A stretch of DNA of 64,000 bases from the NCBI RefSeq assembly GCF_046119375.1, contig NW_027362773.1:236220001-236284000 (forward strand). The letters are read 5' to 3'. A program made the translations under genes and the position numbers. Below are positions 1-64,000 of this stretch, piece after piece (within the stretch, counting starts at the first letter, position 1; the number at the start of each line of letters is the position of its first letter). The stretch is from Phyllobates terribilis. Taxonomy: Eukaryota. The notes below the pieces were generated by a model. The model saw only the letters and a program-made list of their open reading frames with translations. It did not search any database and was not told the origin of the DNA.

Positions 1-705
1 CAATAATGGGACTTATGTTTGTAATATGCTGTACTGCATGGCTCTTGTAAGGGGCATTGCAAGTTGTTCTGTCCTAATTTTTGGCAGCTTTTCCTGGGAA
101 AGCATAAGCAAATACTATGGGACACCCACTCCACAATAATGGGACTTATGTTTGTAATATGCTGTACTGCATGGCTCTTGTAAGGGGCATTGCAAGTTTC
201 TCCGTACTAATTTTTGGCAGCTTTTGCTTGCAAGGCATAAGCAAATACTATGGGAGACCCACTCCCCAATAATGGGACTTATGTTTGTAATATGCTGTAC
301 TGCATGGCTCTTGTAAGGGGCATTGCAAGTTGCTCAGTCCTAATTTTGGGCAGCTTTTGCTTGCAAGGCATAATCAAATACTATGGGACACCCACTCCCC
401 AATAATGGGACTTATGTTTGTAATATGCTGTACTGCATGGCTCTTGTAAGGGGAATTGCAAGTTGCTCCGTCCTAATTTTTGGCAGCTTTTGCTTGCAAG
501 GCATAAGCAAATACTATGGGACACCCACTCCCCAATAATGGGACTTATGTTTGTAATATGCTGTACTGCATGGCTCTTGTAAGGGTCATTGCAAGTTGCT
601 CTGTCCTAATTTTTGGCAGCTTTTGCTGGGAAAGCATAAGCAAATACTATGGGAGACCCACTCCCCAATAATGGGACTTATGTTTGTAATATGCTGTACT
701 GCATG
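1..705. repeat. 133-bp tandem array (~5.3 copies) inside hAT family A; resumes briefly at 1726-1750 after the solo LTR
   Basis: CAATAATGGG recurs at 1, 134, 267, 400, 533 and 666 (period 133). Confidence 0.95.
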
Positions 706-1725
706 TGACGCGCCCCCTCGGCCGTGTGTACACGTGTGTGGGATACCCGGTGCCGGGTCTCTGGGGTCTGTAGTCTCCGTGGCGGTGACCCGGTCCCGTG
801 GCTCAGGCTGGTCAAACCAGTGGCAGTCTTTCTTAGGTTTTGAGGTTAATTGTCCGACTGCGCCACCCGTGGATTGCGGTCAGGGAGTACCACCGCTGCG
901 AGGCAGACCGCTGAGGCTGGTGTTGTGTGCGCAGCATATAATGGGATAACTCCCCTCGGGAGGAGTATAGCGTCAGGGCAGTGAGTGTGGATGATGGGGG
1001 TGATGGTGCACGAGTGCAGCAGGAACGACTCAGAGTCTTTGCAGTGCAGTTTAGGGTCTTTACTGATGATTATAAGGTAGAACCTCCCGGGAGTACTGGC
1101 TAGCATAAGAGGCCTGGTCAGTCTGTGAGCAAGCAGGAGTTCCCCTGGCCAGGTGGAGTTGTAGGCCTCCCCGTCTGTCTGCACTCTTCCTGGCTACCTT
1201 GCTGTAAGGGGGTAGAAGTAGCCCACGTCCCTGAGTGTACCGTGTAGTGCTCACCCGTATGGCTGGTGAATTGGGGCCTTCTGTTAGCCTCCGCTCCACG
1301 ATGGCGGTGCTGGTCCCTTGCTTGTGACTGAGCCTCCGGGCTTCTATGGCCAGAGGACCTGAAATCCCCTGCTGGCTGGTTTCTGCTGCTGGATATATAA
1401 GTCCTCACAGCTTCGGACTCCTGTGTCCGGTTCCTATTGTCTTCTGCCAGGGCGAGCTCTGCTCAGCTTCCAGCCCCTGGTCTTTAGCTCCTAGCTCCTA
1501 CAGAGCTCCTTGCTGTTACTTTCCCTTGCTCTCACTCTGACTCTGACTGTTCTCTGACTCACTCAACCCCGCCCCAGATCCAGTTTATAAGGACAGAATT
1601 CTCCCCTCCCAGGACTGGGGCAGGAGGATGTTGCATGTTTAAGGGATCCTGACCAGGAAACCTCCCACTTGCTCTCCGACGTAATATCTCTATTACTGTG
1701 GTGACCAGACCCCTGGGGTGCCACA
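706..1725. mobile_element. Solo LTR (~1020 bp) inserted into the 133-bp array
   Basis: TG...CA ends (TGACGCGCC...GTGCCACA) flanked by a 4-bp CATG duplication (702-705 and 1726-1729). The repeat unit resumes exactly at the break. Homologous to the LTRs at 8765-9958 and 61843-63055. Confidence 0.8.
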
Positions 1726-3357
1726 CATGGCTCTTGTAAGGGGCATTGCAGTTCCTCATAATTTTTGGAAAGCCTTCCATTCACTGCTTAGGCCAACAGT
1801 GCACGGGAGACCCAGTTGCTATAAATCGAAAAAAAGGTTTAGTTAACGCCCTCTGACCTCCATGTCATTTCCAAGGGGCATTGGAGTGGCTAAAAATTTT
1901 TGGTAGGCATTGCACTCACTGTATGCCCTATAACTGTGTTGCCGAACAGCTCCTTTTGTTTCAGAAACATATCCTACAAGATATATCTGGTTGACTGGCC
2001 TGATATTGATGTGAATGGTCCCTGTTCCTCCTGCTCTTTCTCCTTTGCCACCACCTCATCCATTATTAATCACCTGAAGCTTTGTTTTAACGGGAGTCAT
2101 AGAACTGGGATAGTAGCAGGAAAACATCCAGCAATCCTTGGAGGAGGTAGGATATGCACCAAAACGCGGACCACCTCAGGCCTAGCTGCTACTACATACA
2201 TGTGCTTGCATTCCAAGAAAACAAAGCAGATGCTAACTTCTATCATCATCATCATGCTCCTCACCTAGGCACTCTCAACTCCCCTGATGTAGAAGCCAGG
2301 GCCCACCGGAGGAGTCTGGTTCTCTGATGGGCTCGTCCAATGCTGCCCTAAAGCAGGCCAGGCTAAGAAAAGTGTGGGGGAAGGTGACAGGAGAAATCAG
2401 GGTGGCTGGGGACCGAGTATGGACACCTGGCCGCCGGGCGGCTGGGGACAGAGTATGGATACCTCGCTGCCGAAGCGGCCATGAGGTAGTGGCCAGCTTC
2501 GGCCTCCTCCAAACTAAAAGGTCCCATTTCAAGTGAAAGCTAGCAGTATTGTATTGCAGCCTGCGGGTGGGTGGGTGGTTGGCTGCATATTTTCACTTGC
2601 ATTGCAAGGAATGGGGGAGGTACAATTGAACACTGCCCTGGGACAAGGACTTGCACGGGGATAGTTGCAAGTCTGCATCTTCTGATGCGACAAGGATCAC
2701 TTCTGATGGGCACACTTTTAGACAGTGACCTGGGGGTCAGAGATGCTTCCAGGGGTCTTCCCCATGCTGATCCCTAGTCTTTTCAGCACTGTATGCATGT
2801 GTCACACAGCACATGGCCAGATAAGGTTGTAAAATGTTAAAATGACATTTCCCGGTGAACGCATTTGTCACGGTTGAAAGCAATACAAAAGTGCAAAAAC
2901 GCATGAAAAATGCTACTTGTGAACATAGCCCAAGGTTTGGAGGAGTATTTTTGTTTTTGGTTATTTATTTTACCTTATACACAAGTTTTTACCCTGGAAA
3001 GGAAATTCCTTAACATATTTCACAGGAAAACCATTTCAGTTTCGTTTTTGAACGTTTTATTGTGAGCCCACAAAAGTGACTTAATACCTCTGACCATGTT
3101 GTTGACAGCAGTGACCTGGGGGTCAGAAATGCTTCCAGCGACGATCCCCATGCTGCCCCCATGTCTTTTGAGCACTGTCACTATCGTTTTGGGCACTTTT
3201 TAGGCTTTCTACAGACTGCCGGGGGTGCTGCCGCAAAAATGCTCGGGTCTCTCATAGACTAACATTGGGCTCGTTGCTCGGGTCGAGCACCCGAGTATCA
3301 CGGTAAGCTCGGCCCGAGCTTCGAGCACCCGAGCATTTTAGTGCTCGCTCAACACTA

Positions 3358-4092
3358 TCAGTCGTCATCTTGGTGAGGACACGTAAGTCTTGCCCGTTAC
3401 CAGTCTGGCACCCATGGCTGACTTTATGTTACGCTGCCTTAACCGTGACCCTCGCATTGTCAAAATGTTGGGTGACAGTCATTACTGGTTGATGACACTT
3501 TTAGACCCCCTCTACAAGGAGAACTTTCACTCTCTTATTCCTGAGTTGGAGAGGTCTACAAAAATGGGGCAGTACCAGAAGGCCCTTGCTGCAGAACTAT
3601 TAAAACAATTCCCATCTGAACACGGTAGCGGCAGAGGTCACAGTTCGCTGCCCAACTATGGCATACAGGCGAGAGAGACGCAACTCCAATCCAGCAGAGG
3701 CAGGGGATCACTGTCAATGCTCTAGGACAGTTTTCTGAGACCTGCCCAGCTTACAGGCCCTGAGGCGCAGGGTACTCTCACAAGGAGTGGAAAGTTTCAA
3801 AAGATGGTGAGGGAGTACCAGTGTCCTCTGTGATTCCTCTGTGCCTTTTAATTATTGGGTATCCAAGCTGGACACTTGGAATGAACTCGCTCTGTACGCC
3901 TTGGAGGTCCTGGCCTGCCCTGCCGCTAGCGTGTTATCGGAGCGTGTTTTTAGTGCCGCTGGGGGAATTATAACTGATAAGCACACTCGCCTGTCAACTG
4001 ACAATGCTGACAAGCTGACCCTTATCAAAATGAACAAGGGCTGGATTGGGCCATACTTCTCATCACCACCAAATGACAGCAGAGTAACATAA
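3358..4092 (+). pseudogene. hAT family A transposase, C-terminal fragment including the hAT dimerisation domain
   Basis: ORFs 3390-3725 (DPRIV...YW..TLLDP.YK) and 3841-4092 (YW...W.ELA.YALEVLACPAASVLSERVFSAAGG...RLS) are separated by a stop and a frameshift; SERVFS carries the catalytic Glu. Confidence 0.9.
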
Positions 4093-4244
4093 AGTCAAAT
4101 CCACTATGTTATTTCGGGAGGTGTATTCCCATGCATTGCTTCACACCCACACATGGGTATACGCTTCCTGATTTCGGCTGTGTTTTGCTCTTCTCCTTAT
4201 CCTCAGCCTCCACGACCACTATACCACCAGGGTGACCGTGGTCC

Positions 4245-4511
4245 ATGTTGCCAGCATTGCAAGTTCCTCTGTCCTAATTTTTGGCAGCTTTTGCTTGGAA
4301 GGCATAGGCAAAGACCATGGGAGACCCATTCCCCAATAATGGGAATAATGTTTTTAATATGCTGTACTGCATGGCTCTTGTAAGGGACATTGCAAGTTCC
4401 CCCTTCCTAATCTTTTGCAGCATTTGCTTGGAAGGCATAGGCAAAGACTATGGGAGACCCACTCTCCAATAATGGGAATAATGTTTTTAATATGCTGTAC
4501 TGCATGGTTCA
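4245..4511. repeat. 133-bp repeat, ~2 copies
   Basis: CAATAATGGG at 4334 and 4467. Confidence 0.9.
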
Positions 4512-5045
4512 TGTAAGGGGCATTAAAATCATCTTGTTAAGCTACTGTGACCTCCACGTCTCTTCCACAGAGCGTTGATATTGTCTTTTTATTCCACTGT
4601 AACCTCCACCACTCTTCAAAGGGGCATTGATATTGTCTTTTTATTCCACTGCGACCTCCACCACTCTTCCAAGGGGCATTAAAACCGTCTTGTTAAGCTA
4701 CTGTGACCTCCACGTCTCTTCCACGGGGCATTGATATTGTCTTTTTATTCCACTGTAACCTCCACCACTCTTCCAAGGGGCATTAAAACTGTCTTGTTAA
4801 ACCACTCTGAACTCCACGTCTCTTCCAAGGGGCATTAAAACCATCTTGTTAAGCTACTGTGACCTCCACATCTCTTCCAAGGGGCATTAAAACTGTCTTG
4901 TTAAACCACTCTGAATTCCACGTCTCTTCTAAGGGGCATTAAAACCGTCTTGTTAAACCACTCTGAACTCCACAGCTCTTCCAAAGGGCATTGACATGTT
5001 GTTTTTAATTACCTCTAACCTCCACGACTCTTGCAACGGGCATTG
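4512..5045. repeat. 52-bp tandem array, ~10 copies (same unit as 45800-48299, opposite strand)
   Basis: Unit approximately CCAAGGGGCATTAAAACCGTCTTGTTAAGCTACTGTGACCTCCACGTCTCTT. Confidence 0.9.
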
Positions 5046-6692
5046 CATTTCCTCCTAATTTTTGTCAGCTTTTGCTTTTCAATGCATAGGCGAACACTAA
5101 GGGAGACCCACTCCCCAATAATGGGTAGAAGGTTTTTAATACACTGTAATCCATGTCTGTTTCAAGGGGCATTGCAGTGCCTAATAATTTTTGGAAAGCC
5201 TTCCATTCCCTGCTTTGGCCAACAGTGTACAGGAGACCCAGTTGCTATAAATGGAAAAAACGGTTTAGTTAAGGCCCTCTGACCTCCATGTCACTTCCAA
5301 GGGGCATTGGAGTGCCTCAAAATTTTTGGTAGGCATTGCATTCACTGTATGCCTTATAACTGTGTTTCTTAACCGCTCCTTTTGGTACGGAAATATATCC
5401 TACAAGACATGTGTGGTTGGCTGGCCTGATATTGATGTGAATGGTCCCTGTTCCTCCTGCTCTTTCTCTTTTGCCACTACCTCATCCATCATTCATCACC
5501 TGAAGCTTTGTTTTAACGTTAGTCATAGAACTGGGATAGTAGCAGGAAAACATCCAGCAATCCTCGAAGGAGGTAGAATATGCGCCAAAACGCTGACCAC
5601 CTCAGGCCTAGCTGCTACTACATACATGCGCTTGCATTCCAAGGAACAGAAAGCTAAGGAGGTGGATGGCCTCATGATCATGAATAATTTACTCGTTGTG
5701 TAGGAGGCCGACCACTGCTGCTGTCTACCTTCTGAACTTTGTGTTGAAGCCTGATTGACCCAGGACCCGCAATCCTCTGTGTCTGGAGGACGTGTTGCAT
5801 CCCAGTGTCCAACTGTGTCCCAGCTTCCACAATATTAACCCAGTGTGAAGGCGTCAGTGAGATGGACCATTCCTGGCCACATTCACTGGTCCACGTGTTT
5901 GTGGTTAGGCTGTCCTTCCCACTAAATGCACTGGGGAGGGCACAGGTAATGTTTTGGTATGCGCGCTTGTGTATAAGGCGCACCGGGACAAATATGGGCG
6001 GCTGGGGACCGTTTATGGACATCCGGCCACCCCCACGTGGCTGGGGACTGAGTATGGACACCCGGCCGCCCCCTGGCGGCTGGGGACCAAGCGTGGACAT
6101 CCGGCCGCCGGGCGGCTGGGGACTAAGTATGAATACCAGGCTACCGACGCAGCCATGATGTGGTGGCCAGATTCCACCTCCACATGCCTAAAAGGCCCAA
6201 TTTCAAGTGCAAGCAAGCTAGTAGTATGTTATTGCAGCCTGGGGGGTGGGTGGGTGGCAGGCTGCATACTTGCGCTTGTATTGCAAGTTATTGGGGAGGT
6301 ACAATTGAACACTGCCCTGGGACAAGGACTTGCACGGGGATAGTTGCAAGTCTGCATCTTCTGATGCGGCAAGGATCACTTCTGATGGGCACACTTTTAG
6401 GCAGTGACCTGGGTGTCAGAGATGCTTCCAGGGGTCTTCCCCATGCTGTTCCCATGTCTTTTTAGCACTGTATGCATGTGTCACACAGCACATGGCCAGA
6501 TAAGGTTGTAAAATGTTAAAATGACATTTCCCGGTGAATGCATTTGTCACGGTTGAAAGCAATACAAACGTGCAAAAACGCATAAAAAATGCTACTTGTG
6601 AACTTAGCCCAAGGTGTGGAGGAGTATTTTTGTTTTTGGTTATTTATTTTACCTTATACACAAGTCTTTACCCTGGAAAGGATGTTCCTTAA

Positions 6693-7547
6693 CCCCTTTC
6701 CGACCTGGTCAGTAATAGTACGCACGAGGTCGGGAAGGCCGGTTCAGCGGGGGCTCCGGCGGTGAGCCCGCACTGAAGCGAGCACATGTCAGCTGACAGG
6801 CATGTCACAGGCAGGTCACCACCAGGTCACCTCCCGGTCAGGTACTCTGATTGGTGCGATCGATGATGACATCGATCGCACCAATCAAAGATGGCTGGGG
6901 CCTGGGCAGCATCACTGGGGTCACAGGGAGGTGACAGGCAGGTCACAAGCTGGTCACCGCCCTGTGACCACCCTGTCACCTGTGTTCAGGTACTTTGATT
7001 GGAGCGAACATTGTCATCATCGACCGCTTCAATCAGAGCTGGCTGGGGCTTCTATTACCTCACAGGGGGTCATGGGGAGTTGACAGGCAGGTCACAAGCC
7101 GGTCACCGCCCCGTGACCGCCCTGTTACCACGCGGTCCCGCTGTGATCGGTGCGATCGATTTGATCGGCGATCACACCGATCCTAGCAGTTTGAGGAGAG
7201 GGCTGGGGTTACTAGGCAACAGCCTAGGATCGGTGCTCTTAGGAGCACCGATCCTAGGCTGCACATCACTGTTTCCGGCAATCTGATTGCCGGAAATAGT
7301 GAGAAATGCTGTGATTGGCTGTTCAGAATTGAACAGCCAATCACAGCGATCGTGGGTGTGAAGGGGCGACGACACCCCCCGAGATGCCGGCGCCATCTAC
7401 CCTAAGGTAAGATGGCACCGGAATTTTAATGCAATCACCGCGACTTCGGTCGCGGTGTCGCATTAAAGATAGGGCATATTAATACGTATCTGGTCCATAA
7501 GGCCCAGGGCACAGATACGTATTAATATGCCCTATGTCGTAAAGGGG
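6693..7547. mobile_element. Non-autonomous piggyBac-type element (855 bp)
   Basis: TTAA at 6689-6692 and 7548-7551. TIRs CCCCTTTCCGAC / GTCGTAAAGGGG. Three internal ~130-150-bp repeats at ~6800-7170; no ORF. Confidence 0.85.
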
Positions 7548-8234
7548 TTAACTCATCAGATCACAGTAGATATTTACACAAATAGAATGTCCCGTCCTTT
7601 TGTTGCTTAGCCCAAACAAATCAATTCTTACTGTTTGCAGTCCTCAGTAGTGCAGTGTCAGTGTATTAATTTACTCGCCTGTTGCCATCTTTTCTTGTAT
7701 CTTGGACTGTTCTAAGTCATGTGTCAGCAATAGTGTTGAGCCACCCCCATAGTGTTCGAGTTCGGTTCGGTTCGTCGAACACCCGTGTGTTCGCCGAACT
7801 GTTCGTCGAACTGTTCGTCGAACACCTTCGAACACCGTTAAAACCAATGGCAGGCAAACAAAAACACATAGAAACACATAGAAAACACCTTCAAAGGTGT
7901 CCAAAAGCTGACAAACTGCTCAGAAGACACAACTAACACATGGAAAAGTGACAAGTACATATAGTCATGCGAAAAGAAAAGAGGTGGAGGAGTAAAAGGA
8001 GGGGGAGACACAGATATAGGCATGTCATGCCCTTCTAAAATCCAAAAAGTGAGAAGCCGACACGTTCAGTCCGCTCCTGCCCGTGCCACCTCCGTGTCGC
8101 CGGGTTTGTGCCAGAGCCGCGGTGAACCCTGACGGCCAGCCCCCCTCTCCCAATACTGGTGCCTGTCCGCTGGTGGGTCGAGCGAGCCCCCCTGTGGTGG
8201 AGGCAGCTCTAAGCTTTTTAATTTAAATTGTCTC

Positions 8235-8495
8235 TCTAATTTGAATAAATACACTTTAAATCCATTTACAAGGATCTATTGGAGGGCAAGTCTCATGCCA
8301 GCAGCCGCGTAATTCCAGCTCCAGTAGCGTCCACTAAAGCTGCTGCAGTTAAAAAGCTTTTATAAGGATCGAGCTCGGCTGTCCACCGCAAGGCATCCTA
8401 CTGCCAGTCCGAGCCCCTATGCCTTGGGGTGCCTCCTGATGCTCTTCACTGAGTATCCCGAAGCATTTCCTTTGAAAAAATGAAGTGTCCAAACT
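8235..8495 (+). pseudogene. Degenerate 18S rRNA fragment (conserved block and V4 start) carried in the hAT cargo
   Basis: ATTGGAGGGCAAGTCT..TGCCAGCAGCCGCG.TAATTCCAGCTCC...GCTGCAGTTAAAAAGCT and GATGCTCTT.ACTGAGT...TTTGAAAAAAT..AGTGT.CAAA match recalled eukaryotic SSU rRNA, with many substitutions. Confidence 0.9.
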
Positions 8496-8607
8496 ACAGG
8501 TGGTGTAGCTTGCTTAACAGCCGGGATAATCCGCTGACTAGCAGACCCTGCTACTAGGCAAAAAGTATTTCCTGGGCTAGATGCAGTTAAAAATTTGTAA
8601 TTAGATA

Positions 8608-10409
8608 CTCTCGTTGGATGCTGAGAAAGCATTCCATAGAGTCTCCTGGCACGCCATATATGATTCTCTTAAAAAGCTTGGGGTAGGGGTCTAGGGGACC
8701 CTTTTATAGCCAAAATCACGGCCCTGTGTCGCAATACGTCACCTAGGCTGAAGATAAATGGAACAGTAGCACCCTGAGGGCTCGGTTGCTACAGAGGTAT
8801 TGCACCTCACCCAGAGGTGTGATATCTCACTCTCAGGTAAGGATGTAGTGTGGATCAGGACCCAACACCTGCATGCATTACACCACATTGCCGTGGGGCA
8901 GGGTGACCAATATGCCCCTGAGATGGGCACGACAGTCCCTGTCCCTGGCTGTAGTGGGGGGAGGGAACACTGAGGAAGGGGAACCCTGTAGTGCAGGAGC
9001 AGGGAGGAAGCAGTTCCTGGGTGCATTGAGAAGGGAGTATAAAAGGTGGGCACCATCTTAGTTCAGTGCAGAGAAGTCTGAGCAGAAGTGGCAGGGAGCA
9101 GGGGCTCTGCATGAGCTCTGCTCCGGAGGCGGGCCTAGTAACAGAGGCCCAGGCCTGGAAGAGGGAGAAGGAAGGAAGAGGAGCGGAGAAGGCTCCAGGA
9201 ACGAGGAACGAAGGGATCTCAGGGGTGCGGACGGGCGACTCGCCACCGCACGCCCGAATCCACCTGCGTGGAGGGGTCAGGCCAAAGGGGGAGACCGGTC
9301 CCCGAAACTAGTGGAGGCAGGAAACGACCCTCAGCTAGAAACAGGAGGCTGTGACATTTTATGTGGTGCAGCCCCTCGCTACACCCGCTAGGAAGGCACC
9401 ACATAGGGTCAGGGAAACTGGCGCCAAGTTTACCAAGAGGAGGCCCGAGGCAGCCGGACAGAAGGGTTGGTAAGAAAGGCCAGACAAAGGACACACAAAG
9501 GGGGTCCTGTGAAGCACTCCAAAGTTATCTGGGAGTTGTCTGAGCCCCTCACCTGGTGAGCACAGTACGACGTGGGCAGCCGTTACCTGCAGACGTGGTC
9601 TGCATAATAAGAACTGTGAGTAAAGGCCCTGGACTGCATCACTGACTCCGTGTCATTACTGCTGCTGCCCTGCACCATCACCCCCATCCTCCGCATACAC
9701 TGCCCTGAGGCTATACTCCTCCCGTGCTGCACCCACAACACCAGCCTCAGCGGTCTGCCCTGGAGCGGCGGTTCACTCTGACCGCAATCCACGGGTGGCG
9801 TAGTCGGACATTTAAACATCAAAATCACATAAATAGTTCCGCCACTGGTTTGACCGCCCTGAGCCACGGAACCGGGTTGCCGCCACGGAGACTACAACCA
9901 CCAGCATCCACCAAAAAGGGTCCGGCTCCGGGTGTCCCAAGGCCCAGGGGGCGCGTCAGAACATTTTCATCACCTTTCACAATCACCAATGGGACAAGAC
10001 AGGGATGTTCTCTGTCCCCTCTCTTATACATCCTAGTGACAGAGCTCCTGCTCTCATCAATTCGCCATAACCCCAATATTAGGTGGATTGAGGTGGGAGG
10101 CACCGAGTACAAGTGCTCTCTATTTGCTGATGATGTCCTAGTATATATCACTCAATCACATATATCCATCCATGCTGTTATGGCTGAAATAGATCACTTT
10201 GTTACATGGTCAAATTTTAAAATCAATGCAGCGAAGTCTGAGGCCCTCGATGTCTCCCTCCCCAAATCCATATAGGATTCCATCCAGTCCAACTTTCCCT
10301 TTGCCTGGCCCTCACAGGGTATCAAATACTTAGGAATTCCTATTCATAGAGACCTCTCCCATCTATGTTATCTTAATTTTGGACCCTTTATTGAACAACT
10401 CCATACAGA
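8608..10409 (+). pseudogene. L1/Tx1-type non-LTR reverse transcriptase fragment, split by a solo LTR
   Basis: LSLDAEKAFHRVSW (8608-8650) and ALY...KINGT|FSSPFTITNGTRQGCSLSPLLY...LFADD...FKIN..KS...IKYLGI; contains stops. Confidence 0.9.
8765..9958. mobile_element. Solo LTR (~1194 bp) inside the L1 fragment
   Basis: 4-bp GAAC duplication (8761-8764, 9959-9962). Removing it rejoins the L1 frame KINGT-FSSP. The terminal T is mutated to A in this copy and intact in the right copy. Confidence 0.85.
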
Positions 10410-10480
10410 CCACGGTTGGCAAGTTAGAACTGTAAGATTCACTACGTGAACCACTGGTGTTTTGTGGAAAAGCACATGTA

Positions 10481-11856
10481 CACTGTGTTCCAAATTATTA
10501 TGCAAAAAGTGTTTAGGAGTGATAAGGGAAGAATTTGTTTGTTTGTCAGTTAAACTCATTGATGGTGATGTGTGTCAGGGCTCTTTATATCACTGTAAGC
10601 AATTGCAGACACCTGTGCTAATTAGTTTGGCAGGTGTGTCCAATGAAAGGCAAGACTACTTAAGAAGGCTGTCTCACATTATTAAGCAGCCTACATTTTC
10701 TGCCAAAATGGGAAAGAAAAAGGATGTGTCGGCTGCTGAGAAGCAACAAATTGTGGAGTGTTTAGGTCAAAGCATGACTACAATCAACATTGTGCGATGA
10801 TCAGGATGAAGTGTCTTGGCAATCAAGAAGTATGTAGCTGATTCACAGTACACACGTGTGCGTGCTGATAAGGGCAAATTGAGGACTCTTTCCTACAGGC
10901 AATTACGTCAGGTTGAAAGAGCAGCGGCAAAAAAGCCTTGTCATAGCAGCAGATAAGTTTTTGAAGCTGCTTGTGCCTCCAACGTCCCCCGAACAACAAG
11001 ATGCAGGGTCCTTCAGAGGTTTTCAGCTGTGCATACGCCATCCTGTCGACCTCCTCTATCCACTTCACACAAGCAGAAACGGCTCCAGTGGGCCAAACAT
11101 TACATGAAGACTGATTTCAAAACTGTTTTGTTCACGGATGAGTGCCGTGCAGCGCTCGATGGTCCAGATGGATGGAGTGGAGGATGGCTGGTTGATGGAC
11201 ACCCCACGCAAACACGGCTACAGCGCCAACAAGGAGGAGGTGGAGTAATGTTTTGGGCTGGAATCATGGGGAGAGAGATTGTCGGCCCCTTTAGGATCCC
11301 TGAAGGCGCTAAAGATGAACTCCATAATGTATGTGGATTTTCTCAAACAGCACTTCCTGCCATGGTTCAAGAAGAAGAACCGTGTATTTCACAGCAAGAT
11401 CATTTTTCTGCATGATAATGCACCATCTCATGCTGCACATAAAACATCTGCATCTCTGGCTGATATGGGCATAAAAGGGAACAAATTTATGGTGTGACCC
11501 CCATGCTCCCCTGACCTCTACCCCATTCAGAACCTTTGGATCATCATTAAAAGGAGTGTCTATGATGGCGGGAGGCAGTTCACATCTAAGCAACAGCTCT
11601 GGGAGGGTATTCTGTCCTCATGCAAAACAATTGAAGCAGAAACCATCCAAAACCTGACAAATTCAATGGACGAGAGAGTTCAGAAGCTCCTTTCGAACAA
11701 GGGGTCCTATGTGAAAATGTAACATCACCTAGAATAAAATTTTGAGTTGAAAACTGTTTGATTTCAGTTTCTAACAACCTGCTAATGCTTATAATTTCAA
11801 AAATGACCATTTTTTTGGTCTTTATTAAAATGAAAAGGTTGATCGAAAAGTTTGGG
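10481..11856 (+). mobile_element. Tc1/mariner (Tc1, DD34E-type) element, one TIR deleted
   Basis: TA followed by CACTGTGTTCCAAATTATTATGCAAA at 10481; transposase remnant downstream; no matching right TIR. Confidence 0.9.
10708..11722 (+). pseudogene. Defective Tc1 transposase
   Basis: MGKKKDVS..., VLFTDE, QGGGGVMFWAG, FLHDNAPSH, SPDLYPIQNLW (catalytic E replaced by Q). Deletion near 10795, frameshift near 11308 and an in-frame TGA. Confidence 0.9.
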
Positions 11857-11973
11857 GGATCTAAGAGTGTGGCAACCCAGTAGTCATGATTACTTTGAAT
11901 TCTGACAATATGAGGGTCATGCTGCAGGTAGTGCAGCAAGAAGGCACTTATGTGTCTTGCGCATCTCGGAGCC
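11857..11973 (-). pseudogene. Diverged second fragment of the family B transposase in the cargo; continues at 10410-10480 on the other side of Tc1
   Basis: LLHYLQHDPHIVRIQSNHDYWVATLLDP and TCAFPQNTSG.RSES.SSNLPTV parallel the main transposase at ~20935-21200. Confidence 0.8.
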
Positions 11974-12051
11974 CCAAAATTATTTTCCGGGCTAGATGCA
12001 GCTAAAAATTATTATTAATTTTAAATCTGGTGAAGCTTTAGTATAGATGGC

Positions 12052-13533
12052 TGTGATGAAAGCCGGCCGGTGGGTGCAGCTCTCTGGCGCCCCCTTACCT
12101 CTCAGGTCAGTCAAGGTACTGCACCTAGAGAAAGTAGTGCCAGGTAGCTGCAACCAGCGCAGGGAACACGGTAGTGTGTTATCCCTTCAACGTCACTAAA
12201 CCGTAACGTCACTACACAGCACAACTCGCTAGCGCCCTCTTAGCCTCAGGTCAGTCAAGGAACTGCACCTAGGATAAGCGGTCGCCAGGGAGACTGTCCT
12301 GTAACCTACTGGGTATCGGGGCCCTCTGTAGTGAGGGCGGTATATATATCTTCCTTGGCCGCGCCAGGAATATATATATCTGAACCTCCGACCGTCACTA
12401 CCAGCCTTCCCCAATCCCCAGTTGGTATGCTGCCACCAGTCCCTATTTTAGATATACGCCCAGTCCGTGAATGGGCCTATATCGGGTCAGGAACCAACCC
12501 TGGGTAGCGTTTTTGGCTTGAGCCGAGCTCACACGGACGTGCGTTCGTTATGCAGAATAAAAGGCAGGCCCACAATTACTTGAGGTAATTGATTATAATA
12601 ATACACTAGATACACGATATACAACTAAATATACACAGGTATAAGGTCAGGCTAAACTATACAACAATGGAATACAACACACAGAATCACCACAGCATAT
12701 CAGTTACCGGTTTCTTGATTTTCTTGTGACGCAGGGAGAGGATTCTGCGGTCGCAGGCACGGTTCTTTGTTACAGGCTGAGGCCTACCACCGCATGGTCA
12801 AACTGCTCCTCCCCTTGGTGGCCTCAGCTGGTGCTCAGATGTTCAGCACACCACTCTTGGGTCAAAAACTGGCTTGTCTCTTGTCTGTCCTGCTATCTTT
12901 CCTGCCCCGTCCCGCCCACTGCTGGTGAGGTCAGCTGGCTCAGTCTCCACCCTCAGGTCTAACTTCGATCAGAAGCCCAAATTCTATGGAACCCAATAAC
13001 TTCTTCTGGGATGGTCTCATGATACCCCCAGGGGTTCCCATGGATTCGGGCCGCCGTAACCGACCTTTTGATATCAATTATGATACCATACGGTCCTCAG
13101 GAATGGCTCCGCGCTATATCTTGGCTTCCAGAGCACGTACAAACGTCTACCGCGGAGGCTTGTGTGCGCAATGGCTCCGGGACGCCGTGATATTTTTTTA
13201 TTGGCCCATCCCACGCAACATGCGTGTACTATTCATGTTTCTATATCTTATGCCTCCATGCTTGTGACAGACAAAGAAACTAGTCCTATGGGACAAATGG
13301 TCAGGTACAGATAGACGAAGCACCCCCCCCTGCTGGCTGTGTTTCCTCTCGAAGTCTTTGAAGCTCCTAGCATTCAAGTGTTAAGTAGGCTTCTTATCTT
13401 ACAGGAGCCTGGATGGGGGGAAACTATCTAGTTGACGTTTTAACAGAAGGTCCCAAGGGTGGGGGCTGCTGAAGTGTGGCCATCCCTGGATATGATTTAT
13501 CATTACCAAGATGGCGGCTACAGGTTCATCACA
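12052..13533 (-). repeat. 3' LTR (1482 bp)
   Basis: Direct repeat of 18756-20237; only one mismatch found by eye (12900 T vs 19604 A). Confidence 0.97.
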
Positions 13534-13546
13534 CCTCCCCCTATAC
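13534..13546 (-). promoter_or_regulatory. Polypurine tract
   Basis: Minus strand TATAGGGGGGAGG abuts the 3' LTR and overlaps the ORF stop codon. Confidence 0.8.
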
Positions 13547-16500
13547 GAGGGCGCGAGGGGGTAGCACATTCCTGTGTTCCCCCGTGCGTCCTTCTGCACC
13601 CTCCCCTTGCCGGGATAACCCGTCAGCGTTACCGTGGTCACGGCCTCTTCTGTGGCGAATGGAGAAGTGGTACTGCTGGAGAGCGAGGCTCCAGCGTAGC
13701 AACCTGCCATTCGACCCAGAGACCGTGTGTAACCAGCTGAGGGGGTTGTGGTCCGTCTCCACGGTGAAATGGCTCCCGTACAAGTAGGGCTGCAGACGCT
13801 GCAGGGCCCATACAATTGCCAGGCATTCTTTTTCCACCGTGGAGTAAGCCACCTCCCGGGGCAGTAGCTTCCTGCTCAGGTACAAGACAGGATGTTCCTG
13901 GCCTGTCGTGTTGACCTGACTTAGCACAGCACCGAGGCCAAAGTCACTGGCGTCGGTCTGTACCACAAACGGCCGGTCGAAGTCGGCAGCTTGCAGTACA
14001 GGGGAGCTACTTAGGGCGGCCTTGAGTGCCCCGAAAGCTGTCTCGCAGGCGACTGTCCAGTCGACTGCGACGGGCAGCTTCTTCTTGGTGAGGTCCGTCA
14101 GGGGCTTGGCCAGGGTGCTATAGTGTGGGACGAACCTCCTATAGTACCCGGCGGTCCCCAAGAAGGACATCACCTGCTTTTTGGTCCTAGGAGTGGGCCA
14201 GGATGCGATGGCATCCACTTTCCCCGGTTCTGGCTTCAGAACCCCCCCGCCTACCCGGTGACCCAGGTAGAGGACCTCACTCATGCCCAGCTGGCACTTT
14301 TCCGGCTTGATGGTCAAGCCTGCCCGGTGGATCCGACCGAGCACCTGCCGCAGGTGCTCTAGGTGATCCTCCCAAGTGGGACTGAAGACTGCAATATCGT
14401 CCAAGTACGCAGCCGCGTACCCTTCAAGTCCCTCAAGCAGCGTATTGACCATCCGCTGAAAAGTGGCAGGGGCATTCTTCATGCCGAATGGCATCACTGT
14501 GGACTCGTACAGTCCAAAAGGGGTGATAAAGGCAGAGCGTTCCCTTGCCGCGGGGGTCAGAGGAATCTGCCAGTACCCCCGGCTCAGATCCATGATGGTC
14601 AGGTACTTAGCCCCGGCCATCCGATCGAGCAGGTCATCGATGCGTGGTATGGGGAACGCATCGGTGGCCGTTACAGCGTTGAGCCCCCGGTAGTCCACGC
14701 AGAACCGTGTAGTTCGGTCCTTCTTTGGTACGAGGACTACAGGCGAGGCCCACGCGCTGCTGGATGCCTGGATCACCCCCAGCTTCAGCATCTCGTCTAT
14801 CTCTTGGCGCATGTTTCCCTGCACCTCGAAAGAGACCCGATATGCTGAACGCCGGATCGGCGGGTGATCGCCAGTGTCCACGTCGTGGACAGCCATCTCA
14901 GTCCTTCCGGGCAGGCTGCTGAACAGCCCCCGGAAGGGGTGCAGGGTGGTCCCCAGCTGGGACCGTTGGTCCTCCGTGAGCTGGTGGCCAACCCCCACAT
15001 CCTCGATGGACCCACCCGCCTTGGCTTGGGTGAGCAGATCCAGGAGGGTTTCTACCTCTCCTTCCTCGGGAAGGTTGCACACTGGGTGGGCAGTCGCTTC
15101 CCGCTCAAGATGAGCCTTCATCATGTTCACGTGGAAGGCCTTCCTCCTTCCACGGGCGTGATCCAGGGTGACCAGATAGGTGACGGCATTGAGTTTCTGG
15201 TGCACGAAGTAGGGACCTTCCCAGGCTGCCTGAAGCTTGTTCTGTGGTACGGGGACCAGTACCCACACCTTTTGACCCACCTGGTAGGTCCTCTCACAAG
15301 CATTCTGGTCGTACCACCGCTTCTGGTCGGCCTGGGCCTGGGCCATATTGTCCTGCACCAGCTTTGCCAAGGCCATCATCCTGTCCCGGTGGCGCACGAC
15401 ATACTCGATGACCGACACCTCGGGGGTGGCCAAATCCCCTTCCCATGCTTCCTTCACCAGAGCCAGGGGGCCCCGTACCCGTCGCCCGTACAGGAGCTCA
15501 AAGGGGGAGAACCCCGTTGAGGCCTGCGGAACCTCCCGGTAAGCAAATAGGAGGTGTGGGAGGTAACGCTCCCAGTCTCTCCCGTGGGAGTCGACCAACA
15601 TCTTAAGCATCTGCTTTAAGGTGCCATTGAACCGCTCACACAGGCCATTAGTCTGTGGGTGATACGGGCTGGCCACCAGATGTTGCACCTGCATTTGCTT
15701 ACAGAGGGACTCCATCAGCCGCGACATGAACTGGGTCCCTCGGTCGGTGAGCATTTCTTGGGGGAAACCCACTCTGGAGAAGATCTCCAGTAAGGCGGTA
15801 GCCACCTTGTCGGCCCGAATGGACGACAAAGCTACCGCTTCCGGGTACCGGGTGGCATAGTCCACTACCGTGAGTATGAAGCATTTCCCGGAGTGGCTGG
15901 GAGTGGACAGAGGTCCAATAAGATCCACAGCAACCCTCGAGAAAGGCTCTTCGATGATTGGCAGAGTTACCAGTGGGGCTTTGGGGCGCGGCCCCGCCTT
16001 CCCCACCCTCTGACAGGTGTCACACGAACGGCAGTAGGCACCCACCGCGGCTCCCATCCCAGGCCAGTAGAAATGCTGAGCTATCCTGGCCTTGGTTTTA
16101 GCGATCCCTAGGTGTCCGGCCATCGGAATCTCGTGTGCGATCCGCAACAATTCCGCCCTGAACGGATAGGGTACCACTAACTGTCGGTCCCTGGGCCACG
16201 CCTCCGGTGAACCCTGCTGGACCGTTACCCGGTACAGCCGTCCCTGGTCCCAGACCACCCGCTCGCAGTCTGACTCCATGGGAGGCTGTGCCGCCTGTTC
16301 CTTGAGAGCTTTCAGGCTGTCGTCTGCTTCCAACGCAGCCTGAAATTCCTGACTTGATGTGGCCAGAATCGACGAAACTGCCACATCCTCTGTCAGCCCC
16401 TCCGGGCATGTCACCTGGCCGCTGTCTGACCCGGCAGACACTTGGTCAGAAGTGGGGAAGCCGTCGGACCTCTGCAAGGCTCCTTGGGCTCCGGCGCTCC

Positions 16501-18610
16501 CACTCCTGGTGACAGCGGCTATGACCGCTGTGACCGTGGGTAGTGCCTGCTTCCCCTCTGTTTCTGACCAAGCCGCCCGATCAGGCAGGCTTCCTAGGCC
16601 TTTGGACATCTCGGATGTGGGGAACTCCTGCCCTGGGGTCTTACCTGGCGGCTCCTCTCTTGGGACACCCCCACCTCCCATGGCCTGTTCCTCCCCCTGC
16701 AGTGGGCCTATACTCAGCAGCCTGGATACCCCTGGGAGCCCTACACTGCCGGTAGCTGCCCCCCTCTCCATCCCTGAGCTTCCCTCTACAGAATCCTGCC
16801 CGCCCCCTCCCTCACCGGAGGACAAGAGGTCACGGCACGCCGGCTGAGCACCTCTGCGGGCATACCCACACTCCCCACCTGCTTTCACTAACCCTGTTTG
16901 TGTTGTGTCTGTGCAGGTGTTACCCTCAGGTTTCACTCCCTCCTCCTCAGCAGGACACACACTACATACAACATGGTTGGCATTAGCAGCAGACAAATCA
17001 ATACACTCTTGGGGGGCCGAACTTGGGGGTTCAGAGGGTACATACTGCGATACTAGACGCCCCAAGTCGGTCCCTAATAAAACATTTGCGGGAATATTTG
17101 GCGTTACTCCCACCTCCCGCATCCCCCTTCCGGCACCCCAGTCCAAATACACCATGGCAACGGGAAGTGCCGGCTCCACGCCTCCAACCCCGGAGACGGA
17201 AAGAGTCTTTCCTGGTACCAAGTCCTGGGGGGACACCACCTCAGGCCGTACCAGTGTTCGTTCAGCGCCCGTGTCCCGCAGTCCCATGACCGCAGAACGG
17301 CCTATGGTGACGGGTTGGATGTTGTCCAGGGACCTACCACCACCCCCTCCCACACACAAAACATTGGGCGCTCTCTGGGACTGGGATGGGGTCTTTTGGC
17401 GCTGGGGACACTCAGCCCTAAAGTGTCCTGGTTTGTTGCATAGATGACAACGTCTTACGTCTGGTCCTTGCCTGGAGAGGGCAACAGGGGGATACACCCC
17501 TTGTGTTCTAGGGGCCGGGGAAACAGGGGCATGACTGGGCTTACCCCCTCTCCAGGTGCTGCTGGCAGACTTCTTCAGCTCAGGCGCCCTGCTATTGGCA
17601 TACTCGTCTGCCAGGGCGGCTGTAGCAGAAGCCCCTGTTGGTTTTCGGTCACGGAGGAACTGTCGGAGGTCCTCTGGGCAGTTCCACAAGAACTGCTCCG
17701 TGACGAACAGTTCCTGGACCTCCTGGCGGGTAGTAAGCGCTAGACCCGAGGTCCAGTGCTCTGCGGCTCTCAACAGCGCCCGCATATGATCGGTCCAGGT
17801 GTCCTTGGGGCCACGCAGCAGGCTCCGGAACTTCTGGCGGTACGACTCGGGAGTGAGGTTGTACTGCCGGATCAGGGCCCGCTTGATGCAGTCGTAGTTC
17901 TGTACCTCCCCGGCAGGTAAGTCCCCCAAGGCATCCAGGGACTTACCCCTCAAACGGGGGGTCAGGTATCTGGCCCACTGATCCCGGGCCAGATGGTGCT
18001 GAAGACAGGTCCGTTCAAATGCCACCAGAAAGGAGTCCAGGTCCCCATCCTTCTCCAGTAGAGGGAAGTCCTCAGCTCGGACTTTGGACGACTTGGTCTC
18101 CTGATGGGTTGGTTGCTCTAGCGGAAGCCCCCGCTGGGCCAGGTCCAGTTGGTGCTGGCGCTCCGCAGCTCGCTCTGCACGCTCCGCAACCTCCCGGCGC
18201 TCTGCAGCTTCACGCTCCGCAGCCTCCCGGCGCTCTGCAGCCCGCTCTGCACGCTCCGCAGCCTCCCGGCGCTCCGCAGCTTCGCGCTCCTCCTCCGCTG
18301 CCTTCTCTGATGCTGCCAGGAGGGTTTTGTAGACGGCATCGCCATGAGACTGGAGACTTGCCATAGCCGCTTGTAAAAGGGCTTGTGATCTGGACAGGCT
18401 GGGCTGGGTAGGTGGTGGGCAGCCCACTGCGGGACCGTATACTGGGGACTGGCTCCCTGAGGTGCCCGGGCTGGACTCCTCCTCGCCATGAGTAACAATG
18501 TCCTCCCCTCCTGCCACACGGACCGTAGCATTAGCCTCCTGCAGGGTCTTGCTCCTGGTGCCGTCTGCCATCTTGGTAACCGACACCGCTGCAACCCTGA
18601 GTTTGCACAC
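13541..18610 (-). CDS. Gag-Pol polyprotein, 1689 aa (likely start MADGTRS): coiled-coil, SCAN-like capsid, CCHC knuckle, protease, integrase, RT, RNase H
   Basis: CHLCNKPGHFRAEC; GLRDTGA; H-x6-H...CRSCDTC, VDLIGP, LTDRGTQF, GLCERFN, WEGPY; WASPVVLVPKKD...YLDD; TDAS...KECLA...TDH. Uninterrupted. Confidence 0.97.
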   Translation of the reverse strand: MCKLRVAAVSVTKMADGTRSKTLQEANATVRVAGGEDIVTHGEEESSPGTSGSQSPVYGPAVGCPPPTQPSLSRSQALLQAAMASLQSHGDAVYKTLLAASEKAAEEEREAAERREAAERAERAAERREAAEREAAERREVAERAERAAERQHQLDLAQRGLPLEQPTHQETKSSKVRAEDFPLLEKDGDLDSFLVAFERTCLQHHLARDQWARYLTPRLRGKSLDALGDLPAGEVQNYDCIKRALIRQYNLTPESYRQKFRSLLRGPKDTWTDHMRALLRAAEHWTSGLALTTRQEVQELFVTEQFLWNCPEDLRQFLRDRKPTGASATAALADEYANSRAPELKKSASSTWRGGKPSHAPVSPAPRTQGVYPPVALSRQGPDVRRCHLCNKPGHFRAECPQRQKTPSQSQRAPNVLCVGGGGGRSLDNIQPVTIGRSAVMGLRDTGAERTLVRPEVVSPQDLVPGKTLSVSGVGGVEPALPVAMVYLDWGAGRGMREVGVTPNIPANVLLGTDLGRLVSQYVPSEPPSSAPQECIDLSAANANHVVCSVCPAEEEGVKPEGNTCTDTTQTGLVKAGGECGYARRGAQPACRDLLSSGEGGGGQDSVEGSSGMERGAATGSVGLPGVSRLLSIGPLQGEEQAMGGGGVPREEPPGKTPGQEFPTSEMSKGLGSLPDRAAWSETEGKQALPTVTAVIAAVTRSGSAGAQGALQRSDGFPTSDQVSAGSDSGQVTCPEGLTEDVAVSSILATSSQEFQAALEADDSLKALKEQAAQPPMESDCERVVWDQGRLYRVTVQQGSPEAWPRDRQLVVPYPFRAELLRIAHEIPMAGHLGIAKTKARIAQHFYWPGMGAAVGAYCRSCDTCQRVGKAGPRPKAPLVTLPIIEEPFSRVAVDLIGPLSTPSHSGKCFILTVVDYATRYPEAVALSSIRADKVATALLEIFSRVGFPQEMLTDRGTQFMSRLMESLCKQMQVQHLVASPYHPQTNGLCERFNGTLKQMLKMLVDSHGRDWERYLPHLLFAYREVPQASTGFSPFELLYGRRVRGPLALVKEAWEGDLATPEVSVIEYVVRHRDRMMALAKLVQDNMAQAQADQKRWYDQNACERTYQVGQKVWVLVPVPQNKLQAAWEGPYFVHQKLNAVTYLVTLDHARGRRKAFHVNMMKAHLEREATAHPVCNLPEEGEVETLLDLLTQAKAGGSIEDVGVGHQLTEDQRSQLGTTLHPFRGLFSSLPGRTEMAVHDVDTGDHPPIRRSAYRVSFEVQGNMRQEIDEMLKLGVIQASSSAWASPVVLVPKKDRTTRFCVDYRGLNAVTATDAFPIPRIDDLLDRMAGAKYLTIMDLSRGYWQIPLTPAARERSAFITPFGLYESTVMPFGMKNAPATFQRMVNTLLEGLEGYAAAYLDDIAVFSPTWEDHLEHLRQVLGRIHRAGLTIKPEKCQLGMSEVLYLGHRVGGGVLKPEPGKVDAIASWPTPRTKKQVMSFLGTAGYYRRFVPHYSTLAKPLTDLTKKKLPVAVDWTVACETAFGALKAALSSSPVLQAADFDRPFVVQTDASDFGLGAVLSQVNTTGQEHPVLYLSRKLLPREVAYSTVEKECLAIVWALQRLQPYLYGSHFTVETDHNPLSWLHTVSGSNGRLLRWSLALQQYHFSIRHRRGRDHGNADGLSRQGEGAEGRTGEHRNVLPPRALV

Positions 18611-18733
18611 ACCTTGTTATACTTTTAGCCTGACCGTCTAATGTTGGGCTGACCTTAAGACTCCAGCAGTGGAAGTTACCACTGGCAGTCTTTAGTGCCT
18701 GGGAGTAGGGGTCCCACAACACTATTATTCTGC

Positions 18734-18754
18734 AATCCCACCGCTCTGCCACCA
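18734..18754 (-). promoter_or_regulatory. Primer binding site resembling tRNA-Leu(AAG/TAG), with a 2-nt insertion
   Basis: Minus strand TGGTGGCAGAGCGGTGGGATT, 1 nt from the 5' LTR. The recalled tRNA-Leu complement is TGGTGGCAGCGGTGGGATT. Confidence 0.7.
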
Positions 18755-18755
18755 A

Positions 18756-20237
18756 TGTGATGAAAGCCGGCCGGTGGGTGCAGCTCTCTGGCGCCCCCTT
18801 ACCTCTCAGGTCAGTCAAGGTACTGCACCTAGAGAAAGTAGTGCCAGGTAGCTGCAACCAGCGCAGGGAACACGGTAGTGTGTTATCCCTTCAACGTCAC
18901 TAAACCGTAACGTCACTACACAGCACAACTCGCTAGCGCCCTCTTAGCCTCAGGTCAGTCAAGGAACTGCACCTAGGATAAGCGGTCGCCAGGGAGACTG
19001 TCCTGTAACCTACTGGGTATCGGGGCCCTCTGTAGTGAGGGCGGTATATATATCTTCCTTGGCCGCGCCAGGAATATATATATCTGAACCTCCGACCGTC
19101 ACTACCAGCCTTCCCCAATCCCCAGTTGGTATGCTGCCACCAGTCCCTATTTTAGATATACGCCCAGTCCGTGAATGGGCCTATATCGGGTCAGGAACCA
19201 ACCCTGGGTAGCGTTTTTGGCTTGAGCCGAGCTCACACGGACGTGCGTTCGTTATGCAGAATAAAAGGCAGGCCCACAATTACTTGAGGTAATTGATTAT
19301 AATAATACACTAGATACACGATATACAACTAAATATACACAGGTATAAGGTCAGGCTAAACTATACAACAATGGAATACAACACACAGAATCACCACAGC
19401 ATATCAGTTACCGGTTTCTTGATTTTCTTGTGACGCAGGGAGAGGATTCTGCGGTCGCAGGCACGGTTCTTTGTTACAGGCTGAGGCCTACCACCGCATG
19501 GTCAAACTGCTCCTCCCCTTGGTGGCCTCAGCTGGTGCTCAGATGTTCAGCACACCACTCTTGGGTCAAAAACTGGCTTGTCTCTTGTCTGTCCTGCTAT
19601 CTTACCTGCCCCGTCCCGCCCACTGCTGGTGAGGTCAGCTGGCTCAGTCTCCACCCTCAGGTCTAACTTCGATCAGAAGCCCAAATTCTATGGAACCCAA
19701 TAACTTCTTCTGGGATGGTCTCATGATACCCCCAGGGGTTCCCATGGATTCGGGCCGCCGTAACCGACCTTTTGATATCAATTATGATACCATACGGTCC
19801 TCAGGAATGGCTCCGCGCTATATCTTGGCTTCCAGAGCACGTACAAACGTCTACCGCGGAGGCTTGTGTGCGCAATGGCTCCGGGACGCCGTGATATTTT
19901 TTTATTGGCCCATCCCACGCAACATGCGTGTACTATTCATGTTTCTATATCTTATGCCTCCATGCTTGTGACAGACAAAGAAACTAGTCCTATGGGACAA
20001 ATGGTCAGGTACAGATAGACGAAGCACCCCCCCCTGCTGGCTGTGTTTCCTCTCGAAGTCTTTGAAGCTCCTAGCATTCAAGTGTTAAGTAGGCTTCTTA
20101 TCTTACAGGAGCCTGGATGGGGGGAAACTATCTAGTTGACGTTTTAACAGAAGGTCCCAAGGGTGGGGGCTGCTGAAGTGTGGCCATCCCTGGATATGAT
20201 TTATCATTACCAAGATGGCGGCTACAGGTTCATCACA
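18756..20237 (-). repeat. 5' LTR (1482 bp)
   Basis: Near-identical to 12052-13533. Confidence 0.97.
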
Positions 20238-20481
20238 ATGGCCTAATAGGATCAGTGCTGCACACTGCTACAAAGCCCAAATTATTTTCCAGTCAAGATA
20301 CAGATAAACATGATTAGTAATTTTAAATCTGGTGGAGCTTATTATAGATGGCCTAATAGAATCAGTGCTGCACACTGCAACAAAGCCCAAATTATTTTCC
20401 AGCCAAGATACAGATAAACATGATTAGTAATTTGAAAGCTTAAAACGGTTGGTAGGGTGATTTTAACCAATCATCCAGCTT

Positions 20482-23400
20482 TTACTCTCCCCAGGATGAC
20501 ACAGGGGTAGAAAAGTCGTTTCGGATTCTTGATTTGTTCATCTTTATGAACGTGAGTCTGTCTACATTATCAGTGGAGAGCCGCGTGCGCTTATCTGTCA
20601 GCACACCACCAGCAGCGCTGAACACACGTTCAGACAGAACGCTGGCTGCGGGGCATGACAAGATCTCCAAGGCGTAAGTGGCTAGCTCCGGCCATTTATC
20701 CAGATTGGAAGCCCAAAAAGAGCAAGGGTCCAGTTACACAGTCGTGGCTTCAATGTTTACTTGGAGATACTCCTGTACCATCGTCTCTAGGCGTTGACTA
20801 TGTGTCAGACTTCTTGTCTCCTGTGGCCTTGCAAAGGATGGGCTAAAAAAGTGGTGAAATGTTTCCGCAAAATTGATGTTACCAGCAGATACTGTGGTTC
20901 TATTACGGTTTGAGTGCTGAACACTTGACGGTCCCACGGTTGGCAAGTTGGAACTGTGAGATTCTCTACGTGCACCACTGGTATTTTGTGGAAAAGCACA
21001 TGTAAGATTCTGCAACAGTCTCTGCTGATACTCCTGCATGCGTGCATCCCTTTCTATGGCAGGAATAATTTCTGCAAATTTACTTTTGTACCGGGGATCT
21101 AACAGTGTGGCAACCCAGTAGTCAGGATTATTTCTAATTCTCACAATTCGAGGGTCATGTTGCAGGTAGTGCAGCAAGAAAGCACTCATGTGTGTTGCGC
21201 ATCCAGGAGCACCAAGTCCCTGTTGTGTTGGTGGCGAGGTAACAATCATGCTTCCTTCCTCTGTCCTCTCCCCCCAACCTCGCACAACAGAAATGTGATC
21301 AAGGTCTCCCTCATCTGATGAGTCTTCCATCAGTTCGTCCTCCACTTCTTCCTGGGCTCCTGCACCTTCCTCACTAGTTTGGCTGCTACCATGCGCCCTG
21401 GTAAAACCATCTCCCCCACCCTCACATGCCTGCCGCCTTGGTGCTGCCGACCGTCTGGACCTTGCAGATGTTAGCCCTTCCGCATACAACTCCTCCTCCT
21501 CTACTTCCTCCACCTCCTCTTGTGCCACCACCTGACTCCGAATTCTGTTTAAAATGTGCTCCAGCATGTAAATCACCGGAATAGTCATGCTGATAATGGC
21601 ATCGCCAGCACTAAACATCTTCGTCGCCATTTCAAAACTGTGCAGAAGGGTGCATAGGTCCCTGATCTGAGACCACTCCTCCAGCGTGATTTGCCCCACC
21701 TCTGGATCTCGTTGGCCCAGGCTATACGTCAGAACGTATTGCACCAGGGCTTGTCGGTGCTGCCACAGTCGCTGCAACATGTGCAGAGTTGAATTCCACC
21801 GGGTAGGCACATCGCATTTTAGCCGGTGAAGTGGCAGGCCCAACGACTTCTGTAGAGATGTAAGTCACTGAGCTGCGGGATGCGAACGGCGAAAGTGAGC
21901 ACACAGCGACCGTGCCCTCTGCAGAAGGCCATCTAGTCTGGGATAGTGGGCTAAAAATTGCTGGACAACCAGGTTCAACACGTGAGCCATACAAGGCACG
22001 TGTGTGACATTGCCCCTGCGAAGGGCCGCACTCAGGTTTGCAGCATTGTCGCACACGGCCTTCCCTGGTTTCAGGTCCAGTGGAGACAACCATTCATGAA
22101 ATTGGTTCTCCAGAGCTGACCACAACTCCTCAGCTGTGTGACTCACATTTCCCAGACATTTCAATGTAAAAACCGCCTGATGACGTTGAGCCCTACTGCC
22201 AGCATAGTAAGGAGGTGTGCAGGATCCCTTCTGCGCAGTTAGAAAGCTTGTGGCATGACCAGACAGGCTTTGGGTGCAGGTGGAAGACCGAGAGGAGGTT
22301 GAGGAGGCAGAAGCAGTGGAGGAACTTTGACATAAAGAGGATTGACGCACAACTCGTGGGGATGGCAAGACTTGGACAGCAGCCCCTTGTCCTGCTGTCA
22401 CCATAGTTACCCAGTGCCCAGTCAGCGACATGTAACGCCCCTGTCCATGCCTACTCGTCCAAGTGTCTGTGGTGAAATGCACCCTGTCACACACAGAGTT
22501 TCTCAAAGAAGCGGTGATGTTGTGTGCGACATGCTGGTGGAGCGCAGGCACACCTTTCTTTGAGAAGTAGTGCCGATTGGGCATCTGGTACTGGGGCACT
22601 GCGACGGACATAAGGTCTCGAAAATCCTCTGTGTCTACCAGGAGGAAAGGCAGCATTTCTGTAGCCAAGAACTTGCAGATGGTGAAATTCAACCTCTTAG
22701 CTTTCTCATGGCTAGGAGGAAATGGTCTTTTACTTGTCCACATCTGAGGGACCGAGGGCTGGCTATTGTGCTTAGACGGGGTTGATAAGGGTGTCCCCGG
22801 CAAACTGCCGGTCTGTGAGGAAGATGCAGGTGGACATGTTAGGTTGCCTTGATCCAAAGGTGGTGCTATCGATGTCGGACAGCGCTCAACACCAGCTGGT
22901 GTTACCACCTCCAAAGAAAATGATGACCTGCCAATCACGCTGGCTGTTGCGGGTAAAGAGGTGGCAGGTCTGCGCCCCAAAGCAGGTGTGACTGCTGTCC
23001 CCCCAGTCACAGAGTATGAAGAGGCGCGGATGCACAAGATATGGCAGACGGTGGTTGGCCCGGCCAGCTAGGCCGCATTGTAGCACACTGAGCTTCCCAC
23101 TGCAACTTATGCTTCATGTCCATGTGCCGGTTCATGCATGAAGTACTCAAACTATGTATTTTTTGGCCTCTACTTAGCTTTTGCTGACAAATGTTACAGA
23201 TAACACGAGTTGGGTCATCTTTATCGATCTGAAAAAATGCCCAGGCTATGCAAGGCTTAGCACCCATGCGACCTGAAGAGCCACCACGACTTGTGGTGAG
23301 AGGCAGAGTTGTGTTTGAGGATGCAGTTGTTGACGTGCTTCCAGTACTACGTCTCTGTCCAGGAAGGCGCAACCTGACCTCGTCGTCACTAGCATCTTCC

Positions 23401-24182
23401 TCCACCTCCTCTGCTGACCTCATCTCTTGGCTGACTGTGGGTTGACAGTAATTGGGATCTCCAACCTCATCATCATCACCCTGTGCGTTATCACACCCGT
23501 CGTCCTCAGAGCCAACCTGTTCCTGCCCTGACAAAAAACTAAAGTTGTCGCTCCAATCAGGTATTTGAGTCTTATCATCGTCTTCCTCATTGTCTCCACC
23601 AACAGGAGTTACAGTTTGGGAATGAGGGTCTACATTATGGTCAGAACCTTCTGCGTCTGGTCCTGGATCCGACTCATAAAGATTCTGGGCATCAGTGCAG
23701 ATCATTTCCTCGTCTGGATTCACAGAAGCGCTGGAGTCGACCTCTGATTCCCAGGCTATAGTATGAGTAAACAGCTCTGCAGACTCAACCATCTGTTCTA
23801 CCTCATACTCAGATGGGCAGCTGGAGATTTGGGAGCTGTGAGGAAGCAAGTGCGATTGGGGTGACACCTTTGAGGACTGGAGTATTTGTGATGTTGAAGT
23901 TGATGTGGAGGAGAGCCCACTTAAAGGAGCACTTGATATCCGTTGAAGCACCTGCTGTTTTTGTGCCTCATCTGGAATTTGTAGCGATTGGCGTGGCCGT
24001 AAGAAAGGGATCTTATCACATTGTCCGCTAAAAGAAGTAGACATTTTAGTTTGGCTGGAAGATGGTCTTTCTTCTGCAGATGTTACTGTTGCTTTAACAC
24101 CTACCCCACGGACACAACCTTTTTTCCCCTTCCCAACACGCCTATTCCCCTTTCCACCAGCAGCAGGCCTTTTTCCACTCAT
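20482..24182 (-). pseudogene. hAT family B transposase (BED zinc finger, DDE, dimerisation domain), left copy
   Basis: W.FF...CNIC...H-x4-H; HFTTDTWTS; AVCDNAAN; CMAH; RWNST; SERVFS. Lesions: 1-nt deletion ~23025, TGA at 21865-21867, TAA at 20734-20736. Confidence 0.95.
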
Positions 24183-24289
24183 TTTGGTGGTTAACTAATT
24201 AACAACTCTGGAGTTGTTTGCACAAAAAAACAATGGATGGGAACCGAGCAGAGCTGAGTGGCCAAACTGTGGTATTAGGCCAAAACTAT

Positions 24290-25099
24290 TGGCTGGGTTA
24301 GATGCAGAAAAAAATTATATTCAATTTGCAACCTGATGGAGGTCAGTATAGATGGACTAATAGAGAAAGTCCCACACACTGCTAGAAGGCCAAATATTTT
24401 TTCAGAGCTAGATGCAGATAAAAATTATTTTTAATTTGCAACCTGATGGAGGTCAGTATAGATGGACTAATAGAGAAAGTCCCACACACTGCTAGAAGGC
24501 CAAATATTTTTTCAGAGGTAGATGCAGAAAAAAATATATTCAGTTTGCAACCTGATGGAGGTCTGTATAGATGGATTAATAGAACAAGTCCCACACACTG
24601 CTAGAAGCCCAATATTTTTTCAGAGGTAGATGCAGAAAAAAATATATTCAGTTTGCAACCTGATGGAGGTCAGTATAGATGGACTAATACAACAAGTCCC
24701 ACACACAGCTAGAAGCCCAATATTTTTTCAGAGGTAGATGCAGAAAAAAATATATTCAGTTTGCAACCTGATGAAGGTCTGTATAGATGGATTAATAGAA
24801 CAAGTCCCACACACAGCTAGAAGCCCAATATTTTTTCAGAGGTAGATGCAGAAAAAAATATATTCAGTTTGCAACCTGATGGAGGTCAGTATAGATGGAC
24901 TAATACAACAAGTCCCACACACAGCTAGAAGCCCAATATTTTTTCAGAGGTAGATGCAGAAAAAAATATATTCAGTTTGCAACCTGATGGAGGTCTGTAT
25001 AGATGGATTAATAGAACAAGTCCCACACACAGCTAGAAGCCCAATATTTTTTCAGAGGTAGATGCAGAAAAAAATATATTCAGTTTGCAACCTGATGGA
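24290..25099. repeat. ~110-bp tandem array upstream of the family B ATG (~7 copies, truncated)
   Basis: GTCCCACACA..GCTAGAAG.CC recurs every 109-110 bp. Confidence 0.95.
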
Positions 25100-25688
25100 A
25101 ATAAAAAAGTTAAAAATAAGAAAAACCTGTATACTCACCTGTCCGGTCTGCTCCCGGCGGTGTCCTCTCTCCTTGGTGTCCCGCGGTATACTTGCAGGAC
25201 CTGCGGTGACGTCAGTTAGTCAGATGATGGTCACGCGACTGCTGACGTCAGCGGTCAGGTGATGGTCGCGTGACCATCAGCTGACTAAATGACGTCACTG
25301 CAGGTCCTGTAAGTACACCGTGGGATGCTGAGGAGAGAAGATTGCCTCCGGGAGGAGACTGGAGAGGTGAGTATACAGGTTTTTTTTATTTTTAACGTTT
25401 TAATTCCTTTCTTTACTATTGATGCTGCATTTTAAAGCGGCATAAGTTGGTCACACAATATAAATCCATGCCAGTTGCATGGATTTATATTGTGTGACCA
25501 ACTTGTCAAGCACTTTCCAAGTGATTCTCAAAATTGCTTGGAAAAGTGCTTGAAAAAACGCATGCGAAAACACATGTAAAAACGCTTCTCTCTGGCAGAA
25601 AAAATGCATGTAAATTTGCATGCATTTTTTTCTGCCAGAGAGACGCAAAAACGCACTGCATCAAATTTGCTACGTGGGCACATAGCCT
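25100..25688. mobile_element. Left-truncated palindromic MITE with a PIF/Harbinger-like right end
   Basis: Ends ACGTGGGCACATAGCC followed by TAA. Internal palindrome ~25097-25408 and a perfect 28-bp stem at 25444-25504. Confidence 0.6.
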
Positions 25689-26529
25689 AAAAATCAGGAT
25701 TGGCCAGTCAACCATTAAGATGCTGTGGTTAATATTGACTGTGGCATGGAAGTGGACCTATAGGAAGAATGGGCACCTCCTGACACTCCATGACCTCCAC
25801 GCTCAACACAACATGAGTGAGGACTGTTGATGGGTTATCTTTGCAGAGACCTAACAGTGGTCTCCAAGCCAGAAAAGTATATATTCCTTACATTTTTTTC
25901 CAGAAGTACTGCAGTGTATATCATAGGCAGCTAGCAGATCATGTGCTCAAGTTTTTTAAACTTAATAAATATTATAAGAATGCGTTATGCAGCTAACTTG
26001 GGCCAGTTTTCATAGTACTGAGATTTAGTAAACTATTCTGGTCATTTTTATTCCTCAGAACATTCCTTTAAAAAAAAAAAAAAATTGAGATTTTTCTGCA
26101 ATGCTAAATTTGGGATGTATTTGGGAATACATTTGCTCATGTAACATTTTTAAAAAGGAAATATTAAATAACGCAAAACATGATATGTGTAGATATTAAA
26201 TATAATCACATTGTTCAGATAAGATTGGAGTATATATTTTGACATATGACAGAATTGATAGATTTCCAGCTGGACATACTGTCATAATCCAGTCATTCAA
26301 TCTGATTTATTATTTGCTCTAAAGAGCTTGGACATGTGTTGGCTTATTGATCTAACGTAGAAGTAATCCAAAGGTATTGACTTTGCAGAAACTCAGAAAA
26401 GGTCAGTCCAGTAATGATTATATTGTAATTTGTTTTGGTACATATATCGTAAATGTGTGTGATTATAAAAATATTATGTAAATCTTATGACATGATATGA
26501 TTAAATGGTTACTAAATTACTATACTTAT

Positions 26530-26800
26530 CAATTTAACAACAACATTTAATATAATAAACATTAATAAAATTAAAGAAAATAATACAAATCATTATGAAT
26601 AATAAAAATAATACTAGCAATATCAGTAGTAGTAGTAGTAGTAGTAGTAATAATTTCTTATAATTCTGGTTGATAATAACAACAATATAAACAATAATAC
26701 AAAATATTAAAAAAACTAAAATTATTATAAAAAATATTAATACTATTAATATTATCAATATTTTTATTAGATCTAATTTTTTACATAAATAACAGTAATA
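26530..26800. repeat. AT-rich low-complexity tract with (AAT)n/(AGT)n microsatellite
   Basis: AGTAGTAGTAGTAGTAGTAGTAATAA and degenerate AAT runs. Confidence 0.85.
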
Positions 26801-27442
26801 ATGTTAATAATTTCATTGTTTCATATTTTTTTTCCCTTAATTTTGCGGGTTGATTTTGGATATTAACCCCTAAGTGACCAAACCAAATTCTTTAAATCTG
26901 ACATATGTCTCTTTATGTGGTAAAACCACATAAACCAACATTCAGTTTCAACATATCCCAGGGATTCTGATTGGTTCTTCTTGATACATTTTATATTTTG
27001 TTAGAGGTGTATTTAGTTCAAATTTTTGATGCGCTTATTTATAAAAGTATTGGAAATTTAACAAAATTTGACAAAAATGTAGAAAAATGTACAATTTTCA
27101 AACTTTAAGTGTTTATATCCTTGAACCCTTCCAAATGTTATTAAATAAAATGCACTTTTGGTCAATTTTTCTTAAGCATCATCTTTTAATTAACTTTTTA
27201 TTATGTTGCGACGTTAGAATGTCTAAAAGTTTAGCAACAATTTTTCATTTTTTTAAATGAAACTTACAAATTTATACTTATACAGTTATCTTATCCCATT
27301 CACTTTGAAAGTGACTTTCAGGGGCCTACTTATTGGTCAACCCTCAAATTCATATCATTTTAAAATTTGCAATCCTCGCACATGATTCACTGGAATAAAT
27401 GTAAGATAGAATTAAAAATTCTATTTTTTAAAATGCTGTTAA

Positions 27443-27769
27443 CATCTTAATAGGTCATCACAGCTGGCACACCCTCCATCCATTACGTGGCCTCAGGTTT
27501 TCGTGGCAATTATGAAGACCACACAATGCTGATCCAGGAGTACAAATGGCATGAAGAGAGAGCACCCTCCATTTAAATTTCAGTGCTTTTATTTCCAGCA
27601 GCTTATTGTGGGTTAAATGGCCATGATTGGTGATGCCATTAAACGTGGCCAATGCAGCAAGGTGTTAGCTATATTATAAGGTTGACACCGTCTGCATTTT
27701 CACCTGTTGTAAGATGCTATCCTCCTATTTCTCAGGCCAGTATTAGGTGCATTTATGGTCATTAAGAGG
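27443..27769. mobile_element. Old TTAA-flanked MITE (piggyBac-like)
   Basis: TTAA|CATCTTAAT ... ATTAAGAGG|TTAA (27439-27442 and 27770-27773). Confidence 0.55.
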
Positions 27770-29749
27770 TTAATATTATGTATTATTTTCTTTTATTATT
27801 ACTATTACTATGTGTTATTATTTATCTTTATTTATATGCAATATTTTTTTAGATATTCATTTTTTTACTATTATAAGAATGTTTTTTCAAGTTACGCATT
27901 TATTCTTATTGCCTAAAAGATTAGCAATTCTTTTGAAATCCAAATTCACCGGCTACGCCAAATATTTAACAAAACTTTACTTCTCCTCATTTTGAAAGTA
28001 TTCTAAAGTCTTCTTATAGCCTAAAAAGACCTCTGAGGTTTCCTAGATTCTATCCAAACCCTTCAAGCTCTTTAATGTAAACATAGTTTTAGTGATGCCA
28101 AAGTCTTCAACATATATAGCTATGGCTATCCAAGTCAAGCCAAATTAACACTACAACAGATTTCTATGTTCCCATTCTTGGGCAGGGTCACAGTCATGAT
28201 TAGAGTCTTACTGGAGGTATTCACAATAGTCAAGACACAAAATATCCTTATCTTTGCAAAAAACGAGGATAATAATAATCATAGAAGCCATGAATTATAT
28301 AGAAAAAAAATTGCCTTTACGGTGCAATCTTGATCCGGAGACTAACAGGGAAATTCACGCCAGTCAATTCCAAAAAACTACTAGAACCTCATTCATTATT
28401 GCATTTGTGCTGTTTCCGGTATTTTTCACCTGTTTTTCATTTGACCATATTCTTCTTTTAATTTATACATTTATTACGGTAAACTTTATGTCTTCACCTG
28501 TTTTTTTTTCATACTTGAGATGGTGTGGATTGTTTGTGGATTGCAGCTGTTTTGAGGTTATTCATCAATTGTAACTTTTCAGAGTGATTTTGCTTCCGCC
28601 CAAATGTTTTAAAACATTTTGCAAAAATCATAGAGGAACAGGCGACTGTCACAGAAGCTACAAAAAGGTAAAAGCCAAAAATAAAGAGCATTTTTGATTT
28701 TGTGCATAATTCTTGAACTATGTGTGCCATTTTGAAAAATTTGGCACAAAAAACTTCAATAAATAATACAGGATAAAACAATGTGAATTAAAAAAAAGGC
28801 AAATTATGAATGGAGTTCCAAATATTAACTTAAAATTAGGCTAATGATGATTAAAAAATAATGGTCAGGGTAGGTTTGTTTTTTTTTAGCACCAAATTTT
28901 TGCCTTTTCTGTTCAGTTCTGTACAGTTACTCAATCCTGTGCAAGGGCAAGCCTTGGAAATTTACACCAGTTAGTGGCAATGAGTTACTCATTTTCCCAA
29001 AAATAATGATGAAGGTAAAAAAAAAACAGTAATCGTGGAAGCTATGAATTATGAATAAGTTTTAAACAAGTGTAAGCCTTTTGTGCTCAATCATGCATAA
29101 GGGTTTAATTCTGTGTTTGAGCCCACAGGGGAAATTCACACCAGTTAAAGTATAAAGAAATATTTTTTTTTCACCAAAAATTAAGATGATCATAATAATA
29201 ATACCATAATCATTGGAGCCTTTAAATTTTTTTAATGAAAAATGTAACCTTTTCTGCCCAGTCCTGTACTTGGGTGTAACTGTGGGAATTCGCATCCATC
29301 AACGCACAAAAAAAAGAATAATTTTTGCAAAAAATGAGCATGATAGTAATGGAATTAATTATAGAAGTAATGATTTATTTGTAAGGCTCTGACAAAGCAA
29401 TTTTTTATAGCATTGCAAACATATACTTAATAGTATGAAATCTTCTTGCCAACCATAGCCCAAAGAGAACCCCAAAATGGTTTTAATGATATTTGTAAAA
29501 AAAATGTGAAGTAGCAGGGGTAAACCCATACACTACAACCTATGAAAAAGCTATAGGGAGCATCATAGGGCCCCAGCAGATGCAGGGTAAATTTGGAAGT
29601 TGCTGTTCTTCGTCCATGCCTTATTGCATCCTTGTCAGCATTTTGTTTCCAAAATAATTAAAAGGGGAATGAAAACTTTGATGCTACATTTGTCCATACA
29701 AACAAGTTTTGCAGCCTGTTGAAGGGCCTCAATAAACAACACTTGTCCC

Positions 29750-30400
29750 TCCTCAACTGCCAATCTCAAAGTAACACAAACTCCAATTTCTCTGTTACAT
29801 TATTTAATTATTTACCTCACTGTCTAATGTTATTCATATAGATGTTCCAACATATGTAGAGTTGAATTCTATCCCATTGTAATGTCGCAAATCAGTTGGG
29901 AATCAGTCATTTCACTCTGTTGCTGCAAATACTGGAGGCCATTTTCCCTACATAACCATGGTTGAAGTGTCCATAGAAACTACTAATCATGAGCATGACC
30001 TTATTTTAGTAGGTATATTTGTTTAAAAATGTTGCACAATCAAATTGAGGATGTCCACCATGCAGCAAGCATGTGTTACTTTGACCAAAAGAATTGCAGT
30101 CCTGATGTTTCAGGTATTGTCACTTACTAAGTTGTCCAGCTATAGTTGATGAGGAGCTATCTAGTGTGACAATTGATACAATGTTCTGTCCTTTTTCTCT
30201 TGAGGGATGAGAAGATGTCCATTGAGGAGGATGTGGAGAAGTTAAAGTAGGTGCACCATCTGAAGTGGAGGTGTTTCCAGTCACCTTCTGGCCTGCTAGT
30301 AGTAGTACTTCACTGCTGTTCAAACCATTGGTTCTGTTGGCCATGTAAGATCAACCATCGCTGGTAGTAAATGCTGCTGTTGATGGTTATTTGCTCTTTG
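29750..30400 (-). pseudogene. Fossil hAT transposase (approximate limits)
   Basis: Manual translation gives LVSDNT*NIRTAILLVKVTHACCMVDILNLIVQHF (~30025-30130) and LICDITMG*NSTLHMLEHLY (~29830-29900), matching the DN, CxxH and RWNST blocks. Confidence 0.75.
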
Positions 30401-30719
30401 CAGCACAAAGACAATTCTAAATAGAGGCCCATAGTCTTTGATACAAAAGAAATCAAAGCAGGGACAATTTTTCTCAATAAATAATAGCAGGTAGATTTTC
30501 TTCATCAAGGTTGAGCACACAACATCATTTTGCAAAAGGAAGTATAATTGCCACAGTATGGCATCGACTGGTGCACTGGGACATGTGTGAGTTGAGTGAG
30601 CTTCCACATGAACGGATGACTGGATGCATATTGATGTAACTTGGACACATATATTAATAAATTATAGTGAAACTGAGGAAGAGAAGAAAGAGTACAGAAA
30701 GCAGGAGATTATTGTAGGA

Positions 30720-31290
30720 TGTCCCACAAAGCCCCCCACACAGTATGATGTCACCCTGAACAATATGATATCCTCACAACTTCAGACAGAGTATAATGTT
30801 CCTACACAGCTCATCAAACACTATGATATTCCCTCAAATATTATGATGTCCCCATACATCCCAGCAAACAGTATGGTGTCCCAACAAAACCCCCTTTATG
30901 CAGTATGATTTACTCATAAAGCCCATCTACACAATATGATGTCTCCAAACAGCCCCCCATACAGTATGATGTCTCCTAAAAGTTCCCCATGGAGTATGAT
31001 GTCCTTGCAATGCCACTCCACATAGTATGATGTTCCAACAAAGTCCTTTATGCAAGGTGATGTCCCAACAAAGCCCTTTATGCAGTATGAAGTCACCACA
31101 TATCCCTGCACACAGTTTGGTGTCACCACACGGTCCCTCATGCAGCATGATGTCCCCTATACAGCCTCTCAAGAATTATAATGCCCCTCATAGTCACCCT
31201 ACACAGTATGATGTCCATACAAAGCTCCCCAACACAGATACCCATCCAGTCCTAGTATGATGTGTTCACACAGCATAATGTCCCAAAGTT
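30720..31290. repeat. Degenerate ~30-bp minisatellite
   Basis: Recurrent CAGTATGATGTC(C) core on both strands. Confidence 0.75.
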
Positions 31291-33941
31291 TCCCACAAGT
31301 CCTGACAATTTAAAAGATATAAAAAAAACTACTCACCTACTACCAACTAACCAGGTTCCCTTGCAGCTCCAGTCTGTGTAGTATACTGTTGTTCGGCATA
31401 GCGGGCATAGTATACTGCCAGCATCCTATCTGCTTCACTCTCATCTCAGATGCAGAGGATCTATGGTTGAAAAGTGAGTTGACAGATATAAAGGTATATT
31501 AAAGGTGATATAGAGATGCCAGGCAGACAGCGGTCGCATAATGCAGGACGACACTATTTACAGCCATTTGGCTGTCCCAGTCCATGGGCTGGACAGGAAT
31601 GGTTGCATATTTCCCCTTGACTGTACTTTGCCCAGATCTACTCTACACAAAGGTCCATATGATATAGTGTAAAATTGGAATACTTAATGTATAAACTCAT
31701 TGTACAGTCAAGTGGGCTGTAATTTGTTGAATAATTTTTTTACCATGTATGAAAAATTATTTTATAGTGTCAGTTTTCTTAAACTGAGATAATAGGCATC
31801 AAAATAATAGCTGAAAATTAACAATATTTTGTATAAGGGAAAAGAGACCTCTTTAAGCAAATGTTGATCTATTCCTATTTTAAAATGTTTAATAGATTAA
31901 CCTTACCTCCACACACAACCACCTATTTTTCACCTACCAAATTCCAAGAGCTTTAAATTTTTTATTTTTCCATTGATGTAGCCATATTTGAGCTTGTTTT
32001 TGAGGCATAAGCTGTACAATAAAGGGGGGTTACATTGCTGATTAGCTTTTATACAGTGGAGGTATGCAAAGAAATAACAGCAATTCCAAAAATTTGTAGG
32101 AAAAGGTTGTTGTTTTGGATTACAGTAAGTACTCCTTGAACCCATAGAAGTGCGGTGTGTGCAAAATGGCCGTCATCTGATGATGTGTACCGCTTACCCT
32201 CTGCCATTGAATTTTAAATGGGCAGGATTAAAGGATGATTTTATACGGGTCAGTGATCTTTTCTTTTTTTTTCTTTTTTTCTTCATTGAATTGAAAATTA
32301 AGTAAATGCCTTTTCTATTTCTTTACTCTTTCTCAATAAAAAAAACTTAAAAAAATCATATCCTTACTTATTAATTTTTCTTCAATAGAGCTGTTTTGTG
32401 GCTTGTTTTCTGTAGAATGAGCTGACTTTTTATTGGTATTCTTGGATTCATATGACTTTTGCTTTATATTTCATTGTTTATGAGATTTAATGAACAAAAA
32501 ACACCAAATCTGCCATTGCATTTTATTTATTTATTTTACCCATATTGTATGAGCTAAAAAACTTAATCAATTTATATTGCGGGCCATTTGGGATGCAGAA
32601 GTGCAAATTCCTTTTTAATTTTTTTTTTTACAAAAGAAAGCTATTTTTTGTAGATAAAATAGTTTTTGCAGTGTTTGCAATGTTTTAAACTTTCTATACT
32701 TTTTATTAACTCTCACTTTGAGACTATAACGTGTTTGAGCCTGGCTGCCCATGTGATACACTAAAATACTTCGGTATTGTAGTAAATTGGGTCTGTGACT
32801 ATAAAACTGGTGGTCACCGTATTAAGCCATGCCTCTAGAAGGGGATAAACTGTACACAGATTTTAGACTTAAGGGCCATTGGTAAGCTCTTGGATGCTAT
32901 AGCCACCCTGTTGCCTCCCTGGGTGACTGTGAGAATAGTCTGGGAATGCTAACTTTGATCCCTCAGATGCAGCAGGACAGGGGCTCTGTTTTTTCCACTG
33001 ACCATGCTGGTGAACTGATGGCACATCCAGGATTAACCTGAGTTAAATGTACATCATGATGTGGGAAACAACATGACATGAAATGCATATTCATTTTATG
33101 TCTGGAGCAGGTTAAATATTTTTTCTTTTCTATTTTTCATGGATAGCGGGCACAAATATCTGCTTATTTTTATTTTTTTTCCTTCTCTGATTCTTAAGTT
33201 TTATGTTTGTTTTTCTTTTTTTATAGTAGATTGCTTTGTTGTCTATCACTTTGGGAAGTCAAGAGAGGTAATGCTTCAAGATCCATTAGCAAAAGATAGT
33301 CGGCACCGCCTTAGAAAGTGAAATAAAAGGAAAGGTGCACATTTTCTATGATTGCAATGTTCATGTAAACAAACATGTAAATTTATATTTCAATCATCTT
33401 TTAAAAAATAGTCCAGAGTTATTTGTTTTTTCATTGCTGCTTCTCTTAGCCACATTTTTTTAAATTGTAAATCATTTTTTTCTAGAATCTTTCAATTCTA
33501 CACAAAGTTTTATAACCTGCACAAAAAGCTTGTTGTGCAACTTTATATTACTTTTTACGATAAATAGTACACTAGGATACCTCATTTGATTAAAATTGAC
33601 AATGTAAATGGAGTATTACAGTTCCAACAAATCAAGATTAATCTTTGTAATTCGTTATCTTTAAAATCTTCTTGTTACTCTTCTTATACTATTAATACCG
33701 AAATAAATAAGTCTGATGATTTTTATTTACTCTATAAATTTGGCTGGGATGAGACATTGCAGTTGTATGATTAATAGATGAAGTACATCACTCTGATTCT
33801 GGACTATGAAAACTTGTGTTTATTTCAGGGAAATAAATAACAACAGTGTTTCGACCTTTAGGTCTTAATTATGGCAATTCACATTTTCTTACAAAAAAAA
33901 AACTTTTGTACACACTACATACTGCCCGATGGGTTGAAACC

Positions 33942-35420
33942 TGGGATGGGCAAATCTGAATGATAAAGTTCGGGGTCCGTACCAAACACCTAGTGTCTGT
34001 GCACGGATCTCGAACACAAACTTCTACAGGAAGTCTATGTTACTGTTAAGGTTCAGTAGCCTGAACAAAGTTTGTTGAAAGGCTGTTGCACAGCCAATCA
34101 ACAAGCTTTGCCAGTGTGGGCACTTCCATCTCAATAACAGCCATGACAAATATTAGCATGGCTATGATTGGCCGGGGCACAGAGTGTAAAAAAAAAAGAT
34201 GTGAGGTTTCCTCTCTTTTTGATAACCAGTGCAAGTAAAGCTGGCAGCTGCAGGCTGCTTTCCCCAGCCGTCACCTTTATATTGGCTGGTAATGAAAAAT
34301 AGAAAGGTCCCATGTCGTTTTTTTAAATTATTTAAATAAATAATAAAAAATATTGCCCCCCCATTTTTTACAACCAGCCAAGCTAAAGTGGACAGCAGGG
34401 GGCTGATATTCTCAGACTGGGAAGGGGCCATGGATATTGGCCCACCCCAGCCTAAAAATAGCAGCCTGCAGCCGCCCCAGAAATGACACATGTATTAGAT
34501 GTGTCAACTTTGGTGCTTTGTCCAGCTCTTCCCACTTACCCTGGTGCATTGGCAAGTGAGGTAATGTTTGTGTGGTTGATGTCAGCTTTGTAATGTCAGC
34601 TGACATCAAGTCAACAGGTTTTTAATGTAGAGGTGTCTACAAGACAACCCCGTTACTAACCCCAAAGTCAAATGTAATAAAAACACACACAGAGAAAAGT
34701 CCTTTAATTGAAATAAAAACAAACTCCTTTATTTGAAAGAAACACTCCGCACCCTCTTTCACCTATTTCTTACTGTAAAAAATACTGTATTAAAAATAAT
34801 AAAACACCATATCCCTCACCTGTCTGACGATAATCCATTTGTCCCACGATGTCCTCCAACTCTGCTCCATCTGGATTGCGTGGCTGAGTGGTGGCATAAT
34901 GCGGCTGCTCAGCCATGAATCCAGGAGACAGTGAGCTGAGCATGAGAGTGCAGCTTCAGTGACCTGTAGTAACATCATTAAGGTTACCACAGGTCACAAG
35001 TTGGGGTTCCCACAGGCAGCTCAGCGTGAGCAGGCCGATGAACTGCAATGACCTCAATGAGATCATCGCTAGCACTTTGAGAAATTTCTCACAGTGATAG
35101 TGGTGATCTCATTGAGGTCACCTCAGTTCATCGACCTGCTCACACTGAGATGCCCATGGAAAGGGCAGCTTTTGACCTCTGGTAACCTCAGTGACGTCAC
35201 TGCAGGTCACTGAAGGTGTGCTCTCTTGTTCAGCTCAGTGTCGCCATGGCTATGCAATCCAGATAAAGCAGAGCTGGCCTCATCATAGGACAAATGGATT
35301 GTCGTCGGACAGGTGAGGAATATGGTGTTTTATTGTTTTTAATTTTACAGTAATAAATGGGTAAAAGAGGTTGGGGAGTGTTGATTTCAATAAAGGCCTC
35401 TTTTCTGTGTGTTTTATTAA
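33942..35420. mobile_element. Old non-autonomous hAT-like element with a palindromic core (approximate limits)
   Basis: Degenerate left end TGGGATGGGCAAATCTGAA...AAAGTTCGGGG. 34340-34760 is homologous to 42460-42830. Inverted arms at ~34795-34850 and ~35285-35340. Confidence 0.6.
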
Positions 35421-35490
35421 ATTAAACCCTTAATGACCACCAATATGACTTAAAACTGACTTTTGATATAATAGACTAGCATCCTCTGAC

Positions 35491-36995
35491 TAGTGATGAG
35501 CAAATTTGCTCGACGAATGTTCTAAAGTTTCAAATTCAACACGAGTATGGCACAATCAGATTCGTAATCGGAAAGATGAGCAAAATTTCTTAAAATCGGA
35601 AATTGTTCGATGAATAAGCGCGGGAATGCAAATATGGGGCAACAACAGCGTTTTGAACAGTTTTGATAGCATAGTGCAAGTATATGTTGAGCGGGGAGAC
35701 ATGGTAGCTGAGTGTGGGGGCTGTGAGGAGTTCAGAACAGGTCAGATCTGTGGCGCGATTTTTTCTTTCCCGGTAGACTATAACTTCAAGTCAGGAAAGC
35801 GCGGCCAGCAAATCAGAGCGCCGGAAGCATCCACACATCCAGACAAAAGGGATTGTGCAATTGGCTGCTAAAATCACAAATCCTCTCCATTTAAAAACCG
35901 GCCATGTTCCCTCAGCGCCATTCTATCCATGTAACTGCTGGGGAGACAGACGCAGCTCAGTGTACTCCTCTGTAATGACAGATATTAGCTAACTAGATGG
36001 GCGCTTGTGTGGAAGTCAGATAGTGTAGAAAGTTCCTGGCCTGTGTACCTGTGCAATCGATGGTGCAGCACAATTTTTGTTTTCTTGTTCAAGTACTGAG
36101 ATTCATACAGAAAGAGAGGACCCATGCAATACAACAGTATTGTGCACCGCTTGTATTGAGCTCCATGCATGAGTATACCTTCAATCTATTCTTGCACTTG
36201 CTAAAGTGATCAAGCAAGCAAGAAAGCGTAGCCCACCTTTTCATTTTGTGGGGTTGAAATTCTGCTCTATGCAGAGTTTGCAGAGCTTCAGATTGCAGAG
36301 CACAAAACCTTTTTTTTCTGTTGCTAATGTGATAGTGCAAGCTGTGTTAGCCCAGTTTTTCCTTTTTTTGGCTGGGTGAAATGCAGCTGTACGCACAGTA
36401 AAGCTAATCTATTTTTTTGGTCCACAAAAGTTTTTTTAGTATGGCAAAGGTGATCCAGTCTGCTAAAAGCTAGATACTATTTTAGTGGCGTTGAACTTCA
36501 CCTGGTTTCAGAGTAAAAAAATACATTTTTCTCTTGCTAGGCACAGTCCAAAAAATATTTTTTCGTGTGACAAACGTGATACACTGTGCTATAAGCCAGC
36601 TACTACGTCAGTGGCGGTCAAATTCGGCTGTACGCAGAGCTTATGCAGAGTAACAAAAAAAAAATTTTTTGCTCTGAGTAACGTGATACAGCAGGCTAGA
36701 TCTAAGTTTGAAATATTTTGGAGCATATATTATATGTCATACTGGGCTGATCCACAGTAAAAAAAAAAAATCTTCTGTTCCTAATGTGATACAGTAGGGG
36801 ACATCTCAATTTGAAATAGTTGGGAGAATATCTCGTATGTTATACAGGCCTCATTCACATTAAAAAAAATACTTTCTTCTGTTCCTAACGTTATACAGCA
36901 GGGGACATCTCAGTTTGAAATTGTTCGTATCATATCTTTTATGATATACAGGCCTCATCCATAGTAAAATATACTTTCTTCTGTTACTAACGTGA
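35491..36995. mobile_element. Old hAT-like element, left end and degenerate ~110-bp repeats, truncated by the Penelope-like element
   Basis: TAGTGATGAGC at 35491. TCTGTTCCTAA.GT.ATACAG..GGGGACATCTCA repeats at ~36770-36990. Confidence 0.55.
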
Positions 36996-36999
36996 TAGC

Positions 37000-39979
37000 A
37001 ATAAGATGGAGAGGGGGCTCCAATAGCTCTGTCACCCAGACAAGTAGTGGTAAAAAGGAAAAAGGATGCTCACCTTGGTGAGTTGTGTAATGCACAACTC
37101 ATATGATGGTATAATGGAGTGCTGCAGGAGACACCAAACCTCAAGGGTCCGAGTACCATAAGTTGTGGATGCAAGAAAGTGCCAAAGATTCCGCGCTCCT
37201 CCGGGTCAAAAGAAGGGATGCAATACCCAGTGCTTGGTTAGGAGTCCATTTATTTAAAAGTTAAAATCAGATGCATTTCGTGGACATCCTGTCCACTTCA
37301 TCAGTGCATAGCTTGTGTCAAGTATAGCAAGGAGTGCACTTATACAGTATATACAAAAAATGTGAAAAAAACAGGCGCCAAAACTAGGTGGTCGTCAAGG
37401 CAGAAAAGTGCAATCAATAAAAACGCATAAATTTGAGTATCCATCAATGTATATATGCATCAGGAATAAAATATTAGTAGCATGATTAAAAATTAATTAA
37501 TAGTTCAATGCGAAAAAACATAAATAAATAAATTAAAAATATATATATATAATTGCTGAAGCGGGAATTGAACCTGTTGTTTTGCGCTCAACTGGATCAT
37601 GTTCAGATGCTAATCATGGTACAACCCTCTAAGCCACGGGTGCTCATGTATATTGAGATTGATCTTGCTCTGATAGGAAGTAATAAACGTATATTAAAAG
37701 ATATATCTAACTTATATGTACATACTAAACAAAATAATAATGTATGTCAAGATCCAAAAGACAGTGCCTAAGAAGAGAATGTGTCTTATGGAAGATACGT
37801 ATTAAGAAGTGTACCAGTTACCCTTGTCTGTATTATACAGCCCAAATGCATGAAATGTGTACTCACATACAATCAATTGTTCCCCGAATTTTTTTTCATT
37901 TTTTTAATTCTTCTTATAATCGAATATGTGATCGTATCTGCAACCAGAATTATTTGCAGAACATGAATGATTTCTTTAGGAGTGTGTCCGCATTACCGGT
38001 GTAGTACTAGAGAATAGTCGTGCACATTAATGTCCAGGAGGTGGTTTGATGAGCACTGAAAGTATCCTAAGGAAAGGTGCAGACTACTGGGAACATAATG
38101 CAATGATCATAAGAAGAAAGGAAACTTAACTCAGTCAAAACCTGGATCGGGACAGTGGATCAAGAACAAGCCTAGACATATGTTCCTGACCATGTAGACG
38201 TAAATTATATTTGCAGTGCTTTCAAATAAAAACCTCTGATATTTCATTGAGACCCCAAGGTTTGAAACTATTTAGTTGATATATCCAGTATATCTCTTTC
38301 CTATTGAGACACTGAATTCGATTGGGAGTGGTGCATGGAATGTGCTCTATGAGCATGATTTTAAGACACCCAAAGTCTTTATTGCGATGGATTGCCATAT
38401 GACGGGATAAACCATGTTTTAAAAAACCTGTAGCAACATTGTGCCTATGAGAATTTAGTCTTTTATGAAAGGGTTGCATAGTTCTACAGACATATTGCTT
38501 GGGACACGTGAATTCAATCAGATATATGATGAAATCTGTGTCACAGGACATATTACTATTTATTTTGAACTATTCATTGCTTGATGTGGATGCAAAAGTG
38601 TTGGCTCCATGAGTAATATTCATGCAACACATTCAATTCTTTTGGCAACATTTGGTGATGGTTTTATTCTTATTATTGATCTTGCTACAATCTAGAGTAG
38701 AAAGGGTGCGTATCCTACTGGGGGCTAAAATGTTCCTTAGCGTGGGGGCTCTCCTATACACAATGGAGGGTTTTTCTTGGATAATCTTCTTGAGTATCGG
38801 ATCATTTAACAGAATATGCCAATTCTTCTGCAGAATATCTCTAAATGATTTATGCTGAAAATTTTATGTAGTAATGAATTTTACCCTGTGCTCATAGGAC
38901 ATTTTACCTGAATTAGATTTTAAATGAAGTGATTTCTGGCTACAGGTATTCCTTACCCTTTCAAATGATTTACCAACAAGATTTTTGGGATAACCCTGTT
39001 GTAGAAATTTCAGTTTCAGCATACCTGATTGCTCTGAAATATCATTTTCAGAAGTACAATTCCTTCTGATCCTCTGAAATTGATTAAAATTAATATTACG
39101 TAGCCATTTTTTGGTAGTAGCCACTGCTGTAGTGGATGTAACTATTCACATCCACTTGTTTAAAATAAGTCTTGGTGCAAATCCTATTGTTCTCTATAAA
39201 TAAAGTCAGATCCAGAAAATTAATGCTGGTGTTATTTGTATTGGAATTGAAGGAAATACCCCATAAGTTGTTATTTAGGAAACTGGCAACGGCTGACGGT
39301 TCTGGAATGTCCTTATTAAGAATGAAAATTAAGTCGTCAATGTGTCTTTTGTAAAATATAATGCCTTCCCAAAATGGACCCCCATAGATGAACACTAGTT
39401 CAAATATGTCCATGAAAATATTAGCAACCGTAGGTGCGACCTTTGACCCCATCGCGGTCCCTTTGATCTGATGGTAAGTGTGTTGGAGAAAAGTGAAATA
39501 ATTGTTATTAAGGATGAAAGATAACCCGGATAGAATAAAGGATTTGTGGAGGAAGACAGGCCAGTGCCTTTGGAGATCATATGTTCAACACATAATAAAC
39601 CAATTTCCCAATCAATATTGGTGTAAAGGGATGTGACATCAAGGCTTAAAAATACAAATGATTCTTCCCATTGGATGTCAGTAACGTTGATGAGGTGGCT
39701 GTAATCGCGAAGGTAACTCCTCAATCTTTTAACATGGGGCTGAAGGAGGACATCAATATACTCTGCTAGATTACTAGTGAGGGAGCCTATACCCGATATA
39801 ATAGGCCCCCCGGGGGATTGATAGGGTCTTTGTGTATTTTAGTAAGATGGTAGTAAAGGGCATGCTTGGATTCTGTATCGTGAGAAATTTTCTCTCATTC
39901 TCATTAAATAGTCCCTGTTCATTCCCCTTTTTTATCAGTTTTTTATATTCTAAGTTGGTACTTTCTAAAGCATAATGAT
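37000..39979 (-). mobile_element. Penelope-like retroelement (probably Neptune clade), decayed and cut on its 5' side by hAT insertions
   Basis: RT motifs LDVTSLYTNI, MGSKVAP.VANIFM, YKRHIDD, FLDL (39096-39960). Cys-rich linker ~38600-38650. GIY-YIG endonuclease IIYLIEFTCPKQYVCRT...R...H...E..WIYQL...P.GLNE (38222-38551). Multiple frameshifts; the left boundary is approximate. Confidence 0.9.
37266..37308 (-). ncRNA. Minimal type-I hammerhead ribozyme-like motif in the Penelope terminal repeat, probably decayed
   Basis: CUGAUGA-A-guggac(aggau)guccac-GAAA-UGCAUC: perfect 6-bp stem II and palindromic AUGCAU helix III, but only 2 bp of stem I. Confidence 0.6.
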
Positions 39980-40279
39980 TAGTGTTGAGCGAGTATGTTC
40001 TGCTAACCCTTTCGCCGAGTACGCTCTGGCTGAGCACCGAGTATTTATAGCTGCTCGGTGATATGCTTGAATCGCTCCCGTGTGCATGTTTTGCAACTGT
40101 TTGACAGTTTTATTACATGTGAGAAATGTATATTTCTTACACATTCCTCACATGTAATAAAGCTGCCAAACAGTTGCAAATCATGCACATGGGAGGGATT
40201 CAAGCATATCACCGAGCAGCTATAAATACTCGGAGATCGGCCGGAGCGTACTCGGAGAGAACATACTCGCTCAACACTA
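39980..40279. mobile_element. 300-bp hAT MITE, almost entirely palindromic
   Basis: 22-bp perfect TIR TAGTGTTGAGCGAGTATGTTCT and 8-bp TSD ATAATGAT (39972-39979, 40280-40287). Confidence 0.95.
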
Positions 40280-41386
40280 ATAATGATTAGTGTTGAGCGA
40301 GCACTAAAATGCTCGGGTGCTCGAAGCTCGGGCCGAGCTCACCGTGATACTCGGGTGCTCGACCCAAGCAACGAGCTCAATGTTAGTCTATGGGAGACCC
40401 GAGCATTTTTGCGGCGGCACCCCCGGCAGTCTGTAGAAAGCCTAAAAAGTGCCCAAAACGATAGTGACAATGTTCAAATGACATGTGGACAGCATGGAGA
40501 TTGCCCCAGGAAGCATTTCTGACCCCCAGGTCACTGCTGTCAACAACGTGGTCAGAGGTATTAAACCATTTTTACGGGCTCACAATAAAACGTTCAAAAA
40601 CTAAACTGAAGTGGTTTTCCTGTGAAATATGTTAAGGAACTTACTTTCCAGGGTAAAGAATTGTGTATAAGATAAAATAAATAACCAAAACAAAAATGCT
40701 CCTCCACACCTTGGGCTATGTTCTCAAGTAGCATTTTTTATGCGTTTTTGCACTTTTGTATTGCTTTCAACCGTGACAAATGCATTCACCGGGAAATGTC
40801 ATTTTAACATTTTACAATCTTATCTGCCCATGTGCTGTGTGACACATGCATACAGTGCTGAAAATACATGGGAACAGCATGGGGAAGACCCCTGGAAGCA
40901 TCTCTGACACCCAAGTCACTGCCTAAAAGCGTGCCCATCTGAAGTGATCCTTGCCGCATCAGAAGATGCCGACTTGCAACTATCCCCATGCAAATCCTTG
41001 TCCCAGGGCAGTGTTCAATTGTACCTCCCCATTCCTTGCAATGCAAGTGCAAGTATGCAGCCTGCCACCCACCCACCCCCAGGCTGCAATACCATACTTC
41101 TAGCTTGCACTTGAAATGGGGCCTTTTAGTTTGGAGAAGGCCGAAGTTGGCCACTACCTCATGGCTGCTTCGGCAGCGAGGTATCCATACTCAGTCCCCA
41201 GCCGCCCGGTGGCCGGGTGTCCACGCTCGGTCCCCAGCCGCCCCTATTTCTCCTGTGACCTTCCCCCACACTTTTCTTAGCCTGGCCTGCTTTAGGGCAG
41301 CATTGGACGAGCCCACCAGAGAACCAGACTCCTCCGGTGGGCCCTGGCTTCTACATCAGGGGACTTGAGAGTGCCAAGGTGAGGAG

Positions 41387-44300
41387 TAGAGATGAGCGGT
41401 GTTCGACTAGAAGTGTTCGCCAATCTCAAATTCGAGCTGTTTTGGGCAGTGTTCGAGTTGTTCGACAAACCCGAACGATTTGCAAAAAATTTGGCTGTTC
41501 GAGGTTATGTTCGATAACTGTTCGTGCACCAAAAGCGTGTCCTGCATGTCTGGCGCTATTTTGAGCACCAATCATGCAGGGATTGCCTGCCACTCACTGT
41601 AATGCCACAGCCATGGTGGTTGTGGCATTACAGTGATTGCCCAAATCAATGGGAACAGTGCCAACAGTGAAACATGAAAAGCGGCAATTCAGCAGCGGCT
41701 TAGACCGGTACCCGACAATTTAGAACAGAAAGAATAGAGCATCACACATAGATTAGATAGATAGAAACAAGTCAGCCACATATATACGAAGTACAGTGAC
41801 AGTGTTGCTTACTGTACTTGTCATTTAGTGTAAAGGATTTATAAAAAAAAATAATAGTGTTTTCATGCACCGTCTCTTTAAAAAAGCTGGCCGGCAATTC
41901 AGCAGCGGTACCCGACAATTTAGAATAGAAAGAATAGAGAATCACACATAGATTAGATAGATAGAAACATGTCAGTCACATATATATGAAGTACAGTGAC
42001 AGTGTTGCTTACTGTACTTGTCATTTAGTGTAAAGGATCTATTAAAAAAAATAATAGTGTTTTCATGCACTGTCTCTTTAAAAAAGCCGGCCGGCAATTC
42101 AGCAGCAGTACCCGACAATTTAGAATAGAAGGAATAGAGAATCACACATAGATTAGATAGATAGAAACATGTCAGTCACATATATATGAAGTACAGTGAC
42201 AGTGTTGCTTACTGTACTTGTCATTTAGTGTTAAAATAAAGGATTTATTTAAAAAAAAAATTGGCGTGGGGGTCCCCATAATTTTAGGCTCTAGTGGAGG
42301 TTAAGCAGACAGCTGGGGCCTATGTTTGAAGCCTGGAAGGGGGGTAATACCCATGGAGCTTCACAGGCAACTAATATCAGCCCCCAGCTGAATACCTAGC
42401 CTTTACTAGCTATTAAAATGGGGGACCCCCCCAAAAAAAATGACGTGGGGTCCCCCCTATTTTAATAGCTAGCAAAGGCTAGGCAGACAGCTGGGGGCTG
42501 ATATTAATAGCCCAGGAAGGGTGCCATGAATATTGGCCCCCTCCCAGGCTAGAAACACCAGCCGTCAGCCGCCCCAGAACTGGCGCATCCATAGGATGCG
42601 CTAATTCTGGCACTTAGCCTCGCTCTTCCCACTGCCCTGTAGCGGTGGCAGTGGGGTAATAGGGCTGGGGTTGATGTCAGCTTATAATGCCAGCTGACAT
42701 CAAGCCCAGGTTAGTAATGGAGAGGCATCTAAAAGACACCCCCATTACTAATCCCATAGTCAAAGTTAAAAGAAAACACAAACATCCAGAATAAACTCCT
42801 TTAATTGAAATAAAGACACATTCCTTTATTGTTCTAAATTAAACCATACTTACCACCACGCCCATTCCAGCTGAAGCCAACGATCTCCTGCAATAAAAGT
42901 AAAATAATAAAGCAACATCATCCTTACCTTTCCATGGTTCCCACGACAGCTTCAGCTCTGCTACATCGAGATGACAGGCTGGACCGCAGCAGAACGCTGC
43001 CATCCAGCTTGCCATGCCGCAGACACTGAGAAGCGCAGGCATGCTTGCGCTCCTCAGTGTCTCGCTGTGACGGCATAAAGATGAGACGAGTTCATGTCCA
43101 ATGAACTCAGCTCACCTCATGCACGTCACTGACAGTTTGGGAGAATTCTCACGCTGAAGCGCTGAGTGCAGGAGAATTTTCCCACGCTGTCAGTGACGTG
43201 CATGAGGCTGATATTTAAATTTGGTGCCCAAATCGGTGATTGGTCGCGGGCAGCGTCCGCGACCAATCAGCACAGTAGTGTTTAACTTTGGCGGCAAGAT
43301 CAGTGATTGGTCACGGTCAAGCCTGTCATCTCGATGTCCAGCCTGTCATCTCGATGTAGCAGAGCTGAAGCTGTCCTGGGAACCATGGAAAGGTAAGGAT
43401 GATGTTGGTTTATTATTTTACTTTTATTGCAGGAGATCGTTGGCTTCAGCTGGAATGGGCGTGACGGTAAGTATAGTTTAATTTAGAACAATAAAGAATT
43501 GTGTGTTTATTTCAATTAAAGGACTTTATTCTGGGTGTTTGTGTTTTCTTTTAACTTTGACTATGGGGTTAGTAATGGGGGTGTCTTATAGACGCCTCTC
43601 CATTACTAACCTGGGCTTGATGTCAGCTGGCATTATAAGCTGACATCAACCCCAACCCTATTACCCCACTGCCACCGCTACAGGGCAGTGGGAAGAGCGA
43701 GGCTAAGTGCCAGATTTGGCGCATCCTACGGATGCGCCATTTCTGGGACAGCTGACGGCTAGTGTTTCTAGCCTGGGAGGGGGCCAATATTCATGGCACC
43801 CTTCCTGGGCTATTAATATCAGCCCCCAGCTGTCTGCTTAGCCTTTGCTAGCTATTTAAATAGGGGGGACCCCACGTCATTTTTTTGGGGGGGTCCCCCA
43901 TTTTAATAGCTAGTAAAGGCTAGGTATTCAGCTGGGGGCTGATATTAGTAGCCTGGGAAGCTCCGTGGGTATTACCCCCTTCCCAGGCTTCAAACATCTG
44001 CCCCAGCAGTCTGCTTAACCTCCGCTAGAGACTAAAATTACTGGGAACCCCACGCCAATTTTTTTTTTAATAAATCCTTTATTTTAACACTAAATGACAA
44101 GTACAGTGATCAACACTATCACTGTACTTCTTATATATGTGACTGACATGTTTCTATCTATCTAATCTATGTGTGATGCTCTATCTTTCTATTCTAAATT
44201 TTCGGGTACCGCTGCTGAATTGCCGGCCGGCTTTTTTAAATAGACGGTGCACGAAAACACTATTATTTTTTTTAATAAATCCTTTACACTAAATGACAAG

Positions 44301-44668
44301 TACAGTAAGCAACACTGTCACTGTGCTTCTTATATGTGTGACTGACATGTTTCTATCTATCTAATCTATGTGTGATGCTCTATTCCTTCTTGTCTAAATT
44401 GTCGGGTACCGGTGTATGCCGCTGCTGAATTGCCGGCTGGCTTTTTTAAAGAGAGCGTCTTCTGAGCAGTTTGTCAGCTTTTGGACACCTTTGAAGGTGT
44501 TTTCTATGTGTTTCTATGTGTTTTTGTTTGCCTGCCATTGGTTTTAACGGTGTTCGACGGTGTTCTAAGGTGTTCGACGAACAGTTCGACGAACAGTTCC
44601 TCGAACATCTCGGTGTTCGACGAACCGAACCGAACCCGAACACTACCTACGGGGGTGGCTCAACACTA
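41387..44668 (+). mobile_element. Complete non-autonomous family B derivative (3282 bp) with long internal inverted repeats
   Basis: TAGAGATGAGCGG at 41387 and GGCTCAACACTA ending at 44668; 8-bp TSD GTGAGGAG (41379-41386, 44669-44676). Arms ~41680-42975 and ~43330-44445 contain ~200-bp tandem units. Confidence 0.95.
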
Positions 44669-45799
44669 GTGAGGAGCATGATGATGATGATAGAAGTTAG
44701 CATCTGCTTTGTTTTCTTGGATTGCAAGCGTAAATCTGCAACCTGCCACCCACCCACCCCCAGGCTGCAATACGATACTGCTAGCTTGCTTGCACTTGAA
44801 ATTGGGCCTTTTAGGCATGTGGAGGCAGACGCCGGCCCCCATGTCATGGCTGCGTCGGCGGCCTGGTATCCATACTCAGTCCCCAGCCGCATGGCGGCAG
44901 GGTGTCCACGCTCGGTCCCCAGCCGCCAGGGGGCCGCCGGGTGTCCATACTCGGTCCCCAGCCGCCCCTATTTCTTCTGTCAACTTCCCCCACTCTTTTC
45001 TTAGCCAGGCCTGCTTTAGGGCAGCATTGGACGAGCCCACCAGTGAACCAGACTCCTCCAGTGGGCCCTGGCTTCTCCATCAGGGGAGTTGAGAGTGCCA
45101 AGGTGAGGAGCATGATGATGATGATAGAAGTTAGCATGTGCTTTGCTTTCTTGGAATGCAAGCGCATGTATGTAATAGCGGCTATGCCTGAAGTGGCCAG
45201 CGTTTTGGTCCATATCCTACCTCCTCCGAGGATTGCTGGATGTTTTCCTGCTACTATCCCAGTTCTATGACTCCCCTTAAAACAAAGCTTCAGGTGATGA
45301 ATGATGGATGAGTTGGTGGCAAAGGAGAAAGAGCCGGAGGAACAGAGACCATTCACATCAATATCACGACAGTCAACCACACATGTCTTGTAGGATATGT
45401 TTCTGTACCAAAAGTAGCGGTTCGGCTACACAGTTATAGGGCATACAGTGAGTGCAATGCCTACCAAAAATTTTGAGGCACTCCAATGCGACTTGGAAGT
45501 GGCATGGAGGTCAGAGGGCCTTAACTAAACCGTTTTTTTCCATTGATAGCAGCTGGGTCTCCTGTACACTGTTGGCCTAAGCAGTGAATGGAAGGCTTTC
45601 CAAAAATTATAAGGAACTGCAATGCCCCTTGAAACAGACGTGGATTACAGCATACTAAAAACCATCTACCCATTATTGGGGAGTGGATCTCCCTTAGTGT
45701 TCGCCTATGCAATGAAAAGCAAAAGTTGACTAAAATTAGGAGGAAATGCAATCCCCGTTGGAAGAGTCGTGAAGGTTAGAGTTAATTGAAAACAACATT

Positions 45800-48299
45800 T
45801 CAATGCCCCTTGGAAAAGTGGTGGAGGTCACAGTAGCTTAACAAGATGGTTTTAATGCCCCTTGGAAGAGACGTGGAGGTCGCAGTGGAATACAAATACA
45901 GTATCAATGCCCCTTGGAAAAGTGGTGGAGATCGCAGTAGCTTAACAAGACGGTTTTAATTCCCCTAGGAGAAGTGGTGGAGGTAGCAGTAGCTTAACAA
46001 GAATGTTTTAATGTCCCTTGGAAGAGACGTGGAGGTCGCAGTAACTTAACAAGACGGTTTTAATTCCCCTTGGAAAAGAGGTGGAGGTCGCAGTAGCTTA
46101 ACAAGAATATTTTAATGTCCCTTGGAAGAGACGTGGAGGTTGCAGTAGCTTAACAAGACGGTTTTACTGCCCCTTGGAAAAGTGGTGGAGGTCGCAGTAG
46201 CTTAACAAAATGGTTTTAATGCCCCTTGGAAGAGACGTGGAGGTCACAGTAGCTTAAGAAGATGGTTTTAATGCCGCTTGGAAAAGTGGTGGAGGTCGCC
46301 GTAGCTTAACAAGATGATTTTATTGCCCCTTGGAAGAGACGTGGAGGTCGCACTGGAATAAAAAGACAATATCAATGCCCCTAGGAAGAGTGGTGGAGGT
46401 CGCAGTAGCTTAACAAGACGGTTTTAATGCCCCTTGGAAGAATGGTGGCGGTCGCAGTGGAATAAAAAGACAATATCAATGCCTCTTGGAAAAGTGCTGG
46501 AGATCGCAGTAGCTTAACAGCACGGTTTTAATTCCCCTTGGAAAAGTGGTGGAGGTCGCAGTAGCTTAACAAGAATGTTTTAATGTCCCTTGGAAGAGAC
46601 GTGGAGGTCGCTGTAGCTTAACAAGATGGTTTTTATGCCGCTTGGAAAAGTGGTGGAGGTAGCAGTAGCTTAACAAGACGATTTTAATGCCCCTTGGAAG
46701 AAACGTGGAGGTCGCACTGGAATAATAAGACAATATCAATGCCCCGTGGAAAAGTGGTGGAGGTCACAGTAGCTTAACAAGACGGTTTTAATGTCCCTTG
46801 GAAGAGTTGTGAAGGTCGCAGTAGCTTAAAAAGATGGTTTTAATGCCCCTTGGGAGAGACGTGGAGGTAGCAGTAGCTTAACAGGACGGTTTTAATGCCC
46901 CATGGAAGAGACATGGAGGTCGCACTGGAATATAAAGACAATATTAATGCCCCATGGAAAAGTGGTGGAGGTCGCAGTAGCTTAACAAGACGGTTTTAAT
47001 GCCCTTTGAAAGAATGTTGGAGGTTGGTGTAGCTTAACATGACTGTTTTAATGCCCCTTGGAAGAGACATGGAGGTCGTAGAATCTTAACAAGACAGTTT
47101 TAATGCCCCATGGAAAAGTAGTGGAGGTCGCAGTGGAATAAAAAGACAATATCAATGCCGCTTGGAAAAGTGGTGGAGGTCGCAGTAGCTTAACAAGGCA
47201 GTTTTAATGCCCTTTGGAAGAGACACGGAGGACACAGTAGCTTAACAAGACGGTTTTAATGTCCCTTGGAAGAGACGTGGAGGTCACAGTTGCTTAGAAA
47301 GACGGTTTTAATGCCCCTTGGAAAAGACATGGAGGTCGCATTGGAATAAAAAGACAATATCAATGCCCCTTGGAAAAGTGGTGGAGGTCGCAGTAGCTTA
47401 ACAAGACGGTTTTAATGCCCCTTGGAAGAATTGTGGAGTTCGCAGTAGCTTAACAAGACTGTTTTAATACCCCTTGGAAGTGACGTGAAGGTCGCAGTAG
47501 CTTAACAAGACGGTTTTAATTCCCCTTGGAAAAGTGGTGGAGGTCGCAGTAGCTCAACAACACGGTTTAATGCCCCTTGGAAGAGACGTGGAGGTCACAG
47601 TAGCTTAACAAGACGGTTTTAATGCCACTTGGAAAAGTGGTGGAGGTCGCAGTAGCTTAACATGACGGTTTTAATGCCCCTTGGAAAAGTGGTGGAGGTC
47701 GCAGTAGCTTAACAAGATGGTTTTAATGCCCCTTGGAAGAGAAGTGGAGGTCGCAGTAGCTAAAAAAGATGGTTTTAATGCCCCTTGGAAAATTTGTGGT
47801 GGTCGCAGTAGATTAACTAGACAGTTTTAATGCCCCTTGGAAGAGACAAGGAGGTTGCAGTAGCTTAGCAAGAAGCTTTTAATGCCCCTTGGAAAAGTGG
47901 TGGAGGTCGCAGTAGCTTAACTAGACGGTTTTAATGCCCCTTGTAAGAGACGTGGAGGTCACAGTGAAAGAAAAAGACAATATCAATGCCGCTTGGAAAA
48001 GTGGTGGAGGTCGCAGTAGCTTAAAAAGACTGTTTTAATGCCCCTTGGAAGAGACTTGGAGGACGCAGTAACTTAATAAGACGGTTTTAATGTCCCTTGG
48101 AAGAGACGTGGAGGTCACAGTAGCTTAACAAGATGGTTTTAATGCTCCTTGGAAGAGACGTGGAGGTCTTTTTGGAATAAAAAGACAATATCAAGGCCCC
48201 TTGGAAAAGTGGTGCAGGTCGCAGTAGCTTAACAAGATGGTTTTAATGCCGCTTGGAAGAAATGTGGAGGTCGCAGTGGAAGAAAAAGACAATATTAAT
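45800..48299. repeat. 52-bp minisatellite array, ~48 copies, inside family A
   Basis: Unit CCCCTTGGAAAAGTGGTGGAGGTCGCAGTAGCTTAACAAGACGGTTTTAATG, with two alternative left halves and two alternative right halves. Confidence 0.97.
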
Positions 48300-49194
48300 T
48301 AGAGATGAGTGGTGTTCGAGTTGAACTGTTCGCCAATCTCAAATTCGAGTAGTTTTGGGCAGTGTTCGAGCCGTTCGGCGAACACGAACGATCTGAAAAA
48401 AATTCGGCTGTTCGAGGTTATGTTCGACAACTGTTCGTGCACCAAAATCATAACTGGATTTTTTCTCAGTAATGATGAAAATTAATGTTAATATGCAGTT
48501 GGAGTGTACAGCGGGGCGGGGGGAGGGGCAGGGGATGGATCTCTGCAGGAATAATGAAGATCTCCATTTTTTTTCTCTTTCCCGCATTTACAGTGGGGAG
48601 GTGCAATCTGTCAGCCTATCAACAGCGCACCCACGGAGAGAAGTGCTTTTTTTCACACAAGCAAGGGCATGTGTCATTGGCAGTGTATGTCACATGTCCT
48701 TGCCATATAAGACCCAGCCATTTTCCCCGTCGCCACCATTTTCTCACTGCTGCAGCTGCGTGTTAGACGGCACCGCTGTTGCTGTGTGCGCTATACCTTG
48801 TTAATTTCTAGCCAATTTTCGCACAAATCTACAGATAGCTTGGGAGTAGGGAATAGTTGTGATTGCAGTCCTTTTAAGGACTAGGTTACAGCATTTCCTA
48901 CGACTTTTATCAGGCAGGTCTGTGCTCTTAAATAGATAGGTTGGGAGTAAAGACTAATTGTAATTGCAGTCCTTTTCAGGACTAAGTTAGATCAGTTCCT
49001 ATCAGTTTTTGCCAGGCAGGTCTGTGCCAGTTTTTTTCACAGCATTTGGCTAAATCTAGCAAAGCTAATCCTTTTCGGCCTATTGCAGAGTGTGTTAGTC
49101 AGTGGAGTAGAGTATCTGTGTTGCAAGCTACACCACCTGTGTATAGAATACCAATTTTTTTACTGTACCTAGTGAAGTAAAACCTTTTGGGCAT

Positions 49195-50582
49195 AGCATC
49201 ATTCTATTAGTCCATCTATACTGACCTCCATAAGGTTGCAAATTGAATATAATTTTTTCTGCATCTACCTCTGAAAAAATATTTGGGCTTCTAGGTGTGT
49301 GTGGGACTTGTTCTATTAGTCCATCTATACTGGGGTTTGCCGCGGAGTGCCACTCACACTAGCTGCTGCAGACACAGGTACGCTATACATCTTTTCTATA
49401 TACAATTTTCTCTAATTGATTGTACGTTGCCCCTTTGGTATGGCTTGTACATATATATTGGATATTTGATATAGATATGGTCAGTATTATAGTACATATA
49501 GTACTTCTATATATGTTGGTTGAATATATTTCTAATATTTGTACCTGTTGTATTACCATTATGTTTTTTGTATTATGCAGCTCATCATGTAAATTTTACT
49601 CTGTGATTTATTTCTGTGTTTTGGACTCTACAATGCGGCCTTCTCTTTGCATGTAGTGCCACTTGTTACCCTTACCTAATAAAGTGATTTATTTAATCCT
49701 TTGTATGATTGGACCTATCATTCGGTGGTTCTCTTTTTTCCATATTAGTCCATCTATACTGACCTCCATCAGGTAGCAAATTGAATATAATTTTTTTCTG
49801 CATCTAGCTCTGTAAAAATATTTGGGCTTCTAGCTCTGTGTGGGACTTGTTCTATTAGTCCATGTATACTGACCTCCATCAGGTTGCAAACTGAATATAA
49901 TTTTTTTCTGCATCTACCTCTGAAAAAATATTTGGGCTTCTAGCTGTGTGTGAGACTTGTTCTATAAGTCCATCTATACTGACCTCCATCAGGTTGCAAA
50001 TTGAATATAATATTTTTCTGCATCTAGCTCTGAAAAAATATTTGGGCTTCTAGCTGTGTGTGGGACTTGTTCTATTAGTCCATCTATACTGACCTCCATC
50101 AGGTTGCAAATTGAATATAATATTTTTCTGCATCTAGCTCTGAAAAAATATTTGGCCTTCTAGCAGTGTGTGGGACTTGTTCTATTAGTCCATCTATACT
50201 GACCTCCATCAGGTTGCAAATTGAATATAATATTTTTCTGCATCTAGCTCTGAAAAAATATTTGGCCTTCTAGCAGTGTGTGGGACTTGTTCTATTAGTC
50301 CATCTATACTGACCTCCATCAGGTTGCAAATTGAATATAATTTTTTTCTGCATCTACCTCTGAAAAAATATTTGGGCTTCTAGCTGTGTGTGGGACTTGT
50401 TCTATTAGTCCATCTATACTGACCTCCATCAGGTTGCAAATTGAATATAATTTTTTTCTGCATCTACCTCTGAAAAAATATTTGGGCTTCTAGCTAAGTG
50501 TGGGACTTGTTCTATTAGTCCATCTATACTGACCTCCATCAGGTTGCAAACTGAATATAATTTTTTTCTGCATCTAACCCAG
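49195..50582. repeat. ~110-bp tandem array (~9 copies) of family B copy 3
   Basis: Period 110 (e.g. 50041 and 50151). Confidence 0.95.
49333..49742 (+). mobile_element. 410-bp insertion with a 19-bp TSD, probably the 3' end of a non-LTR or Penelope-like retroelement
   Basis: TATTAGTCCATCTATACTG at 49314-49332 and 49743-49761; AATAAA near 49677; AT-rich and non-coding. Confidence 0.7.
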
Positions 50583-50692
50583 ACAATAGTTTTGGCCTAA
50601 TGCCACAGTTTGGCCACTAAGCTCTGCTCGGTTCCCATCCATTGATTTTTTGGGCAAACAACTCCAGAGTTGTGAATTAGTGAACCACCAAA

Positions 50693-53049
50693 ATGAGTGG
50701 AAAAAGGCCTGCTGCTGGTGGAAAGGGGAATAGGCGTGTTGGGAAGGGGAAAAAAGGTTGTGTCCGTGGAGTAGGTGTTAAAGCAACAGTAACATCTGCA
50801 GAAGAAAGACCATCTTCCAGCAAAACTAAAATGTCTACTTCTTTTAGCTGACAATGTGATAAGATCCCTTTCTTACGGCCACGCCAATTGCTACAAATTC
50901 CAGATGAGGCAAAAAACAGCAGGTGCTTCAACGGATATCAAGTGCTCCTTTAAGTGGGCTCTCCTCCACATCAACTTCAACATCACAAATACTCCAGTCC
51001 TCAGAGGTGTCACCCCAATCGCACTTGCTTCCTCACAGCTCCCAAATCTCCAGCTGCCCGTCTGAGTATGAGGTAGAACAGATGGTTGAGTCTGCAGAGC
51101 TGTTTACTCATACTATAGCCTGGGAATCAGAGGTCGGCTCCAGTGCTTCTGTGAATCCAGACGAGGAAATGATCTGCACTGATGCCCAGAATCTTTACAA
51201 CAGCCAGCCCTCAGTCCCTCAGATGTGGACAAGTAAAAGACCATTTCCTCCTAGCCATGAGAAGGCTAAGAGGTTGAATTTCACCATCTGCAAGCTCTTG
51301 GCTACAGAAATGCTGCCTTTCCGCCTGGTGGACACAGAGGATTTTCGAGACCTTTTGTCCGTCGCAGTGCCCCAGTACCAGATGCCCAGTCTGCACTACT
51401 TCTCAAAGAAAGGTGTGCCTGCGCTCCACCAGCATGTCGCACACAACATCACCGCTTCTTTGAGAAACTCTGTGTGTGACAGGGTGCATTTCACCACAGA
51501 CACTTGGATGAGTAGGCATGGACAGGGGCGTTACATGTCGCTGACTGGGCACTGGGTAACTATGGTGACAGCAGGACAAGGGGCTGCTGTCCAAGTCTTG
51601 CCGTCCCCACGAGTTGTGCGTCAATCCTCTTTATGTCAAAGTTCCTCCACTGCGTCTGCCTCCTCAACCTCCTCTCGGTCCTCCACCTGCACCCAAAGCC
51701 TGTCTGGTCATGCCACAAGCTTTCTAACTGCGCAGAAGGGATCCTGCAAACCTCCTTACTATGCTGTCAGTAGGACTCAACGTCATCAGGCGGTTTTTAC
51801 TTTGAAATGTCTGCGAAATGTGAGTCACACAGCTGAGGAGTTGTGGTCAGCTCTGGAGAACCAATTTCATGAATGGTTGTCTCCACTTGACCTGAAACCA
51901 GGGAAGGCCGCGTGCGACAATGCTGCAAACCTGGGTGCGGCCCTTCGCCGGGGCAATGTCACACACGTGCCTTGTATGGCTCACGTGTTGAACCTGGTTG
52001 TCCAGCAATTTTTAGCCCACTATCCCAGACTAGATGGCCTTCTGCAGAGGGCACGGTTGCTGTGTGCTCACTTCCGCCGTTCGCATCCCGCAGCTCAGCG
52101 ACTTACAACTCTACAGAAGTCGTTGGGCCTGCCACTTCACCGGCTAAAATGCGATCTGCCTACCCGGTGGATTTCATCTCTGCACATGTTGCAGCAACTG
52201 TGGCAGCACCGACAAGCCCTGGTGCAATACGTTCTGACGTATAGCCTGGGCCATCGGGATCCAGAGGTGGGGCAAATCACGCTGGAGGAGTGGTCTCAGA
52301 TCAGGGACCTATGCACCCTTCTGCACAGTTTTGACATGGCGACGAAGATGTTTAGTGCTGACGATGCCATTATCAGCATGACTATTCCGGTGATTTACAT
52401 GCTGGAGCACATGTTAAACAGAATTCGGAGTCAGGTGGTGGCACAAGAGGAGGTGGAGGAAGTAGAGGAGGAGGAGTTGTATGCGGAAGGGCTAACATCT
52501 GCAAGGTCCAGACGGTCGGCAGCACCAAGGCGGCAGGCATGTGAGGGTGGGGGAGATGGTTTTACCAGGGCGCATGGTAGCAGCCAAACTAGTGAGGAAG
52601 GTGCAGGAGCCCAGGAAGAAGTGGAGGACGAACTGATGGAAGACTCATAAGATGAGGGAGACCTTGATCACATTTCTGTTGTGCGAGGTTGGGGGGAGAG
52701 GACAGAGGAAGGAAGCATGATTGTTATCTCGCCACCAACACAACAGGAACTTGGTGCTCCTGGATGCGCAACACACATGAGTGCCTTCTTGCTGCACTAC
52801 CTGCAACATGACCCTCGAATTGGGAGAATTAGAAATAATCCTGACTACTGGGTTGCCACACTGTTAGATCCCCAGTACAAAAGTAAATTTTCAGAAATAA
52901 TTCCTGCCATAGAAAGGGATGCACGAATGCAGGAGTATCAGCAGAGACTGTTGCAGAATCTTACATGTGCTTTTCCAAAAAACACCAGTGGTGCACGTAG
53001 TGAATCTCACAGTTCCAACTTGCCAACCGTGGGACAGTCAAGTGTTCAG
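50693..53049 (+). pseudogene. Family B transposase copy 3, with an in-frame 909-nt deletion, truncated by insertion
   Basis: ATG at 50693, TGA ~50850, 1-nt deletion ~50910, QNLY fused to NSQPS at ~51198 (BED finger lost), TAA at 52648-52650. Confidence 0.92.
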
Positions 53050-53959
53050 TAGAGATGAGCGTTGTTCTACTCGAACTGTTCGCCAATCTCAAATTCGAGC
53101 TGTTTTGGGCGGTGTTCGAGCCGTTCGGCGAACACGAACAATTTGAGAAAAATTCGGCTGTTCGAGGTTATGTTTGATAACTGTTCGTGCACCAAAATCA
53201 TAACTGGATTTTTTCTCAGTAATGATGAAAATTAATGTTAATACGCAGTTTGAGTGTACAGCGGGGTGGGGGGAGGGGCAGGGGATGGATCTCTGCAGGA
53301 ACAATGAAGATCTCCATTTTTTTTTCTCTTTCCCGCATTTACAGTGGGGAGGTGCAATCTGTCAGCCTATCAGCAGCGCACACACGGAGCGAAGTGCTTT
53401 TTTTCACACAAGCATGGGCATGTGTCATTGGCAGTGTATGTCACATGTCCTTGCCCTATAAGACCAAGCCATTTTCCCCGTCGCCACCATTTTCTCACTG
53501 CTGCAGCTGCGTGTTAGACGGCACCGCTGTTGCTGTGTGCGCTATACCTTGTTAATTTCAAGCCAATTTTCGCAAAAATATACAGAGAGCTTGGGAGTAG
53601 GGAATAGTTGTGATTGCAGTCCTTTTAAGGACTAGGTTACAGCATTTCCTACGACTTTTATCAGGCAGGTCTGTGCTCTTAAATAGATAGGTTGTGGGAG
53701 TAAAGACTAATTGTAATTGGAGTCCTTTTCAGGACTAGGTTACATCAGTTCCTATCAGTTTTTGCCAGGCAGGTCTGTGCCAGTGCTGTGCAAGTTTTTT
53801 TCACAGCATTTGGCTGAATCTAGCAAAGCTAATCCTTTTTGGCCTATTGCAGAGTGTGTTAGTCAGAGAGAAGCCTATCTGTGTTGCAAGATATACCACC
53901 TGTGTATAGAATACCAATTTTTTTACTGCACCTAGTGAAGTAAAATCTTTTGGGCATAG

Positions 53960-55803
53960 CATCATTCTATTAGTCCATCTATACTGACCTCCATCAGGTT
54001 GCAAACTGAATCTAATTTTTTTCTGCATCTAGCTCTGAAAAAATATTTGGCCTTCTAGCAGTGTGTCGGACTTTCTCTATTAGTCCATCTATACTGACCT
54101 CCATCAGGTTGCAAATTCAAAATAATTTTTATCTGCATCTACAGTACCTCTGAAAAAATATTTGGGCTTCTAGCTGTGTGTGGGACTTGTTGTATTAGTC
54201 CATCTATACTGACCTCCATCAGGTTGCAAACTGAATATATTTTTTTCTGCATCTACCTCTGAAAAAATATTGGGCTTCTAGCTGTGTGTGGGACTTGTTG
54301 TATTAGTCCATCTATACTGACCTCCATCAGGTTGCAAACTGAATATCTTTTTTTCTGCATCTACCTCTGAAAAAATATTGGGCTTCTAGCTGTGTGTGGG
54401 ACTTGTTGTATTAGTCCATCTATACTGACCTCCATCAGGTTGCAAACTGAATATAATTTTTTTCTGCATCTAGCTCTGAAAAAATATTTGGCCTTCTAGT
54501 AGTGTGTCGTACTTTCTCTATTAGTCCATCTATACTGATCTCCATCAGGTTGCAAATTAAAAATAATTTTTATCTGCATCTACAGTACCTCTGAAAAAAT
54601 ATTTGGCCTTCTAGCAGTGTGTCGGACTTTCTCTATTAGTCCATCTATACTGACCTCCATCAGGTTGCAAATTCAAAATAATTTTTATCTGCATCTACAG
54701 TACCTCTGAAAAAATATTTGGGCTTCTAGCTGTGTGTGGGACTTGTTGTATTAGTCCATCTATACTGACCTCCATAAGGTTGCAAACTGAATATATTTAT
54801 TTCTGCATCTACCTCTGAAAAAATATTGGGCTTCTAGCTGTGTGTGGGTCTTGTTCTATTAATCCATCTATACAGACCTCCATCAGGTTGCAAACTGAAT
54901 ATAATTTTTTTCTGCATCTAGGTCTGAAAAAATATTTGGCCTTCTAGCAGTGTGTCGGACTTTCTCTATTAGTCCATCTATACTGACCTCCATCAGGTTG
55001 CAAATTCAAAATAATTTTTATCTGCATCTACAGTACCTCTGAAAAAATATTTGGGCTTCTAGCTGTGTGTGGGACTTGTTGTATTAGTCCATCTATACTG
55101 ACCTCCATCAGGTTGCAAACTGAATATATTTCTTTCTGCATCTACCTCTGAAAAAATATTGGGCTTCTAGCTGTGTGTGGGACTTGTTGTATTAGTCCAT
55201 CTATACTGACCTCCATCAGGTTGCAAACTGAATATATTTTTTTCTGCATCTACCTCTGAAAAAATATTGGGCTTCTAGCTGTGTGTGGGACTTGTTGTAT
55301 TAGTCCATCTATACTGACCTCCATCAGGTTGCAAACTGAAAATATTTTTTTCTGCATCTACCTCTGAAAAAATATTGGGCTTCTAGCTGTGTGTGGGTCT
55401 TGTTCTATTAATCCATCTATACAGACCTCCATCAGGTTGCAAACTGAATCTAATTTTTTTCTGCATCTAGCTGTGAAAAAATATTTGGCCTTCTAGCAGT
55501 GTGTCGGACTTTCTCTATTAGTCCATCTATACTGACCTCCATCAGGTTGCAAATTAAAAATAATTTTTATCTGCATCTACAGTACCTCTGAAAAATTATT
55601 TGGGCTTCTAGCTGTGTGTGGGACTTGTTGTATTAGTCCATCTATACTGACCTCCATCAGGTTGCAAACTGAATATATTTTTTTCTGCATCTACCTCTGA
55701 AAAAATATTGGGCTTCTAGCTGTGTGTGGGACTTGTTGTATTAGTCCATCTATACTGACCTCCATCAGGTTGCAAATTGAATATAATTTTTTTCTGCATC
55801 TAA
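53960..55803. repeat. ~110-bp tandem array (~17 copies, 109/110/114-bp variants)
   Basis: TATTAGTCCATCTATACTGACCTCCATCAGGTTGCAAA recurs throughout; array ends ~115 bp before the ATG. Confidence 0.97.
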
Positions 55804-55918
55804 CCCAGCCAATAGTTTTGGCAAAATACCACAGTTTGGCCACTCAGCTCTGCTTGGTTCCCATCCATTGTTTTTTTGTGCAAACAACTCCAGAGTTGTG
55901 AATTAGTTAACCACCAAA

Positions 55919-58900
55919 ATGAGTGGAAAAAGGCCTGCTGCTGGTGGAAAGGGGAATAGGCGTGTTGGGAAGGGGAAAAAAGGTTGTGTCCGTGGGGTAG
56001 GTGTTAAAGCAACAGTAACATCTGCAGAAGAAAGACCATCTTCCAGCCAAACTAAAATGTCTACTTCTTTTAGCGGACAATGTGATAAGATCCCTTTCTT
56101 ACGGCCACGCCAATCGCTACAAATTCCAGATGAGGCACAAAAACAGCAGGTGCTTCAACGGATATCAAGTGCTCCATTAAGTGGGCTCTCCTCCACATCA
56201 ACTTCAACATCACAAATACTCCAGTCCTCAAAGGTGTCACCCAAATCGCACTTGCTTCCTCACAGCTCCCAAATCTCCAGCTGCCTGTCTGAGTATGAGG
56301 TAGAACAGATGGTTGAGTCTGCAGAGCTGTTTACTCATACTATAGCCTGGGAATCAGAGGTCGATTCCAGCGCTTCTGTGAATCCAGACGAGGAAATGAT
56401 CTGCACTGATGCCCAGAATCTTTATGAGTCGGATCCAGGACCAGACGCAGAAGGTTCTGACCATAATGTAGACCCTCATTCCCAAACTGTAACTCCTGTT
56501 GGTGGAGACAATGAGGAAGACGATGATAAGACTCAAATACCTGATTGGAGCGACAACTTTAGTTTTTTGTCAGGGCAGGAAAAGGTTGGCTCTGAGGACG
56601 ACGGGTGTGATAACACACAGGGTGATGATGATGAGGTTAGAGATCCCACTTACTGTCAACCCACAGTCAGCCAAGAGATGAGGTCAGCAGAGGAGGTGGA
56701 GGAAGATGCTAGTGACGACGAGGTCAGGTTGCGCCTTCCTGGACAGAGACGTAATACTGGAAGCACGTCAACAGCTGCATCCTCAAACACAACTCTGCCT
56801 CTCACCACAAGCCGTGGTGGCTCTTCAGGTCGCATGGGTGCTAAGCCTTTCATAGCCTGGGCATTTTTTCAGATCGATAAAGATGACCCAACTCGTGTTA
56901 TCTGTAACATTTGTCAGCAAAAGCTAAGTAGAGGCCAAAAAATACATAGTTTGAGTACTTCATGTATGAACCGGCACATGGACATGAAGCATAAGTTGCA
57001 GTGGGAAGCTCAGTGTGCTACAATGCGGCCTAGCCGGCCGGGCCAACCACCGTCTTCCATATCCTGTGCATCCGCGGCCTCTTCATCCTCTGTGACTGGG
57101 GGGACAGCAGTCACACCTGTTTTGGGGAGCAGACCTGCCACCTCTTTACCCGCAACAGCCAGCGTGATTGGCAGGTCATCATTTTCTTTGGAGGTGGTAA
57201 CACCAGCTGGTGTTGAGCGCTGTCCGACATCGATAGCACCACCTTTGGATCAAGGCAACCTAACATGTCCGCCTGCATCTTCCTCACAGACCGGCAGTTT
57301 GCCGGGGACACCCTTATCAACCCCGTCTAAGCACAATAGCCAGCCCTCGGTCCCTCAGATGTGGACAAGTAAAAGACCATTTCCTCCTAGCCATGAGAAA
57401 GCTAAGAGGTTGAATTTCACCATCTGCAAGCTCTTGGCTACAGAAATGCTGCCTTTCCGCCTGGTGGACACAGAGGATTTTCGAGACCTTATGTCCGTCG
57501 CAGTGCCCCAGTACCAGATGCCCAGTCGGCACTACTTCTCAAAGAAAGGTGTGCCTGCGCTCCACCAGCATGTCGCACACAACATCACCGCTTCTTTGAG
57601 AAACTCTGTGTGTGACAGGGTGCATTTCACCACAGACACTTGGACGAGTAGGCATGGACAGGGGCGTTACATGTCGCTGACTGGGCACTGGGTAACTATG
57701 GTGACAGCAGGACAAGGGGCTGCTGTCCAAGTCTTGCCGTCCCCACGAGTTGTGCGTCAATCCTCTTTATGTCAAAGTTCCTCCACTGCTTCTGCCTCCT
57801 CAACCTCCTCTCGGTCTTCCACCTGCACCCAAAGCCTGTCTGGTCATGCCACAAGCTTTCTAACTGCGCAGAAGGGATCCTGCACACCTCCTTACTATGC
57901 TGGCAGTAGGGCTCAACGTCATCAGGCGGTTTTTACTTTGAAATGTCTGGGAAATGTGAGTCACACAGCTGAGGAGTTGTGGTCAGCTCTGGAGATCCAA
58001 TTTCATGAATGGTTGTCTCCACTGGACCTGAAACCAGGGAAGGCCGTGTGCGACAATGCTGCAAACCTGGGTGCGGCCCTTCGCCGGGGCAATGTCACAC
58101 ACGTGCCTTGTATGGCTCACGTGTTGAACCTGGTTGTCCAGCAATTTTTAGCCCACTATCCCAGACTAGATGGCCTTCTGCAGAGGGCACGGTCGCTGTG
58201 TGCTCACTTCCGCCGTTCGCATCCAGCAGTTCAGCGACTTACATCTCGACAGAAGTCGTTGGGCCTGCCACTTCACCGGCTAAAATGCGATGTGCCTACC
58301 CGGTGGAATTCAACTCTGCACATGTTGCAGCGACTGTGGCAGCACTGACAAGCCCTGGTGCAATACGTTCTGACGTATAGCCTGGGCCAACGAGATTCAG
58401 AGGTGGGGCAAGTCACGCTGGAGGAGTGGTCTCAGATCAGGGACCTATGCACCCTTCTGCACAGTTTTGAAATGGCGACGAAGATGTTTAGTGCTGACGA
58501 TGCCATTATCAGCATGACTATTCCGGTGATTTACATGCTGGAGCACATGTTAAACAGAATTCGGAGTCAGGTGGTGGCACAAGAGGAGGTGGAGGAAGTA
58601 GAGGAGGAGGAGTTGTATGCGGAAGGGCAAACATCTGCAAGGTCCAGACGGTCGGCAGCACCAAGGCGGCAGGCATGTGAGGGTGGGGGAGATGGTTTTA
58701 CCAGGGCGCATGGTAGCAGCCAAACTAGTGAGGAAGGTGCAGGAGCACAGGAAGAAGTGGAGGACGAACTGATGGAAGACTCATCAGATGAGGGAGACCT
58801 TGATCACATTTCTGTTGTGCGAGGTTGGGGGGAGAGGACAGAGGAAGGAAGCATGATTGTTACCTCGCCACCAACACAACAGGGACTTGGTGCTCCTGGA

Positions 58901-59621
58901 TGCGCAACACACATGAGTGCCTTCTTGCTGCACTACCTGCAACATGACCCTCGAATTGTGAGAATTAGAAAATAATCCTGACTACTGGGATGCCACACTG
59001 TTAGATCCCCGGTACAAAAGTAAATTTGCAGAAATTATTCCTGCCATAGAAAGGGATGCACGCATGCAGGAGTATCAGCAGAGACTGTTGCAGAATCTTA
59101 CATGTGCTTTTCCACAAAATACCAGTGGTGCACGTAGTGAATCTCACAGTTCCAACTTGCCAACCGTGGGACCGTCAAGTGTTCAGCACTCAAACCGTAA
59201 CAGAACCACAGTATCTGCTGGTAACATCAATTTTGCGGAATCATTTCACCACTTTTTTAGCCCATCCTTTGCAAGGCCACAGGAGACAAGAAGTCTAACA
59301 CATAGTCAACGCCTAGAGACGATGGTACAGGAGTATCTCCAAGTAAACATTGAAGCCACGACTGTGTCACTGGACCCTTGCTCTTTTTGGGCTTCCAATC
59401 TGGATAAATGGCCGGAGCTAGCCACTTACGCCTTGGAGATCTTGTCATGCCCCGCAGCCAGCGTTCTGTCTGAACGTGTGTTCAGCACTGCTGGTGGTGT
59501 GCTGACAGATAAGCGCACGAGGCTCTCCACTGATAATGTAGACAGACTCACGTTCATAAAGATGAACAAATCATGGATCTGAAACGACTTTTCTACCCCT
59601 GTGTCATCCTGGGGAGAGTAA
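55919..59621 (+). pseudogene. hAT family B transposase, right copy (consensus 1233 aa)
   Basis: 809-aa ORF ends at a premature TGA (58346-58348). There is a +1 frameshift at ~58970 and a TGA at 59580-59582; the natural TAA is at 59619-59621. All hAT motifs are present. Confidence 0.95.
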
Positions 59622-59945
59622 AAGCTTGATGATTGGTTAAAATCACCCTACCAACCGTTTTAAGCTTTCAAATTACTAATCATATTTATCTGTATCTTGA
59701 CTGGAAAATAATTTGGGCTTTGTAGCAGTGTGCAGCACTGATCCTATTAGGCCATCTATAATAAGCTCCACCAGATTTAAAATTAAAAATAATGTTTAGT
59801 TGCATCTAGCCCGGAAAATAATTTTGGGGCTCCGAGATGCGCAAGACACATAAGTGCCTTCTTGCTGCACTACCTGCAGCATGACCCTCATATTGTCAGA
59901 ATTCGAAGTAACCATGACTACTGGGTTGCCACACTCTTAGATCCC

Positions 59946-61320
59946 CCAAACTTTTCGATCAACCTTTTCATTTTAATAAAGACCAAAAAAATGGTCATTT
60001 TTGAAATTATAAGCATTAGCAGGTTTTTTGAAACTGAAATCAAACAGTTTTCAACTCAAAACTTTATTGTAGGTGATGTTACATTTTCACATAGGACCCC
60101 TTGTTCGAAAGGAGCTTCTGAACTCTCTCGTCCATTGAATTTGTCAGGTTTTGGATGGTTTCTGCTTCAATTGTTTTGCATGAAGACAGAATACCCTCCC
60201 AGAGCTGTTGCTTAGATGTAAACTGCCTCCCGCCATCATAGACACTCCTTTTAATGATGCTCCAATGGTTCTGAATGGGGTAGAGGTCAGGGGAGCATGG
60301 GGGTCACACCATAAGTTTGTCCCCTTTTATGCCCATATCAGCCAGAGATGCAGATGTTTTATGTGCAGCATGAGATGGTGCATGGTCATGCAGAAAAATG
60401 ATCTTGCTGTGAAATACACGGTTCTTCTTCTTGAACCATGGCAGGAAGTGCTGTTTGAGAAAATCCACATACATTATGGAGTTCATCTTTAGCGCCTTCA
60501 GGGGTCCTAAAGGGGCCGACAATCTCTCTCCCCATGATTCCAGCCCAAAACATTACTCCACCTCCTCCTTGTTGGCGCTGTAGCCGTGTTTGCGTGGGGT
60601 GTCCATCAACCAGCCATCCTCCACTCCATCCATCTGGACCATCGAGCGCTGCACGGCACTCATCCGTGAACAAAACAGTTTTGAAATCAGTCTTCATGTA
60701 ATGTTTGGCCCACTGGAGCCGTTTCTGCTTGTGTGAAGTGGATAGAGGAGGTCGACAGGATGGCGTATGCACAGCTGCAAACCTCTGAAGGACCCTGCAT
60801 CTTGTTGTTCGGGGGACGTTTGAGGCACCAGCAGCTTCAAAAACTTGTCTGCTGCTATGACAAGGCTTTCTTGCCGCTGCTCTTTTAACCTGACGTAATT
60901 GCCTGTAGGAAAGAGTCCTCAATTTGCCTTTATCAGCACGCACACGTGTGTACTGTGAATCAGCTACATACTTCTTGATTGCCAAGACACTTCATCCTGA
61001 TCATCGCACAATGTTGATTGTAGTCATGCCTTGACCTAAACACTCCACAATTTGTTGCTTCTCAGCAGCCGACACATCCTTTTTCTTTCCCATTTTGGCA
61101 GAAAATGTAGGCTGCTTAATAATGTGAGAAAGCCTTCTTAAGTAGTCTTGCCTTTTATTGGACACACCTGCCAAACTAATTAGCACAGGTGTCTGCAATT
61201 GCTTACAGTGATATAAAGAGCCCTGACACACATCACCATCAATGAGTTTAACTGACAAACAAACAAATTCTTCCCTTATCACTCCTAAACACTTTTTGCA
61301 TAATAATTTGGAACGCAGTG
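59946..61320 (-). mobile_element. Tc1 element, cargo copy 2 (defective)
   Basis: TIR ...ATAATAATTTGGAACGCAGTG followed by TA at 61321. Transposase ORFs 60386-60985 and 60304-60522 carry the same lesions as 10481-11856. Confidence 0.92.
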
Positions 61321-61391
61321 TACATGTGCTTTTCCACAAAACACCAGTGGTTCACGTAGTGAATCTTACAGTTCTAACTTGCCAACCGTGG

Positions 61392-63212
61392 TCTGTATGG
61401 AATTGTTCAATAAAGGGCCCAAAATTAAGATAACATAGATGGAAGAGGTCTCTATGAATAGGAATTCCTAAGTATTTGATACCCTGTGAGGGCCAGGCAA
61501 AGGGAAAGTTGGACTGGATGGAATCCTATATGGATTTGGGGAGGGAGACATCGAGGGCCTCAGACTTCGCTGCATTGATTTTAAAATTTTACCATGTAAC
61601 AAAGTGATCTATTTCAGCCATAACAGCAGGGATGGATATATGTGATTGAGTGATATATACTAGGACATCATCAGCAAATAGAGAGCACTTGTACTCGGTG
61701 CCTCCCACCTCAATCCACCTAATATTGGGGTTATGGCGAATTGATGAGAGCAGGTGCTCCGTCACTAGGATGTATAAGAGAGGGGACAGAGGACATCCCT
61801 GCCTTGTCCCATTGGTGATTGTGAAAGGTGATGAAAATGTTCTGACGCACCCCCTGGGCCTTGGGACACCCGGAGCCGGACCCTTTTTGGTGGATGCTGG
61901 TGGTTGTAGTCTTCGTGGCGGCGACCCGGTTCCGTGGCTCAGGGCGGTCAAACCAGTGGCGGAACTATTTATGTGGTTTTGATGTTTAAATGTCCGACTA
62001 CACCACCCGTGGATTGCGGTCAGAGTGAACCGCCGCTACTGGGCAGACCGCTGAGGCTGGTGTTGTGGGTGCAGCAGAGCGTAGCATAACTCCCCACGGG
62101 AGGAGTATAGCCTCAGGGCAGTGTATGCGGAGGATGGGGGTGATGGTGCAGGGCAGCAGCAGTAACGACACGGAGTCAGTGATGCAGTCCAGGGCCTTTA
62201 CTCACAGTTCTTATTATCCAGACCACGTCTGCAGGTAACGACTGCCCACGTCGTACTGTGCTCACCAGGTGAGGGGCTCAGACAACTCCCAGATAACTTT
62301 GGAGCACTTCACAGGACCCCCTTTGTGTGTCCTTTGTCTGGCCTTTCTTACCAACACTTCTGTCCGGCTGCCTCGGGCCTCCTCTTGGTAAATTTGGCGC
62401 CAGTTTCCCTGACCCTATGTGGTGCCTTCCTAGCGGGTGTAGCGAGGGGCTGCGCCACATAAAATGTCAGAGCCTCCGGTTTCTAGCTGAGGGTCGTTTC
62501 CTGCCTCCACTAGTTTGGGGACCGGTCTCCCCCTTTGGCCTGACCCCTCCACGCAGGTGGATTCGGGCGTGCGGTGGAGACTCGCCCGTCCGCACCCCTG
62601 GGATCCCTTCATTCCTCGTTCCTGGAGCCTTCTCCGCTCCTCTTCCTTCCTTCTCCCTCTTCCAGGCCTGGGCCTCTGTTACTAGGCCCGCCTCCGGAGC
62701 AGAGCTCATGCAGAGCCCCTGCTCCCTGCCACTTCTGCTCAGACTTCTCTGCACTGAACTAAGATGGTGCCCACCTTTTATACTCCCTTCTCAATGCACC
62801 CAGGAACTGCTTCCTCCCTGCTCCTGCACTACAGGGTTCCCCTTCCTCAGTGTTCCCTCCCCCCACTCCAGCCAGGGACAGGGACTGTCGTGCCCATCTC
62901 AGGGGCATATTGGTCGCCCTGCCCCATGGCAATGTGGTGTAATGCATGCAGGTGTCGGGTCCTGATCCACACTCCATCCTTACCTGAGAGTGAGATATCA
63001 CACCTCTGGGTGAGGTGCAATACGTCTGTAGCAACCGAGCCCTCAGGGTGCTACAGTTCCATTTATCTTCAGCCTAGGTGACGTATTGCGATACAGGGCC
63101 GTGATTTTGGCTATAAAAGGGTCCCCTAGACCCCTACCCCAAGATTTTTAAGAGAATCATATATGGCGTGCCAGGAGACTCTATGGAATGCTTTCTCAGC
63201 ATCCATCGAGAG
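61392..63212 (-). pseudogene. L1-type RT fragment, cargo copy 2, split by a solo LTR
   Basis: GTRQGCPLSPLLY...LFADD in ORF 61589-61951 and DAEKAF block at ~63180-63212. Confidence 0.9.
61843..63055. mobile_element. Solo LTR (1213 bp), cargo copy 2
   Basis: TGACGCACC...GTGCTACA with GTTC duplication (61839-61842, 63056-63059). Confidence 0.88.
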
Positions 63213-63327
63213 TATCTAATTACAAATTTTTAACTGCATCTAGCCCAGGAAATACTTTGTGCCTAGTAGCAGTGTCTGCTAGTCAGCGGATTATCCCGGC
63301 TGTTAAGCAAGCTACACCACCTGTAGT

Positions 63328-63596
63328 TTAGACACTTAATTTTTTCAAAGGAAATGCTTCGGGACCATGGGATACTTAGTGAAGAGCAAAAGGAGGCACC
63401 CCAAGGCATAGGGACTGGGACTGGCAGTAGAATGCCTTGCGGTGGACAGCCGAGCTCGATCCTTATAAAAGCTTTTTAACTGCAGCAGCTTTAGTGGACG
63501 CTACTGGAGCTGGAATTACCGCGGCTGCTGGCATGAGACTTGCCCTCCAATAGATCCTTGTAAATGGATTTAAAGTGTATTCATTCAAATTAGAGA
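63328..63596 (-). pseudogene. Degenerate 18S rRNA fragment, cargo copy 2
   Basis: Reverse complement contains CCAGCAGCCGCGGTAATTCCAGCTCC and the flanking SSU blocks. Confidence 0.9.
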
Positions 63597-64000
63597 GACA
63601 ATTTAAATTAAAAAGCTTAGAGCTGCCTCCACCACAGGGGGGCTCGCTCGACCCACCAGCGGACAGGCACCAGTATTGGGAGAGGGGGGCTGGCCGTCAG
63701 GGTTCACCGCGGCTCTGGCACAAACCCGGCGACACGGAGGTGGCACGGGCAGGAGCGGACTGGCCGTGTCGGCTTCTCACTTTTTGGATTTTAGAAGGGC
63801 ATGACATGCCTATATCTTTGTCTCCCCCTCCTTTTACTCCTCCACCTCTTTTATTTTCGCATGACTATATGTACTTGTCACTTTTCCATGTGTTAGTTAT
63901 GTCTTCTGAGCAGTTTGTCAGCTTTTGGACACCTTTGAAGGTGTTTTCTATGTGTTTCTATGTGTTTTTGTTTGCCTGCCATTGGTTTTAACGGTGTTCG

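What the first reader, a model, noticed from the sequence alone, without database searches (positions are those of the whole stretch)
53050..64000. ~11-kb cargo-carrying hAT element that still had an intact transposase when it was copied
Seen: 53960-64000 and 7829-25099 are inverted copies with the same order: 110-bp array, transposase, hAT fragment, Tc1, L1, solo LTR, L1, 18S fragment, subterminal end. The TSD-flanked element 41387-44668 shows that TAGAGATGAG (53050) and TAGTGTTGAG (7731) are the two ends of one family. Cargo lesions are shared (Tc1 deletion, frameshift, W-to-stop, E-to-Q; L1 stop), while all six transposase lesions are private to one copy. Inference: a transposase-competent DNA transposon moved with ~4 kb of dead retroelement, Tc1 and rDNA cargo. 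Established: Pack-MULEs, Pack-CACTAs and Helitrons capture cargo but are usually non-autonomous. I do not know of an equivalent autonomous vertebrate hAT, but could not search.
Basis: partly seen in the sequence, partly recalled or inferred. Interest (0 to 1): 0.82.

Follow-up and report, generated by a model that had tools for sequence, protein, structure and literature searches.

The report
Frog jumping gene hauling junk DNA
A cut-and-paste jumping gene in a frog genome sits at two different insertion sites carrying the same 4,000-base patchwork of dead mobile-element and ribosomal DNA, and its own jumping enzyme gene was still unbroken when the copies split; this is a large, enzyme-carrying version of a cargo-hauling behaviour already known in frogs, and it carries no working host gene.

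Summary
B (53050 to beyond 64000, +) and A (7731-25099, -) are the same ~11-kb hAT composite, about 2% diverged. All cargo junctions and the Tc1/L1 lesions are shared; all six transposase lesions are private, and the catalytic residues are intact. The copies have different 8-bp flanks, each abutting a TIR and fitting the family's T2/A7 target pattern. B's left end interrupts a third copy (C, 48300-53049) at an empty site seen in A and B. One duplicated insertion is therefore unlikely; transposase-mediated copying is the best reading. The cargo is an old patchwork: sister-hAT fragments split by a Tc1, an L1 fragment split by a solo LTR, and decayed 18S. It was most likely captured already dead, shortly before the copies split. 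An intact ORF does not prove self-mobilisation, since DNA transposons move in trans; a missense deficit (31.5 seen, 52 expected, p about 0.02) only hints at selection. B's right TIR and TSD and genome-wide copy number could not be checked. Multicopy Pack-hATs are published for Xenopus tropicalis but are small and lack a transposase. Verdict: new variant of a known kind, moderate-low interest.

The parts
53042..53049 (+). 8-bp target half-site GTGTTCAG left of copy B (predicted TSD); lies inside the transposase gene of copy C
   Evidence: The same 8-mer followed by CACTCAAACCG is the uninterrupted site in the transposases of B (59179) and A; fits T2/A7
53050..53061 (+). Left TIR of copy B (TAGAGATGAGCG); 9 of 12 bases match the right TIR
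53050..53964 (+). Left subterminal arm; 8 GTTCG/CGAAC motifs in the first 150 bp against 0.19 expected; degenerate array units near its 3' end
   Evidence: 862 of 902 aligned bases identical to copy C's arm
53965..55802 (+). Tandem array of 108/110/115-bp units, about 16.6 copies, upstream of the transposase
55919..59621 (+). hAT transposase gene, 1233 codons when read through; BED finger, D573, D712, CxxH, W796, E1185, dimerisation domain; three private lesions (58346, 58969, 59580)
   Evidence: Pfam PF02892 and PF05699; Hermes match E 1e-5; frog homologues; conservation; lesions
59663..59823 (+). Diverged array-like units, about 75% identical to the left array; one more unit in copy A through a 116-bp duplication
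59824..59946 (+). Cargo: fragment of a sister hAT transposase (codons ~991-1030), 87-88% identical to the element's own gene, joined to the array-like unit at an imperfect microhomology
   Evidence: two of its residues match the outgroup P0191 rather than A/B/C
59947..61320 (-). Cargo: dead Tc1 transposon, one end deleted, the other end followed by TA; ORF 61093-60082 with shared micro-inversion, frameshift, W-to-stop and E-to-Q
61321..61391 (+). Cargo: second sister-hAT transposase fragment (codons ~1061-1084), 93-94% identical, colinear with the first; the Tc1 sits at its TA
61392..61842 (-). Cargo: internal L1 reverse-transcriptase fragment, downstream part, with a shared stop; no poly(A) or 3' end seen
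   Evidence: PF00078 E 1.7e-10
61843..63055 (.). Cargo: 1213-bp solo LTR (TG...CA) with 4-bp TSD GTTC, nested in the L1 fragment
   Evidence: a relative at 761-1064 is 81.5% identical
63056..63214 (-). Cargo: L1 reverse-transcriptase fragment, upstream part, with a shared frameshift
63215..63345 (+). Second diverged array-like unit, about 71% identical to the pre-array left arm
63346..63625 (-). Cargo: decayed 18S rRNA fragment (model positions ~495-730); boundaries approximate
   Evidence: Rfam RF01960, 78.9 bits, E 2.7e-19
63626..63780 (.). GC-rich 155-bp piece of unknown origin, shared by A and B
   Evidence: searches gave no identification
63781..64000 (+). Right subterminal arm of B, cut by the window edge; 63901-64000 is 100% identical to element D's arm; the 63781 boundary is approximate
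7731..25099 (-). Copy A of the composite: right TIR at 7731, cargo about 8049-11977, transposase 24182-20482, array truncated at 25099, left end lost
7723..7730 (-). 8-bp flank of A's right TIR (TTGCTGAC on the element strand); differs from B's flank; the adjoining DNA is single-copy in the window
12052..20237 (-). Later insertion into A only: full-length Ty3/Gypsy retrotransposon (SCAN, integrase before RT), 1691-aa open frame
48300..53049 (+). Copy C: older family member with a ~0.9-kb internal deletion, interrupted exactly at B's left TIR; whether it carries the cargo is unknown
41387..44668 (+). Element D: non-autonomous family member with both TIRs and a verified 8-bp TSD, filled by a nested fold-back element; it defines the two ends

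Best explanation
This is an anuran, most likely dendrobatid, hAT of the ZBED4/6-like (Ac-type) group. Step 1 (inferred): an active, transposase-encoding copy acquired about 4 kb of already-dead DNA between its transposase stop codon and its right subterminal arm. The likely route is gap repair or template switching into a nearby relic of a sister hAT that had earlier collected a Tc1, an L1 fragment with a solo LTR and an 18S piece. Step 2 (shown for the ends, inferred for the enzyme): both TIRs and the subterminal GTTCG repeats were kept, so hAT transposase could excise and reinsert the whole ~11-kb unit. The enzyme could be its own intact one or one supplied in trans. It landed at two or more sites, one of them inside the transposase gene of an older family member (C). 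Step 3 (shown): after insertion each copy decayed independently, with three private ORF lesions each, and A lost its left end and gained a Gypsy element. The cargo is a passenger with no evident function.
For: Different flanks abutting TIRs: GTGTTCAG at B-left, TTGCTGAC at A-right. B-left is a clean insertion into C, with the empty site visible in A and B. 4 of 4 flanks of this family have T at position 2 and A at position 7, against a 7.3% background (the nTnnnnAn consensus for Ac-type hATs is recalled, not found). All 11 junctions are shared. 6 of 6 ORF lesions are private and the catalytic residues are intact. Of 135 columns conserved in at least 90% of 27 named frog homologues, A and B jointly deviate at 8, and C shares all 8, so there is no A+B-specific damage. 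The cargo is older than the split: its hAT fragments differ from the element's own gene at 17 of 186 sites in both copies against 2.0% (79 of 3928) between the A and B cargo, and two of those residues match the outgroup. Cargo divergence (2.0%) equals synonymous divergence in the ORF (2.1%), so the cargo was not converted later than the ORF. If the ORF had decayed for as long before the split as after it, the chance of no shared lesion is about 0.01.
Against: Neither copy shows both ends; B's right TIR and TSD are beyond the window and A's left end is deleted. Only two cargo-bearing copies are visible, about 30 kb apart and inverted, which rearrangement models also predict. No cargo-free autonomous copy is available, so the native 3' arm is undefined and the array-like units may be native. 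The missense deficit (31.5 seen, 52.2 expected, p about 0.02) is not predicted by one-step capture followed by neutral decay. No source locus for the cargo could be looked for.
Confidence: 0.68

Rival explanations
1. Long-lived autonomous composite. The cargo built up and decayed stepwise inside a lineage whose transposase stayed under purifying selection, so the element effectively mobilised itself (cis preference, or one expressed source copy at a time).
For: Missense changes between A and B are fewer than the cargo mutation spectrum predicts: 31.5 vs 52.2 overall, 17 vs 32.3 codons in the core, while synonymous changes are as expected (18.5 vs 20.4); p about 0.02. Lineage A has dN/dS 0.35 (7 synonymous, 8 non-synonymous).
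Against: The within-ORF synonymous-fraction test is not significant (p 0.22-0.29) and ORF vs cargo overall gives p 0.08. Lineage B has dN/dS 0.77 and C 0.74. Nonsense changes are not depleted (4 seen, 2.9 expected). The cargo's hAT fragments share residues with an outgroup, which points to a sister-family relic. [quoted passage not shown]
Confidence: 0.12
2. Transposase-triggered rearrangement rather than a clean jump: alternative-end transposition between neighbouring hAT ends, or excision followed by gap repair from the other copy, put the composite interior between new flanks within this hAT nest.
For: The copies are close, inverted and in a region with repeated hAT-in-hAT nesting. A's left end is missing. 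For the fungal ToxhAT the authors prefer recombination at TIRs to transposition (PMC6737239, passages). Ac macrotransposition is recalled; that paper was not held.
Against: Both visible junctions are exact at the TIR and fit the target pattern. Equal age of cargo and ORF argues against cargo-only conversion.
Confidence: 0.16
3. Plain inverted segmental duplication of one hAT insertion that had collected nested junk in place, or an assembly artefact.
For: Only two copies are visible, nearby and inverted.
Against: One insertion has one TSD, yet A's right flank is TTGCTGAC and not GTGTTCAG. No similarity extends beyond A's TIR. The 2% divergence with many private lesions is too much for a mis-assembly. 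Old cargo lesions beside an intact ORF cannot arise by decay in place: about 1.4 nonsense changes are expected per 1% divergence.
Confidence: 0.04

Closest known systems
Multicopy Pack-TIRs of Xenopus tropicalis, e.g. Pack-hAT-N8_XT (Tan et al. 2021, PMC8277862; passages, methods section 14 and supplement search hits seen)
   Same: A frog hAT carrying foreign DNA between its TIRs, re-transposed to several sites with distinct TSDs; gap filling or template switching is the proposed capture route.
   Different: The element here is ~11 kb, keeps a full transposase gene and carries ~4 kb that is almost all dead transposon DNA.
ToxhAT of wheat-pathogenic fungi (McDonald et al. 2019, PMC6737239; passages)
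   Same: 14-kb TIR-bounded unit with a hAT-like transposase gene, cargo and a nested transposon.
   Different: Fungal; carries functional genes; 74-bp TIRs; no TSDs were found and the authors favour recombination. Here the TIRs are ~12 bp, an 8-bp TSD is verified for the family, and the cargo has no intact gene.
Plant Pack-TYPE elements including Pack-hAT (Gisby and Catoni 2022, PMC8903248; passages)
   Same: DNA captured between the TIRs of a hAT and moved with it.
   Different: Defined as non-autonomous and carrying host coding fragments; their pipeline classes anything with a transposase hit as autonomous, so an element like this one would not be called a Pack element.
Teratorn of medaka (PMC10175614 passages; PMC5601938 search listing)
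   Same: A vertebrate cut-and-paste element that keeps its transposase and transposition activity while carrying very large cargo.
   Different: piggyBac superfamily, 180 kb, and the cargo is a herpesvirus genome rather than dead fragments.
Canonical vertebrate hATs Tol1/Tol2 (4.4 and 4.7 kb) and anuran ZBED4/6-like transposases
   Same: BED finger, DDE/CxxH core, dimerisation domain, short TIRs, 8-bp TSD.
   Different: More than twice as long, with a 1.8-kb tandem array, a long low-complexity N-terminus (1233 codons in all) and a 4-kb cargo.

Membership tests
hAT superfamily | Transposase with BED finger, DDE triad, CxxH, conserved W and C-terminal dimerisation domain | tested here: met
   PF02892 E 7e-10 and PF05699 E 4e-16; Hermes E 1e-5; D573, D712, C731xxH734, W796 and E1185 present in A and B and conserved in 86-100% of the named homologues that cover each column
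hAT superfamily | Short TIRs (5-27 bp, PMC3517528 passage) | tested here: met
   9 of 12 bases match between the left end of B and the right end of A; both ends occur on one element in D
hAT superfamily | 8-bp target-site duplication | tested here: inconclusive
   Met for family member D, with an empty-site paralogue; for the cargo-bearing copies only one flank each is visible
hAT superfamily | Subterminal repeats at both ends | tested here: met
   8-12 GTTCG/CGAAC motifs per terminal 150 bp in 5 of 5 ends examined, against 0.19 expected
Ac (not Buster) branch of hAT | Target-site consensus and phylogenetic placement | tested here: inconclusive
   4 of 4 flanks fit nTnnnnAn (consensus recalled); 1 of 4 (C) also fits the Buster nnnTAnnn given. 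Hits are ZBED4/6-like proteins and Hermes. No tree against reference Ac and Buster transposases was built.
Pack-TIR (Tan et al. 2021) | Foreign sequence between the two ends of one TIR element | tested here: met
   Tc1, L1, LTR and 18S pieces lie between the family's left and right arms; the ends are seen on different copies
Pack-TIR (Tan et al. 2021) | Internal sequence of 100-5000 bp with a unique parental locus at 90% identity or more and no TE beside the parent | not testable with these tools
   No eukaryotic genome collection was available. The interior is ~10.6 kb including the transposase, beyond their cut-off.
Pack-TIR (Tan et al. 2021) | Multicopy with distinct TSDs | tested here: inconclusive
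   Two copies with different single flanks; no complete TSD pair
Pack-TYPE (plant definition) | Non-autonomous: no transposase | tested here: not met
   Full-length transposase gene, open at the A/B split
Pack-TYPE (plant definition) | Carries fragments of host protein-coding genes | tested here: not met
   Identified cargo is transposon-derived plus 18S rRNA; one 155-bp piece is unidentified
Autonomous element | Encodes a functional transposase that mobilises it | not testable with these tools
   Ancestral ORF open with intact motifs; both present copies are broken; activity needs an assay

The most novel reading that the evidence does not exclude
A long-lived, self-maintaining vertebrate hAT lineage that kept its transposase under purifying selection while carrying and amplifying 4 kb of captured DNA. 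It would be an autonomous Pack-hAT and an exception to the rule that DNA transposons evolve neutrally within a genome, and it would spread identical L1/Tc1/LTR/rDNA fossils around a giant frog genome.
Probability: 0.13. Interest if true: 0.7.

Novelty: new variant of a known kind. Interest (0 to 1): 0.38.

Why it matters
If more copies exist, it shows that natural vertebrate hATs move units of about 11 kb with kilobases of foreign DNA. Some repeat copies counted as L1, Tc1, LTR or rDNA insertions in giant frog genomes would then be passengers, which biases copy numbers and age landscapes. Pack-element pipelines miss such elements by design: Tan et al. cap the interior at 5 kb and packFinder classes transposase-bearing elements as autonomous. 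The neutral cargo is also a built-in clock for testing whether a DNA transposase is selected within a genome; with two copies the signal is only p about 0.02. No host gene is moved here, so the functional stakes are low.

Tried and rejected
Looked for A's missing left end or a second TTGCTGAC beyond 25099: none. The 8-mer occurs elsewhere only inside the transposases (23181, and as its complement at 56913), and 25100-27000 has no similarity to the family. Tested array units for an A+B clade against C: mean best-unit identity 0.945 (A-B), 0.945 (A-C), 0.937 (B-C), uninformative, although the 108-bp variant occurs in A and B and not in C's 3' units. Polarising with P0001: the outgroup sides with C against A+B at 1 of the 6 C-specific residues in that range, too few to resolve a stem. 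The GC-rich piece 63626-63780 gave no Rfam, tRNA or in-window match. Protein searches found no near-identical full-length family member: best hits 83% over 70% of the query, 74% over 100% and 89% over 52% (one search scored only the top 8000 candidates). Rejected the idea that the Tc1 5' lesion is a pair of frameshifts: it is a 35-bp inversion. Rejected cargo-only gene conversion because the cargo is not younger than the ORF. Literature: 10 searches, aimed at a transposase-bearing cargo hAT, returned 0 papers, and searches were dominated by irrelevant word matches. The library lacks most subscription papers, and Repbase/Dfam were not available, so absence from print is not established. The bacterial, plasmid and phage collections were not searched because they cannot hold a frog element. 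No eukaryotic DNA collection could be searched, so copy number stayed unchecked.
Full report
SETTING. The window is a dense nest of repeats from a frog. All of the best transposase relatives are anuran, led by poison frogs (Ranitomeya variabilis 83% over 70% of the query; Anomaloglossus 74% and R. imitator 89% over 52%). That placement is an inference from named relatives. In a dendrobatid assembly hAT makes up 3.9% and Tc1 6.6% of the sequence (PMC11152451, passages).

OBSERVATION. Self-BLAST shows B (53050 to the window edge) and A (7731-25099, minus strand) as inverted copies at about 97% identity. After removing a Ty3/Gypsy element inserted only in A (12052-20237; 5-bp TSD ATGGC; LTRs differ at 1 of 1482 sites), they align from the array to the right arm with 7 internal indels. 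All 11 segment junctions tested are shared, with 38-40 matches per 40-base window. Element D (41387-44668) carries both ends, an 8-bp TSD and an in-window empty site, so TAGAGATGAG and TAGTGTTGAG are the two ends of one family. A third copy, C (48300-53049), has the left end, the array and a deleted transposase, and stops exactly where B begins.

TRANSPOSASE. Read through, the gene has 1233 codons (55919-59621) with a BED finger and a dimerisation domain, matches Hermes and keeps D573, D712, CxxH, W796 and E1185. The six disabling changes are each private. Three are polarised by C; for the other three the second copy is open. The stop at codon 1221 trims only 12 residues, judged by the natural end of P0191. 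The majority reading has 0 stops. At 135 columns conserved in at least 90% of 27 named frog homologues, A and B jointly deviate at 8, all shared with C, so there is no sign of damage specific to the A+B ancestor. With six lesions on the two terminal branches, the chance of no shared lesion is 0.04 if the ORF had already been decaying for 0.65 times the A-B distance and 0.01 for an equal distance. The ORF was thus intact until shortly before the split.

CARGO. Between 59824 and 63780 lies a patchwork. Two colinear fragments of a related hAT transposase (87-88% and 93-94% identical to the element's own gene) flank a Tc1 that sits at a TA and has lost one end. An internal L1 reverse-transcriptase fragment is split by a 1213-bp solo LTR with a 4-bp TSD. 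A diverged array unit, a decayed 18S fragment (Rfam 78.9 bits) and an unidentified GC-rich piece follow. The Tc1 is 86% identical over 200 residues to a named fish protein. Both copies share its 35-bp inversion, frameshift, W-to-stop and catalytic E-to-Q; the L1 stop and frameshift are also shared. The hAT fragments differ from the resident gene at 17 of 186 sites in both copies, half of them synonymous (p 0.10 against neutral), and two residues match the outgroup P0191. They look like pieces of a sister subfamily, several times older than the 2.0% A-B distance (79 of 3928 sites). The simplest history is capture of an already-dead relic in one or two steps. The left junction shows an imperfect microhomology between the array-like unit and the transposase fragment. 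The capture mechanism is inferred; the donor could not be searched for.

DID IT JUMP? B's right TIR is outside the window and A's left end is deleted, so no complete TSD is visible. The window still tests segmental duplication. One insertion has one TSD, yet B is preceded by GTGTTCAG and A's right TIR is followed by TTGCTGAC. B's site is a clean interruption of C's transposase, whose unbroken form is seen in A and B. Nothing beyond A's TIR resembles anything else in the window. All four flanks of this family (A, B, C, D) have T at position 2 and A at position 7, a pattern found at 7.3% of window positions. That pattern matches the consensus I recall for Hermes/Ac-type hATs; some searches gave only the Buster consensus and the statement that the two branches differ in target choice. 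Both visible junctions therefore look transposase-made. Cargo divergence (2.0%) equals synonymous ORF divergence (2.1%), so the cargo was not pasted in later by conversion. Alternative-end transposition or gap-repair copying of the whole interior between neighbours cannot be excluded.

WAS IT AUTONOMOUS? An open ORF is necessary but not sufficient: vertebrate DNA transposons move mainly in trans and evolve neutrally within genomes (PMC7070016, passages). Using the cargo's mutation spectrum as the neutral model, I expected 20.4 synonymous, 52.2 missense and 2.9 nonsense differences between A and B and saw 18.5, 31.5 and 4. The missense deficit has p about 0.02 and is stronger in the core (17 vs 32.3) than in the N-terminus (14 vs 19.9). 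Against this, the synonymous-fraction test gives p 0.22-0.29, ORF vs cargo gives p 0.08, stops are not depleted, and over 784 three-way codons only lineage A is low (dN/dS 0.35; B 0.77; C 0.74). Several tests were tried, so this is a hint and not a result.

COMPARISON. It works like a multicopy Pack-TIR. Tan et al. (PMC8277862; passages, methods section and supplement hits) found 370 animal Pack-TIRs, 208 of them hAT, and 3 multicopy cases in X. tropicalis, including Pack-hAT-N8_XT with 291 bp of cargo and three TSDs. It is not a member by the plant definition, which requires no transposase and host coding cargo (PMC8903248, passages). ToxhAT is a 14-kb composite hAT in fungi without TSDs. Teratorn is a vertebrate precedent for a transposase-bearing element with cargo, in piggyBac. 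Ten literature searches found no vertebrate hAT with both a full transposase and kilobase cargo. The library is incomplete and no repeat database was available, so this is weak evidence of novelty. The neighbouring hAT family in this window also repeats a long composite 3' arm in three copies, which suggests that bulky arms are common in these frogs.

VERDICT. A real feature, correctly observed. Most likely a transposase-bearing hAT that picked up a block of dead DNA and was copied to at least two sites before decaying (0.68). It is a new variant of a known kind and moves no functional host gene. Interest 0.38; the autonomous, selected-lineage reading has probability about 0.13 and would merit 0.7.

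Noticed in passing
window 12052-20237 (-): Very young full-length Ty3/Gypsy retrotransposon with a single 1691-aa open frame (SCAN, zinc knuckle, integrase before RT and RNase H; the Gmr1-like label is recalled); LTRs differ at 1 of 1482 sites; 5-bp TSD.
   Followed up: partly
window 1-6693 and 40288-53049: Repeated hAT-in-hAT nesting: B in C's transposase, C in the 52-bp array of a second hAT family, D in that same family's arm, and one copy of that family ending at 3357 directly against another's transposase. May reflect a target preference or a tolerant region.
   Followed up: partly
window 1-3357, 4254-6693, 40288-48299: A second hAT family whose long 3' arm (133-bp and 52-bp arrays, 39-bp repeats and an inverted hAT transposase fragment at about 5547-5974 and 44717-44890) recurs in three copies at 86-93% identity: another composite arm that was copied as a unit.
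   Followed up: partly
window 45798-48277: 52-bp tandem array of about 48 copies inside a hAT arm, against about 10 copies in the paralogue at 4515-5044; looks like a transposon-borne minisatellite expanding.
   Followed up: no
window 41682-44454: Fold-back element nested in D with inverted arms of about 1.1 kb (93.8% identical) and 200-bp tandem units; a relative at 34357-34733. Not classified.
   Followed up: no
window 49333-49742: About 410-bp AT-rich insertion in copy C's array, single-copy in the window, resembling the 3' end of a retroelement.
   Followed up: no
window 60978-61012 and the matching site near 10800: 35-bp micro-inversion bounded by ATTG...CAAT inside the Tc1 ORF, shared by both copies.
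   Followed up: yes
window 59947-61320: The cargo Tc1 is 86% identical over 200 residues to a protein of the fish Metynnis hypsauchen, closer than to named frog Tc1 proteins (66% for Leptobrachium), which suggests a horizontally transferred Tc1 family.
   Followed up: no
protein hit P0194: A hAT dimerisation-domain protein of this group is annotated in Protopolystoma xenopodis, a flatworm parasite of frogs (48% identity): host contamination or horizontal transfer.
   Followed up: no
window 29647-30636 (-): Older, heavily decayed hAT transposase relic.
   Followed up: no
window 39096-39838 (-): Broken frames resembling a Penelope-type or related reverse transcriptase (label recalled from motifs; no Pfam hit at E 0.01).
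   Followed up: no
window 63626-63780: Unidentified GC-rich piece between the 18S fragment and the right arm, shared by A and B.
   Followed up: partly
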